Below, piece by piece: positions 1-64,000 of a stretch of 64,000 bases of DNA. The stretch is taken from assembly GCF_964204645.1 (NCBI RefSeq), contig NC_134029.1, forward strand, positions 14,314,850 through 14,378,849. Reading direction: 5' to 3'. Within the stretch, counting starts at the first letter, position 1, and the number at the start of each line of letters is the position of its first letter. Below the pieces are notes generated by a model, which worked only from the letters and a program-made list of their open reading frames with translations, made no database searches and had not been told where the DNA came from. A program made the translations under genes and the position numbers. Source of the stretch: Tubulanus polymorphus. Its lineage: Eukaryota > Animalia > Nemertea.

Positions 1-112
1 CTCAACTCCAAAATAGGTAAAAGTAGATCTGCGGGTTGGTTCCAATGTTTTCACTGAGAAAAGTATTAATACGAGCAGATCGATAGAAAGAGGCACGTGA
101 AGTAATTTTCAG

Positions 113-530
113 AAGTCGACAATCCGGCAATCGGCATACAGAAACCTGATATTCGACCATTTCTCGAGTCGACAATCGGTAATCCGCAATCAGAAACCTG
201 ATAGTCGACCATTTCTCGGATCGGCAATCGGCATTCAGAAACCTGATTGTCGACCATTTCTCGAGTCGACAATCGGCAATCTGCAATCAGAACCTGATAG
301 TCGACCATTTCTCGCCTCGACAATCGGCATTCAGAAACCTGATTGTCGACCATTTCTCGAGTCGGCAATCGGCATTCAGAAACCTGATTGTCGACCATTT
401 CTCGAGTCGGCAATCGGCAATAAGAACCTGATAATCGACCATTTCTCGCCTCGACAATCGGTAATCAGAAACCTGATTGTCGACCATTTCTCGAGTCGGC
501 AGTCGGCAATCAGAAACCTGATAGTCGATG
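113..530. repeat. Minisatellite, ~41-48 bp unit (cggcaatcagaaacctgattgtcgaccatttctcgagtcgacaat-like), about 9 degenerate copies
   Basis: The unit recurs directly in the sequence; the repetitive ORFs 2..487 are its translation. Confidence 0.9.
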
Positions 531-567
531 ATCTGGTCATTCTCGTCAACATTTCAGAAAAAGTAAA

Positions 568-710
568 ATGATATAGATGCTGCGATTGTGAGGGTGAAAT
601 AGATGTGATTGTGAGGGTGATATAGATGTTGTGATTGTGAGGGTGATATAGATGCTGTGATTGTGAGGGCGATATAGATGCTGCGATTGTGAGGGCGATA
701 TAGATGCTTC
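568..710. repeat. Minisatellite, ~22-24 bp unit (atatagatgctgcgattgtgagggtg-like), about 6 copies
   Basis: Direct tandem repetition. Confidence 0.9.
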
Positions 711-781
711 GGGTGATTGGTTTCTGATTGCCGATTATCTTCGGTCACGCCACCGGGTGCCTACCTTCAGCAAAACCTACA

Positions 782-3154
782 TTTTTAGGCCAGCCGTAGG
801 CTGAGCCTATTACTATACAAATGGAGCGAATTTAAATGACATGGTTTCCACACAAAAGGCTCTTTTGCTTGCCAAGTGAGGGCATATTCGAACAAATCAC
901 GTATTTAAGCGTAATCCATTCTCGGAATCGTAGCGAGCAGAATTTTGAAATAGGGTCTCATAAAAATGTTTTCTGCATTTTTCACGAAAGTTAAATCGGG
1001 AAAATTTCAATTTTTATCAGCCAATCAGGAAGTTGTGTCTTCCCTGTGATTGGTTTATCTGAAAATATCAGCAGCTGTTCACGTGAATTATCGCGATTTC
1101 ATTACTGGCGCTTTTGCGCATGACGTCATGTATCAACACGCGACAATACTTCCGCGTTCGCTACGTGTTCGCTGATTGGCCCATTTACTGGGAAATTCCA
1201 CAGAAGCCTAATGTGGTTTGTTACAAGCGCTGTGACTGGCATTGCTTTAGCTTAGTGGGTTCGAATCCCTTGACGGGTGAAGATGATGGATCCTATCAAT
1301 ATCTATTGAAACAAATAAGTTTCCCGGTTGGGCAGCCGCGGATATCTACCGGAAGTGTTCCGGTTCGATATTTCGAGGTTTCGAGGAATTTTGGAGTGAT
1401 ATTGAAATCCGGTAAATACCAGCGGTAGATTGTGAAAACCCATTGCATGATATTTGTATTACTTAATCTACGAAAAGCGTCGGGGCCGCGCCAGGAGTTT
1501 TCGTGATTCAAGTAGCGCAATAGCCTACTTCTTCGTGTTCGTCCACCTCAATTTTCATTCCGCCGATCTCTGACACGGCTCTGTCCCCGTCGGCGCTGTG
1601 ATTGCACTTTCGTACCACCAACATTTTTTATTTCTATATCAAGGAGGTCTGGAGAATAAAAAAGTCAAAATTTGGATATCACATAGGCCTGATTTCATCG
1701 AATAAGTCGACCATGGTCGTTACGTTTCCGTACTTATTACCACCTAAAACCGTCTGAACAATTTTGTCACAACCAACATTTCGTTTACAGATATCAGGGT
1801 TCACGTGAACCCGCGGTCGTCTACTGTTTTACTTCCGGGTTTTATTTTAAGATTTAAAATTGTATTTCAAGATCGATTTCTATGAAATCTTTAGTTGATT
1901 TGGTGTTTGGGAGGAATTTTTATTTGCTCTACAGAAAATTCATCCTTGACAATTGCGCATGGTTCGCGAAAAAAATGGTTTTACCAAATCGGGTGTATGA
2001 CCTTGATATGCTAATTAGCCATGTGCCCGAATTGCAAATTCAATCAAATTTTATTCTGCCAAAAAATGTTAAATAGAATTCGCTTTCCGAGAGTTAATGG
2101 TACGCTGCATGGAACAAAGTTGTTGTGAGATGGGTCTTGAAGCTATTGAGGTCGAGAGATAACCATCTAGATAGTTCGTGAGAGTTCCAAAGTTTTGAAG
2201 AGGCTTCAAGGTAATGTCTTGATATTTGGTTTATACGTGTATCTACCCTAGACACATCTTCAGGCCAAAAACTGGCCCTGTCAGATTCAAGATGGCCGAC
2301 TGGCAGCCATTGTTGTTCGCCAAAATCAGCACTTTTTACACATTTTTGAAGTTTTCGAGGGAAATTTTGAAGACACTTTCATCAATAACCTTGATCATTC
2401 GTATATATTTGTTTCCCCCGAGGGCCCATCGGCATGAGAAAAATTGGGTCGATCGGACTCAAGATGGCCGTCCTGTGACCTTTTTTGTTCCCAAAAATGT
2501 CAATTTTGGCCTGAATTCTGAGTACTGTAGCTTTCTAATGGTGTGCCATGTTTCATTGCAATTTGTAATGGGTATTCTTTGGAAAGGGATCTTTTATATC
2601 CGAGAGGGTATTTTTGACCAGGCAATTATGACGCACTTGGCGGCCATCTTGGAGTCATCAGTACTCATTCGTAGGTGGAAAAAAGTTTTTCCACATCATA
2701 ATTGATACTTAAGCATATTTTGCAACTATAATCAATTGGAAAGTTGTAGCTCATGTTCTATGATCGAGGTGAGTTTCAAGCTCATTGGTTTTTGTTTATG
2801 GCCACCAGGAGGCGTTGAACAATACAATAACTTAGTATTTCTATATTACATTCGTACCTTTGCATATTTTGCTACGACAATCAATTGAAAAGTTGTAGCT
2901 CATGACATGGTCTATGATCTTGGTGAGTTTCAAGCTCATTAGTTTTTGTATATGGCCACCAGGGGCGTTGAACAATACAATAACTTAGTATTTCTATATT
3001 ACATTCATTCCTGCTGTCTGTGTTAACACACGATTTTACTATGTAAATGATATTGAGCAGGGAGTGTATATTGATAAATATAACCCACAGATTACATCAT
3101 TTATAAAAAGCAAATCTGACAGGCTGGCCATTGTGCCCCTTGGGGCTCTTGTTT
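782..3154 (+). mobile_element. Non-autonomous Helentron-associated element (HINE/DINE-1-like)
   Basis: 5' end tttttaGGCCAGCC with small hairpin cagcc-gta-ggctg. 3' end GGCTGGCC (subterminal inverted repeat), then hairpin gcccc-tt-ggggc and tcttgttt. T-rich flanks, no coding capacity. Confidence 0.6.
2713..3007. repeat. Tandem duplication of ~150 bp inside the HINE-like element
   Basis: gcatattttgc...tcaattg(g/a)aaagttgtagctcatg...ctatattacattc occurs twice (about 2713-2853 and 2862-3007). Confidence 0.85.
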
Positions 3155-3519
3155 ACAATGTAGAACTTGGGAACACATTTTAGCTATTAAAGCCGTTCGT
3201 AAAACATATCAGATAAGTGCATATATAATATCATGTAAGATCTATTGTCGTATCAAAGATAAAACAAACAAGGCTTTCACTTTGTAATCAACACTCCCAA
3301 AGCATGTTTTTTTCGCAAAAATGAATTCCTTTTCTATACATGTATTTGATCACGGCGAATCTTCGCTCGAATAGATCTTCGATATTTGGGGTGATTTTCT
3401 TTGGCTACGGACCACGCCGAACACAGGTGCCCTCGCAATACCTATGTTTTTTACAATGTAGAATTCTATATGAGTTGGGGAGGGCACTCGCCTCTATTTA
3501 TTCATTAAAACTTAAGACT

Positions 3520-3556
3520 GGCTGTGCGCTTCACCAAGTTTCGACTTTGACATATT
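3520..3556 (+). mobile_element. 3' terminus of a second HINE family (subTIR ctgtgcgctt + stem-loop + acatatt)
   Basis: Near-identical to 63458-63494. ctgtgcgctt is the reverse complement of the 5' motif aagcgcacag at 21988 and 63495. Confidence 0.55.
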
Positions 3557-4785
3557 ATCAAGGGTATATCGTAGGACTCTTGATGCTCGTGAATCATCAT
3601 CCTATATAATAGACGTCCCTTTGATAAACGCGTATATGTGGATTCATTAAAGTGTCTTTTTAACCGAATCTGACTTACTGACAAAGTCAGAAAAAAATGA
3701 CGTCAGAGTACGTCCGGTTTGAAGTTCATGGGGAAATCGGAAGTAGAATTACGTCACGCTAAAATCCGGCAGCGAAGTAACTAAAATCCGGCAACTTTTG
3801 GATCGGGTGATTTCAGAATGTATTTATTTCGTGAAATTTCGACCAAGATTGGATCGTTGAATCGTTTAACAATGAACCGCGTTGATCGATCCTATTCCAG
3901 AGCGATTTCATAAAAAAAAACGCGGCCGGTCCGGCATCGCGCACGGGTTCGAATCCCGGAGAATTACGCTCTAGCGCCCAAGTACCAGCAGTCAACCCCA
4001 GCCACAGCACTGAAATATTTAATTATTTTATCAAATTAAATGACTCTAAAACAGCGATGAGAGTTGCGTTAGACTGAGTCGTACGATTTGCTTAAAATTT
4101 CACGGCAGCGCGGTGGATCGCCGATCGGTCTCGCTCGAGCAGCAGCCCCAACATCGCGGTCGGCAACAACATTTAGTCTCCGCCCCTTCTTTCACCAAAT
4201 AAGGAATTTGGTACCGCTAGCCACGTGCACTGCTTATTTACTTGAGCCGTAGATTCCCGGTACTCGACATTACCGGAGGATTAGAAACAAATTAATATTT
4301 TTCGTAAGAGAAATCAATTTTTGTATTGACATTTGAATTTTTCTGCTGATAATTAATTAATTCGATTCTTTCTGGGAGAAAATAATTTTCCGATTGATGC
4401 GTTTTAACGCGTCTTCCATTTTTCTCCGTAATTAAAAAATTCGTAGTTATCTTATTGTCCTTTTGTTTTCGAATGGTGCTAATTTCTAAATTAACAACCA
4501 GGTCAAAATTCTTCAATCTTGCAAAAAACGAGTCTCAGTCTGACTTCGTCTTCACTTCGAAATGTCGGTTACAGTGGTTTTGCAAAGTGGTTTAAACCAT
4601 CGAATAATTCTAGATACACTAATCTAAATTGAAAAACAGTGCAACGGGTAAGCCAAATTAATATTAATAAATAATTCATTTGGAAATTAGGTCAAGTCTT
4701 TTTTTCTGGCAGAAAATTGAATTTCATTATCTTAAAAGCCCAAATTTTCTATAACCAGAAATGAATCAAACCTAAGATTTGCAGT

Positions 4786-5248
4786 AGTAATAGGGGTAAT
4801 GGGCTTTCAAGCCAAAGGTCGAACGGTCGAGCTCATTAAAAAACAAAACATTAAAAGTAATTTAAAACTATAATATATTTTCATAACCGTGTGTATTCTA
4901 TATTATAACTAAATATTTATTCTAAGATATCAATAATTTAAAAAGCATATTGTATTAGATCAATTGGTCGCTCCACTTCGCTGCCGCTCCGCTCCGCGAC
5001 CAATTGATTTATTTACAATACACAAATTCATATAATCAAATATATTTTAATAATAATTATTATTATATTATTAAACTGAAATACACACGGTTATGAAAAT
5101 ATATTATAGTTTTAAATTACTTTTAATATTTGTTTTTAATGAACTCGACCATTCAACTATTAACCTGAAAGCCCATTACCCCTATTACTCTTAAAATAAT
5201 CATATATATGAATAACATTTAAATTGACAGATTATTCAATATAAAAGT
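4786..5248. repeat. Mav1 left TIR; 4786-5189 is itself an imperfect palindrome
   Basis: Reverse complement of 21226-21633. Starts agtaataggggtaatgggctttca; tgaaagcccattacccctattact recurs ending at 5189. Confidence 0.95.
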
Positions 5249-5395
5249 ATATATTTACAACATTATTTCAATATTCATATTTGTGTGAGTTAGATTTTTA
5301 AACATTAAAAGTGTTAGTAAAGTGTGATTGAAATAATACATGATATAAATCATTGAACTTCTAAAATCAATTAAAAAAAAAAATTTAGTATTAAA

Positions 5396-8300
5396 ATGGA
5401 AGCAAATAAGTACTACTGTCCAACATGTAATATCAATATAGATAAATCCCAAAAAGCAAGACACATTAAAACTAAAACACATTTAGAGAATAAATTGAAA
5501 TTAGAATATGAAGATGATATATTAGAAACTAAATTAGATGAATTAAAGAATGAAAAAGAAACATACAAATGTGATACATGTAATCAATCATTCAGTGATA
5601 AAAGATATTATAATGAACATTTAAAATCTAAAAGTCATATTAGAAATAAGAATAATGATATTTTAGGTGAAGATTATTTTGATAAAGATAGTGATAAGAA
5701 ACAGAAGACAATTAAAAGCATAAAAAATAAATTAAACAATAAAAGACCATACATGGAAGATAAGAAATTATATTAATTCATTAGATAATAAAAAAGATAT
5801 AGAGATAACCGAAGCATTTAAAAGTGATATTGGTCCAGCAGCTATCGAGTTTAGATTTCATAAAGGAAAAACTTTAGAAGAAAATAAAAAACATTTAGAA
5901 AATATGAAAGAAATAATAAAAATAATAACTGATGTTGAATACCGTAAAATAAGTATTTCATCAAAAGTTAAATTCATAAAATCTGAAGATAAACCAATAT
6001 ATAATATAAATTCTCATTCACAACATATTATTTCAAAACAACATATAGATGATAAATTAGATAAATGTTATAATGAAGTAAAAACTAAAATAGAAGAGAA
6101 ATATTTTGAAGGGTCTGGTTTAATATTTGATGAGATAATATTTATGAATTTACATGTTTATAACACAAAATATAATAAGTTAACTAAATCAAAACCAATT
6201 GATGAAAATAATGTATCATATTATAAAGAACCAGATATTGAAGCATCAAGTTATATTAAACTACCATTTAAAACTAATGCTGTAATAAATGTACAAAATG
6301 TAGATGATAAATGTTTTCTATGGGCTATAATAAGTTGTTTACACCCAGTTGAAGATTATAAACAACATAGTTTTAGATTAACTCATTATAAACAATTTGA
6401 AAATAATTATAAGATAGATAAGTATCCTGTTAGAATTAAAAACGTCCCAAAGATAGAAAGAGATAATAATTTAAGAATAAATGTATTTGATTTAATCAAA
6501 TTACCAAATACAAAAGGTAACAATATAAAACATTATACATTAGAACCTTTATATCTATCAAAAGATTATGATTCAAACGATGTTATAGATATACTATATG
6601 ATGAGAATCATTATATGTGGATTAAACAAATCGATTTATTTTTTAAATCAGAAAATGATCACCATAAAATATATCTTTGTAGAAAATGTTTACATACATT
6701 CAGTAATGAAAGTACATTATTAAATCATAAACAATTATGTGAAAATCATGATTATTGTAAATTAGTTTTACCAAATGAAAAAGATAAAATATTAGAATTC
6801 AAAAAATATGATTAGAAAAATAAAGTTTCATTTGTTATATATGGAGATTTTGAATCATTAAATAAAGAACTAACTGATCAAGATAGAAAAGAAATATATT
6901 ATAAAAGAAAGAAATTAAATTCTAATGAAAATGATTTTTCAGATGAACCACCAAAAACAAATACTATTTAAAAGATTCATCAATCAGCTGCAGCTTTCGG
7001 GTTATATATTAAATCTGATTATCCAGAACTAATTGAAAGTGAATGTTATGATTATAGAAATGAAAATGTTATCAATCATTTTTGTGACTTATTAATTGAA
7101 TATGAAATAAGATTTAGTAAATTATTGAATACAAATATAGAAATTATAATGACAGAAGAAGATAAAGAAGAATTTGCGTTTGCAGATAAATGTTATTATT
7201 GTGAAAAGATATTTAATTTTAAAGATAAAAAAGTAAGAGACCATGATCATTTGAACGGAAAGTTTAGAGGCGCTGCACATGAGAATTGTAACTTACAAGC
7301 TAAGAAAATTAATTTTGTACCAGTTATATTTCATAATCTATCAGGATATGATGCACATTTATTCATCAAACAGTTATGTCATAAAATAGAAGAAATTAAT
7401 AATGAAATAGAAAGATTAAATTCAAATAGATCAAAAGATAAAATACCAACTTATAAATTTAGAATGTTAGCTAAAACATCTGAGAATTATATATCATTCC
7501 AATTTGGTTGCCTAAGATTTATAGATTCATATAGATTTTTAAATAGTTCATTAGATAACTTATCAAAATCATTAGTTGATGATGAATTAAAGATATTAAA
7601 ACAACACTATCCAAATAATGATGATTTTAAATTAATGAGATATAAAGGAGCAATTCCATATTCATTTTATAAATCACATAATGACTTTAATATAACTGAA
7701 TTATTGAAAGAACAATTCTATGATGAATTAAAAAATGAATATGTTAAAGATGAAGTCTATAATAGAACATTGAATATTTGGAATCATTTCAAAATAGAAA
7801 ATCATGGGCAATTAGTAGATTTATATCTAAAATCAGATGTATTATTATTAACCGATATATTCGAAAGGTTTAGAGATGTAAACCTAAAATATTTCAATAT
7901 TGATCCTTGTCATTGTTATTCTAGTCCAGGTTTAACATGGGATTGTGGTTTAAAATTTACAGATATAAAAATGGATTTGTTAACAAATATAGATCAATTA
8001 TTATTATTTGAAAAATCTATTAGAGGAGGAGTTTCAGGTGTATTAGGCGATAGATATTTCAATGTAAAGGATAACCCTGGATATAAGTTATTATATATAG
8101 ATGCAAATAATTTGTATGGATGGGCAATGATGGAACCACAAGCTTATGGAGTATTTGAATTAACTGAAGTTTTACAGAATGAAAATAATGATAAATTTGA
8201 TTGGAAGAAAAGAATTCTAGATATTGCAGATGATTCAGATACTGGTTACTTCTTTGTTGTAGATTTAGAATATCCTGAAGATAAAAAATTTAAATCTAGA

Positions 8301-9434
8301 AATCTAGCATACTGTCCCGAACATAAAACTGTAACTCATGAAGAATTATCAAATTATCAAAAAAGAATTGAACCTGAAAATCATATTCATACAGAAAAGT
8401 TAATGGTAACTCAAGAAGATAAATTTAATTATGTAGAACATTATAGAATGTTAAAGTTGTATTTGAATCAAGGAATGATTATAAAAAAAGTACAAAGATA
8501 TATTTCATTCAGCCAATCTAAGTGGTTAGAAAAATATATAGATTTTAACACCAAACAGAGAACTGAAGCTAAAACTGATTTCGAAAAAGATTTCTTCAAG
8601 TTCATGAATAATGCATTCTATGGTAAGACTTGTGAAAATATTAGAAATAGAAATGATATTGAGTTAGTTAGTAATGGTAAAAGGATAAGGCATTTACAAT
8701 CATATCCTAAGTTCATTGGTAACAGAATATTTGATGAAAATTTAGCTGCAGTTAAGATGAGAAGAACATCAATGAAATTTAATAAACCAATCTATGTTGG
8801 CGCTTCAGTTTTAGAATTATCAAAATTACTAATGTATGAATTCTATTATAATGTATAACAACCACTTTTTGGAGAAAAACATATAGAAATATTATATTTT
8901 GATACTGACAGTTACATATTTAAGATAAAAACTGATAACATAACAGATGATTTAAAAACATTAAAACATCATTTTGATTTTAGTAATTATCCTTAAGATC
9001 ATGAATTGTTTAGCAATGATAATAAAAAAGTTCCTGGTAAATTCAAAGATGAATTAGGTGGTGAAGAAATGATAGAGTTCATAGGTATTAGATCTAAAAT
9101 GTATTCATATAAAACTAAAGAACATGAAGCTAAAAAAATAAAAGGAATAACCAAAAGTGTAGTAGAAAAGAATATTCATTTCAAAGATTACATCAATTGT
9201 ATATTCAATGAAGAAGTTAGAAAACATAAGATGAGATGTTTAAGATCTGAAGATCATGAAATGTTTATTGAAGAAATTGAAAAGATAAGTCTAAACCCAT
9301 TTGATGATAAAAGATATATTCTGGATGATGGAATTCATACAGTTGCTTATGGTTGCAATTTAGATGAATACTTAAAATTTAAAAGAGAGGAAACAAAAGA
9401 GAACGAGATAATGAAAAGAGTTCTAACGTGTTAA
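5396..9434 (+). pseudogene. Protein-primed family B DNA polymerase (pPolB) with N-terminal C2H2 fingers, vOTU-like domain and endonuclease VII insert; several premature stops
   Basis: Motifs DDKCFLWA..HYMWI (OTU-like), CYYC..RDHDHLNGKFRGAAHENCN (EndoVII), FHNLSGYD (ExoII), YIDANNLYG (A), KFMNNAFYGKT (B), YFDTDS (C, ~8895), KDELGG..RSKMYS. Split over ORFs 5396, 5904, 7125 and 9006. Confidence 0.95.
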
Positions 9435-9463
9435 TCAAATTTTAATAAAAATATGTTATTAAA

Positions 9464-9817
9464 ATGGAGAGTAAACAAACACACAGTGAGAACAACAAAT
9501 TATTTCTAGATAGAATAAAAGATATCACAAATGTAAAATCTGTAGATTATAAATTCAAAAAGTTAACAGAATTAACAATTCATAAGAAATATCTAATTAC
9601 AAATATTGATACAGTTACTAATAACTATGGAGATAAATTAGTTATACACTTAGAATATGAAGGATTAAAAGGAAATACACATAAATTCAGAACATATTTA
9701 CCGGATAGATTTCATAGATTATCAAGTGAAGATCTAGAAGAATTATGTTCTGGTGATTTCTATTTCGTATACAAAGGTAAGAATGAAAAAGGGCATCATG
9801 AAATAGATTTCGAATAA
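9464..9817 (+). CDS. Conserved Polinton small protein, possibly OB-fold ssDNA-binding
   Basis: Intact 117 aa ORF, near-identical to 39396..39737. Beta-strand pattern YLITNI..T.YGDKLVIHL..FRTYLP.RF; function is inferred. Confidence 0.55.
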   Translation: MESKQTHSENNKLFLDRIKDITNVKSVDYKFKKLTELTIHKKYLITNIDTVTNNYGDKLVIHLEYEGLKGNTHKFRTYLPDRFHRLSSEDLEELCSGDFYFVYKGKNEKGHHEIDFE

Positions 9818-9834
9818 GAAAATATGTAAAATAA

Positions 9835-10588
9835 ATGGTAGAAATAAAAGAATACAGAATATTTGTTGATTCTAGAAAACTTACAAATTATAAATCTCAT
9901 AATTTACTAGTACAATTAGATAGAGAATATAAAAATTGTGTAGATTTAAAATTAGTAAATATAAGTTTATGTAATTCTTTTTATAATATAACGGATAAAA
10001 CTATTGAAGATAATACTTTTTTAATTCATATTGGAAATATAGATAAATGGTTTCATATAATTTTAAAACCAGGATTATATAATTTAGAAACATTAACTCA
10101 AGAAATTAATCGAAGAGCACGGTTGAAAATTAGAAGAGATGATAAATTTTTAATTAGATTTATAAAAAGTGATAGCACAAATAAAATTAAAATAAAGGTA
10201 TATGATGAAAGTCAACATGCATTTATGGTAAAAAAACCATTAGCTAAACTGTTAGGAATTGCACCAGATACTGTTACAGGAAACATAGATGGTAATTCAA
10301 ATACCTTTTACACACTTTTATATTTATTGCAATTTAATTGATCCTACAAAAACATTCGAAGCAACTAAAGATACAATTTGTAATTCTAGTATATTAAATA
10401 TTTTACCATTAAAGAATGTTAAACAATTTGGAACTCAAATAAATTATAATTTAACTGAATGTGATTTTAAACCTTGTATTCCTCAATTTAATAATTTTAA
10501 ATTAGAAATAAGAAATCATAATGGATACTTAATTGATTTGAATAACTTTCCTGTAATTTATGAATTAGTTATAAGATGTAGAGAGTAA
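9835..10588 (+). pseudogene. Minor capsid protein (penton, single jelly roll), frameshifted
   Basis: IFVDSR..NSFYNI..LKPGLYN..L..EIN; second ORF FYIYCNLI..LEIRNHNGYLIDLNNFP. Homologous to 38618..39378 and 54477..55201. Confidence 0.75.
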
Positions 10589-10604
10589 TTTTTTCATTAT
10601 ATAA

Positions 10605-10961
10605 ATGAATATAACTGTTGGGCCGAGCATATGTTTTGGATTTGATTTTAAACGTGAGAAAGAAATGAAATTTAACGTTAATGATGTAATTACACATAAC
10701 AAAAATATTGCATTTTCTAATGAAACAACATTTGAGTATGAAACAACAAAAGATAAAGAAACTTTAAATGTAGAAAAGATTACTAATTTAATTAGAGAAT
10801 CTTTAAGATTTAATGAATTAGATGAAGATTTTATCATCGATGATATTAAAAGAATAATAATTGAAATATATACAAATGAAACTAGTAATGAAATAAATAT
10901 CGAATTAATCATAAATAAGTTAACTAAATATTTTGATGATAGTAATTTTTTTGATAAATAA
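10605..10961 (+). CDS. Hypothetical viral protein
   Basis: Intact ORF with taaATG context; ortholog at 38263..38601. Confidence 0.65.
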   Translation: MNITVGPSICFGFDFKREKEMKFNVNDVITHNKNIAFSNETTFEYETTKDKETLNVEKITNLIRESLRFNELDEDFIIDDIKRIIIEIYTNETSNEINIELIINKLTKYFDDSNFFDK

Positions 10962-11697
10962 ATGAGTGATAATAAGTGGATAATAACTGCTGGATTATAT
11001 AATGGCGCATTACTATCAGTCGGAACTGTTGGTTATTCAATGGTATTAAAAAAAGTATTTAAAATGGGAAGTGTTAATGTTGATAGATTTGATATAAATG
11101 ATATTTTAAAATTAACATTTGCAGTTACTTTATCTAATTTAACTATCAGTGTTGCCACTTCTCCGGATTTCTCCGGAATTCCGGATTTAAAAAAAATCCA
11201 ATTTCATTTCCGGATTTTCGGGAGAAGTCAAATAACCACAAAAGAAAACTTCGCGAAAAAAATAAAATCAATTCGGGATTCGACCCTAAACATCAAAACG
11301 TGACGGCTCCGTAGTGGGTTTGAAAAAGCCGTATTGTGCTGCCGCGTAGTGGCAACAACCCCGCAGTACACGATTAAACCATAGAACATAGTTCTATGAT
11401 TAAACCAAGATGACGCGACGATCGAAATCGACTGACGCTTCGTTTGTTTTTTGGCTCTCTGGTTTATATATGCGGTGCCAATCGCTATTTGAAAAAAAGA
11501 TCTATAGGCGGTAATGAAAGTGAGGCCTATAACGCGTATTGCGCCAGAACGCATCTCCTGGCGTTCTAATTTCAAAAATTTTTTTGGGGGAGGGCCCTCA
11601 GACCCCCGACTTATTTTCCGGATTTTTAGCTTCACATAAGTGGCAACTCTGAACTATTGATTATTTAGAAAAACAAAAATATATTCCTCCCATATAA
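10962..11697 (+). pseudogene. Small hydrophobic viral protein (~74 aa) interrupted by a MITE
   Basis: Matches 38038..38259 on both sides of the 11147-11651 insertion; homolog at 57254..57493. Confidence 0.85.
11147..11651. mobile_element. 505 bp MITE (hAT-like CAG termini) with 6 bp TSD aactat
   Basis: TIR cagtgttgccactt / aagtggcaactctg. aactat at 11141-11146 and 11652-11657. The empty site is visible in Mav2 (~38075). Confidence 0.9.
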
Positions 11698-11721
11698 ATG
11701 CGTAATTATTTTACTAAATAA

Positions 11722-12137
11722 ATGGCTTCTGCAATTATAACTATTATAGGATCGGCAATTGTTTAGCATTTACTGGTGGTGGTTATTTATTTAAGCATAT
11801 TGATAAAAATGGTTCATTAACTGAACAAAAAAGACATAACTTAGCATTAGAGAAATACAATAAAGCAGCAGAAGAATATAGAGAAAAAAGACAAAACTAT
11901 ATGGATTACATCAATAAAGAATTATATGATCAGAAGATTTCACATAGAGATTTTCAATCAGTTGATGATGCAATGAGTTAATATAACGCAGTAACAAATA
12001 AAGAAAAATTACATCTACATAAACCTACAATATCAGATTATTATACCCCAAGTAAAGAACAACAGAAATATGAAATAATATGGATTTTAGGTGGAACAGT
12101 TATTGTTATATTTGTAGCATATAAATTTACTAATTAG
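11722..12137 (+). pseudogene. Conserved membrane-associated viral protein (~140 aa), frameshift and stop
   Basis: DNA homologous to intact 37590..38012 (MASAIITIIG..AFTGG..RHNLALEK) and to 56832..57251. Confidence 0.8.
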
Positions 12138-12151
12138 TTTTTTCTAAATAA

Positions 12152-12586
12152 ATGGAAGATAAAGTTGATAGTATTGATATTATTCCTCATGATATCAGTA
12201 AAACTAAATTAAAAATATATTTAGAAATACAAATATTAGAATTTGAAAGTGACTTAACGATAAAAAAGAAAAAATATTTAAAAAGTAAAATTATATATTA
12301 TTTGATTATAAGTGGTTCGATTACAATTAGTTCTGTAATAACATTTCTAGCAATATTCAGTCCATTAACACCTTTAGCTATATCAATTGGTGTATTAGGA
12401 TTAAGTTCAAGTGTTTTAACCGGTATAAGTTCAGAATTAAATATAAAAAGTAATTAAGAAAAAATTAAAACTAATATAAAAGAAATTAATAAATTGAAAA
12501 ATACACTAGATTATATAATAAGTTTAAATGGTCATATAACAGTTGAAGAACAAGATAAATTATTAAAAGAATTAATAAATTATTAA
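12152..12586 (+). pseudogene. Viral protein with hydrophobic hairpin and coiled coil, premature stop
   Basis: Ortholog of 37136..37569; probable distant homolog of 53445..54056. Confidence 0.7.
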
Positions 12587-12602
12587 TTTTTTAATTATAT
12601 AA

Positions 12603-13927
12603 ATGGCAGATAGTTTTCCAAAAGCCTTCCAATATAATAAATCAATTAAATATAATATTCCTGCAATAGATTTTAATAAAGATATAACATATAGAAATGA
12701 AGTTTTAAATTCATTAATTGATTTATATATTTATGTTACTGAAAGTAATAATTTTCATGTAAAGATGGAAAATATATTTCATGTATATACAATTAATTTC
12801 AAAAATTTAAATGAGGCAAAACAATGGTTATTAAAATCTAATATGAAGTATTGGCAGAACCAATTGAATTTTGCTGTTTATTGCGCAACAACAGGATGTG
12901 GAATTAGTTGGAATGATCATTGAACAAACCAAGTTTACCATTGATGTTATCACTTTTTAGATTTCATACATATTTTCAAATAAGATTAATATTAGATGAA
13001 TTAGAATGTCCTTTACCAGGTTCAGAATATTTTAAAGAATTGAATAATAATATTAATTTTTCTAAGTTTTATAAAATATGTAATGAATTTAATATTAATT
13101 CAAATAAAGATTTTAGAGCAAAAATTGGAACAATGGGTGGATTAGGAATATTATATACTAAAGAATTTGGAAAAATAATGACAAATTCAGATATAAGAAC
13201 ACTAAATTGGAATGAATTACCAAAATATTATAATAATATACAACAACAAAACAATAATGGTTGGGTTAATTTCATTTTAGAAAATAGTGAAGGTTTTACT
13301 AAAGCTGGTATACAAAGAATAAATCAATCTATTAGAACTTATTTGATATGTATTTTAGGTGCGCAAGTTGAAACAAGATCACCAATAATTGGAAATGATA
13401 ACACTTCATTCGATGCGCAGAAACAATTCAAAGTATTATTTGAAGATTCAATTCATAATGATAAAAATAGATCGATTCCGGAAAACATTGTAAGATATCA
13501 AAATTATTTAGATAAATCACATGTAAGACTAAATTATTGTATAGGCCCCAATCTATTAATTATTTCTAATGATTTAGTATTAAAGATGGGAAACATAATT
13601 GGTTATAATAATCTAATTAAAACTGCAACAATAAATAATTCATTTGGATTAAATGATATAAATAAAAAGATTATTACTGCTCCAAAATTAATGGAAGGTG
13701 AAAAAAATAAAAAACATATTCAATCAACAGAAACTAAAACTAAGAATGTTAAATTAAATAATGATTCTAAAATAAAAGATTACAATACATCAGAAAATAT
13801 AAAAACTGATAATATTCAACATGATATAATTAAACTGAATGATGATAATAAATCCCATGAAAATACTAAATTAGCTATAACTTGTATAGGAATTGTAATC
13901 GGAGGAATATTATATTTTAAATTTTAA
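12603..13927 (+). pseudogene. Conserved Polinton protein (WQNQLNFAVYCATTGCGIS motif, C-terminal TM), frameshifted
   Basis: The two ORFs together match intact 35729..37117. Confidence 0.8.
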
Positions 13928-13942
13928 TTTTTTATTATATAA

Positions 13943-15625
13943 ATGGAAGAAGATATTCCAATGGATACTTTTGGTGACGCCCCCGGTATAAGTGATGAAC
14001 CACAACCTGATTTTAATGAAACTAATATTGATAATGATGATGAATCAGCATATAATACTAATTTAGGTGAAGATGATTCTAGTGGGCCTATATTATATGA
14101 TTATGATGAATTTAAATATGATACTGTAACAAGTGAAATGTTAATAGATTATTTAGAATCCCTCGATAAGATAATAATTAAAACTAGGCCAGATAGAAAA
14201 GATTTAATTAATAGATTAGAAAGAACAGAAAACCCTGAATTGAAAAAACAATTATTATACATAAAACATAGTGTAACAAATACAGTTATTGAAGAATTAT
14301 TATAAAAAAATGTAACATATAACATTGAACCAGAAGATATTTCAGAACAAATTAGAAAAGATGATCCACATTTCATGAATAATTTAGAATTTAAAAATGA
14401 TTCATGGTTTTATAAAGTTGAATTAAATAACGAAACTGTATCAATTCAATTATCTAAAATGGGACAAGAAGATCTGAACCATCCTGAAATGCGAGCAGGA
14501 TCTTCAATTGAACGTTCAAAAGGTGGTAGAGAATTTCTCAGAATTATATGGAATGCAATCGATAGAATAAATGAAGAAGAACCAATTCCTAATATTGATA
14601 TAAATAAATAATCGCCATTTAAAAATCCAAATTTAAATCCTCCTGATGTTGATCCAGAAATGGAATAGTATGGAGATCGATTAGATAAATTAAGATCTTC
14701 AACGCCCGAAACATCGAGAAGAGATATTCAACAAATTGATAATGATTCAAGTCAATTACAATTAGTATTAGAAGAACAAATTGATAGATTAAGTGATACA
14801 GAAGAACTGATGAATAGTATGTTAGATACATCCGGTACTGAAACTGGAATAAATCGAATGCAATCTTTACTAGAAAAAGGATTATTTGATTTAACTGATG
14901 ATGAATTAGAAGCATTTCCTGAACAAACACGTAGAGAAATTAAAGGTATGCAAGAATCAGCTGATAAAATTGCGCATGAAAAAAGTAAAAGAGATATTAA
15001 AATTAGAACTTTAGAAAAAGAATTGACTGATAAAAATAAAGAAATAGAACAACTAAAATTAGATAGAGATAATAAAGTTATTGAAGAAATCGAATTTAAA
15101 AAAAGAAATGCGTATTTAGAAAAAGATGATTTAGAATATAACATAGAATTACAAAAAGAAGAAATTGAATTATTATTAAAATCATATGATTATAATATTA
15201 ATAGATTAAAAGTTATTTTTAAAGATTTGTTGATTAAACCAGATTCTAAAATATCATTGAAAGATAGAATAAAATTATTATTTAAGTTTGAAGGAATCAC
15301 AATTCTTTCAATTCTAACAGCTGTAACTATGGTATTTACAACAATAGGTTTAGCTATATCAAAATCACTGAAATCTACTCCTACTCCAAATAAACCAGAT
15401 AAACCCCCGAATGATAATAATTCTATACAAGATAAAGTTAAAGATGGTTTAAAGAAATTAGCAAAATATTTATGGGAACTATCAAAGAAATCTGCTGCAG
15501 CATTGCCAGGAATTATTGCATCAATTGTTGGTTTCATATTGAAATCTGCAGGAAACATTATTAACTTTGCTGCTGAACATATTTTATTTTTAATTACAGT
15601 TGTAAGTGCAATTATTTTGGGTTAG
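13943..15625 (+). pseudogene. Acidic/coiled-coil viral protein with C-terminal hydrophobic helices, several stops
   Basis: Matches 34006..35712 and 55213..56337 (EGITILSILTAV..K.AAALPG.I..IV.F). Confidence 0.8.
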
Positions 15626-15694
15626 TAAACATGATATCAAAAAATATCAAATAACCATGATAAAAAATGAATAATTAATTTTTTTGTTAAATAA

Positions 15695-16776
15695 ATGAGT
15701 GGGAGTTATATCAATCCTTCTAAGAATCATAGAATATCTAATGCTATTAAAGCAGAAAGATCACATCATATAATTACTCATAACTCTTCTAATATTAATC
15801 CCGATGAAACTTTATATGTTAGGATTCCTCGATTAACACAAAATACTTTTTATGTTCCAAATAGTATTTATTCATCAGCCGATATAAAAGTAATCGGTAA
15901 TAATAATAATCATGTTGTTGATAATGTTGGGAGATATTTGATTAGAAAATTAACTATAAAGATTGGTCCAGAAACAGTTTTCTCATTAGATGATTATAAT
16001 TTATTTATGCATTATAAAGATTTATGGTTAACTAAAGAAAATAGAAATAATATGATATTTCAAGGAATCCAATCAGAAAACCAAAATAAATTAAGATCAG
16101 AAGCTAATAGCGCAATATTAACTAATGCTGTAGATAAATTGATAAAAAGTATATATGGAAGCAAATATAAAATTCCATTAGACTTTGAATTGATAAATAA
16201 TAATGGACCTTTATATAAATATGTAATTCAAGAAGATATTATATTTGAGATAACATTTGCTCCTGTAAATGAAATTGTAATATCTAGCGTTAATAAAGAT
16301 ATGAGTTATAAATTATCGAATATATGTTTAGAATATGATACAGTAACTGATGAAAATATTGCAAGCATAATTCAAACTCAATACAATCAAGGATTTTCAT
16401 TATTATATGATTATATTGATAAATTTAAAACTGTAACTATTTCAAATGATGAAATGATTAATGAGAATATTAACTTCCCAAGAAGATCTATTAAAGGTAT
16501 ATTAATATTTTTTACCATCGCAACATATACTAATGGCGCAATAAATGTTGATAATTATTATAATCCTGAAATAACAAAAGTAGAAATAACTATCGAAGGA
16601 ATAGCAAATAAAATATTTTGTCAAGGAATGAGAATGATAGATCAGTGGCCAGAAATTAGAAAACATTTTATGAATGAAAAAGTGAAATCATCTGAAAATT
16701 GTAACATTAATCAAATTGATTATTATACCGGTAATAAATATGCATTATGGTTAGATTTTAGAACAACAGAGGATAA
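15695..16776 (+). pseudogene. Major capsid protein (double jelly roll), C-terminally truncated and fused in frame to an HNH gene
   Basis: Near-identical to 32738..33985 up to WLDFRTTEDN; the last ~53 aa are missing. Confidence 0.85.
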
Positions 16777-16789
16777 TAACACAAATAAC

Positions 16790-17401
16790 ACTGGTGTCAT
16801 AAACATATACTACAAGAAGTGTTCTAAGTGTGAATTAGATAAATTAGCTTTAACAGAATTTAGTAAGCGTAAGATTAGCAAAGATGGTTTTCAATATTGC
16901 TGCAAAACTTGCACTAAACTATATACCAAACAATATCGAGAAGATAATATAGAACATTATAATTATTATATGGCAGAATATATGAGAGAAAGATATCAAA
17001 CAGATCTTAATTTTAGATTAAAACAATGTTTACGGTCTACATTAACACAATTATTCAACAAAGAAACACATTCAGAAACACTATCTAATTTATTGGGTTG
17101 TTCAGATGAATTTTTCATATCATGGATAATATATCAATTCGATGATAAAATGAATATAGATAATTATGGTGAATACTTTCATATTGATCATGTGTTGCCG
17201 ATTTCTAAATTTAACATGAATGATGAATACAATAAAAAACTTATTTGGAGTTGGAAAAATTTAAGACCTTTAGAAAAGAAGAAAAACATAATTAAATCTA
17301 ATAAACTAGATTTACAGTTATATTTAGATCAACTGGATAAAGCAAAGACATTTGTTGAATTATGGAATTCAACACATAATGAAAAATACGTTGAAGCTTA
17401 A
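16790..17401 (+). CDS. Zinc-ribbon + HNH-type endonuclease (3' part of the 568 aa fusion ORF)
   Basis: KKCSKC..DG.Q..CKTC and FHIDHVLPIS..WKNLRPL..N..KSNK; paralog of 27545..28225. Confidence 0.8.
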   Translation, partial: TGVINIYYKKCSKCELDKLALTEFSKRKISKDGFQYCCKTCTKLYTKQYREDNIEHYNYYMAEYMRERYQTDLNFRLKQCLRSTLTQLFNKETHSETLSNLLGCSDEFFISWIIYQFDDKMNIDNYGEYFHIDHVLPISKFNMNDEYNKKLIWSWKNLRPLEKKKNIIKSNKLDLQLYLDQLDKAKTFVELWNSTHNEKYVEA

Positions 17402-17967
17402 GCGCTTAGAAAACCGGTTACTCTCGATCTATGTCAAACCGCCTGTATGTAATTGTATTAGGTTGTTTACAAAAGCATCTGTCGCACGTTATATTCAGTT
17501 GAATAGGGTGTATCTCATTTGAATATTGATCGAATGTGCTATTTCAGTTGAAAAGGATTAATCAATTATATTACAAAGGAAGGAACATATGTTGCTCAGA
17601 CAGTGTTTAGCTAGTGAATAACTGACAGTTATGAGCGCGCAGCACATAAGCATAGGAACGTATAGGATATTCTCTCTATAAACACAATTTTAGGAGTTTA
17701 CAGTTATAAATGTAAGTACTGTTTTTGTTGTTATTAAGGCGTTGGAAAACGTTAAACATGTAAAACTTATCCTGGTAAGATGCGCCACAAATGGTCATGT
17801 TTAAGTGCTGTAATTAATATTTTACAACTACAACTTCAAGTTAGTTTTATTCTACGTTAGATATTTATCTTTTAGATAACAAAATGAAGGCCATTGAATC
17901 AAGAAAGTGAAGATAGATGGATGTGGAATCAGAAATAATGGATATTTCAACTCATGAGACATGTAGC

Positions 17968-18274
17968 AGTTTAGCCATACTGTATAGGCTTCCAATGCAT
18001 TACGTTTGTCGGAATGTCAATTGCGTCATTAAGCTGTTGTTAATGACACACAGTGACAGATGTTGTATTGTACTTTATTGATTCCTGCATTCCACGCATA
18101 ACTTGCCGGGCCTCAAACGCCCGGTGAGGAATGTGGAAATCGATAATGATTGCAGAATAAAATATATGTGTTTATGAAATAGTAATTCCACCAGTCGTTT
18201 CTTTGAATTTATTTTCAGTTTTAGGATTTATTATCAAGAATCCGAAATGACTTATCCGGACAGTTATAATTACT
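17968..18274 (+). repeat. ~300 bp dispersed repeat, second copy at 21996-22289
   Basis: Colinear shared blocks gccatactgtatag, tgcattacgtttg, gtgtttatgaaatagtaattc, gaatccgaaatgacttatc.ggacagttata. Confidence 0.85.
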
Positions 18275-18553
18275 GCTCCCATAGATAAACAATAGTAGTG
18301 AGATAATCTAAATCCTAATTTAAATAAAATATAATAAAAAAACAATAACTTCAACTAGCTAGTGAATTCTATTATATTTTTAATACTTTCTTTTCAAAAG
18401 AGAATACTTTATATTTTGAATAGGTTCAAATAGAAATTCTTTAAGTTCAAATAGCTAGTATCAGTAGTCAATACTAGAATTCTTTAACTTTAACTATCTA
18501 GTATCATTTTATAATACTTATAATATTTTTCTTATTAAATTTCTCTAATATAA

Positions 18554-19156
18554 ATGTCAAAGAAATCGAGTAAGAATAGTATTGATATTGAAAAAACATT
18601 AGATGATTTGGGTATTAGTGATAATAAAGATACAGTTGTTTTTAATTCTATTCAAGTTAATAACAATATTGATTATGAATACTACTTATATTGTAAACAC
18701 CATCTAGAATTATTAATTGCTAGTGGTAAATGTAATCAGTTTATCGGGAAAATTTTAACTTATCAAGAACTAGATGCTATGAAACCCGATAAAGTAATAA
18801 AATATTTTAGGATTTATGAAGAAGCTAGATTAGCCCGAATAAATGATTCTATTTCAGATGGTATTATAAAATGTTATTCTAAGTTATGTAACCGGCTAAT
18901 GTCAATTGATGATGAAAATAAATTATATAGTGATTTGAAAACTGACTACTTAGTTATGACTGAATTACAAAAATGGGTTGGTTATGCTTCATTCCAATTA
19001 GGATCGGTTATGACATTAATTTCTACTGGCGTCATAACATTTTCGAATATCAAACCTATAGAATGTAAATCAGGTAAGAACGAAACAGATGTACTACAAC
19101 CAAACGTCGAAACAGAAAATGAATCAGAACAAAAATTAACTAAAATAAATGAGTGA
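18554..19156 (+). CDS. Conserved viral hypothetical protein (200 aa)
   Basis: Ortholog at 28475..29059; distant homolog at 57892..58381. Confidence 0.75.
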   Translation: MSKKSSKNSIDIEKTLDDLGISDNKDTVVFNSIQVNNNIDYEYYLYCKHHLELLIASGKCNQFIGKILTYQELDAMKPDKVIKYFRIYEEARLARINDSISDGIIKCYSKLCNRLMSIDDENKLYSDLKTDYLVMTELQKWVGYASFQLGSVMTLISTGVITFSNIKPIECKSGKNETDVLQPNVETENESEQKLTKINE

Positions 19157-19463
19157 TGGAGTTAAGAAAAAGGCTAGATCCGAGAAACAAATTAAATGGG
19201 CAAGAGAATTAGGTAAAAGATCTTCAGAAATAAAAAAAGCTAAGAAAAAGAAATTAACTGATATAAATGAATCACAGACTTTATCTGATATTGATTCAAA
19301 TAATAATCCATCTAATTCTTCTATTATATTATCTGGTGTAATATATAAATCAAAATTCAAATCTGATGATAAAGATGATTCCAATGATGATAAACCAGAA
19401 AATAAGTCAAATCATAAAGTCATTGAAACTAAATCTAAATTATTATTAATGGATCAAAAGAAG
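19149..19463 (+). CDS. Basic protein (KQIKWARELGK motif); stop lost, so it reads into the integrase
   Basis: Ortholog 29052..29438 has TAA where this copy has CAA; an internal deletion shortens the hydrophobic segment. Confidence 0.65.
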
Positions 19464-20591
19464 ATGAAAAAAGAACAATATTTAAGAGAGTTATATTATA
19501 ACCCAGAAAGTGAAGTATCATATTCTAACGTTTCAGAATTATGGGATAAAATTAAATCTGATAATGAAAATGGTAATGGTGCCGTACGGCACCCACACGG
19601 TGATATAAAATATAGTGAATTAAAATCATGGTTACAAAATCAACCAACATATCAAATTCATAAGAAAATGGATAAAACTTATTTAACAAGAAAAGTTATG
19701 GTTTCATATATCGATCAACAATGGCAAGCAGATTTAATTGACATGAAGAACTTAGAGGAATACAACAAAGGATATTTCTGGATACTGAATGTTATAGACA
19801 TATTCAGTAGATACGCATGGAGTATACCAATCAAAAATAAAACTGGAATAGAACTTACAAATGCTTTTAAATCTATATTTAAAGAAGCTATTCCAGATAA
19901 GTTACAATTTGATGAAGGTAAGGAATTTTATAACAAACATTTTTAAAAACTGATCAAACTTATCTGATAACGATGTAGATTATTTTTCAACACATTCAGA
20001 TGAAAAAAGCATCTATTATAGAAAGATTTAATAAAACATTGAAAACTAGAATGTGGAAATATTTTACTGCTAATGAAACATATAAATATATCGATGTATT
20101 AGATGATTTAGTGAAAAGTTATAATAATTCTAAACATAGTTCTATAAATATGAAACCTATACAAGCTAGAAAAGAAGATAATTCGGAAATAGTTTGGAAT
20201 AATTTATATGGAGCATTTGTCACACATGATTTCGGTGAACCTAAATTTAAAATAGGACAACACGTTAGAATATCTAAATATAGAAAAACATTTTATAAAG
20301 GTTATACCCCTAATTTTACAGAAGAAATATTCAAGATTAGAAAGATAATATTAACTAAACCATTTGTTTATAAATTAGAAGATTTAAAAGATGAAGAAAT
20401 ATTAGGTTATTTCTATGAACAAGAATTATCACTTGTACCAAATCCAGATGAAATAGAATACAAAATAGAAAAAGTATTGAAAACAAAAACTCTTAAAGGA
20501 AAAAAAGTATTCTTTGGTGAAATATAAAGGATATGATGATAAATTTAATGAATGGATTTTATCTAGTAAAATTAAAAGAATAAATGAATAA
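19464..20591 (+). pseudogene. Retroviral-like DDE integrase with C-terminal chromodomain, frameshifted
   Basis: WQADLIDM, IDIFSRYAW, QFDEGKEF, IERFNKTLK; matches intact 29445..30530. Confidence 0.93.
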
Positions 20592-21194
20592 AGATTTATT
20601 TATATTTGAACCGCATAATATGTTAGTTACTGGAGTAACCAATTGTGGTAAAACACATTTCATATTAGATTTGTTAGAAACTATTCATAAGAATCATTTT
20701 GATAATGTAATATTATTCTGTCCTACTTATGAAATGAATAAAACATATAATAGAGATATTTATAAGTTAAAAAAGTTTATTATATTAGATCCTAAAACAG
20801 TAAAAGAAAATTTAGATAATTGTATTAAAATAGCGATTGATACTTATAAAGGATCAAATACATTATTCATTATAGATGATTGCGCTAATTTACATGATTC
20901 AAAAGTGAGAGAAAGTGAGTTATGTTATTTAGCTTTCTCTGGGAGACATTTTGGGATAACAACATGGGTTTTAAATCAAAAATATAATTCAATTGTTAAA
21001 GACAAAGGGAGAATATAAGATTTCTAGTTTTATTCTACAATAAAGATAGAAAATCTATGCAACAATCATTGGAAGAAAATCATATTATACCTACTGAATT
21101 ACATGATGAATATATGAATAAATTAAAAAGTAATAAAGGTTCAAAATTATTACTGAGATTACAATTTCCATATGAATATAAATTTATAAAATAA
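20584..21194 (+). pseudogene. A32/FtsK-like genome packaging ATPase, frameshift near 21005
   Basis: Walker A GVTNCGKT, Walker B LFIIDD, SGRHFG; matches 30523..31134. Confidence 0.92.
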
Positions 21195-21225
21195 CTATTT
21201 ATATATCTATTCTATAAGAGCTTAC

Positions 21226-21633
21226 ACTTTTATATTGAATAATCTGTCAATTTAAATGTTATTCATGTACATGATTATTTTAAGAGTAATAGGGGTAATG
21301 GGCTTTCAGGTTAAAGGTTGAATGGTCGAGTTCATTAAAAACAAATATTAAAAGTAATTTAAAACTGTAATATATTTTCATAACCGTGTGTATTTCAGTT
21401 GAATAATAGAATAATTATTATTATTAAAATATATTTGATTATATGAATTTGTGTATTGTAAATAAATCAATTGGTCGCGGAGCGGAGCGGTAGCGAAGTG
21501 GAGCGACCAATTGATTTAATACAATATGCTTTTTAAATTATTGATATCTTAGAATAAATATTTAGTTGTTTTTTTTTAATGAGCTCGTTCGACCGTTCGA
21601 CCTTTGGCTTGAAAGCCCATTACCCCTATTACT
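21226..21633. repeat. Mav1 right TIR; fold-back palindrome 21285-21633 with ~60 bp deleted from the outer arm
   Basis: Reverse complement of the left TIR except for the deletion near 21567 and a 4 bp duplication near 21588. Confidence 0.95.
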
Positions 21634-23101
21634 GCAGTTTCATCGTCTTCCCCCTCCCCCAACCCTCTGGCATTATTTTTCATTTTTCCAAGTTTTATCT
21701 AAGAATTGATATGCTTTGGGCCCAAAGTACAATTTCAATATGAAAAAAATTGATCAAAGTTACTTTCCAGTTCCATGGGATTGACTACAATTAATTGTCT
21801 CTGTGTTCCTAGTCACAAACAATATATTGAGCGTATTTCGTTATACACTCAAAATACACAATACATGCACAATACACAATATCAATATACACGAGGTTGT
21901 TTTCGAATCGAAATGATTTGTTAGTATAAAACATTAAATCAAGCTGTGACGAAGCGTCCGTCTATTAGATTTCATCTATAACATATTAAGCGCACAGTTT
22001 TGCCATACTGTATAGACTTTCAATGCATTACGTTTGCCGGAATTATAGTTGCGCGTACATTAGTCATTCAGTCGTTGTTATTGGTTACAGTAACAGCTAT
22101 GCATTCCGCGCATACCTTACCGCTCCTCTCAGGAGCGGCTTGGAATGTTGAAATCGATACTGACTGTAGAATAAAATACATGTGTTTATGAAATAGTAAT
22201 TCACCCGGCGTTTTCGTTAAATTGATTTTCAGTTTGAGGAATTTAATATCGAGAATCCGAAATGACTTATCTGGACAGTTATAGTTACTAAAAATATTTG
22301 TTAAGTACCAAAGCGCATATTTAGTTAGATTTTCTATTAGATTTGTACGCAAATCGGGTAAGTTCGAATCTCAGCGAAGGTCGTGTTTTATTTTTACGTT
22401 TTGCCATATAATAAATGCCATTTGGAATGCAATTGTGTATCTTTTTATTCTTAATTCATGACATGAATGTATGCAACTCATGTTAATTGACGAAACTTAC
22501 AACGCGGTGTAAAAAGATGGCAGCACCATACAGCTTGCCGTGTGCAGACGTCCGAACTTGCGGGAGTTTCGATTTCGCATTTTGACAGCTGTCAACGCTC
22601 ATGCCACATCTAGCAAGAGTTGGTGAAAAATCCTAATACAGCGAAGAACTGCGATATTCAGAAGAGAAAACAACGTTGAGAAAACGACAAGATTCAGTTA
22701 TTGTAGAATTTTATTATCATTTTGATAAGTAAGCACTTTTTCATTCAATCATTGAAAAATCATTTGTACAGAAATTCAATAATTCTATTCAGTTCTATTA
22801 CTATTACATGTAGTAGGCTTTCTAATTCATAAGTTTTCTTTGTGAAATTCGAATCAGCCAAGTATCAAGCCCAAGGGCAACGAAGCCTAAATCATTTTAA
22901 AGAATTTTCTTTGAAATAGCAAGTATGGTTGTACAACTGATAGCTCGAGACCATCCCTATGCACTTGCATTATTGGGTAAACCAACCTCTAAAAAAACCT
23001 AACGATACAGCACTTTTCAATCATCATACTTATGCATCGGCATTAACCAAACCAAAGCCTAAAGTGCATGAAAAAATATATCGCAGACATCTGCAGATAT
23101 A

Positions 23102-25781
23102 TTGCCAGTTCTCCAAAATTGTAAAGCCAGGACTCACCATGTATCTATTCCCCCACAGCAGTATCCTTTTACAGTTCCCTCAGGCCTGTTCAATATGAGA
23201 GATTTCGAAGGGTATAAGGATACAACTGTAGGTAACAATGAAATCTACCATGTCATTGATGTTCCCAGAGATGGAAACTGTTTTTTTCATTGTATAAGCC
23301 TTGCAGTACATGGAGATTTTTCACAGCATCAATACTACCGCGTAAATATCGGTGATTTTATCATCCATAACTGGCCAGAATGGTATGCAAATGTAACTGA
23401 GTTTCATGCCCCTGATGTAAATATAAATAGCATCGACCACTTTAAGGACCGAATGATCAATTCTTCAGGCTGGGCAACAGCAGCTGAAATTGAAGCAGCT
23501 TCCATTCTGCTTTCTGTACATATCTCAATTTTTGTACATGGAATTATTTTAGGCAATGATGGAATAAGCCGAGTTGAAAATATATCCTTACAGTCTACCT
23601 ATGGCAGGGAATCCTTGAAAAACATTCAACTGCTTCTCAAGAACAACCATTTTCAGGTTCTATCCAATGCTCATGCGTTCAAACGACCCGCCCAGCTGGA
23701 ATCCATACCCGAAAAAATTCCTCGTACTTTGAGCCCAATCCCGAATGATCCTGAAATTCTTCCATCGAAACAGTTTGAAAGTGAACAGCCAGATTCAATG
23801 TCCCCTAAAAATACTCGAAATCAAAGTTCGCTTCTAGCCAATCAAAATGCATCTCCGGCCCATCCATTATATGACATCTGTGAAAACTATGCTAAAATGC
23901 CACCAGTGGTCCTGCACCATATCAAAGCATTTGAAACCGAGCAAATGTCCTATGATTTCAAACATTATAACATGTAATGAACGACATCTTGAAATGAAAA
24001 TGAACAAACAAATTCCAAATCAGTGCATAAGGTGTTCTAGAGATAAGGGTACTACCAAGTTATATCAAACCCAGGTCCAGTTCCGTTGGAATTAACAGCG
24101 TTGACATTGATTGAGCAGCAATTAATTTCTCGGTTAGCTCCAACTATGAATGTTCATCTGCTTAAGCACGGTGGGATCGCATCAACTGGCCACTGTGTCA
24201 CATTGCCACAAAATATCAATGAGCCCGCTCAAATTCTGCCAAAATTACCAGCTGAAATTAATACACTGAAGGTCAGAAAAATTGGCAAAGGTGGGACATC
24301 AAAGGAATTTAATGTGCGACGTACCATAGTAGAAAATGCTCTGAAATGGCTTAAATTCAACAATCCTGCATATCATGACATAACTATCAGTCAAGATCGG
24401 TTAGATCAACTGCCAATAGATGGTGAGATTCAAATTGAAACAGTTCGTGTTCAGGGATCCAAGTCCACATGTGATCGGGGACCAGCGTTACAACAAATCG
24501 ATCCATCTGATGTTGATGATGGTGCTGAAACAGTGTCAGGAGTGCTGCTCCCGGATCCTGGAATGGACGTGAGATTAGAAGTTGAAAAAATCATCCATGA
24601 AATAGTTGGTGAAACTCATGGAGATGTTACAAAAAAACAAACGCGGGAAAATAACAATTCCATGGCCAACCCGTGATTCTACACCAATTTCCGAGTCAGA
24701 ACCCAATACTTTTTTACTTTTTTACTTTTCCTTGTCTATATCCGTGGTCTACTGGTGACTTTCAAATCAACAAACCCCGCACTTTAACATCTCTTTCGGA
24801 TTGGGCGCAACATCTCATCTGGTACAGTGATGGCCGATTTGCTCGACACCAGTTCTTTAAATTTGTAGTACACAATATAATAGTTCGCAAACAAGCACTA
24901 GACCGCAGCAACTTTGTAATTAAGCAATCCCTTTGTGACCAACATCTGTCTGTTGGAGATCTGAAAAAGAAATTAGAAGAAGAAGGAGATCAATCTTTTG
25001 CAAAGAAAATACTGTACTTTTCATCTTCACTTCGTGGTACAGCTCAATATTGGAGTCAAAGGAGTAAAAAGCTACGTTCACTTGTTCAATACCAAGCTAA
25101 TGTCGGCAAAGGACTACCTTGCTTTTTTACAACGGGAAGTTTTGCAGAGTATCACTGTTAGCCACTACGAAAATTGCTTACAGAATATATCAGCCAAACA
25201 ACAGGATTGCAAGTGGATCTAAACAATCGAAACACATTATTCAAAGCCCTTCAAGAGCACTCACATATTGTTGGCCACTATTTCGATTTACGTACCACCA
25301 GCTACTTCAGGCATATCATGCGTCCTGTATTCGGAGTGGAAACATATTGGTATCGCCAAGAATTCGAGAAATGAAGAGGCATGATACATTGGCATGGTCT
25401 TTGCTGGCGTTCCGATTTAGAACCACACAACTTACTGTTTGATGCCAACCAGAACAATCTTTCGGATGATCAAGTTGCAGAGGTATCGTCGCTTTGGGCT
25501 GAAGAAAAATTCTCCATGACAGCCCAACATCCGGCAGGAAAAGACTGTCATGGACTGCCACGAAAAGATCTATGGCCTGCACCAGAAGTAACCTGTCCAC
25601 CCCCACCAGAGGAGTCTAATCCACTTGTTAAACTTTTGACTGACATTGCCATCAAGAAAGCCTTTTAGAGGATCATCTTTTACTCTGCAATAAGATCGAC
25701 ATCCATCGTTGTTCAGACTACTGTCTCAGACAAAAAAAATGGGAAAAAAACATGCGCATGGAGTTTGGATCTATAGATAAT
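23102..25781 (+). pseudogene. Helitron polyprotein 5' part: OTU protease, DUF6570-like region, HUH Rep
   Basis: VPRDGNCFFHCIS..GWAT..EI..NHF (OTU); LTLIEQQLISR..VRR..VENALKWLK.NNP.Y; FPCLYP..GD; FFTTGS.AE; WYRQEF..RGMIHWHGL (HUH motif). Confidence 0.85.
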
Positions 25782-26241
25782 AGTAATAGGGATAATGGGC
25801 TTTCAGATCAAAGGTCGAACGGTCGAGCTCGTAAAAAATGAAAAACATAAAAATAATAACAATTTCTACTTGAATTACTCGCAAAACTCATAAAAATGAA
25901 AAATAAATTCTCACACACTCGAATTTATTTTTCATTTTATAAGTTTCACTCCTAATTCAAGTAGAAATTGTAATTATTTTTATGTTTTTCATTTTTACTC
26001 ACCCGCCCGTTCAACCTTTAACCCGAAAGCCCATTATCCCTATTACTCTTAAAATATTCACATAAATGAATAACATTTAAATCATTGAACTTCTAAAATC
26101 AATTTTAATAAAAAATATAGTATTAAAATGGAAGCAAATAAGTACTACTGCCCAACATGTAATATCGATATAGATAAATCCCAAAAAGCAAGACACAATA
26201 AAACTAGAACACATTTAGAGAATAAATTGAAACTAGAATAT
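25782..26241. repeat. Mav2 left TIR; 25782-26047 is a 266 bp fold-back palindrome; the repeat extends into the first 38 codons of pPolB
   Basis: Reverse complement of 40843-41302 with few substitutions. Confidence 0.95.
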
Positions 26242-26400
26242 TTACAGTTATATTCAGAACAGTTAACAAAGGGAAAGAAATTTATTGAATTATGGAACAC
26301 TGATCCAAATAATGAACAATACGTTGAGGATACGATGTTTATACTAGAAAATGATTCTATTTTAGCCTATATACATTCAATGTACAGAGCTATAGAATAA
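26128..26400 (+). pseudogene. Chimeric ORF: pPolB N-terminal zinc finger joined to the C-terminal tail of an HNH gene
   Basis: MEANKYYCPTC..LKLEY is followed by LQLY..QL.K.K.F.ELWN..NEQYVE, the tail seen in both HNH ORFs. Confidence 0.75.
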
Positions 26401-27089
26401 ATCTATAAATTCACAGCTGTTGCAGTTGTTACTATAACGACGAGACATTATGACACGTCATAATCAGAAACGTGTAGAATATTCTAGAAAAGGCGCGCCG
26501 GAACTAGATGACGTGGCATAATCAACGACGTGTTCATTCTAGAAATCGCCCCGGAAATGGACATACGCTGTAATATTGTGCTCAGGATATTCTATCTTTC
26601 GAAACGAAATAAGGAGTTTATAGTATACAATTATAAATCTAAATGTAAGTACTGTTTGTTGTAGTTATTAGGGCTATTAAATATGAAACCTTTAGATATA
26701 TTTAAGCGTATTTAGTATATCTTTTAGATAGTTAGAGTTACCGCTAATATCTTTTAGATTAATAAAAAGTCATACACATCAAGAAGCGATAGAGAAACTC
26801 AAGATACTCTTTCTGCCTGAGGAATCAACAGCAATGGATATCGAACCAATAGAAATTAACACAAGAAACACCAAAAGATCAACGAAGAAACTATATAAGA
26901 ATTTCAAAAACATTCAGACTCCAATGATTAAGTTTAACATTTGTTAATGTAGTTAAATATTTATCAGCAATTGAAAAAATGTTTGTAATTATAAATTGTA
27001 TTTATAGAAATCAAATGATGTATTAGAAGAAATGACTGAACAACTTGTATAATGTATTGTGTAAATCTGATTTGTGAATTTTTATGTTC

Positions 27090-27412
27090 AGTCGTTTCTA
27101 TTATGTTTAACGCATGCGCATTAAGCAAAACCGACCATAAATGGCCGCATGTGACACATGTAACGCATGTGACGAGGGACATGAATGCGTTTGAATTTTC
27201 TACGTTCAGTTGTTTCTATTTTACAGAATTTATAGAATGAATATACAATTATGATTAACACATGTGCATTAAGCAAAACCGGCCATAAATGGCCGCATGT
27301 GACACATGTAGCGCATGTGTTGTTTCTATTTTACAGAATTTATAGAATGAATTTATAATTATGATTAACGCATGCGCATTAAGCAAAACCGGCCATAAAT
27401 GGCCGGCCGCTT
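27090..27412. repeat. Three imperfect tandem copies of a ~110-150 bp unit upstream of the HNH gene
   Basis: gcattaagcaaaaccg(a/g)ccataaatggccg recurs at about 27118, 27266 and 27376. Confidence 0.85.
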
Positions 27413-27544
27413 GTATTATTTAGATATCAAGGAATCGAAACAACTTATCAAAAGCAGCGAGGAATGAAAAAGGATGACGTTGGTCGAAGAAATGGAAGAG
27501 GATTATAAAATATTAACCAATTTTAATAAAAATATGTATAATAA

Positions 27545-28225
27545 ATGGAGCCGGAACAATCACAAGCTATAAATATAAACAATAAGAAATGTTCTAAATG
27601 TAAAATAAATAAACAACTCTCGGAATATTATAATTATAAAACTCAGAAAGATGGTAAGCAAAGTTATTGTAAAACTTGTAGTAAACTAAGTGACAAACAA
27701 AATTATAGAAATAATACCGAAACACGCAAAGATAAAAATAAGCAATGGAAAGAAAATCATTTAGAACATATTAAAGTGTATAATAGAAATTATCATAATG
27801 AAAAATATCATACAGATTTTAATTTTAAATTGAAACAATGTTTGAGATCTAAAGTATCAAAATTATTCAGTAAAGATAAACACTCAGAAACATTATCTAA
27901 TTTATTGGGTTGTTCAGATGAATTTCTCAAATCATGGATTATATTTCAATTCGATGATAAAATGAATATAGATAATTACGGGGATTATTACCATATTGAT
28001 CACGTGTTACCAATATCTAAATTTAACATGAACGATGAATACAATAAAAAACTTATTTGGAATTGGAAAAATTTAAGACCTTTAGAAAAGAAAGAAAATC
28101 AAATCAAATCTAATAAAATAGATTTACAGTTATATTTGAATCAACTGGAAAAAGTAAAAAAATTTATTGATTGGTGGAATTCAACACATAATGAACAATA
28201 CGTTGAGTCTTTAATGAGTGGTTAA
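27545..28225 (+). CDS. Zinc-ribbon + HNH-type endonuclease (giant-virus/phage-like)
   Basis: KKCSKC..DGKQSYCKTC; YHIDHVLPISKF..WKNLRPL..N..KSNK; intact 226 aa. Confidence 0.82.
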   Translation: MEPEQSQAININNKKCSKCKINKQLSEYYNYKTQKDGKQSYCKTCSKLSDKQNYRNNTETRKDKNKQWKENHLEHIKVYNRNYHNEKYHTDFNFKLKQCLRSKVSKLFSKDKHSETLSNLLGCSDEFLKSWIIFQFDDKMNIDNYGDYYHIDHVLPISKFNMNDEYNKKLIWNWKNLRPLEKKENQIKSNKIDLQLYLNQLEKVKKFIDWWNSTHNEQYVESLMSG

Positions 28226-28474
28226 AGAATAATAGATTTTAAATAAAAAGTATTTAAAAAACAATAACTTCAACTAGCTAGCGAATTCTATTATATTTTT
28301 AATATTTTCTTTTCAAAAAGAGAATACTTTATATTTTGAATAGATCCGAATAGAAATTCTTTAAATTCAAATAGCTAGTATCAGTAGTCAATACTAGAAT
28401 TCTTTAGCTTTAACTATCTAGTATCATTTGAAGAATACTTATAATACTATTCTTATTAAATTTCTCTAATATAA

Positions 28475-29059
28475 ATGTCAAAGAAATCTAATAAGAATAG
28501 TATTGATATTGAAAAAACATTAGATGATTTGGGTATTAGTGATAATAAAGATACAGTTGTTTCTAATTCTATAGATTATGAATACTATTTATATTGTAAG
28601 CATCATCTAGAACTATTGATTGCGAGTGGAAAAACTAAAGAGTTTATTGGTAAAACAATAACTTTTCAAGAATTAGATAATATGAATAAAGAAAAAGTAA
28701 TAAAATATTTTAAGATTTATGAAGAGGCAAGATTATCTAAAATAAATGATTCTATTTCGAATGGTATTGTCAAATGTTATTCAAAATTATGTAACCAGTT
28801 AATACCAATTGATGGTGAAAATAAATTATATAATGATTTGAAAAATGACTATTTAGTTATGACTGAATTACAAAAATGGGTTGGATATGCTTCATTCCAA
28901 TTAGGATCGGTTATGACATTAATTTCTACTGGTGTCATAACATTTTCGAACATCAAACCTATGGAATATAAATCAGGTAAGAACGAAACAGATGTACTAC
29001 AACCAAACAGTGAAACAGAAAATGAATCAGAACAAAAATTAACTAAAATAAATGAGTGA
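28475..29059 (+). CDS. Conserved viral hypothetical protein (194 aa)
   Basis: Intact; ortholog of 18554..19156. Confidence 0.75.
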   Translation: MSKKSNKNSIDIEKTLDDLGISDNKDTVVSNSIDYEYYLYCKHHLELLIASGKTKEFIGKTITFQELDNMNKEKVIKYFKIYEEARLSKINDSISNGIVKCYSKLCNQLIPIDGENKLYNDLKNDYLVMTELQKWVGYASFQLGSVMTLISTGVITFSNIKPMEYKSGKNETDVLQPNSETENESEQKLTKINE

Positions 29060-29438
29060 TGGAGTTAAGAAAAAGGCTAGATCCGAGAAACAAATTAAAT
29101 GGGCAAGAGAATTAGGTAAAAGATCATCAGAATTAAAAAAAGCTAAGAAAAAGAAATTAACTGATATAAATGAATCACCCGATGATGCCGTACGGCACCC
29201 ACACGGTAGTATTGATTCAAATAATAATCCATCTAATTCTTCTAATGCTGGAAGTAATTATAAATTATATATTACAATTGGATCAGTAACAATTATTATA
29301 TTATCCGGTGTAATATATAAATCAAAATTCAAATCTGACGATAAAGATGATCGGAAACTTAGTTATCCATGTACAGACAATAAACCACCAGAAAATAAAT
29401 CAAATGAAAATAAATCTAAAATATTATTAATGGATTAA
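29052..29438 (+). CDS. Basic protein with single TM segment (128 aa)
   Basis: Basic N-terminus, hydrophobic LYITIGSVTIIILSGVIY; homolog at ~57490..57853. Confidence 0.7.
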   Translation: MSDGVKKKARSEKQIKWARELGKRSSELKKAKKKKLTDINESPDDAVRHPHGSIDSNNNPSNSSNAGSNYKLYITIGSVTIIILSGVIYKSKFKSDDKDDRKLSYPCTDNKPPENKSNENKSKILLMD

Positions 29439-29444
29439 AATAGA

Positions 29445-30530
29445 ATGAAAAAAGAACAATATTTAAGAGATTTATATTATAACCCAGAAAGTGAAGTATC
29501 ATATTCTAACGTTTCAGAATTATGGGATAAAATTAAATCTGATAATGGTGGTATAAAATATAGTGAATTAAAATCATGGTTACAAAATCAACCCACATAT
29601 CAAATTCATAAAAAGATGGATAAAAAATATTTAACAAGAAAAGTAATGGTTTCATATATTGACCAACAATGGCAAGCTGATTTAATTGATATGAAAAACT
29701 TAGAAGAATATAACAAAGGATATTTTTGGATACTAAATGTTATAGACATATTCAGTAGATACGCATGGAGTATCCCGATTAAAAATAAAACTGGTATAGA
29801 AGTTACAAATTCTTTCAAATTAATATTTAAAGAAGCTATCCCAGATAAAATACAATTTGATGAAGGTAAAGAATTTTATAACAAACATTTTAAAAAACTA
29901 TTAACTGATAACGATGTAGAATATTTTTCAACACATTCAGATAAAAAAGCATCTGTTATAGAAAGATTTAATAAAACATTGAAAACTAGAATGTGGAAAT
30001 ATTTCACCGCTAATGAAACATACAAATATATCGATGTGTTAGATGATTTAGTTAAAGGTTATAATAATTCTAAACATAGTTCTATAAATATGAAACCTAT
30101 ACAAGCTAGAAAAGAAGAAAATTCAGAAATAGTTTGGAATAATTTATATGGAGCATTTGTTACACATGATTTTGGAGAACCTAAATTTAAAATAGGACAA
30201 CATGTTAGAATTTCTAAATATCGAAAAACATTTTATAAAGGTTATACTCCAAATTTTACTGAAGAAATATTTAAAATTAAAAAGATAATATTAACTAAAC
30301 CATTTGTTTATAAATTGTTTGATTTAAAAGATGAAGAAATATTAGGTTATTTTTATGAACAAGAATTATCATTAGTACCAAATCCAGATGAAATAGAATA
30401 CAAAATAGAAAAGGTATTAAAAACTAAAACATTACGCGGTAAGAAATATTCTCTGGTGAAATATAAAGGATATGATGATAAATTTAATGAATGGATTTTA
30501 TCTAGTAAAATTAAAAGAATAAATGAATAA
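29445..30530 (+). CDS. Retroviral-like (rve) integrase with C-terminal chromodomain, intact
   Basis: D(ADLID)-D(FDEGKEF)-E(IERFN) triad; YKIEKVLK..YSLVKYKGY....NEW chromo-like tail. Confidence 0.95.
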   Translation: MKKEQYLRDLYYNPESEVSYSNVSELWDKIKSDNGGIKYSELKSWLQNQPTYQIHKKMDKKYLTRKVMVSYIDQQWQADLIDMKNLEEYNKGYFWILNVIDIFSRYAWSIPIKNKTGIEVTNSFKLIFKEAIPDKIQFDEGKEFYNKHFKKLLTDNDVEYFSTHSDKKASVIERFNKTLKTRMWKYFTANETYKYIDVLDDLVKGYNNSKHSSINMKPIQARKEENSEIVWNNLYGAFVTHDFGEPKFKIGQHVRISKYRKTFYKGYTPNFTEEIFKIKKIILTKPFVYKLFDLKDEEILGYFYEQELSLVPNPDEIEYKIEKVLKTKTLRGKKYSLVKYKGYDDKFNEWILSSKIKRINE

Positions 30531-31134
30531 AGATTTATTTATATTTGAACCTCATAATATGTTAGTTACTGGTGTAACCAATTGTGGTAAAACACATTTC
30601 ATATTAGATTTGTTAGAAACTATTTATAAAAATCATTTTGATAATAAAATATTATTCTGCCCAACTTATGAAATGAATAAAACATATAATAGAGATATAG
30701 TTAAGATAAAAAAGTTTATTATATTAGATCCTAAAACAGTAAAAGAAAATTTAGATAATTGTATAAAAATAGCAATTGATACTTATAAAGGATCAAATAC
30801 ATTATTCATTGTAGATGATTGCGCAAATTTACATGATTCTAAAATTAGAGAAAGTGAGTTATGTTATTTAGCTTTCTCTGGTAGACATTTTGGGATAACA
30901 ACTTGGGTTTTAAATCAGAAATATAATTCAATTGTGAAAGATTTTAGAGAGAATATAAGATTTCTAGTTTTATTCTACAACAAAGATAGAAAATCTATGC
31001 AACAATCATTGGAAGAAAATCAAATTATACCTACTGAATTACACGATGAATATATGAATAAATTAAAGAATAATAAAGGTTCAAAATTATTACTGAGATT
31101 ACAATTTCCCTATGAATATAAATTTATAAAATAA
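30523..31134 (+). CDS. A32/FtsK-like packaging ATPase, intact
   Basis: GVTNCGKT, LFIVDD, SGRHFGITTWVLNQKY..RENI. Confidence 0.93.
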   Translation: MNKDLFIFEPHNMLVTGVTNCGKTHFILDLLETIYKNHFDNKILFCPTYEMNKTYNRDIVKIKKFIILDPKTVKENLDNCIKIAIDTYKGSNTLFIVDDCANLHDSKIRESELCYLAFSGRHFGITTWVLNQKYNSIVKDFRENIRFLVLFYNKDRKSMQQSLEENQIIPTELHDEYMNKLKNNKGSKLLLRLQFPYEYKFIK

Positions 31135-31150
31135 AATCCTAATTTGGAAT

Positions 31151-31516
31151 ATTATAGAAACTAATTTATATATCTATGTACTAGACGTACGAGTAAGAAA
31201 GTAAGATTCTTACCTTTTTACTTTCTTGGCAAGAATCTTGGATTCTTACGTACGTCTAGTCTATAGAAATATGAATTATTAAATGAAATATATAATAATG
31301 AATAAATCATATATTAAAACTATGATTATAATTTATGTTTATAATTTATATTTATAATTTATGTTTATAATTTATATTTATAATTTATATTTATAATTTA
31401 TGTTTATAATTTATGTTTATAATCTATGTTTATAATTTATATTTCTTGGTAAGGATTCTTGGATTCTTACTTTCTTACTCGTACGTCTAGTGCATAGATA
31501 TATAAATAGTTTTATA
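31151..31516. repeat. ~55 bp inverted repeat enclosing a 12 bp minisatellite (tttataatttat/g), between convergent genes
   Basis: tatatatctatgtactagacgtacgagtaagaaagtaaga (31167-31206) versus tcttactttcttactcgtacgtctagtgcatagatatata (31465-31504). Confidence 0.85.
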
Positions 31517-31540
31517 GATATATAAATAGTTTTATAATGA

Positions 31541-32704
31541 TTATTCTAATTTTGTTTCTAATACATTTATAAAATCATCTTCGTTTATATCAAATTCTCC
31601 ATAAGTCTTTGGTATATTTATTGAGTTTAGTCGAGCCATCATTAATCTATAATCAGTAGGCATATTAATTTTTTCTTTTATTTTTTCAAAGTTTTCATCA
31701 AAATCATAATAATAAAAATCAATATCATATCCAAAATTAATTATCAAATAAGTTGAATCTTTTCTTCTCAAATATAATAATTTATACATTTGTTCAAGAT
31801 TATCGTTTGCATAATCTAAAAATTTATGTAATAACAAATTATAGAATATATCATATTGGTTAATATTATAATCAAAATATTTGATAAATTCTAAAGGGTT
31901 ATTTAACAATGGTAACATACCCACTTTTTTATAAACATTAATTAGATGTAATTTTGATTTATAATGAATAATTTTATCAACAGGTTCAATTTCTTTATTA
32001 CAATAATCACATATTAATTCTTTTTCATTTTCTATGTGCCACTTAGATTTTTTATGTTTAGAAAAATTACTTTTAGAAATATCTAAATTACAAATGTTAC
32101 AATGTTTTTTAGAATCATCAATTATTTCATTATCTGTTATATCATTATCATTAGTTTCAATTGGGTTAACATTATTTATTACATTATCTGTTATATTATC
32201 TATGGTATCATTAGTTTCAATTAGGTTAACATTATCTTTTATATTACTAACTGATATATTATTATCATTATTATTCTTTTCTTTTTCTATATGTTTCTTT
32301 GATTTCTTATGTGATGCCCAATTTTTATATGATATATATTTCTTACATACATCACAATATTTTTGATTATAATTTTTTTTGGATTCAATATCATATGTAG
32401 AGGGTATATTATAAGATGTAGATGCTGTTACATCTTCTATTTTAGTTTCAATATTATTACTATCTTCTATTTTAGTTTCAATATTATCTTCTATTTTATA
32501 TTCAATATCATTCTTATCTTCTATTTTAGTTTCAATATTACTTTCTATTTTAGTTTCAATATTATCTTTTATTTTACTTATTCTATATTTGAATTGATTA
32601 AAGTAATCTCCAAAATACTTACTGTATTCATCATAAGGTAATATATAATATATATCTGATATCATTTCACTTGGAGTTTGTATTTCATATATTCCACCTT
32701 CCAT
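31541..32704 (-). CDS. Multi C2H2 (U1/matrin-like) zinc-finger protein with NIETKIED repeats
   Basis: YCDVC..HKKSKKH, HCNIC..HKKSKWH, ICDYC..HYKSKLH; intact 387 aa. Confidence 0.8.
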   Translation of the reverse strand: MEGGIYEIQTPSEMISDIYYILPYDEYSKYFGDYFNQFKYRISKIKDNIETKIESNIETKIEDKNDIEYKIEDNIETKIEDSNNIETKIEDVTASTSYNIPSTYDIESKKNYNQKYCDVCKKYISYKNWASHKKSKKHIEKEKNNNDNNISVSNIKDNVNLIETNDTIDNITDNVINNVNPIETNDNDITDNEIIDDSKKHCNICNLDISKSNFSKHKKSKWHIENEKELICDYCNKEIEPVDKIIHYKSKLHLINVYKKVGMLPLLNNPLEFIKYFDYNINQYDIFYNLLLHKFLDYANDNLEQMYKLLYLRRKDSTYLIINFGYDIDFYYYDFDENFEKIKEKINMPTDYRLMMARLNSINIPKTYGEFDINEDDFINVLETKLE

Positions 32705-32737
32705 TTAATATAATAAATTTTTATTAAAGTTAAAATT

Positions 32738-33985
32738 TTAATACATAACACTATCTAATTGTGAATTTACAATATTTAATTGCGCGTCAGATATAATATA
32801 AATGTGCATTTTAAAATTTTTGATTCCCTTTTTCTTTGTCATGAATAATTGTATTCCATCTTTTGTATTTTGTAGTTTTTTTCCAGAACCATGTAATGAA
32901 TTATCCTCTGTTGTTCTAAAATCTAACCATAATGCATATTTATTACCGGTATAATAATCAATTTGATTAATATTACAATCTTCAGATGATTTCACTTTTT
33001 CATTCATAAAATGTTTTTTAATTTCTACCCATTGATCAATCATTCTCATTCCTTGACAAAATATTTTATTCGCTATACCTTCAATAGTTATTTCTACTTT
33101 TGTTATTTCAGGATTATAATAATTATCAACATTTATTGCGCCATTAGTATACGTTCCAATGGTAAAAAATATTAATATACCTTTAATAGATCTTCTAGGG
33201 AAGTTAATATTCTCATTAATTATTTCATCATTTGCATTAATAGTTACAGTTTTAAATTTATCAATATAATCATATAATATTGAAAACCCTTGATTATATT
33301 TAGTTTGAATTATACTTGAAATATTTTCATCAGTTACTGTATCATATTCTAAACATATATTCGATAATTTATAACTCATATCTTTATTAACGCTAGATAA
33401 TACAATTTCATTTACAGGAGCAAATGTTATCTCAAATATAATATCTTCTTGAATTGCGTATTTATATAAAGGTGCATTATTATTTATCAATTCAAAGTCT
33501 AATGGAATTTTATATTTGCTTCCATATATACTTTTTATCAATTTATCTACATCATTTGTTAATATTGCGCTATTAGCTTCTGATCTTAATTTATTTTGGT
33601 TTTCTGATTGGATTCCTTGAAATATCATATTATTTCTATTTTCTTTAGTTAACCATAAATCTTTATAATGCATAAATAAATTATAATCATCTAATGAGAA
33701 AACTGTTTCTGGACCAATCTTTATTGTTAACTTTTTAATCAAATATCTTCCAACATTATCAACGACATAATTATTATTATTACCGATTACTTTTATATCA
33801 GCTGATAAATAAATACTGTTTGGAACATAAAAAGTATTTCGTGTTAATCGAGGGATTCTAACGTATAAAGTTTCATCGGGATTAATATTTGAAGGGTTAT
33901 GAGTAATTATATGATGTGATCTTTCTGCTTTAATAGCATTAGATATTCTATGATTCTTCGAAGGACTTATATAACTCCCACTCAT
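32738..33985 (-). CDS. Major capsid protein (double jelly roll), intact 415 aa
   Basis: Size, beta-rich pattern and strong conservation across all three elements (THNPS..P.ETLYVRIP.L, I.LEYDTV, YALW.D.R.T.DNSLHGSG), in Polinton context. Confidence 0.85.
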   Translation of the reverse strand: MSGSYISPSKNHRISNAIKAERSHHIITHNPSNINPDETLYVRIPRLTRNTFYVPNSIYLSADIKVIGNNNNYVVDNVGRYLIKKLTIKIGPETVFSLDDYNLFMHYKDLWLTKENRNNMIFQGIQSENQNKLRSEANSAILTNDVDKLIKSIYGSKYKIPLDFELINNNAPLYKYAIQEDIIFEITFAPVNEIVLSSVNKDMSYKLSNICLEYDTVTDENISSIIQTKYNQGFSILYDYIDKFKTVTINANDEIINENINFPRRSIKGILIFFTIGTYTNGAINVDNYYNPEITKVEITIEGIANKIFCQGMRMIDQWVEIKKHFMNEKVKSSEDCNINQIDYYTGNKYALWLDFRTTEDNSLHGSGKKLQNTKDGIQLFMTKKKGIKNFKMHIYIISDAQLNIVNSQLDSVMY

Positions 33986-34005
33986 TTATTTAACAAAAAA
34001 ATTAA

Positions 34006-35712
34006 TTATTTATTTTTAATCATATTCACTAACCCAAAAATAATTGCACTTACAACTGTAATTAAAAATAAAATAATATGTTCAGCAGCAAAGTTAATAA
34101 TGTTTCCTGCAGATTTCGATATAAAACCAACAATTGAAGCAATAACTCCTGGTAAAGCTGCAGCAGATTTCTTTGATAGTTCCCATAAATATTTTGCTAA
34201 TTTCTTTAAACCATCTTTAACTTTATCTTGTATAGAATTATTACCTGGAGGTTTATCTGGTTTATTGGGAGTGGGAGTAGGAGTAGATTTTAAAGCATTT
34301 GATATTGCTAAACCAATTGTTGTAAATAACATAGTTACAGCTGTTAGAATTGAAAGAATTGTTATTCCTTCTAATTTAAATAATAACTTTATTCTGTCTT
34401 TTAATGATATTTCAGAATCTGGTTTAATCAACAAATCTTTAAAAATAACTTTTAATTTTTTAATATGATTAAGATCATATGATTTTAATAATATATCTCT
34501 TTCTTCTTTTTGTAATTTTATGTTATATTCTAAATCATCTATTTCTTTTACTAAAACTAACTTTCTGCTTTCAAAATCAGCTTCATAAACTACTTGATGA
34601 TCTCTATTTAATTCTAATTGTTTTAATTCTTCATCTACATTAACTAATTCTTTTTCTAATATGGTTATTTTAGAAAATCTCATCTAAATATTAGCAATTT
34701 CACCAGCTGATTCTTGCATACCTTTAATTTCTCTACGTGCTTGTTCAGGAAATGCTTCTAATTCACCATCAGTTAAATCAAGTAATCCTTTTTCTAGTAA
34801 AGATTGTATTCGATTTATTCTAGTTTCAGTACCGGGCGTATCTAAAATACTAATCATATCTTCTTCAAATGAATTCATTGTATCAATTATTTTACCATAA
34901 TTTAATTGATTTGAATCATTATCAATTTGTTGAATATCTCTTCTCGATGTTTGGGGTGTTGAAGATCTCAATCTATCTAATCGATTTCTATTCTCTTCCA
35001 TTTCTGGATCAAAATCAGTAGGATTTGGATTTGGATTTTTAAATGGTGAATATTTGTTTATATCAATATTCGGAATTGGTTCTTCTTCATTTATTCTATC
35101 GATTGCATTCCATATAATTCTGAGAAATTCTCTACCACCTTTTGAACCTTCAATTGTAGATGTTGCTCGCATTTCAGGTTCATAAATATTTTCTTGACCC
35201 ATTTTAGATAATTGAATTGTTACAATATTCCTATTTAAATCAAGATTATAATACCATGCATCATTTTTAAATTCTAAATTATTTGTGAAATATGGGTCAT
35301 CTTTAAAAATTTGTTCTACAACACCTTCTGTATCAATTTCATGTATTACAACTGTTGGTAATAATTCGTTAACAATTGTATCTGTTACTCTAGATTTCAT
35401 TTTAAATAATTCCAAACGTTCATCAGGATATTTTTCTTGTTGTTTTTCTAATACATTCATTAATTCTTTTCTTTCTGTTCTAGTTGTAATTCTACCACTT
35501 TTAGGAGCTTCTAAATATTTATTTAATTTTTCACGTACTTCGGCATTAATTCCATCATCATAATCATCATCTTCACCTAAATTAGTATTATATGCTGATT
35601 CATCATCATTATCAATATTAGTTTCTGCATCATTATAATCATCATCAATATATCCTTCATTATTATTTCCCATTTCTCCCATTTCATAATCTTCTCCACC
35701 TTCTACTTCCAT
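34006..35712 (-). pseudogene. Acidic/coiled-coil membrane-associated viral protein, split by one stop
   Basis: In-frame ORFs of 342 aa and 225 aa separated by TAG at 34684-34686. Confidence 0.8.
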
Positions 35713-35728
35713 TTACAAAATAAAAAAA

Positions 35729-37117
35729 TTAAAATTTAAAATATAATATTCCTCCGATTACAATTCCTATACAAGTTATAGCTAATTTAGTATTTTCATG
35801 TGATTTATTATCATCATTTAGTTTAATTATATCATGTTGAATTTTATCAGTTCTATTATTTTCTGATGTATTGTAATCTTTTATTTTAGAATCATTAACC
35901 AATTTAATATTCTTAGTTTTAGTTTCTGTTGATTGAATGTGTTTTTTATTTTTTTCACCTTCCATTAATTTTGGAGCAGTAATAATCTTTTTATTTATAT
36001 CATTTAATCCAAATGAATTATTTATTGTTGCAGTTTTAATTAGATTATTATAACCAATTATATTTCCCATCTTTAATACTAAATCATTAGAAATAATTAA
36101 TAGATTAGGGCCTATACAATAATTAAGTCTTACATGAGATTTATCTAAATAATTTTGATATCTTATAATGTTTTCTGGAATCGATCTATTTTTATCATTA
36201 TGAATTGAATCTTCAAATAAAACTTTAAACTGTTTTTGTGTATCGAATGATGTATTCAAATTTCCAATTATCGGTGATCTTGTTTCAACTTGCGCACCTA
36301 AAATACATATCAAATAAGTTCTAATAGATTGATTTATTCTTTCTATACCTGATTTAGTAAAACCTTCACTATTTTCTAAAATAAAATATACCCAACCATT
36401 ATTGTTTTCTTGTTTTAAATTATCATAAAATTTCGGTAATTTATTGAAATTTAATGTTTCTAAATCCTTAGTTTCTATTTTACCATAACCTAATTTATTA
36501 TTATAGATATTATAAAAACTATTAGATGGTATGGGAAGTGCACAATATTCTGCAATCTTTTTAGGGCAAGGAAGTGATCTTATTGTTCCAATTTTTGTTC
36601 TAAAATCAGAATTATTTATATCTATATTAAATTCATTGCAAATTTTATAAAACTTTGATAAATTAATATTATTATCTAATTCTTTGAAATACCTAGATCC
36701 TGGTAAAGCGCACTCTAATTCATTTAATATTATTCTGATTTGAAAGTATGTATGAAATCTAAATAAACTTTGAATTAATTTATATTTAGAATTATTCAAA
36801 TGATCATTCCAACTAATTCCACATCCTGTTGTTGCACAATAAACAGCAAAATTTAATTGGTTCTGCCAATACTTCATATTAGATTTTAATAACCATTGTT
36901 TTTCATCTTTCAATTTTTTAAAATTAATTAAATATATATGAAATATATTTTCCATCTTTGCATTAAAATTATTAGTTTCAGTAACATAAATTTCTAAATT
37001 AGTTAATGAATCTAAAACTTCATTTCTATATGTAATATCTTTATTAAAATCTATTGCTGGAATATTATATTTAATTGATTTATTATATTGGAAAGCTTTT
37101 GGAAAACTATCTACCAT
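35729..37117 (-). CDS. Conserved Polinton protein (WQNQLNFAVYCATTGCG), C-terminal TM
   Basis: Intact 462 aa; ortholog in Mav1. Confidence 0.8.
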   Translation of the reverse strand: MVDSFPKAFQYNKSIKYNIPAIDFNKDITYRNEVLDSLTNLEIYVTETNNFNAKMENIFHIYLINFKKLKDEKQWLLKSNMKYWQNQLNFAVYCATTGCGISWNDHLNNSKYKLIQSLFRFHTYFQIRIILNELECALPGSRYFKELDNNINLSKFYKICNEFNIDINNSDFRTKIGTIRSLPCPKKIAEYCALPIPSNSFYNIYNNKLGYGKIETKDLETLNFNKLPKFYDNLKQENNNGWVYFILENSEGFTKSGIERINQSIRTYLICILGAQVETRSPIIGNLNTSFDTQKQFKVLFEDSIHNDKNRSIPENIIRYQNYLDKSHVRLNYCIGPNLLIISNDLVLKMGNIIGYNNLIKTATINNSFGLNDINKKIITAPKLMEGEKNKKHIQSTETKTKNIKLVNDSKIKDYNTSENNRTDKIQHDIIKLNDDNKSHENTKLAITCIGIVIGGILYFKF

Positions 37118-37135
37118 TTATATAATTAAAAAAAT

Positions 37136-37569
37136 TGATAATTTATTAATTCTTTTAATAATTTATCTTGTTCTTCAACTGTTATATGACCATTTAAACT
37201 TATTATATAATCTAGTGTGTTCTTTAATTTATTAATTTCTTTTATATTAGATTTTATTTTTTCTTTATTACTTTTTATATTTAATTTTGAACTTATACCA
37301 GTTAAAACACTTGAACTTAATCCTAATACACCAATTGATATAGCTTAAGGTGTTAATGGACTGAATATTGCTAGAAATGTTATTACAGAACTAATTGTAA
37401 CCGAACCACTTATAATCAAATAATATATAATTTTACTTTTTAAATATTTTTTCTTTTTTATCTTTAAGTCACTTTCAAATTCTAATATTTGTTTTTCTAA
37501 ATATATTTTTAATTTAGTTTTATTTATATCATGAGGAATAATATCAATACTATCAACTTTATCTTCCAT
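37136..37569 (-). pseudogene. Hydrophobic-hairpin viral protein, premature stop at 37345
   Basis: Ortholog of 12152..12586. Confidence 0.7.
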
Positions 37570-37589
37570 TTATTTAGCAAAAAAAATTA

Positions 37590-38012
37590 CTAATTAGTAA
37601 ACTTATAAGCAACAAATATAACAATAACTGTTCCACCTGAAATCCAAATTATTTCATATTTCTGTTGTTCTTTACTTGGGGTATAATAATCTGATAATTT
37701 AGGTTTGTATAGATGTAATTTTTCTTTATTTGTTACTGCGTTATATAAACTCATTGCATCATCAACTGATTGAAAATCTCTATGTGAAATCTTCTGATCA
37801 TATAATTCTTTATTGATGTAATCCATATAGTTTTGCCTCTTTTCTCTATATTCTTCTGCAGCTTTATTGTATTTCTCTAACGCTAAGTTATGTCTTCTTT
37901 GTTCTCCTAATGAACTATTTTTATCAATATGTTTAAATAAATAACCACCACCAGTAAATGCTAAAACGTTAGCAATTGCCGATCCTATAATAGTTATAAT
38001 TGCAGAAGCCAT
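37590..38012 (-). CDS. Conserved membrane-associated viral protein (140 aa)
   Basis: Intact; homolog in all three elements. Confidence 0.8.
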   Translation of the reverse strand: MASAIITIIGSAIANVLAFTGGGYLFKHIDKNSSLGEQRRHNLALEKYNKAAEEYREKRQNYMDYINKELYDQKISHRDFQSVDDAMSLYNAVTNKEKLHLYKPKLSDYYTPSKEQQKYEIIWISGGTVIVIFVAYKFTN

Positions 38013-38037
38013 TTATTTAGCAAAAAAAATTATGTAT

Positions 38038-38259
38038 TTATATGGGAGGAATATATTTTTGTTTTTCCAAATAATCAATTGTTAAATTAGATAAAGTAAC
38101 TGCTAATGTTAATTTTAAAATATCATTTATATCAAATCTATCAACATTAACACTTCCCATTTTGAATACTTTTTTTAATACCATTGAATAACCAACCGTT
38201 CCAACTGATAGTAATGCGCCATTATATAATCCAGTTATTATCCACTTATTATCACTCAT
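38038..38259 (-). CDS. Small hydrophobic viral protein (73 aa)
   Basis: Intact; homolog in all three elements. Confidence 0.8.
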   Translation of the reverse strand: MSDNKWIITGLYNGALLSVGTVGYSMVLKKVFKMGSVNVDRFDINDILKLTLAVTLSNLTIDYLEKQKYIPPI

Positions 38260-38262
38260 TTA

Positions 38263-38601
38263 TTAATCAAAAAAATTACTATCTTCAAAATATTTAGTTA
38301 ACTTATTTATGATTAATTCAACATTTATTTTATTACTAGTTTTATGATTATCATATATTTTGGATAATATGTTTTTGATATCATCAATAATTCCATCTTC
38401 ATTTAATTCATAATATTCTAAAGGTGATTTAATTAAATCAATTACTTTTTCTATATTATAATTTTCTTTATCAATCATTGATGCATTGTTAAATGATTTA
38501 CTTTTTATATCAGTAATTACGTCATTTAGTTTAATTCTCATTTCTTTACCATGTTTAAAATCAAACCCAAAACATATACTCGGTCCAACAGTTATATTCA
38601 T
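38263..38601 (-). CDS. Hypothetical viral protein (112 aa)
   Basis: Ortholog of 10605..10961 with a divergent middle. Confidence 0.65.
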   Translation of the reverse strand: MNITVGPSICFGFDFKHGKEMRIKLNDVITDIKSKSFNNASMIDKENYNIEKVIDLIKSPLEYYELNEDGIIDDIKNILSKIYDNHKTSNKINVELIINKLTKYFEDSNFFD

Positions 38602-38617
38602 TTATATATCAAAAAAA

Positions 38618-39378
38618 TTACTCTCTACATCTTATAACTAATTCATATATCACAGGAAAGTTATTTAAATCAATTAAGTATCCATTATGATTTCTAATTT
38701 CTAATCTAAAATTATTAAAATGAGGAATGCAAGGTTTGAAATCACATTCTGTTAAATTATAATTTATTTGCGTTCCAAATTCTTTAACATTCTTCAATGG
38801 TAAAATGTTTAGTAAACCAGAATTACAAGTTATATCTTTAGTTGCTTCGAATGTTTTTGTAGGATCGATTAAATTGCAATAAATATAAAAATGTGTGTAA
38901 GGTATTAAGTTTGGTGTAGTAGCGTCAATATTTGTAAATGATCTATCTGGAATAATTCCTAACAGTTTAGCTATAGGTTTTTTACCATAAATTTATGTTT
39001 TTCACTATTAGACAACCTCATCTTTATTCTATCAGAACTCTCATTTTTTAAAAATCTAATACTAAACCCAGAACTACTACCTAATTTGTGCCAGGCTTTT
39101 CTATTAATTTCTTGTGCCAATGTATCTAAATTATATAACCCTGGTTTTAAATATATATAGACCCATTCATTTTTATTTTTATTAAAAACTAAAAAGGCTC
39201 TATGTTCAATAGTTTTATTCGATATATTGTAAAAAGAATTACATAAACTTATATTTACTAATTTTAAATCAACACAATTCTTGAATTCTCTATCTAATTG
39301 TACTAATAAATTATGTGATTTATAATTTGTAAGTTTTCTAGAATCAACAAATATTCTGTATTCTTTTAATTCCGCCAT
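38618..39378 (-). pseudogene. Minor capsid protein (penton), frameshifted near 38980
   Basis: Ortholog of 9835..10588. Confidence 0.75.
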
Positions 39379-39395
39379 TTATTTTACATATTTTC

Positions 39396-39737
39396 TTATT
39401 CGAAATCTATTTCATGGTGCCCTTTTTCATTCTTACCTTTGTATACGAAATAGAAATCTCCAGAACATAATTCTTCTAGATCTTCACTTGATAATCTATG
39501 AAATCTATCTGGTAAATAAGTTCTGAATTTATATGTATTTCCTTTTAATCCTTCATATTCTAAATGAATTACTAATTTATCTCCATATTTATTAGTAATT
39601 GTTTCAATGTTAGTAATTAAATATTTCTTGTGAATTGTTAACTCAGTTAGTTTTTTAAATTTATAATCTACAGATTTGACGCTTGAAGTATCTTTAATTC
39701 TATCTAAGAATTCACTGTGTACTTGTTTACTCTCCAT
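39396..39737 (-). CDS. Conserved small protein, possibly OB-fold
   Basis: Ortholog of 9464..9817. Confidence 0.55.
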   Translation of the reverse strand: MESKQVHSEFLDRIKDTSSVKSVDYKFKKLTELTIHKKYLITNIETITNKYGDKLVIHLEYEGLKGNTYKFRTYLPDRFHRLSSEDLEELCSGDFYFVYKGKNEKGHHEIDFE

Positions 39738-39765
39738 TTATTATACACATTTTTATTGAAATTGA

Positions 39766-40956
39766 TTAACACGCCGCTAGAATCCTTTTCATAATCTCAT
39801 TTTCTTTTGTTTCTTCTCTTTTGAATTTTATATATTCATCTAAATTGCAACCATAGGCGACTGTGTGGATTCCATCATCTAAAATATATCTTTTATCATC
39901 AAATGGGTTTAGACTTATCTTCTCTATCTCTTCAATATACATTTCATGATCTTCAGATCTTAAACATTTCATCTTATGTTTTCTAACTTCTTCATTAAAT
40001 ATACAATTGATGTAATCTTTAAAATGAATATTCTTTTCAACAACGCTTTTGGTAATTCCTTTTAACTTTTTAGCTTCATGAGTTGTGGTTTTATATGAAT
40101 ACATTTTAGATCTAATACCAATGAACTCTATCATTTCTTCACCACCTAATTCATCCTTCATGACAATTCATGATTTTTTGGATAATTACTAAAATCAAAA
40201 TGGTGTTTTAATGTTTTTAAATCATCTGTTATGTTATCAGTTTTTATCTTTAATATATAACTGTCAGTATCAAAGTATAGAATTTCTATGTGTTTTTCTC
40301 CAAAATGAGGTTGTAGTATATTATAGTAAAATTTATACATTAGGAATTTTGATAATTCTAAAACTGCAGCTCCAACATAAATCGGTTTGTTAAATTTCAT
40401 ACTTGTTCTTCTCATTTTAACTGCAGCTAAATTTTCATCAAATATTCTGTTACCTATAAACTTAGGATATGATTGTAAATGCCTTATCCTTTTACCATTA
40501 CTAACTAACTCAATATCATTTCTATTTCTTATGTTTTCACAAGTTTTTCCATAGAATGCATTATTCATTAACTTAAAAAAATCTTTTTCAAAATCAGTTT
40601 TAGATTTAGTTCTCTGTGTAGTATTAAAATCTATATATTTTTCTAACCATTTAGATTGACTGAATGAAATATATCTATGTCCTTTTTTTAATATCATTCC
40701 TTGTCTCAAATAAAACTTCAACATTCTATAATGCACAACGTAATTATATTTATTTTCTTGAGTTACCATTAACTTTTCAGTATGAATATGATTATCGGGT
40801 TTAATTCTTTTTTGATAATTTAGTTTCTAATATATCATCGTTATATTCTAGTTTCAATTTATTCTCTAAATGTGTTCTAGTTTTATTGTGTCTTGCTTTT
40901 TGGGATTTATCTATATCGATATTACATGTTGGGCAGTAGTATTTATTTGCTTCCAT
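39766..40956 (-). pseudogene. pPolB remnant with ~2.8 kb internal deletion
   Basis: N-terminal MEANK..ETK is joined at 40816-40821 to the region just upstream of motif B. Retains KLMNNAFYGKT and YFDTDS. Confidence 0.93.
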
Positions 40957-41302
40957 TTTAATACTATATTTTTTATTAAAATTGATTTTAGAAGTTCAAT
41001 GATTTAAATGTTATTCATTTATGTGAATATTTTAAGAGTAATAGGGATAATGGGCTTTCGGGTTAAAGGTTGAACGGGCGGGTGAGTAAAAATGAAAAAC
41101 ATAAAAATAATAACAATTTCTACTTGAATTAGGAGTGAAACTCATAAAATGAAAAATAAATTCGAGCGTGTGAGAATTTATTTTTCATTTTTATGAGTTT
41201 TGCGAGTAATTCAAGTAGAAATTGTTATTATTTTTATGTTTTTCATTTTTTACGAGCTCGACCGTTCGACCTTTGATCCGAAAGCCCATTATCCCTATTA
41301 CT
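40843..41302. repeat. Mav2 right TIR; fold-back palindrome 41037-41302
   Basis: Reverse complement of 25782-26241. Confidence 0.95.
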
Positions 41303-41308
41303 GATAAT

Positions 41309-43915
41309 CCTGGAAAACAGTTGCGTGAAAAACCAACAATAATCCATGACAAGAATAAATGCCTTCGTCTTGAGATGTCAAGAGACCACCCTTTGCTCGT
41401 TCAACATTCGCGAATTCATACACAGGCATTGAGGGCAAATGGAGACATATCAATCATTTTATCGAAATCCAACCCCAAACAACCATCTGTCTCCGATATT
41501 ATAGCCACCGAAAAATATGTATCGGGTTATGCATGCAAAGGCAAGGAGCCAACAGGTGCCACGATTGATTTGTTCAACGACATGATAAACGTAGCAGACG
41601 ATAAGGAAGGTATTACTGCTAAATCCATTACCACAAAGTTACTCATGCAAACCGTAAAACGAGACATGGAAGTTGAGGCATCATATGAAATATCATCGCT
41701 ACCACTATATCGTTGCAGTCACATATTTAAGATGTCAGCTTATCTGGGACAAGAAAATTAGAAAAAACTGGTGTGGCTGCAACAAAATCAACTCCACTTG
41801 ATAGATATCTCGAGAGACCAATAAAGGACAAATCTTCATGGTATAATTACATTTGTAAGAGCGGCAAAGTTCCTGTTATTTCAGCCACTCCATTATAAGC
41901 AACTTGGTCACTTTCTGATGACTACAGTAGAACAATGTTGATAATGCACAGGCCAAACTGGCGTAAACTTACTGACATCAAGAGCACGGAACAATTATGG
42001 ATAAATAAATTCGAAGAGTTTTTGCAGTCAACGGAATGTCCTAATTTTGTAAAAGCGGATGTTGAACGAGCAAAGTCAAAGATATCGCACATCGAAAATG
42101 ACGATCTGACAGTCATTCACAGGAGCAGCCTGATTGGATCGAATTGGTACGGCCAACAAATGATTTTATCGAGGTCATATCTGATTTTGAGCACAATGAT
42201 GGGGGACCCGATTTTGATTGGAGTGTATCACATTTTGATTACCCAGAAGACCTAGGGATAGATTGGCTATCTGAATTGAATAATGAAGCCGAGATGGATG
42301 AACAAGAATTACAGTTACCTGATATTGAATTTCAATCTCTAAATGCAGAACAACGGTTTGCCTTTGCACTTGTGATGCACACGCTATTCGATTTCAAGGA
42401 AAATCCTGAGATTGAGCCACTACGTCTTATTGTTGCTGGAACTGGAAAAACTCATTTGATTAACAGCATCGTCAAAGGAACCCGCATTTTATTTAGAACC
42501 AATAAATCTGTTCAAGTTATATGCCCGACCGGTAATAGCGCCAATCTGATATCAGGTGTAACCTGCCACAGCTTCCTAAAAATACCAACAGGAAAAGAAA
42601 AGAGCAAGGAGTAGGTAGCACCTGACGGCATTAATGGCCGACAACTGCAAACAAATTGCGATGGTCTACACGTTCTTCTCGTAGATGAAAGGTCCCTCAT
42701 TGGTTGCACAAACTTAGGCTGGATGGAATTTATGTGTTGGTATGGTGTCAATTGTGAGAAAGATACAGACAAACCATGGGGAGGATTACCTGTAGTAGTG
42801 TTTCTTGGTGATGACATACAACTTCCACCAGTGTGTGACACGCCGGTATACATGACGCATGCAAAGTCTCCTGCCGCTCCTGATTGGTGTGGAGAGATTT
42901 CAACACAGCAGTCACTCTCACCCAGATCATGCGACAGGACGAGTCACAAAAAACGCTGAAAGAAACCTTGACATCTTTACGTGATTATACCTTGTTGTCA
43001 GCCCAGGCACAATGGCTCCAATCATTCCAGTGGAACCAACTTCGTAGAAAAAATGGTTTGATTGAAAGAATGACGGAATCTGGATTGTTCGTTTTTCCAA
43101 CACATGACGAAGAATCTAGTCATAATCGCAACGAAATTTTGAAGAAGAGTGCTGAACACCCCATTGCAAAAATCAGTGCTGTCATGCATGGGCCCCATGC
43201 ATATAGTGATAAACCAGAGAAGGCTGGCGGTCTCTTAAAAACCCTCTACATTTGCCAGGACGCCAGAAGAAGTCAAGCTCGTATGTAACCTTAACGTTAA
43301 ATATGGCCTATTCAATGGATCAGTGGGTATGGTCAAGAACATTATTTACCTCAATGGACGAAAACCAGATAGTAATGCGCAACCAGACGTTGTAAGACGT
43401 TGGTAGAATTCACAAAGTACACAGGGCCACCATTCGTCGCAGATCATCCAAAAATAGTACCCATTACTCCCGTAGAAAGACGAATTGACTGTTTTGCAAA
43501 GGCTGTAAAAGAAAGCAAATTTCTTTGCGGTTAGGTTGGGGCACAACCATACACAAATGCCAAGGTATGACGATTGGTGCTAACGAAGTAAATAGATATA
43601 TCATCATAAACCCAGGAACAAGGTCATTTGAAAGCAGGAATCCTGGTGCATTATTTGTAGCTCTACCGAGAGCCAAGTCAGCAGGCGATGATAATCGTGA
43701 CCCGGATTTTGCTTGGCACCCGAGTGTTCTTGTTAATGAAGATCGCCTGTGTCATAAGGTGGAAACGCCTACTACCAGAGCCAGATTTAGAGAGATTGAG
43801 CGAATCAAAGCCATAACCTTACGGACAATTGAACTCTACCATCAATTAAGAACATGAAACATATTTTGACCAGTTGTGTGAGGATATGAATCAGACGGGG
43901 TATAACGAAGAGTAA
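41309..43915 (+). pseudogene. Helitron polyprotein 3' part: Rep catalytic tyrosines and PIF1-family helicase
   Basis: RANGDISII..KYVSGYACK (YxxxY); LNAEQ..AGTGKT; PTGNSA; VDE; WGGLPVVVFLGDDIQLPPV; LTQIMRQ; TIHKCQGMT; FVAL.RA. Confidence 0.88.
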
Positions 43916-44622
43916 ACCCAGACTTCAAATGTCCAGTGCTCATGCACGTTTCAACCTTTAATGCCTTTCCTATTTAATTACATGTGTATTTGATTACATG
44001 CCCACTCCCCAGAAAATAGGAAATATTGTAATATAACATAGGCCTAATCTATTGAATCAAAATTCATTGTCGGCTATTGTAACTCTTGTTGAGTCTCTTA
44101 CTAAAAAAAAACAAAAAAAACTCATTAATCGCTGCAAAATACGCACTGACCCATTTGAATTGTTTAACCTATTAGCACTCAAGCAGCCCTCATCCGCTCT
44201 ACCGATTAATCCTTAAGTCGTCTGAATCCGCCTCGATTCTTTCGTACTTCTTACACAAAAACAGTTATAATGGGATTTGAACCCAATAGCTTATGACAAA
44301 CTAGACACCATAGACGTCAAAACTCCATAGAGAAATGAACATCTTCTTATTTGAAATTCTCGCAGATATTCCTGACTTAGGTCAACAGGGTCACGTGTAC
44401 ATTCGTTGATATCAATAACTCACTGAGAATGAATGCAGCAACTTTCTAAGTTGTATTTCACTCTTGTTGTATAAAAATAATTGTTTCCATGGCAGCTCAG
44501 ACTTAGGCTGGCTTGACTGTTATACAATTTTCAACTCCCCCTAGGGTCAAAATAAAGGACCATGGTTCAAGTAGGATCAAGGTCCAGCACCGATTAGTAG
44601 AATGGGGAGAAAACATAGTTAA

Positions 44623-45238
44623 GGCCACACAAAAAAAAACAAATCCTGTTTCTCGGGCGGGGCAATCACCAAAATGGGTAGGTAGTAGGTAGGTAGGTAG
44701 GTAGGGATTTATTTTTTCTTTTTAAAGAAAAAAAATTTTGGGGAATACTTTTGAAAATGGGGTAGGTCACCGTATATACTTATTACTGGACCAAATTTTT
44801 AGTCGGGAATATGATTAACCACAATGATAAAATGAAATTGACGTGTTTGCACAATTACTTATAAAAAAAAATATATTTTGAACATATTTCACGGAATTCC
44901 TGGAATTTACAATCCAAGGTTGATCAATGTCCAACAAGCAAAGTTGTCTGAGCATGGTTGCACCATTTCAGATTGTTAAATCCGATGCAACAAAATATTT
45001 TTATGACGTTGATCTCAGTGCCGACGTCACGATTTGATTAAAAAGAAAAAAATATTTATGAGAATGGAGAATTTGGTAGTCGATTGGCCACATATATATT
45101 TTACATATATGTTATTTCACCCAAAATTTTGGATAAGAGTTGGTAGGCAATTAAATTTTATTTTGAAAACAATTGTTTGAAACAACGAAATATCGGGTCG
45201 GTCGGGCCCGAGAAACAGGATTTTCTTTTGGTGTGGCC
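44623..45238. mobile_element. 616 bp MITE, PIF/Harbinger-like (TAA TSD)
   Basis: taa|ggccacac..aatcctgtttctcgggc and gcccgagaaacaggatt..gtgtggcc|taa. Confidence 0.75.
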
Positions 45239-45554
45239 TAATCATCAAAATACACTGGATGAGCCCGGCAATAATGAGGTGTGAAATGACACTGCAAACA
45301 ATTATCAAATCAAATCTGTTGATATTTTCCTAAATAAACCTGTATTCAATCCATGGATGAACTAACAGTGGTCAAGTAATGCAGCCCACAATATAACCCA
45401 AGTATCAAGACAAATAGTCAGTGTCTTCAAAACTATCAAAATAATTGGATTCCATCTCAGAACGAATGAACAGACATTTCCTTAAGAGCATCTTCAAAAC
45501 TTACCAAAATAACCGGATTCCCGGATGGATAAGTGAACGCAGCCAGAAAATAAG

Positions 45555-48095
45555 AGATTATTTAGTCTTGAGGGGTAGTTGTTAGCCCAGACGATATTAC
45601 AGTATTGTATGTGAGGTAATGCTAATGATTGATATATTGTTTTTAAGGTGTAATTAGGAAGTTTATGTTTTAGTTTGCTAAGGATAAAAAGTATTCTGCG
45701 AAATGTAATTTCAACTTGATGTATGTGGTGTTCCCATGTGATTTTGTCGTCAATTATAACGCCTTAAAATTTGGCCGCTGTCACCTTTTTTATTGCTTCA
45801 TCATCAATGTATAGTTTAATGGTCTTCGTTATTTTAATTCTTCCCGAGAATAATAAAAGGTTGGTCTTATCGATATTCAAAGATAGTCTATTTGCGGAGA
45901 GCCACTTGCTTACTAATTTTAATTCATAGTTCATTTTGGTTTCGAGGGTTTTGGGACATCTATTACTGTGCATTAAACTTGTGTCGTCTGCAAAAGGATG
46001 GAGTCTAGGATTTTCGATGATTCTGTGATATCATTGAAATATATTAAAAATAAAAGTGGCCCTAGGATTTATCCTTGTGGTATTCCCGTTTTAATGGCTT
46101 TGAAATCCGATAATGCTGAGTTAATGTTAGTTAGTTGATACCTATCTGTTAGATAACTCCAAAACCATGCATTTGTGATACCTCTGATCCCATAATGATT
46201 TAATTTAAACAATAAAATGGAATGGTCTATTGTATCCGAATGATCTATTGTATCAAAGGCCTTTTTAAGATCAAGTAGAATAAGCGCTGTCATTTTTCCA
46301 TCTTGCAGGTTTTTAGTGATTTTGTCTAGAAATGTGATCAATGCTAAATCTGTAGAATACTTTTTTCGAAAGGCAAATTGTTTGTCACAGAGAATCGCAT
46401 GTTTAGTACAGAAGTTTGATAGTCGATTATACATGAGTTTTTCTAGAATTTTGGAAATAGAGGGGAGAATTGAGAATTGGACGATAATTTTTTGCTTCGC
46501 ATGTGTCACCTGATTTAAAGATAGGTACAACTCTCGTTGAAAATATGGCATAAAGGGGCTACGATTTCTGGTATAACATATTTAATAATTTTCATGGGTA
46601 TACCATCGGTGCCAGCAGTGTTTGAGCTTTTGAGTGTTCGTACTAAATCAATAATTTCTGTCTCGACTACTGGAAAAAGATAAAAGCTTGATGGGTTTTG
46701 ATTAGGTAAAAAGTGTCAAAAATCTTCGTTGCTGTTGATGCTGTTAGCAAGTTTGGGACCAACATTAACAAAATAATTATTGAATTCTTTGGCGATATCT
46801 TGTTCATTGATTATAGATCTAAAATTGGTTTTTAGTTCCGTAATTATTGTAGATTTTTTCTTGGAACCAATGATATTGTTTATGATTTTCCAAGTGTTTT
46901 TCATATTGTTCTTCTGTTTTAAGAGATTTTGCTGGTAGTAGTTTTTCTCCGCCGTTTTAAGTATATTATTGAGTTCATTTTTGTAAGTTAGATATTTATT
47001 CTTATCCCTTTCGGATTTGCTTTTTAAGAATATCTTATATAATCTTTGTTTAGTAGAAATTGACTTTAAGAGACCGACCGTAAGCCAGGGATAATGGGGT
47101 TTACTACTGTTGACTGTGAATTTTTTCAGTGGAAAGCTAGATTCAAATAATCCGATGAAAATGTCAAGGAATACGTTATAAGCGGTTTCGCAATCGTCTT
47201 CATCCAGGACGCTAGTCCAATCTGACGCGGCTAGATTATTTTTAAAGTAAGCCATATTATTTTCGTTTATCGAACGATTAGTTATTTCATATTTTGTATT
47301 GTTCATTTTAGTTGGTATTAGCGTAAAGATAGGTAGATGGTCGGAGATATCTGAAATGATCACCCCTGAAGTGTTGTTGTTGGAGATAGAATTTGTGTAG
47401 ATATCGTCGATCAGAGTAGCTGTATAGTCAGTTATTCTTGTAGGTACATGGATGAGTGGTTTAAATCCTGTAGATATGACTCCGTTTAGAAATTTTGAGG
47501 TTTGGTGGCATTGATCACTCTTAAATAGATTTATGTTATTATCTCCTAGTAAATAGCACTCGGTTTTGCTCTTTTCAATAAGTTGGAGTATTCTCTCAAA
47601 TTCGGTATTAAAACTATCAATCTTTGTCCCTGGAGGTCTATATATCGTACCCAGTATAATATTCTTATTTTTACAGGATAATTCGATAAATGAAAATTCT
47701 AATTCATACGTATCATTGGAGATTAGATCCAATCGTAATTTGAAATTTACATCTTTTTTAATATAAAAACCGACACCACCACCGACAGAGTAATCTCTGC
47801 TTGAAAATACATTATTATACGCATGGTGGCTGTACAGGGTGTCATTATCATTTTCAGGTTTCGTCCAAGTCTCAGAGACCGCTATTATCGTAGGATATGA
47901 ATTCAGGGAATCTAGTAAATGAGAGATTTTATCGAAATTAGCTGTTAAGCTTCTACAGTAAATGTGTACTAGACTTAAGGGAGACGAGCAGTTTAAAAGA
48001 GAGTTGAAAGTTTCTACATCGTAGTATTTGCACGGATTATCATCCGTTATAAATTCATCTATAAAATTAAGCATTAATTTGTAGTTAGTTAACAA
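45555..48095 (-). pseudogene. LINE ORF2: APE endonuclease + reverse transcriptase, frameshifted
   Basis: AVSETW, GGGVGFY, IYRPP, SDHLPI; ISKILEK, DLKKAFDTIDH, GIPQG, FADDT (~45985). Confidence 0.92.
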
Positions 48096-48128
48096 TGAAT
48101 TGAATTAACAATTACGAATAGATTGAGT

Positions 48129-49485
48129 TCAATTTTTAGTTTTCTTTTCACTCGGCTTCTCTGCAGAAGTTGGGGTCTCTGATAGTGACCTTGTCTTCCG
48201 TTTGGATCTCGGGGTCTCAAAAACGGGCAGGTCGTTGTATTCATCAGATGATCTCGCAATGTTGTTGATGAGGAGATCTTTGCCCTGTTTACTGAGATGA
48301 ATTCCTGACATATCGGATGGGATATAGAGTGAATCTTGGATTAGTCCATTGGGCATGAAAGATTGGTCATGGCTTATGAAGTATATGTTTTGCATGTCAC
48401 AAAGCCTTTTCATGTACGAATAAGCTGATCAAGCAGTGTCATTGAAATCTTTTGTTTTGCTGACGTTACTTCTGCCATTAGCTCTCTTAGGCAATATCCC
48501 AGATAGATGGATAGTAGCGTTTGGATAATGCTCACAGGCTTTTGCAATTGTTGTCGACAAGTTCATTTTTATTGTGTCAGGGTCATGTTTGTTTTTGGAG
48601 ACGTCGTTGGTTCCCAGGTGGAGAATAACATTTTTCGGCGGATCTGGGGACATATATTCAGTAGCTGCGCGCTCAAGGAGATTGTCGATGTCCTCGCTAG
48701 TTGCCCCGGGGCGACAGATGGAAAGTCGGGGGGACCGCTATTTCCCGTAGGTTAGAATCACCTATTAGGACGTTCGAGACCGGCTTTTCGATCGTGTTAG
48801 CCGGTACCGGTTCACTGGTCAGCTCTGGTGCGTCATCCGGTGAATTGTCGTCAGGTTTATTCGGTTGTAGCGTGTTAGATTGAGGACAATCTCTTTGCAT
48901 GTGATCGGGCGCGCCACATTTAAAACACTTTTTCTGCCTCGGTGGTCTCTGATTACACCTGAACGACGGGTGATCACTACTCTTGCAGAATGTACAACTT
49001 TTGGTTTGATCATCGTAGAAAATTCTGACATTATAATCACCGATTTTAGTATAATTAGGGATAGTTCCAGTTTTTTTACTTAACTGGAGATAACGAGTTC
49101 CAGTAAAAATATCGGTGTCCTTGATGACTCCGCGTTTAATTGAACCATGAACATAATTTCCAAACTTGGATATAAATGTTATAATGGTTTGGTCGGACAT
49201 TTCAATCGGGGCATCCACGATCTTGAAATTAATCAGTTGAAGATTTGCATCTTGTAGTGTTACCGAAAACCCCAGAATTTCTATGAGGTGGCTTGCTAAC
49301 AGATTTCTCGTCTCTTCATCTTTCGCAGTTATGAAACATTTGTTTTCAGTAATCTGGATTGCATGAATTTTACTCACGTTGATTCTATTTTTTAATCCGT
49401 TAATTATATCCTGATGGCTGAGTTTCTTACGCACACTAAATGACAGCGACATATCGCGATTGAGTTTCGATTCATTCATGATCAC
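48129..49485 (-). pseudogene. LINE ORF1: RRM-like region + two CCHC knuckles + SGNH esterase, frameshifted
   Basis: CTFCKSSDHPSFRC, CFKCGAPDHMQRDC; LIGDSNLR, HLGTND, SGIHLSKQG. Confidence 0.85.
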
Positions 49486-50552
49486 TATTACACGATAATT
49501 AATCCTGAGGGAGGTGATACATCGATTAATTCAGAGCTCGAAATTAAATCGACCTGCGGTCAGCCGCCATATTGGAATTTTTTTTCACCAGGACATATGT
49601 GGCGTGAGCCCTACCCCACTTATTTTGCTGAGCAAAGAAATTTTTCAAGCCACTATATCCATATAAAAAACTAGCTAGCTGGCTTTACCAAATCTTCATC
49701 ACCAAATGAATTAATTTATTTCTAAAAAAATTGGTGTGGCCTTAGCCTATATTGCAAGTCCGCTCAGAATACACCTCATTGGCATTGAATCTTTTTTCCA
49801 AATTTTCAGGGGGAGACTCCCCAGCACTCGATGTGAAATGACTTCCCCATCCTGTTGCTTTCATTTGGGCCTCCCAAAAAAGTTCAAAAATCAGAAAGTA
49901 ATCTTAACCAGCTTTTCCTTTGCAGGAGACTTGACACCCTCACACACCCGTCATTATATGACTCTTGGATTTGGCTAGTCAGTAACCTGTCTGTGGTTTA
50001 GTCTCACAATCGGATATTTTCACAAACCACATATATGTATAAGGCATCCGATTATAAAAGGCTTACCACCAACGATTAGGTAACTAACTAGGGTTTGGCA
50101 TGATTTGGCGTAGTGGTAGGTGCCCCTGAAAATCACAAGTTTGGTGTTATAGTTAAGTGCCTTTTATTGCTGCGATTTGCCATGGAAAGTACCCTTCTCC
50201 ATAATTATTAGTGAGTGCCGTTATACAATCCGGAACCCACTCGATCGAGATAATACATTAATAGGCCAGGGCCCTCTGTTCAGCTGCTGCCGCTGGAATC
50301 CCTGGATCCAAACATTGTTTGCAAGAAGAATTCTCATTTGGAGCACCACACACATGTCGTCAAGCATTAAGCATCACTGACCGTACACCGAATGAGACGT
50401 GTCCTATAACTGGTGGCTTCCTTTCGACCAAAAAAGCACGTGGTGAGGTGAGGAGTATAAGGGGAGTCGGGTGAAATCATAGCAGTCTTTACGTCATGAT
50501 TAAACCTCATGCTTCAAATTCATATATAACCGTAATTAAATTTATTTAATTG

Positions 50553-51118
50553 AGTAGTATACAAAATAGCGGTTCTGGCGCAGCCCGACCCCGGTTCTGG
50601 CGCAGCCCATCCTTACCCCGGTATACCGTGTACCCTCTCAAAGCTTTATCTCCACCTAAATGCCCTAAGAAGACAACCCCTGTGGACCGCGGTTCTGGCG
50701 CAGCCCGACCCCGGTTCTGGCGCAGCCCATCCTTACCCCGCGGTACCATGTACCCCCTCAAAGCTTTTTCTCCGCCTAAATACCCTAAGAATACGGACCA
50801 TGGAAAACACGCCAAGGGGCCGGCAAACCCCCTCCGGCCCCTATAAACCCCCTCCGGCCCCTTTAAACCAACCGCTATAATGCACCTACAACAAAGTGTT
50901 ATTTACATAGATATTTACAGTATATACAAGTATGTGAAACGCTCTGACCTGGAATTCACCTCTAAGCTGACGCTATCAGCGGTGCGCTGCGACCTGATTG
51001 TCACTGATTGCGAAATAGCCTAGAAAGTTCTATGCTGACGCAGAAGCCGGCAAACAACCGAGACATCGGCAGGCAACCAGAGTCATGTCCCTTGGACATG
51101 GCCAGGCCCGGCCAACAC
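50553..51118. repeat. Mav3 left TIR with two ~120 bp tandem units
   Basis: Reverse complement of 62348-62979 apart from repeat copy number. Confidence 0.95.
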
Positions 51119-51163
51119 ACCAGGTGAAGCGCGTCTCGTGAGAGTCCTGGTTCACTCACCAAG

Positions 51164-53435
51164 GTGGATATAGATTCTGCGTGGTCAGAAATGGACACAG
51201 ATCTGATCTATCAAAACCTGGTGAGTGACATTAAAGCCGGGTTGCCGAAAACCCTGAAACAGCGGAAATGTGAATTACGGAAGACGCTGTTCAAGAATGA
51301 AGCCAGCTCGAAAGAATTCTTCGGCCTAGTGAGAAAAATCAGCAAACTCAACAAGGCAAATCGGTTTTTTACAACAGCCAAGCAGATTATTACGGGTTCC
51401 CCGAGCAATCAAACGCAGGAGGATGCATTTCCGACTAAACGACGGGTGAAGGAATACTTCACGGACCTGTATTCTAGTAAGCAGACCGGTCCTATTCCTA
51501 AGCCACCCGTCAAGAACGTTGCGTTCCCGTTCGATATGTCACCGATAACCGCAGCTGAAATCGAAAAAGCCATGAAGAGCAGCAACCCAAAGTCCGCTCC
51601 AGATCTAGACAGGATCAAATACGGACATCTCCGTCAGCACACCCATCGACTCGCGCGATTTTACAACGACATACTAGATACGGGAAGGTCACCTTCGAAA
51701 ATCTCGGCGTGGTGCACCAGTATTGTGACGCTTCTATTCAAGAAAGGGGACCGCCGGGATCCTGCTAACTATCGTCCGATTGCGGTTACAAGCGTGATCT
51801 CAAGGCTCCTTCATCGGATAATGGCGAAACGCATAGAACGCCACGTCATTAGGAACGGATTCATCGACACTGCCGTACAAAAAGGATTCGTGTCGGGCCT
51901 TCACGGGACACTGGAACATTCTGAATTATTAGAGACTAAAATCATCGAAGCCGAAAAAACTAAAAATGACTCATTTGTGACTTTATTTGACCTTAAAAAT
52001 GCATTCGGTTCAATCGAACACGAACTGGTAAGTGAAACGCTATCTGTCATTGGAATTCCCGCAAGCTGGTATAGGTACCTAACGGCGCTGTATTCTCAAA
52101 TTTCTAGCAAATTCAAAGGTCCTTGGGGCACGGTCGATATCCCCTACAAACGAGGGGTCTTTCAGGGTTGCCCTCTTAGCCCCCTAATTTTCATCCTGTG
52201 CGTAGAACCCCTCGTTAGAATACTGTCAACCGGGACATCCCTAGCCTATGCAGATGACACAACGCTGGAAACAAAATCGGCAAAAGCCCACTTAGATATA
52301 ACGTACGCGTTTAACAAAAAAGCCAAGGAAATGAACCTTGAACTCAGGCCGGACAAATGCGTTTCCCTGAGCGTTAGACGCGGACGAATTGAGCCATTCA
52401 AAAACGAGATAGAGGGCAAAGACACCGCGACCCTCACCGATTTGGACAGAATAACGTATCTAGGCAAAATTTTCAGTCCCAAGGGACAGGAAGGGGTGGG
52501 TGAAATTCTCCTCACAAAATTCAGGCAACGACTCGCAAACATAGATAACGCCGATATACAAAGCGGGACAAAGGTTCATATCGCTATAGACTATATGCTG
52601 AGAGCTGATTACCATGACCTCATGATCAACGACCTGTCTGATAATTGCTTGCAGTTAATCGACAGTGTCTTTGTAAACACGCTACACAAATGCGGTCACC
52701 GTCGATTGCTCACTTTTCAAGTACCGTCCACCGTATACCACTGGCTTCATGCATTGAAGGTCTACTTCCTTATCACTTCTCCCGACGAAAAAATCGTTGA
52801 AGTAGCCATCTCCAAATTCGAAAACAGCCATTATCTCGATCTCGCTTTCGAATCCCTCAACCATAAAAACTCGAAGGCGTTCATAAAACGCCACTACTTA
52901 GGAATATTCGCGCACGCCACCCCCGACCCAGAAAAATTCCCCTGTAGCTCTAAGGCGTTCGACGTATTCGACATCTATCCGGAGCATATTCCCGAAGTGT
53001 ATACAAACGGCTCGTGCCTGAGAAACGAAGCAGACGAGGCTCGTGCGGTCTACGGCGTCTACTGGGGACCAGACAGCCTTAAACACCTGTGGCGTCGTCT
53101 ATCCTACCAACAACAGAGGTGAATTAACCGCGGTCGTCGTGGCTCTCAATCAGGCCATCCAGCTTGGTATTAACTCCTTGCAAATTTTCACCGACTCGAA
53201 ATTCGTTATAAACGGTATCACCGATTGGATCAAGACGTGGAAAGCCAGGTGCTGGAAAAACGTCAAAAACCGCGATCTCTGGACACAACTGGATGGTCTG
53301 AATAACCGAGTCTCCGTATCTTTCAAATACGTCAGGGGTCACCAGGGGGTACACGGGAATGAGATGGCGGACCAACTAGCTAAATCGGGAGCAGCTCTCA
53401 ATGGTAGTAATCCGGGGGTGACGTGTCTCTGTTAA
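51164..53435 (+). pseudogene. Non-LTR-type (R2/NeSL/Hero-like) reverse transcriptase fused to RNase H; one frameshift near 53077
   Basis: SAPDLD.I.Y, LLFKKGD..NYRPIAV, QKGF..GTLEH, DLKNAFGSI.H, GVFQGCPLSP, AYADD, YLG. RNase H VYT(N)GS, TNNRGEL, FTDSKFV, VRGHQGVHGNEMADQLA. Confidence 0.92.
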
Positions 53436-53444
53436 ACTCTAACG

Positions 53445-54056
53445 TTAACCTCCATCCAGCTTTTTTATGATGGAAGCCCTGGCCTGCTCCCTGCCCTGCC
53501 TGATGAGGTCCTTTTTTGTAGCCTCGTCGATCGTGATCGACCCGTGTTTTTTACGAGCCTGTGACTTGATATCCTGCTTCAAAGTCTGATAGTTCCTCTG
53601 TTCAGCTAGAATCAGCTTGAACTCGTCATCCGAAACAACTCCATCACTTATTGCCCTCGATACAAGACCTGACACGGTGCTTAGTTTGGAAGAGGCTAAC
53701 ACTCGAATTTCGTCGTGCTTTTTAGCCTTGATCAGAAGCTTCCGACCGACTATCTTCCCAGACACGCCTAAGACGCCTAGGACGGTCGCAACGGGGATGG
53801 TGATTATGTTTGTAAGCACGCCAGCGGCTCCCGTAGCCGCGACTGCTATGCTAGCCGTCACGAAGGCCGCGTCAAATCCATCTATGGTGTTTACCGCCCT
53901 TTTATATTTCTTGTAGAGCGCAGCGCGGGATTGTCCCTCGGACTCTAAAATTTTCTGGACTTCGCATATTTTCTGCAGTCGGAAGTTCGACGCATCTTCG
54001 GTTGGAGCACTAGGCTCAGTTGGAACCATTGGGTAAAGTTTAGTGTCGCTATCCAT
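53445..54056 (-). CDS. Polinton-associated protein with hydrophobic hairpin (203 aa)
   Basis: Intact ORF; FRL..I..L..E...R..LYKKYKR, hydrophobic centre, KAKKHDEI..LA.SKL. Confidence 0.7.
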   Translation of the reverse strand: MDSDTKLYPMVPTEPSAPTEDASNFRLQKICEVQKILESEGQSRAALYKKYKRAVNTIDGFDAAFVTASIAVAATGAAGVLTNIITIPVATVLGVLGVSGKIVGRKLLIKAKKHDEIRVLASSKLSTVSGLVSRAISDGVVSDDEFKLILAEQRNYQTLKQDIKSQARKKHGSITIDEATKKDLIRQGREQARASIIKKLDGG

Positions 54057-54057
54057 G

Positions 54058-54486
54058 CTATATACTATGCGGGAAAATGTCGAGCTCGATGAGGAGTGAA
54101 GCTATCGTAGCTATTGCTCGAGTAGCGGGCGATCTCGACGACTTGAAATTGATGACGTCGCCCTCGGCCAATTCGACTGGTGGGGAGAACGTTTTGACCG
54201 CGGCTTGGAAGACTCCTTTACCTTGGGGTTTGATCGGGCCCTGTAAAAGCCGAGCCTCTTTCGTGATTTCTCCTTTTTCCACCCTGTTGACGGTCAACAC
54301 TACTGTGGTATTAGTTGTCAATTCGCCACCGGAAAGGCCCATTTTTAGCACCCATCGCGACCCATCACCGTATGAAAATTCGTAAGAGCCCTCACCAAGG
54401 GGTCCTTTTTCCTCGGCCCAAACGGTTATCACAGGTTTTGTGGTTGACTGTGTTTTCCCTAATCCCCTGTACAAGTTCATCTCCAT
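54058..54486 (-). CDS. Hypothetical beta-rich viral protein
   Basis: ORF tightly packed in the minus-strand gene run. Confidence 0.55.
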   Translation of the reverse strand: MEMNLYRGLGKTQSTTKPVITVWAEEKGPLGEGSYEFSYGDGSRWVLKMGLSGGELTTNTTVVLTVNRVEKGEITKEARLLQGPIKPQGKGVFQAAVKTFSPPVELAEGDVINFKSSRSPATRAIATIASLLIELDIFPHSI

Positions 54487-55201
54487 TCTAATGCGAGCAA
54501 AATTTGGAGCGGTTCCTGGAATCGAATCTCCTCCATGTCCCGATTGAAAACCTTGACCACTACGTCGGCGAAGCCGCCTTCCTTAATTGGTATCAGTACC
54601 CCGTAAACGTACTCGAATGAGTCGCCGTATTGACCTGCTTTCGGATGTAAAATGGCGATCAGGTTCGAGGGCACCCCGTTTAGGAAGTTTCTAGATTCGT
54701 CAACGAGATTGCACGTACGCGGTATTCCGTATGCCTGGTAAACCTACATTCTTTCGTACCCCTTACGCTAACCTCTTTACCTTCGACGTTTGGGTAATAT
54801 CCTTCCGGGACTCCCAACAGATCGGTGATAGAGCCTCTGAAGAGCCCTCGGTACGGTTTTTTGACGTTGAGTTCGATGCGCCCCCTCGCCTCCACGTAGG
54901 CTATGTTAATGAAGCCCGGTTTGTGACCGTTTCGGGTTATGACTCGCTGAATTTCGTCGTTCAAACTCTCAACCGTGTAAAGTCCATTCCTGATAATCAA
55001 GTTGAACACTTTTTGTTGGTGCTCGTCCACCCTTTCTCCGGTCATGTAGCGAAACCTGTGGTTGTTCAGTTTGTCGGAAACGTTGAAGTAAGCAAGAGGA
55101 ATGACAGCCCGTCTTAAGGCCACAGTTTTGAAGCCACCCGTGTCGAGATGCGTTTTTAGACGCACGGTCGGATCCTTACCGTAACAGTGGATGACTAACA
55201 T
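54477..55201 (-). pseudogene. Minor capsid protein (penton), frameshifted
   Basis: YFNVS..IRNGLYTVESLNDEI..DLLG pattern as in the Mav1/2 penton; continues in ORF 54477..54674. Confidence 0.7.
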
Positions 55202-55212
55202 CCTTCCTATAT

Positions 55213-56337
55213 CTAACGCGAGAATATCTTGCTCAGGACTTGGAAAGACAGACCGACTGCAGCGATAAACAACAACACCAAGTGCTCGGACACGAATCCG
55301 ACTGCTTCTCCGGCTTTCCTCAACAGGAAGCTAACCACCGTTCCGATCATTCCCGGCAACGCGGCAGCTCCTTTCCCTGCGAGATATTTAAGAAACGCCG
55401 CGAACTTTTTCAGGGCTTGTCGAATCCTGGACTTGGGTTCTTTTCCCGGTCCAACCGGCGGACTGGGTGTGACTACGCTTTTGAGCCCGTTCGCGATTGC
55501 GAGCCCGATGCTCGTGATAGTCATAACGACGGCCGTGACAACGCTCACCAACGTAATCCCTTCCTGTTTGAACAACTCCCGGATCTTTACGCCGAGGGAC
55601 CGATTATCTTCGTTCTTCAGAAGCCTCTTCAACCTCTCGATCTGAGAAGTCTCCCCCTGCCGTAGAGCCTCGTAGGTCCGCCTGTATATTGCTTCCTGAG
55701 CTTCGAACCTTTCTACTTCGTCGTCCCAGTATCGGATGTCTTGTTCGGACACCGCGTCATCGCGCTCTTTCTGAGCCTTTTCTAGTTCTCGTTGGGCCCA
55801 TTCTACGTTTACAGCTGCTGACTTAATTTTGCTGGACGTAGAAACCAAAGTAGTAGCTACCCCCCGGAGTTCACGTCTGTCTTCTGGTCTCGGCGGAGCC
55901 CTGTCGTCATTGACGATGTCCTCTATTTCCTGCTGCAAACTCAACTCGTTATCCACCGACAAGCGATCCACGATAGATGGTTCCAACGGGTCTCGTTCCA
56001 TTCTCACCGGTCTGTCCGGGCCCAGAGCATGGAAAAACTCAGAGCCCCCTTTCGCTTTCGAGATGGTACTATGCGCGAGTACTTGACCGCTCCTACCGGT
56101 AAGTTTCACCCGAACTGGATCACCGTTCAGTTCCGTCTGAAAGAACCAGGTATCGTCTTGTTTTCGTAGTTGCAGGCGCATCAGGGCTCGCTCCATGTCG
56201 TCCAGGTTACCGCCGAATTTACCGAGCAGCGAGTCGATGATGCCGTCTCCCAGGTTTTCCATGGGAATGAGCTCGCCTACGGCGTCATCTTGAGGCTCCA
56301 CGTCCCAGTCCATCGGATCAACGTCAAATTCCGCCAT
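55213..56337 (-). CDS. Acidic/coiled-coil membrane-associated viral protein (374 aa)
   Basis: Clear homology to the Mav1/2 protein (RRELRG, LFKQEGITLVSV, KGAAALPG). Confidence 0.82.
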   Translation of the reverse strand: MAEFDVDPMDWDVEPQDDAVGELIPMENLGDGIIDSLLGKFGGNLDDMERALMRLQLRKQDDTWFFQTELNGDPVRVKLTGRSGQVLAHSTISKAKGGSEFFHALGPDRPVRMERDPLEPSIVDRLSVDNELSLQQEIEDIVNDDRAPPRPEDRRELRGVATTLVSTSSKIKSAAVNVEWAQRELEKAQKERDDAVSEQDIRYWDDEVERFEAQEAIYRRTYEALRQGETSQIERLKRLLKNEDNRSLGVKIRELFKQEGITLVSVVTAVVMTITSIGLAIANGLKSVVTPSPPVGPGKEPKSRIRQALKKFAAFLKYLAGKGAAALPGMIGTVVSFLLRKAGEAVGFVSEHLVLLFIAAVGLSFQVLSKIFSR

Positions 56338-56828
56338 CGTCTATAATTAAGCCAGGAATTTCTGCAAGAATCGGAAACATCGAACTCGTCCATTTGTTTT
56401 TGGATCCACTCCTCGTACACTTCCCACAAATTCCAGTTTTGTGCCAAAGCAAATTTCGACACTGATTCTTTCCCTAACTTACGTTCCGGCTTTCCATGTA
56501 GCTCGAGGATTCGGTTTAAGAAGAATCCGTAGGAAAGGAGGTTTTTCCGACGAGGGAACTTTTCGAGGAAGAGTTGATAGACGTCGGCGAAGCAATATCT
56601 GATCATCGCGCATGTAGGAATGTCGAGAAACCCACCGTCCAAACCGCGATTTATGTGGTCTTCCAAGTAGGTTCGATAGTCGTAATTCGCCGGAGGGATG
56701 TGGACTTGTTTCGGTTTCGGAACCTTTTTGATCTGCAACCGAAGAGGAGGGTTTACGTAGTCTTCGAGTTCTCTCTCGAGCCTTTCGAGATCAAACTCCT
56801 TAGGCAATATACCATAGGGGTCGTCCAT
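56277..56828 (-). CDS. Possible VLTF3 (poxvirus A2-like late transcription factor) C-terminal domain protein
   Basis: FPRRKNLLSYGFFLNRILELHG resembles the RKNFLSY.YVL....ELL motif of NCLDV VLTF3, recalled from memory. Confidence 0.5.
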   Translation of the reverse strand: MDDPYGILPKEFDLERLERELEDYVNPPLRLQIKKVPKPKQVHIPPANYDYRTYLEDHINRGLDGGFLDIPTCAMIRYCFADVYQLFLEKFPRRKNLLSYGFFLNRILELHGKPERKLGKESVSKFALAQNWNLWEVYEEWIQKQMDEFDVSDSCRNSWLNYRRWRNLTLIRWTGTWSLKMTP

Positions 56829-56831
56829 AAC

Positions 56832-57251
56832 TTACAGATATTTGTACGCGATGACGCCGGTCAGAATTACACTGCCTAATATAAAGGCGTACTCACTGTT
56901 CAATTGGGCGTCTGAAGGGGAATAGAAATCGCCTAGCACCGGCCGCTGGCTCAAAGATAGTTTGTCGTTCCTGGTACTGTTGTAAAGCCTAAGGGCCTCA
57001 TCGACGTCCGAAAAGTCGGATTTTGTCTGCATCTCTTTTTGCAGCTCCCTGTTGAGGTAGTCCAGTGTCTTTTGCCGTTTCTCGTTCCAGGTCACCATTG
57101 CCGCGTTCAATCGCTCCATGGCCTTGTCGTGCCTCTCTCGTTCTTGGGCAGCTCCGGAGTCGCCTTTTACCGCTCTATAGATTGCTTGTCCTCCGGTAAA
57201 TGCCACAGCGTTCGCTATGGCGCCGCCGATGATAACCGCTGCAGTAGCCAT
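56832..57251 (-). CDS. Conserved membrane-associated viral protein (139 aa)
   Basis: Homolog of 37590..38012. Confidence 0.8.
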   Translation of the reverse strand: MATAAVIIGGAIANAVAFTGGQAIYRAVKGDSGAAQERERHDKAMERLNAAMVTWNEKRQKTLDYLNRELQKEMQTKSDFSDVDEALRLYNSTRNDKLSLSQRPVLGDFYSPSDAQLNSEYAFILGSVILTGVIAYKYL

Positions 57252-57253
57252 GA

Positions 57254-57493
57254 TTAGGTCCCTATATTTGGGGGCAGAATTTTCGACTTCTCCATGTAAT
57301 CCTTGGAGATGGTTGCTAATGAAACCGCAACCGTGAGTTTCATAGCTTCGGAAAGGTCAGCCTTGGAGGGATCACCCACATCGAAGCGTAGCATTTTCTT
57401 CCCGAGCATCGCGTACCCTACGGTCAGTCCGCTTAGAACGGCCGAGTGATAAAGTACGTTTGCGATTGTTCGATAGTCTGGATTCGTTGCCAT
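57254..57493 (-). CDS. Small hydrophobic viral protein (79 aa)
   Basis: Homolog of 38038..38259 (LY..A.LS..TVGY.M..KK..KLT.AV.L..DY.EK.K..PP). Confidence 0.8.
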   Translation of the reverse strand: MATNPDYRTIANVLYHSAVLSGLTVGYAMLGKKMLRFDVGDPSKADLSEAMKLTVAVSLATISKDYMEKSKILPPNIGT

Positions 57494-57853
57494 CGTGCTA
57501 TATCTATCTACAGAAAATTTAGGTCATCTCCACAAGGCGACAAGTTAAAGGTTCGGGTGTTGGTTCCGTGTTTTCTTCGGGTTTCGGGGTTTGGTTTAGC
57601 GCCATTCTCTGATAGTATAGAGCTCCGAGGCCCACTAACAACCCGCCTATCGCGATCCACATTTGCAGGTGTTTTGACTGGGCTCTGTTTTTGTCGTCGG
57701 AACCGACAATCGGGCAGCCGTTTTCTTCGAGGCTCGCTGCTGCCTACTAATTTCGGCAAGCTTTTTGCCCCATGCGACTCGACCAGGGGACTTTTGTTTA
57801 TGCGGGTTAGTCGTCACTTGTTCCACTTGTTTAAGTTCCATCCCTATATGCAA
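57490..57853 (-). pseudogene. Basic protein (KSPGRVAWGKKLAE), frameshifted
   Basis: Position and motif parallel 29052..29438. Confidence 0.55.
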
Positions 57854-57891
57854 GAGAGGAAAATACGACTTACGGGAAAGTGGACAAGTTA

Positions 57892-58381
57892 CTAATCGGC
57901 AAGTGGACTAGTTACTTGCGGACAAGTGGACAAGTCACTTTCCTCAGAATCTGCCATATTCTTCCCGGTGATTACCGCCACGTTCGCGATTGCGAGTATG
58001 GGAGTCTTCAGAATCCTACCCAGATGGCCGAGCTGGTTTTTCATCTCGGCGGTGATAACAAAGTTTTCAGTCAACTCCTTGTTTAGCTGTTCTGCGTCTA
58101 CGTTAGGTCTGAACCACTTGCAGAGCTTGGAATAACCGTAGAGTATGCTGTTGATCAGACTGTCGGAATCCGCGGTTTTCGTACTCCGTCCACGCCCGTT
58201 CGAGCGCTTTCGAGTTCATCTTCTTAAGTTGACCTTCGGATTTCTTGATACCTATTTTTGCAAGCAACCCGCTCTGAGAAAGCCCGACAAGTAGCTGCCT
58301 GCGCCCTTCCGACTCGTCGTCTTCGGGCGATTCTACATCCAACCCAATGTCACTCAGTAGTTCGTCGTAGACTTCGTCCAT
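57892..58381 (-). pseudogene. Homolog of the 194-200 aa Mav1/2 protein, frameshifted
   Basis: ORFs 58103..58381 and 57892..58074 align in pattern with 28475..29059. Confidence 0.6.
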
Positions 58382-58408
58382 GTTCGCTATATGTTAGTCG
58401 TCCAAAAT

Positions 58409-59023
58409 TTAGAATACCCCGTAGGCGAATGGATACTCGAGGCGCATGACGAGACGGGCCCGATTCCTAGCAGAGAGATCTGCGATCACACGTTCCCTTT
58501 TGGTTTTCGGGACGATGTTATATTCACGCAGAGCATCCTTTAAAGCATCCTCGTCTTTTTGGTGGTACAGGACTAACATTCTCAGGTTTTCTAGGAAATC
58601 TTTCAAAACGGCGTAGTATTTTTGAGTGAGCACCCACACTGAGATATTCAGATGACGGCCCGAGAACGCGAGTTTCGTCAATTCGGACGACTTGGTTTTA
58701 GTATCCCTCAAGTTGGCACAGTCGTCTATAAGAAACAGAGTTTGACAATGAGGATCGCCGTATACTTTGGTGCACGTGGAAAGCAAACCGTCTAGGTCGT
58801 TTAACACCGAACCCGGGTTCATGACGAAGATATTGGGGTCCTTCATCACAAACGATCTATCGTAGGTGGTGTTCTCGAGGAAAGTCGGGCAGAAAATCAC
58901 TATATTGTGGAATTTGCCGCGATAGACAGATTGTAGGAGGTCGAGGACGTAGTGCGTTTTTCCGCAGTTCGTTTGCCCCGACACAATCATGTTGAACGGG
59001 GGCTGTAACCAAAGCCTATCCAT
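58409..59023 (-). CDS. A32/FtsK-like packaging ATPase
   Basis: GQTNCGKT, LFLIDD, SGRHLN, TQKY. Confidence 0.93.
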   Translation of the reverse strand: MDRLWLQPPFNMIVSGQTNCGKTHYVLDLLQSVYRGKFHNIVIFCPTFLENTTYDRSFVMKDPNIFVMNPGSVLNDLDGLLSTCTKVYGDPHCQTLFLIDDCANLRDTKTKSSELTKLAFSGRHLNISVWVLTQKYYAVLKDFLENLRMLVLYHQKDEDALKDALREYNIVPKTKRERVIADLSARNRARLVMRLEYPFAYGVF

Positions 59024-59035
59024 CTCCGCTATACA

Positions 59036-60284
59036 TTAGAACAGAATCGCCTTTAATTGGTTGTTCTGGATGTTTACTTGGGCGTCGGCTACGACGTAAA
59101 TGAACATCGTGTACTCCGTTGTGCTGGTAAGGGTGATGGCTAACTGAACGCCGTCCTTTGTGTTGACCAACCTTAGACCAGATCCGTGAAGCGAGTTGTC
59201 GTCTGTGCTTCTGAGATCGATCCACAATGCGTATTTGTCGTCGACGAAGAACGAGAACTCGTCTATGTGCGACTCGTCGGTTTCTTTGGCCGATTCTGGC
59301 ATCAGAAATCTTCTGCACTCTTCCCATTGTTGGTAAGGTTTCAGTCCTTGCTTGTACACTTTGTGAGATAAACCTTCGATCGTGACATCGACGTTCTTGA
59401 TGTTAGGGTTCTGAAACGAGGTGGATTCGGAATCGTACTGCCCGTTGTCAAACTCTTCTTGAAAGAATATCAACAGGCCCTTCATCGACCTTCGGGGAAC
59501 GTTAACGTTTACGTTCAGAATTGTCGAGGTTCCCGTGGATTGACTCCTGAAGAACGTGACGTAGTCGTACAAGAAGCTTACCCCGGCGGACAGGTCGGCT
59601 TCGATCCGTCTGGCGAGCTCCGCCGAATGCACGGTGTCGTATTCGAGGGCTATATTTTTTCACGGAGTATCCCCATGCCTCCGCACTCCCGTTTACAGTG
59701 AACTTGATTTCGTTGAAAGTGATCTCCCTAACAAAGTCCTCGTTGAATGCGAACGGATAGAAAGGACCGTGGTCCGTGTACAGTTCGAAATCAATGGGTA
59801 TGGCGTACCTGTTCTTAAACACCGACTTGATCATCGTTTCCTTGGTGTTGGTTTTCAAGGCGTCTTCTGCATCCGATCTGAGTTTCCTTAAGTTCTCGTT
59901 GCCGATTCCTTCCAGAATCATGTTACTTCGCCTTTTGTCCGTAAGCCACAGATCTTTGTAGGTCTGGAAGACGAAGCTGTAGTTCAAATCCGATAAGATT
60001 TCACCACCCAGTTTGTCAACGATTCTGGCCATTAGGTTCCTCGAAATGTTGTTCACGAAGAAGTTATTAGCCGGACCCTCTTTGCTGAGGTCGAACGTGA
60101 GTTTCAAGCTTCCGGGTACCAGCAGCGTGTTCACCTGCAGTTTTGGTATCCTTACGTAAAGGGTTTCCCCCGGTGACACGGACGAAGGGTTGTGGGTAAT
60201 AACATCGTGGTGTCGATCCGCCTTGACACCTAGCGGTGTTCGAATCTGTCTCGAAGGGTTCAAGTGTTTACCGTATGCAGACAT
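59036..60284 (-). pseudogene. Major capsid protein, one frameshift in a homopolymer run (~59655)
   Basis: ORFs 59502..60329 and 59036..59632 together align end to end with 32738..33985. Confidence 0.88.
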
Positions 60285-60325
60285 AGCAGCTATACTGTAA
60301 GCCAGAAAAAACTCGCTTTTCCGTC

Positions 60326-60616
60326 TCATGGTAATTCTGACCAGCCACCTTGCTCGATAACCCAGTATGCGAGATTGTCGTTGAAGAACTCCGTCGTTCT
60401 AAACGCGATCTCTTCGACGTAATCGAGGTTATCGGTGACTCGGAAGAAATGCTTAGCCAGATAGCTAGCGAATGCGATTAACGTGACTATTCGACCCCAG
60501 TTTACGCGGTTGTCGGTGAACATCTCCTTCCAAATCGCTTCCAGATTTATTTCCTCCCAGGCGAAGCCGGACAGAGCCATGAACTGCAAACTGTATCGTT
60601 CAATGCCTGCGACCAC
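60326..60616 (-). CDS. Bcl-2 family domain (BH1-BH2), fused in frame to the pPolB stump
   Basis: EMFTDNRVNWGRIVTLIAFA (BH1, NWGR) and LAYWVIEQGGW (BH2). Confidence 0.88.
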   Translation of the reverse strand: MVAGIERYSLQFMALSGFAWEEINLEAIWKEMFTDNRVNWGRIVTLIAFASYLAKHFFRVTDNLDYVEEIAFRTTEFFNDNLAYWVIEQGGWSELP

Positions 60617-62266
60617 GCGGAGGTTGTGAAACACGACCGGTATAGGCGTGTATTTCGCGGACAGTCGCAACTTGAGATTGCACTCGTTGTGGGCCGGGCC
60701 CCGGTAGTCACCCGTTATGTGATCGTGATCCCTGACCCGATCATCATAGAGTGGTTTGTCGCATACGTAGCAATTTTCCGCTTCCTCGAATGACGTTTGC
60801 TCCTCCCGAGTAGTTACCATGGGCGCGGGATGGGCGAGCACGCCCTTGATTTTCTCCTCTTCCCCTTGGAGGTGCTGAAGGAATACCGCCGCAGCGTCTT
60901 GGCCTCTATAAAGGACGGGTGGTTCGTGTTTACCGTCGCTTCTCACTACCACGTACGAGAACCCGCACGCCTCGTGAAGTTGAGTCTTTTCGCTACCTTT
61001 CTGGTTCGGGTTCCTTCCGGGCCCCTCGAATTTGGTTGTAATGGCTTCGAAGTCGGCATAGATGACGAACGGAATCTTGAGCTGCTTGTGATGATTGGTG
61101 AACCGCAGCACTCAATCCTCCTCCGAGGGCATACTGGTACGCATCGGACGTCCGTTGACTCCTCGACAATCTGACCTGTGCCTCTCCAGGAGATCTTCTC
61201 TGGTGAAACAATGAAGGCACCGCTCGCAGAAGTGTTTCCTCCCTTCAAACTTACTCTGGGTGAACAACAGGCGATTGAGGTCTTTGATCCATGTGTAATG
61301 CTGTTTCTCACCGCTCTCTACGAGTAGCAAGTTAATTCTAGGAATGGGGGCCGGGCCATCGCTGATATGCAGTGGGTACACGCCTTTGTCATACCCGAAC
61401 ACGTTGATTGCCAGTCCGTTTTGTCGTTCGACCATAGGAATCTGACTCAATGGTGTTGGTGAATCGATGCCTGTAAAGTCAAGCTGGTCCCAGTGATTCG
61501 CATACTTCGATGGCCTCTGGGGGTCTCTCTCTACGGGGTATTTGGAGGCCAGTATTGACCACTTAAGGCAGTGATCATCTCTATTTTTGACATTTACGAC
61601 GGCGTGTCTTCTCTTGACTGCGACGGGGAGGTCGATATAAGAACCGCCTCTCAACGGTTGATATCTGGCGATATTCAGGAATAGTTCGACTACCCTCTCT
61701 ACAGCCCATCCGGAACCTTCTCTCATATAATTCTCAATACTCTGTAAAACCCTAGCTTCAGCTTTACCCAACTCCTCATTTATGTTAGCCGCCTTCGATA
61801 GAACGTATTGCTTCGACCAGAAGGGCGGCTCGACGTGCGCATAGGTGCCGTCGTTCTTCTCCTTCCTCAACGAAACCCGCAGAGCAATGGAGAATTTTAC
61901 ACCCTTAAGGTCAATGATCTCCTCGACTAACTTCTCCCTTACATTGTTCCGCTGCTCGCGCAAGAATATCGACGGATCAGTCACATCGGTGGCTGGTCTC
62001 AAAACCCAGGCCCTCAGATAATTTTGGATAGCAAACGGGGCCCTATGAAACGCGGGTTCTGGCTCCGGTAGAATCTCATCCCAAATCGGATCATCGTCTG
62101 GTATAATGTTTTCTACCTTGTACTTGGGTTTTCTGGGGGCGGGTTTTGGCTTTCTCGGAGCAGGCGTCGGTCTGCGGGTCAACTGGTTGATGGCATCGGC
62201 ATATGTTGCGACATTAATCTGCCCGTCTCGAAGTAAATCGGTCAGACTTTTTACCGCGCTGTCCAT
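60617..62266 (-). pseudogene. pPolB N-terminal half (putative terminal protein region, vOTU-like domain, ExoI, EndoVII); palm/finger/thumb absent; one in-frame stop at 61112
   Basis: GSGW, GGSYIDLP, DDHCLKWS..HYTWI, IYADFE, RDHDHITGDYRGPAHNECN; ends at FHNLR. Confidence 0.9.
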
Positions 62267-62347
62267 TTTGCTTTCGCATATATGAGAAATATATGTCTCT
62301 AAATGGTAATTTTTGGGGGCCCCTCGTCAGAAGTCGGCACACGCCGA

Positions 62348-62979
62348 GTGTTGGCCGGGCCTGGCCATGTCCAAGGGACATGACTCTGGTTGCCTGCCGA
62401 TGTCTCGGTTGTTTGCCGGCTTCTGCGTCAGCATAGAACTTTCTAGGCTATTTCGCAATCAGTGACAATCAGGTCGCAGCGCACCGCTGATAGCGTCAGC
62501 TTAAGAGGTGAATTCCAGGTCAGAGCGTTTCACATACTTGTATATACTGTAAATATCTATGTAAATAACACTTTGTTGTAGGTGCATTATAGCGGTTGGT
62601 TTATAGGTGCCGGAGGGGGTTTGCCGGCCCCTTGGCGTGTTTTCCATGGTCCACAGGGGTTGTCTTCTTAGGGTATTTAGGTGGAGATAAAGCTTTGAGA
62701 GGGTACACGGTATACCGGGGTAAGGATGGGCTGCGCCAGAACCGGGGTCGGGCTGCGCCAGAACCGCGGTCCACAGGGGTTGTCTTCTTAGGGTATTTAG
62801 GTGGAGATAAAGCTTTGAGAGGGTACACGGTATACCGGGGTAAGGATGGGCTGCGCCAGAACCGCGGTCCACAGGGGTTGTCTTCTTAGGGTATTTAGGT
62901 GGAGATAAAGCTTTGAGAGGGTACACGGTATACCGGGGTAAGGGTGGGCTGCGCCAGAACCGCTATTATGTATACTACT
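62348..62979. repeat. Mav3 right TIR with three ~100-120 bp tandem units
   Basis: Reverse complement of 50553-51118 plus an extra unit. Confidence 0.95.
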
Positions 62980-63457
62980 TAATTGAATTTATTTATGATC
63001 CCAAAAGATGATCAAAAGCAAATGATCCGCACTATCTTTAAATTTTTATTTTAAAACAGATTTATCATCGGATTGTTTTTGCCTCATACTATGCCTTTAA
63101 AATGAAAGATCACAGTGGAAGGTAAGCACTTTAGAAGTTCATGGGATTTAATCATTTAATTTTTAAATTTTTTTGTGAGTCCGGGTGTCTATTGTTCCAA
63201 TCGACCACTCGGATAGTTGAGTTTTTGGTTAGATGCATCCTCACCCGTCGACGGATTCGAAACCAGTCAGGTGGGGCCAATCACAGAGCACGATAGCCAT
63301 ATCAACGTTCCACAATAGGAGTGCTCCGTCCGGGTTACATTATTTCTAAATTATTTCGGTATCTTGATTATCTCAAGTTCCATTATTCTCTCTCTGTAAG
63401 AACGTTATGAATATATTGTATTTCACTGTCAATGGGAGAGGGAAAAAATATGTCCGT

Positions 63458-63525
63458 GGCTGTGCGCTTCACCAAGTTTAGACTTTGACATATTAAGCGC
63501 ACAGCGAGCGCCGAAGGCGCGAGCT
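63458..63525 (+). mobile_element. Tail-to-head junction of two HINE-like elements
   Basis: 3' end ctgtgcgctt-hairpin-acata is immediately followed by 5' end ttaagcgcacag and the gcgagcgccgaaggcgcgagc hairpin. Confidence 0.6.
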
Positions 63526-64000
63526 GGAAGCTCCTTAAGTTAATCGCGCGTATGAGGCAAATTCAAATTTTCTATATTTCTCCATACCGTCCTTCTAAAA
63601 AAGTGTAGTTTACATCCGGGACACATGGGCATTGGCTAAATCGCGGCAACGAAAATGACGGTCACGGACGGACTTTCGTCGAAACTTGCGGGCCGCGTCT
63701 CGCGGGTAGTTTAAATACGTCAATGAAGGATAACAAAATGATTTTGTGTAATTTTCAGAATATTTACAAAGAATATTCACAAAATATTGTCAAAAAATGT
63801 TATTTTTAGTTCGTATTTCTCCGTAGAAACCGATTGGAAGACTGGATTCGAATCCCACAAAAAGCACAGTCCCTTAGCAACGGGTCAAATTTTTTAGAAT
63901 AACTAGCGCGCCGGTTTCACAGCATCACTAAGGGTCGAGTCCCGGAGAATGAGGCGCGCGCGCGGTCCGCGTGTTACAAAAAGACCGTCCCGTTACACAC

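Follow-up and report, generated by a model that had tools for sequence, protein, structure and literature searches.

The window analysed here is a 64,000-nucleotide stretch of the genome of the nemertean Tubulanus polymorphus (contig NC_134029.1, positions 14,314,850 to 14,378,849). At 50553-62979 of the window lies an element that carries a reverse transcriptase (RT) gene. Its termini are AGTAGT at 50553 and ACTACT running up to 62979, and both are directly flanked by TAATTG, a 6-bp target-site duplication (TSD). Homology between its two terminal inverted repeats (TIRs) stops at 51118 and 62348. The (AGT)2//(ACT)2 end motif and 6-bp TSD are given for Mavericks in PMC8097293. The features of the element are:

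50547..50552, no strand: left 6-bp TSD, identical to the hexamer at 62980-62985
50553..51118, + strand: left TIR, starting with AGTAGT, with internal tandem units and a 31-codon upstream ORF that begins at 51032
51169..51173, + strand: TATAG motif, a putative promoter, 22 nt ahead of the RT start
51191..53435, + strand: endonuclease-less non-LTR-type RT plus cellular-type RNase H1, broken in the window copy
53445..54056, - strand: conserved Maverick gene (203 aa), tail-to-tail with the RT gene; a homologue is placed alike in the metagenome contig L006
54058..57895, - strand: block of further Maverick genes
56277-56828, - strand: VLTF3-like ORF (Pfam E 0.0015, below the cut-off)
58409..59023, - strand: A32-type packaging ATPase (PF04665, E 1e-15)
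59036..60284, - strand: probable double-jelly-roll (DJR) major capsid protein, frameshifted in the window copy
60326..60616, - strand: C-terminal part of a Bcl-2 family gene, joined to pPolB by a deletion (PF00452, E 4.5e-15)
60617..62266, - strand: N-terminal part of pPolB with one internal stop, matching protein P0141 up to residue 612 of 1112
62348..62979, - strand: right TIR, ending with ACTACT
62980..62985, no strand: right 6-bp TSD

A preliminary description of this locus had placed, inside the left TIR, an endonuclease-less RT with YADD and R2-like motifs, and Pfam, motifs and alignment all agree with that assignment. The RT frame is open from 51128 to 53122 (Pfam RVT_1, E 8e-31) and contains the YADD, QKGF and DL.NAFGS motifs; this RT may be Hero-like. 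Pfam and alignment with relatives bearing a restriction-like endonuclease (RLE) detected neither APE nor RLE in the gene, and the C-terminal CCHC knuckle plus restriction-like endonuclease was likewise not found there. The RNase H match (PF00075, E 1.7e-28) carries on in another frame until the stop at 53435 and thus the frameshift, at about 53076-53109, is real. As the first RNase H catalytic position is also non-acidic in the window copy, the decay of this domain that had been reported stands. The lack of poly(A) and the close spacing of the convergent stops were also borne out by the element sequence: no A or T run of at least eight occurs anywhere in 50553-62979, and 9 bp separate the stop of the RT gene from that of the convergent gene. 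No 3' UTR, tail, repeats or GC shift was found for the RT gene (GC content 47%, against 48-54% for the other element genes).

The convergent neighbour (53445..54056) is a conserved gene without assigned function. The block at 54058..57895 includes ORFs of 374 and 139 aa that are common to two AT-rich (about 23% GC) Mavericks of a single family found elsewhere in the window, at about 4786-21634 and 25782-41302. The DJR assignment of the capsid ORF comes from its ESM Atlas neighbours at 0.96-0.97, which include DJR capsid clusters; DJR families are named on 11-15% of the members of these matches, which makes them a lead, and Pfam gave no match. The capsid ORF is 41-46% identical to the matching ORF (32741-33985) of the neighbouring Maverick, the protein of which gave a pLDDT of 31 in a single-sequence fold. 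When two Maverick integrases served as queries, and when the longer ORFs were searched with Pfam, no rve integrase was found in 50553-62979. Hence, we file the element as a Maverick-derived non-autonomous copy rather than an intact Maverick; the deleted segment could have held the integrase. Searches for a cysteine protease and a minor capsid protein gave no match in the element with query ORFs from L092 and L093 (presumably protease and penton), these queries being distant and the test a weak one. The window copy has decayed and lost an internal segment, and it belongs to a multi-copy family of Maverick type.

Both AT-rich Mavericks encode an rve integrase, with a chromodomain seen in the second (25782-41302), which looks rearranged and has little pPolB. 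They have the ATPase, the capsid protein and three other genes in common with the RT-bearing element, at 25-46% identity and in another order. Helitron fragments (OTU, DUF6570, Helitron_like_N, PIF1) lie between the Mavericks at 23072-25442 and 42102-42614. To the left of the RT-bearing element, at 46069-49530 (- strand), is a decayed ordinary LINE with a CCHC ORF1, an APE endonuclease and an RT that is unrelated to the RT of the element (weak tblastn match only).

Public sequencing runs were aligned to 50880-62340 and 62870-64000; none of those recorded as RNA contained the stretch. Runs X1-X4 may come from the source sample of the window, with X1 and X4 containing its right junction with no differences, so only X5 (raw WGS reads from a second study) was taken as independent. 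With the TIR bin and the junction bin left out, mean X5 depth was 61.0 over the five RT bins and 65.0 over the 23 other interior bins from 53561, a ratio of RT to other element genes of 0.94. The unique flank had a depth of 8.5 (eleven bins), about one seventh of that over the RT, which gives about 6-7 copies of the element, a rough estimate in that the flank may diverge in the X5 individual. Independent dispersed copies of the RT were not indicated in X5, where RT depth was not above that of the element. The TIR end at 62968 was covered by 37 reads and depth immediately outside the TIR was 1.45; hence, most TIR ends lie at other sites. At many sites fewer than half of the X5 reads agree with the window, which therefore holds a minority variant of the element. 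Contigs of X3 span the TIR-RT segment (51053-52265) and the segment from RNase H into the neighbour gene (53269-54273). Among the 24 of 151 loose-end rows seen, the sole one at an RT border was the TIR inner edge, which owes its loose end to the opposite TIR, and with this coverage rare RT-lacking or free-standing copies may exist. Length differences at the RNase H break occurred in 22 of 51 and 34 of 54 X5 reads and thus the break is not common to all copies. A 189-bp deletion inside the RT, present in seven X5 reads, belongs to some copies. The 15 RT variant sites listed fell at third (8), first (5) and second (2) codon positions, too few to use. Beyond the element, at 63457-64000, is a high-copy repeat with an X5 depth of about 600 versus 8.5 for the unique flank and many different flanks at 63494-63496.

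The polymerase at the other end of the element matches the 1112-aa P0141 at 71% identity over 164 residues and stops at residue 612, which corresponds to window position 60617. The closest pPolB relatives are 1100-1250 aa long, and those with names come from marine invertebrates. Loose ends at 60616 were seen in 35 X5 reads on the polymerase side and in 12 on the Bcl-2 side; contigs of X1-X3 agree with a break there, and one X1 contig extends 420 letters beyond it. Given that the similarity stops where the reads come loose, the stump is a deletion in the window copy, and sister copies likely carry complete pPolB genes. The stump first described is therefore present here but is not the state of the family, the deletion having joined it to the Bcl-2 fragment. 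The Bcl-2 fragment (60326-60616, - strand) lies upstream of the capsid gene; X2 and X3 contigs diverge at 60242, and some copies may differ in sequence near that position.

An ATG within the TIR (51032), separated from the RT frame by a TGA at 51125, had also been pointed out. Both positions are correct, but the role given to the ATG is not upheld. It shares its reading frame with the two polymerase ORFs, one stop intervening in each case, and is probably an incidental upstream ORF because homologues start downstream; we rejected it as the RT start since P0001 begins at a methionine equivalent to that of 51191. Ten minus-strand starts have the motif TATA[GT] 6-16 nt ahead of them, and for the RT methionine the distance is 22 nt; the motif is absent ahead of 54486 and 56828 and present ahead of two probably spurious ORFs. 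This motif was picked after viewing and has a background of 4-5% of 30-nt windows, and its position before the RT gives mild support to the RT being under the promoter type of the element. The VLTF3-like ORF together with TATA[GT] before most starts hints at element-directed late transcription.

Among the best homologues of the window protein, RT is joined to RNase H in P0001 (733 aa) and in the partial P0002 (481 aa), and P0003-P0007 (620-686 aa) have RT only. Searching 1.84 billion representatives with a profile brought in P0263 and P0293; the best 150 matches held no further RT-RNase H of this kind. An RT phylogeny had been proposed at the outset, and we built a quick IQ-TREE tree of 76 rows from the best 70 of 187 well-covered hits, with two near-duplicates dropped and LINE outgroups included. 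The window RT and nine homologues formed a 10-row endonuclease-less clade (SH-aLRT 99, P0293 and P0263 being long branches) nested among RLE-bearing RTs, with members 25-66% identical. RLE status in the tree was assigned with a regular expression, under which truncated or divergent RLE proteins are labelled 'noRLE' as well, and the clade was checked by alignment. Six of the seven RT-only members end at an acidic-YP motif, the point at which RLE relatives continue into the zinc knuckle and endonuclease and at which the three other clade members append RNase H. It follows from this common ending that endonuclease loss is old and shared rather than a truncation. The RT-only members (P0003-P0007, P0263 and P0293; 522-686 aa) are apparently whole ORFs, those of P0003-P0007 being on contigs of 2.3-3.3 kb and P0006 having an inserted pair of Cys/His motifs; they may represent a wider undescribed RT family.

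In an RNase H tree of 48 rows the window domain fell outside the 13-row clade of LINE RNases H and grouped with stand-alone RNase H1 proteins, internal support being weak. Monophyly of the RNase H domains of the window, P0001 and P0002 was not rejected (p-AU 0.6). In the AlphaFold model of the intact homologue P0001 (pLDDT 89), RT, thumb and a helical extension are joined to RNase H by a disordered linker (568-588); Foldseek with this model returned R2 proteins first and matched human RNase H1 at 42% identity. The best PDB matches of the RT are likewise R2 proteins.

Scans of viral contigs with RT, ATPase and MCP queries found no relative, and an RT alignment query gave five distant loci of 22-26% identity that fall outside the clade. 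Distant RTs of 25% identity (L001 4244-4981, L002 9993-10730, L062, L063 and L067), also outside the clade, belong to giant-virus bins and matching metagenome contigs and have no detected RLE-type C-terminus. A single metagenome scan gave 76 loci, 45 of them with an RLE-type C-terminus. The only one of the 76 with RNase H is L006, a 2116-bp contig that encodes P0002, and L006 is also the only one that matches any gene of the element, showing 369 bp of the neighbour gene. Genomic context is known for the window and L006 among the 10 clade members. Between the two, RT is 47% identical, RNase H 51% and the convergent neighbour 34-36% (36% over 112 aa, E 2e-16), the RT being conserved more than the neighbour (47% vs 34%). 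For RT, nucleotide identity at first, second and third codon positions is 59/69/37%, with 29 of 87 four-fold sites identical; for RNase H the values are 61/69/29% and 3 of 26. With third positions close to saturation, this pattern shows purifying selection on RT-RNase H. The neighbour gene has 106 homologues and is found in two viral contigs with full-length pPolB; 5 of the 38 neighbour-gene contigs of at least 10 kb match pPolB-match contigs in length. The family is a Maverick gene. The RT is absent from all 10 viral pPolB contigs retrieved, including two recovered again via the neighbour gene, and thus most Mavericks lack it. The RT depth equal to that of the other genes across several copies, the L006 synteny, the signature of purifying selection and the endonuclease-less clade together sustain the earlier view of a captured, domesticated and resident RT, and we consider it highly probable that the gene is resident in a Maverick-type lineage.

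The element shares with Mavericks/Polintons (adintoviruses; PMC8097293, PMC8502044) its ends, 6-bp TSD, TIRs, A32 ATPase, an N-terminal part of pPolB, probable DJR capsid and Bcl-2 cargo, but it differs in the resident RT-RNase H beside the TIR, and neither integrase nor protease was found in the window copy. With RLE-clade elements (R2, NeSL/Utopia, HERO, CRE, R4; PMC4640811) it has RT sequence and fold in common, although the window RT is without zinc knuckle, RLE, 3' UTR and dispersed copies. Oomycete Utopia elements have an archaeal-type RNase H upstream of the RT and retain the RLE (PMC4640811), whereas the window RNase H is C-terminal and of the His type. The accessible text of PMC4640811, which covers RLE clades and RNase H gains, mentions no endonuclease-less case, and the endonuclease-less non-LTR clade is apparently undescribed. 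RTs within DJR-capsid elements, sometimes with RNase H, have been described as Ngaro retrotransposons in virophage EMALEs (PMC8547959) and as Ty3, Copia and LINE elements in PLVs (PMC12220804, PMC10120064, bioRxiv 10.64898/2026.07.28.741278). Each of these nested retrotransposons was inserted entire, brings its own repeats, GC shift and integration enzyme and occurs in only some copies. The window RT, by contrast, consists of a bare ORF whose position is fixed; it is near-fixed in its family and syntenic across deep divergence.

LTR retrotransposon and retrovirus pol genes are alike in having an endonuclease-less RT with its own RNase H, in elements with ends marked by an rve integrase. However, the window RT is of the non-LTR type, the repeats are inverted, the capsid is probably DJR rather than Gag and no primer-binding site was identified, so that neither an LTR retrotransposon nor a pararetrovirus describes the element. 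The LINE-type RTs of large DNA viruses (for example the BFVD entries of entomopoxvirus MSV061, Bodo saltans virus and mimivirus) have the same non-LTR fold but are 17-21% identical to the window RT and belong to much larger genomes. The terms reverse transcript and reverse transcriptase are absent from the main text available for PMC8097293, PMC8502044, PMC10120064 and the bioRxiv papers 10.1101/2023.08.22.554363 and 10.64898/2026.06.19.733378; the accessible parts of PMC6431247, PMC10294476 and 10.1101/2024.03.25.586562 hold nothing on a resident RT. In the openly available main text searched, no resident RT in a Maverick was found; RT is absent from the Maverick and PLV gene lists there, and the occurrences in virophages and PLVs are described as nested retrotransposons (PMC8547959, PMC12220804, 10.64898/2026.07.28.741278).

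What the enzyme does can be put forward only tentatively. The reading we favour, possible though short of probable, is that RT-RNase H acts beside pPolB and copies transcripts of the element into DNA from existing 3' ends. In the proposed history, the zinc knuckle and endonuclease disappeared from a non-LTR RT of RLE type, a subclade then acquired an RNase H1 of cellular type behind the shortened C-terminus, and the gene came under the promoter motif of the element beside the TIR. An RT without endonuclease cannot start target-primed insertion as R2 and L1 do. With no self-started insertion available, the primers would be 3' ends made by the element (replication intermediates or linear genome ends). 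RNase H would then remove the RNA strand of the hybrid, and the single-stranded cDNA would be resolved by the TIR/pPolB machinery of the element, the outcome being RNA-templated repair or renewal of element sequence. Retention of its own RNase H would fit an enzyme active in a place that lacks host RNase H (the cytoplasm or a particle), as elements that reverse-transcribe away from the host RNase H must encode their own (PMC5348765). According to the same source, what non-LTR elements gain from an RNase H is poorly understood, and thus the compartment argument is weak.

The enzyme could instead act on host RNAs, with hybrids destroyed as a counter-defence or cDNA made for gene capture, for example of the Bcl-2 gene; the Bcl-2 fragment in the element is uninterrupted, and poxviruses are reported to capture genes through LINEs (PMC9578705, PMC9578709). 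We think this rather unlikely, as Bcl-2 homologues are present in adintoviruses for which no RT is described (PMC8502044), the element has no poly(A) scar and rare captures would be unlikely to sustain purifying selection. Slightly less plausible still is a selfish passenger, an endonuclease-less retroelement confined to Mavericks. It would bring its carrier no benefit and would spread to relatives without the RT by homing, through template switches made during strand-displacement replication. Its descent from RLE retrotransposons, the higher conservation of RT than of the neighbour, the existence of Mavericks that have the neighbour gene and lack RT, and the retrotransposons that favour virophage or PLV genomes (PMC8547959, PMC12220804) all agree with such a passenger. 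However, the described nested elements retain a recombinase or endonuclease and repeats, and the window RT has no such repeats, 3' UTR, tail or GC shift (47% vs 48-54%), is near-fixed in its family (depth ratio 0.94) and has the upstream motif of the element.

The gene might instead be a one-off truncated LINE insertion amplified passively with the element. Outside the species its context is seen in one contig and the loose-end evidence covers 24 of 151 rows, but this origin is largely refuted, and we regard it as very improbable, by the flat X5 depth, by the same neighbour in L006 at 47% RT identity, by an endonuclease-less C-terminus common to proteins 25-66% identical and by the 76 metagenome loci, in which RNase H and a Maverick gene each occur once, in the same locus, and 45 have an RLE-type C-terminus. 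Least credible of all, to the point of being nearly discarded, is that RT replaces pPolB as the replicative polymerase. This had been suggested in the preliminary description and would suit a window copy in which the catalytic half of pPolB is missing and the RT core is open. We rejected it: the break at 60616 is a copy-specific deletion that coincides with the loose ends of the 35 X5 reads, reads from most sister copies run past it, the X1 contig goes 420 letters further and the part retained is 71% identical to a 1112-aa pPolB until the break.

A bolder form of the transcript-copying reading, which we consider improbable, is that the DJR element has an RNA route out of the chromosome and so constitutes a reverse-transcribing virus lineage. 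The integrated element would leave the chromosome as a TIR-to-TIR RNA, RT-RNase H would yield single-stranded DNA, pairing of its TIRs in a panhandle would restore the ends, pPolB would amplify the product and an rve integrase would reinsert it. A comparable merger has been proposed for the origin of LTR retrotransposons. If true, a set of RT, RNase H and integrase would have been assembled independently from a non-LTR RT and a DNA element, and there would be a new answer to how integrated Mavericks are mobilised.

The conserved RT-RNase H occupies 2.2 kb of a compact capsid-encoding genome, which suggests an RNA-to-DNA step in, or riding on, a double-stranded DNA virus lineage. Two questions thereby open to testing are the way in which integrated Mavericks are mobilised and whether an element that relies on an integrase can take in a non-LTR RT that has exchanged its endonuclease for RNase H.
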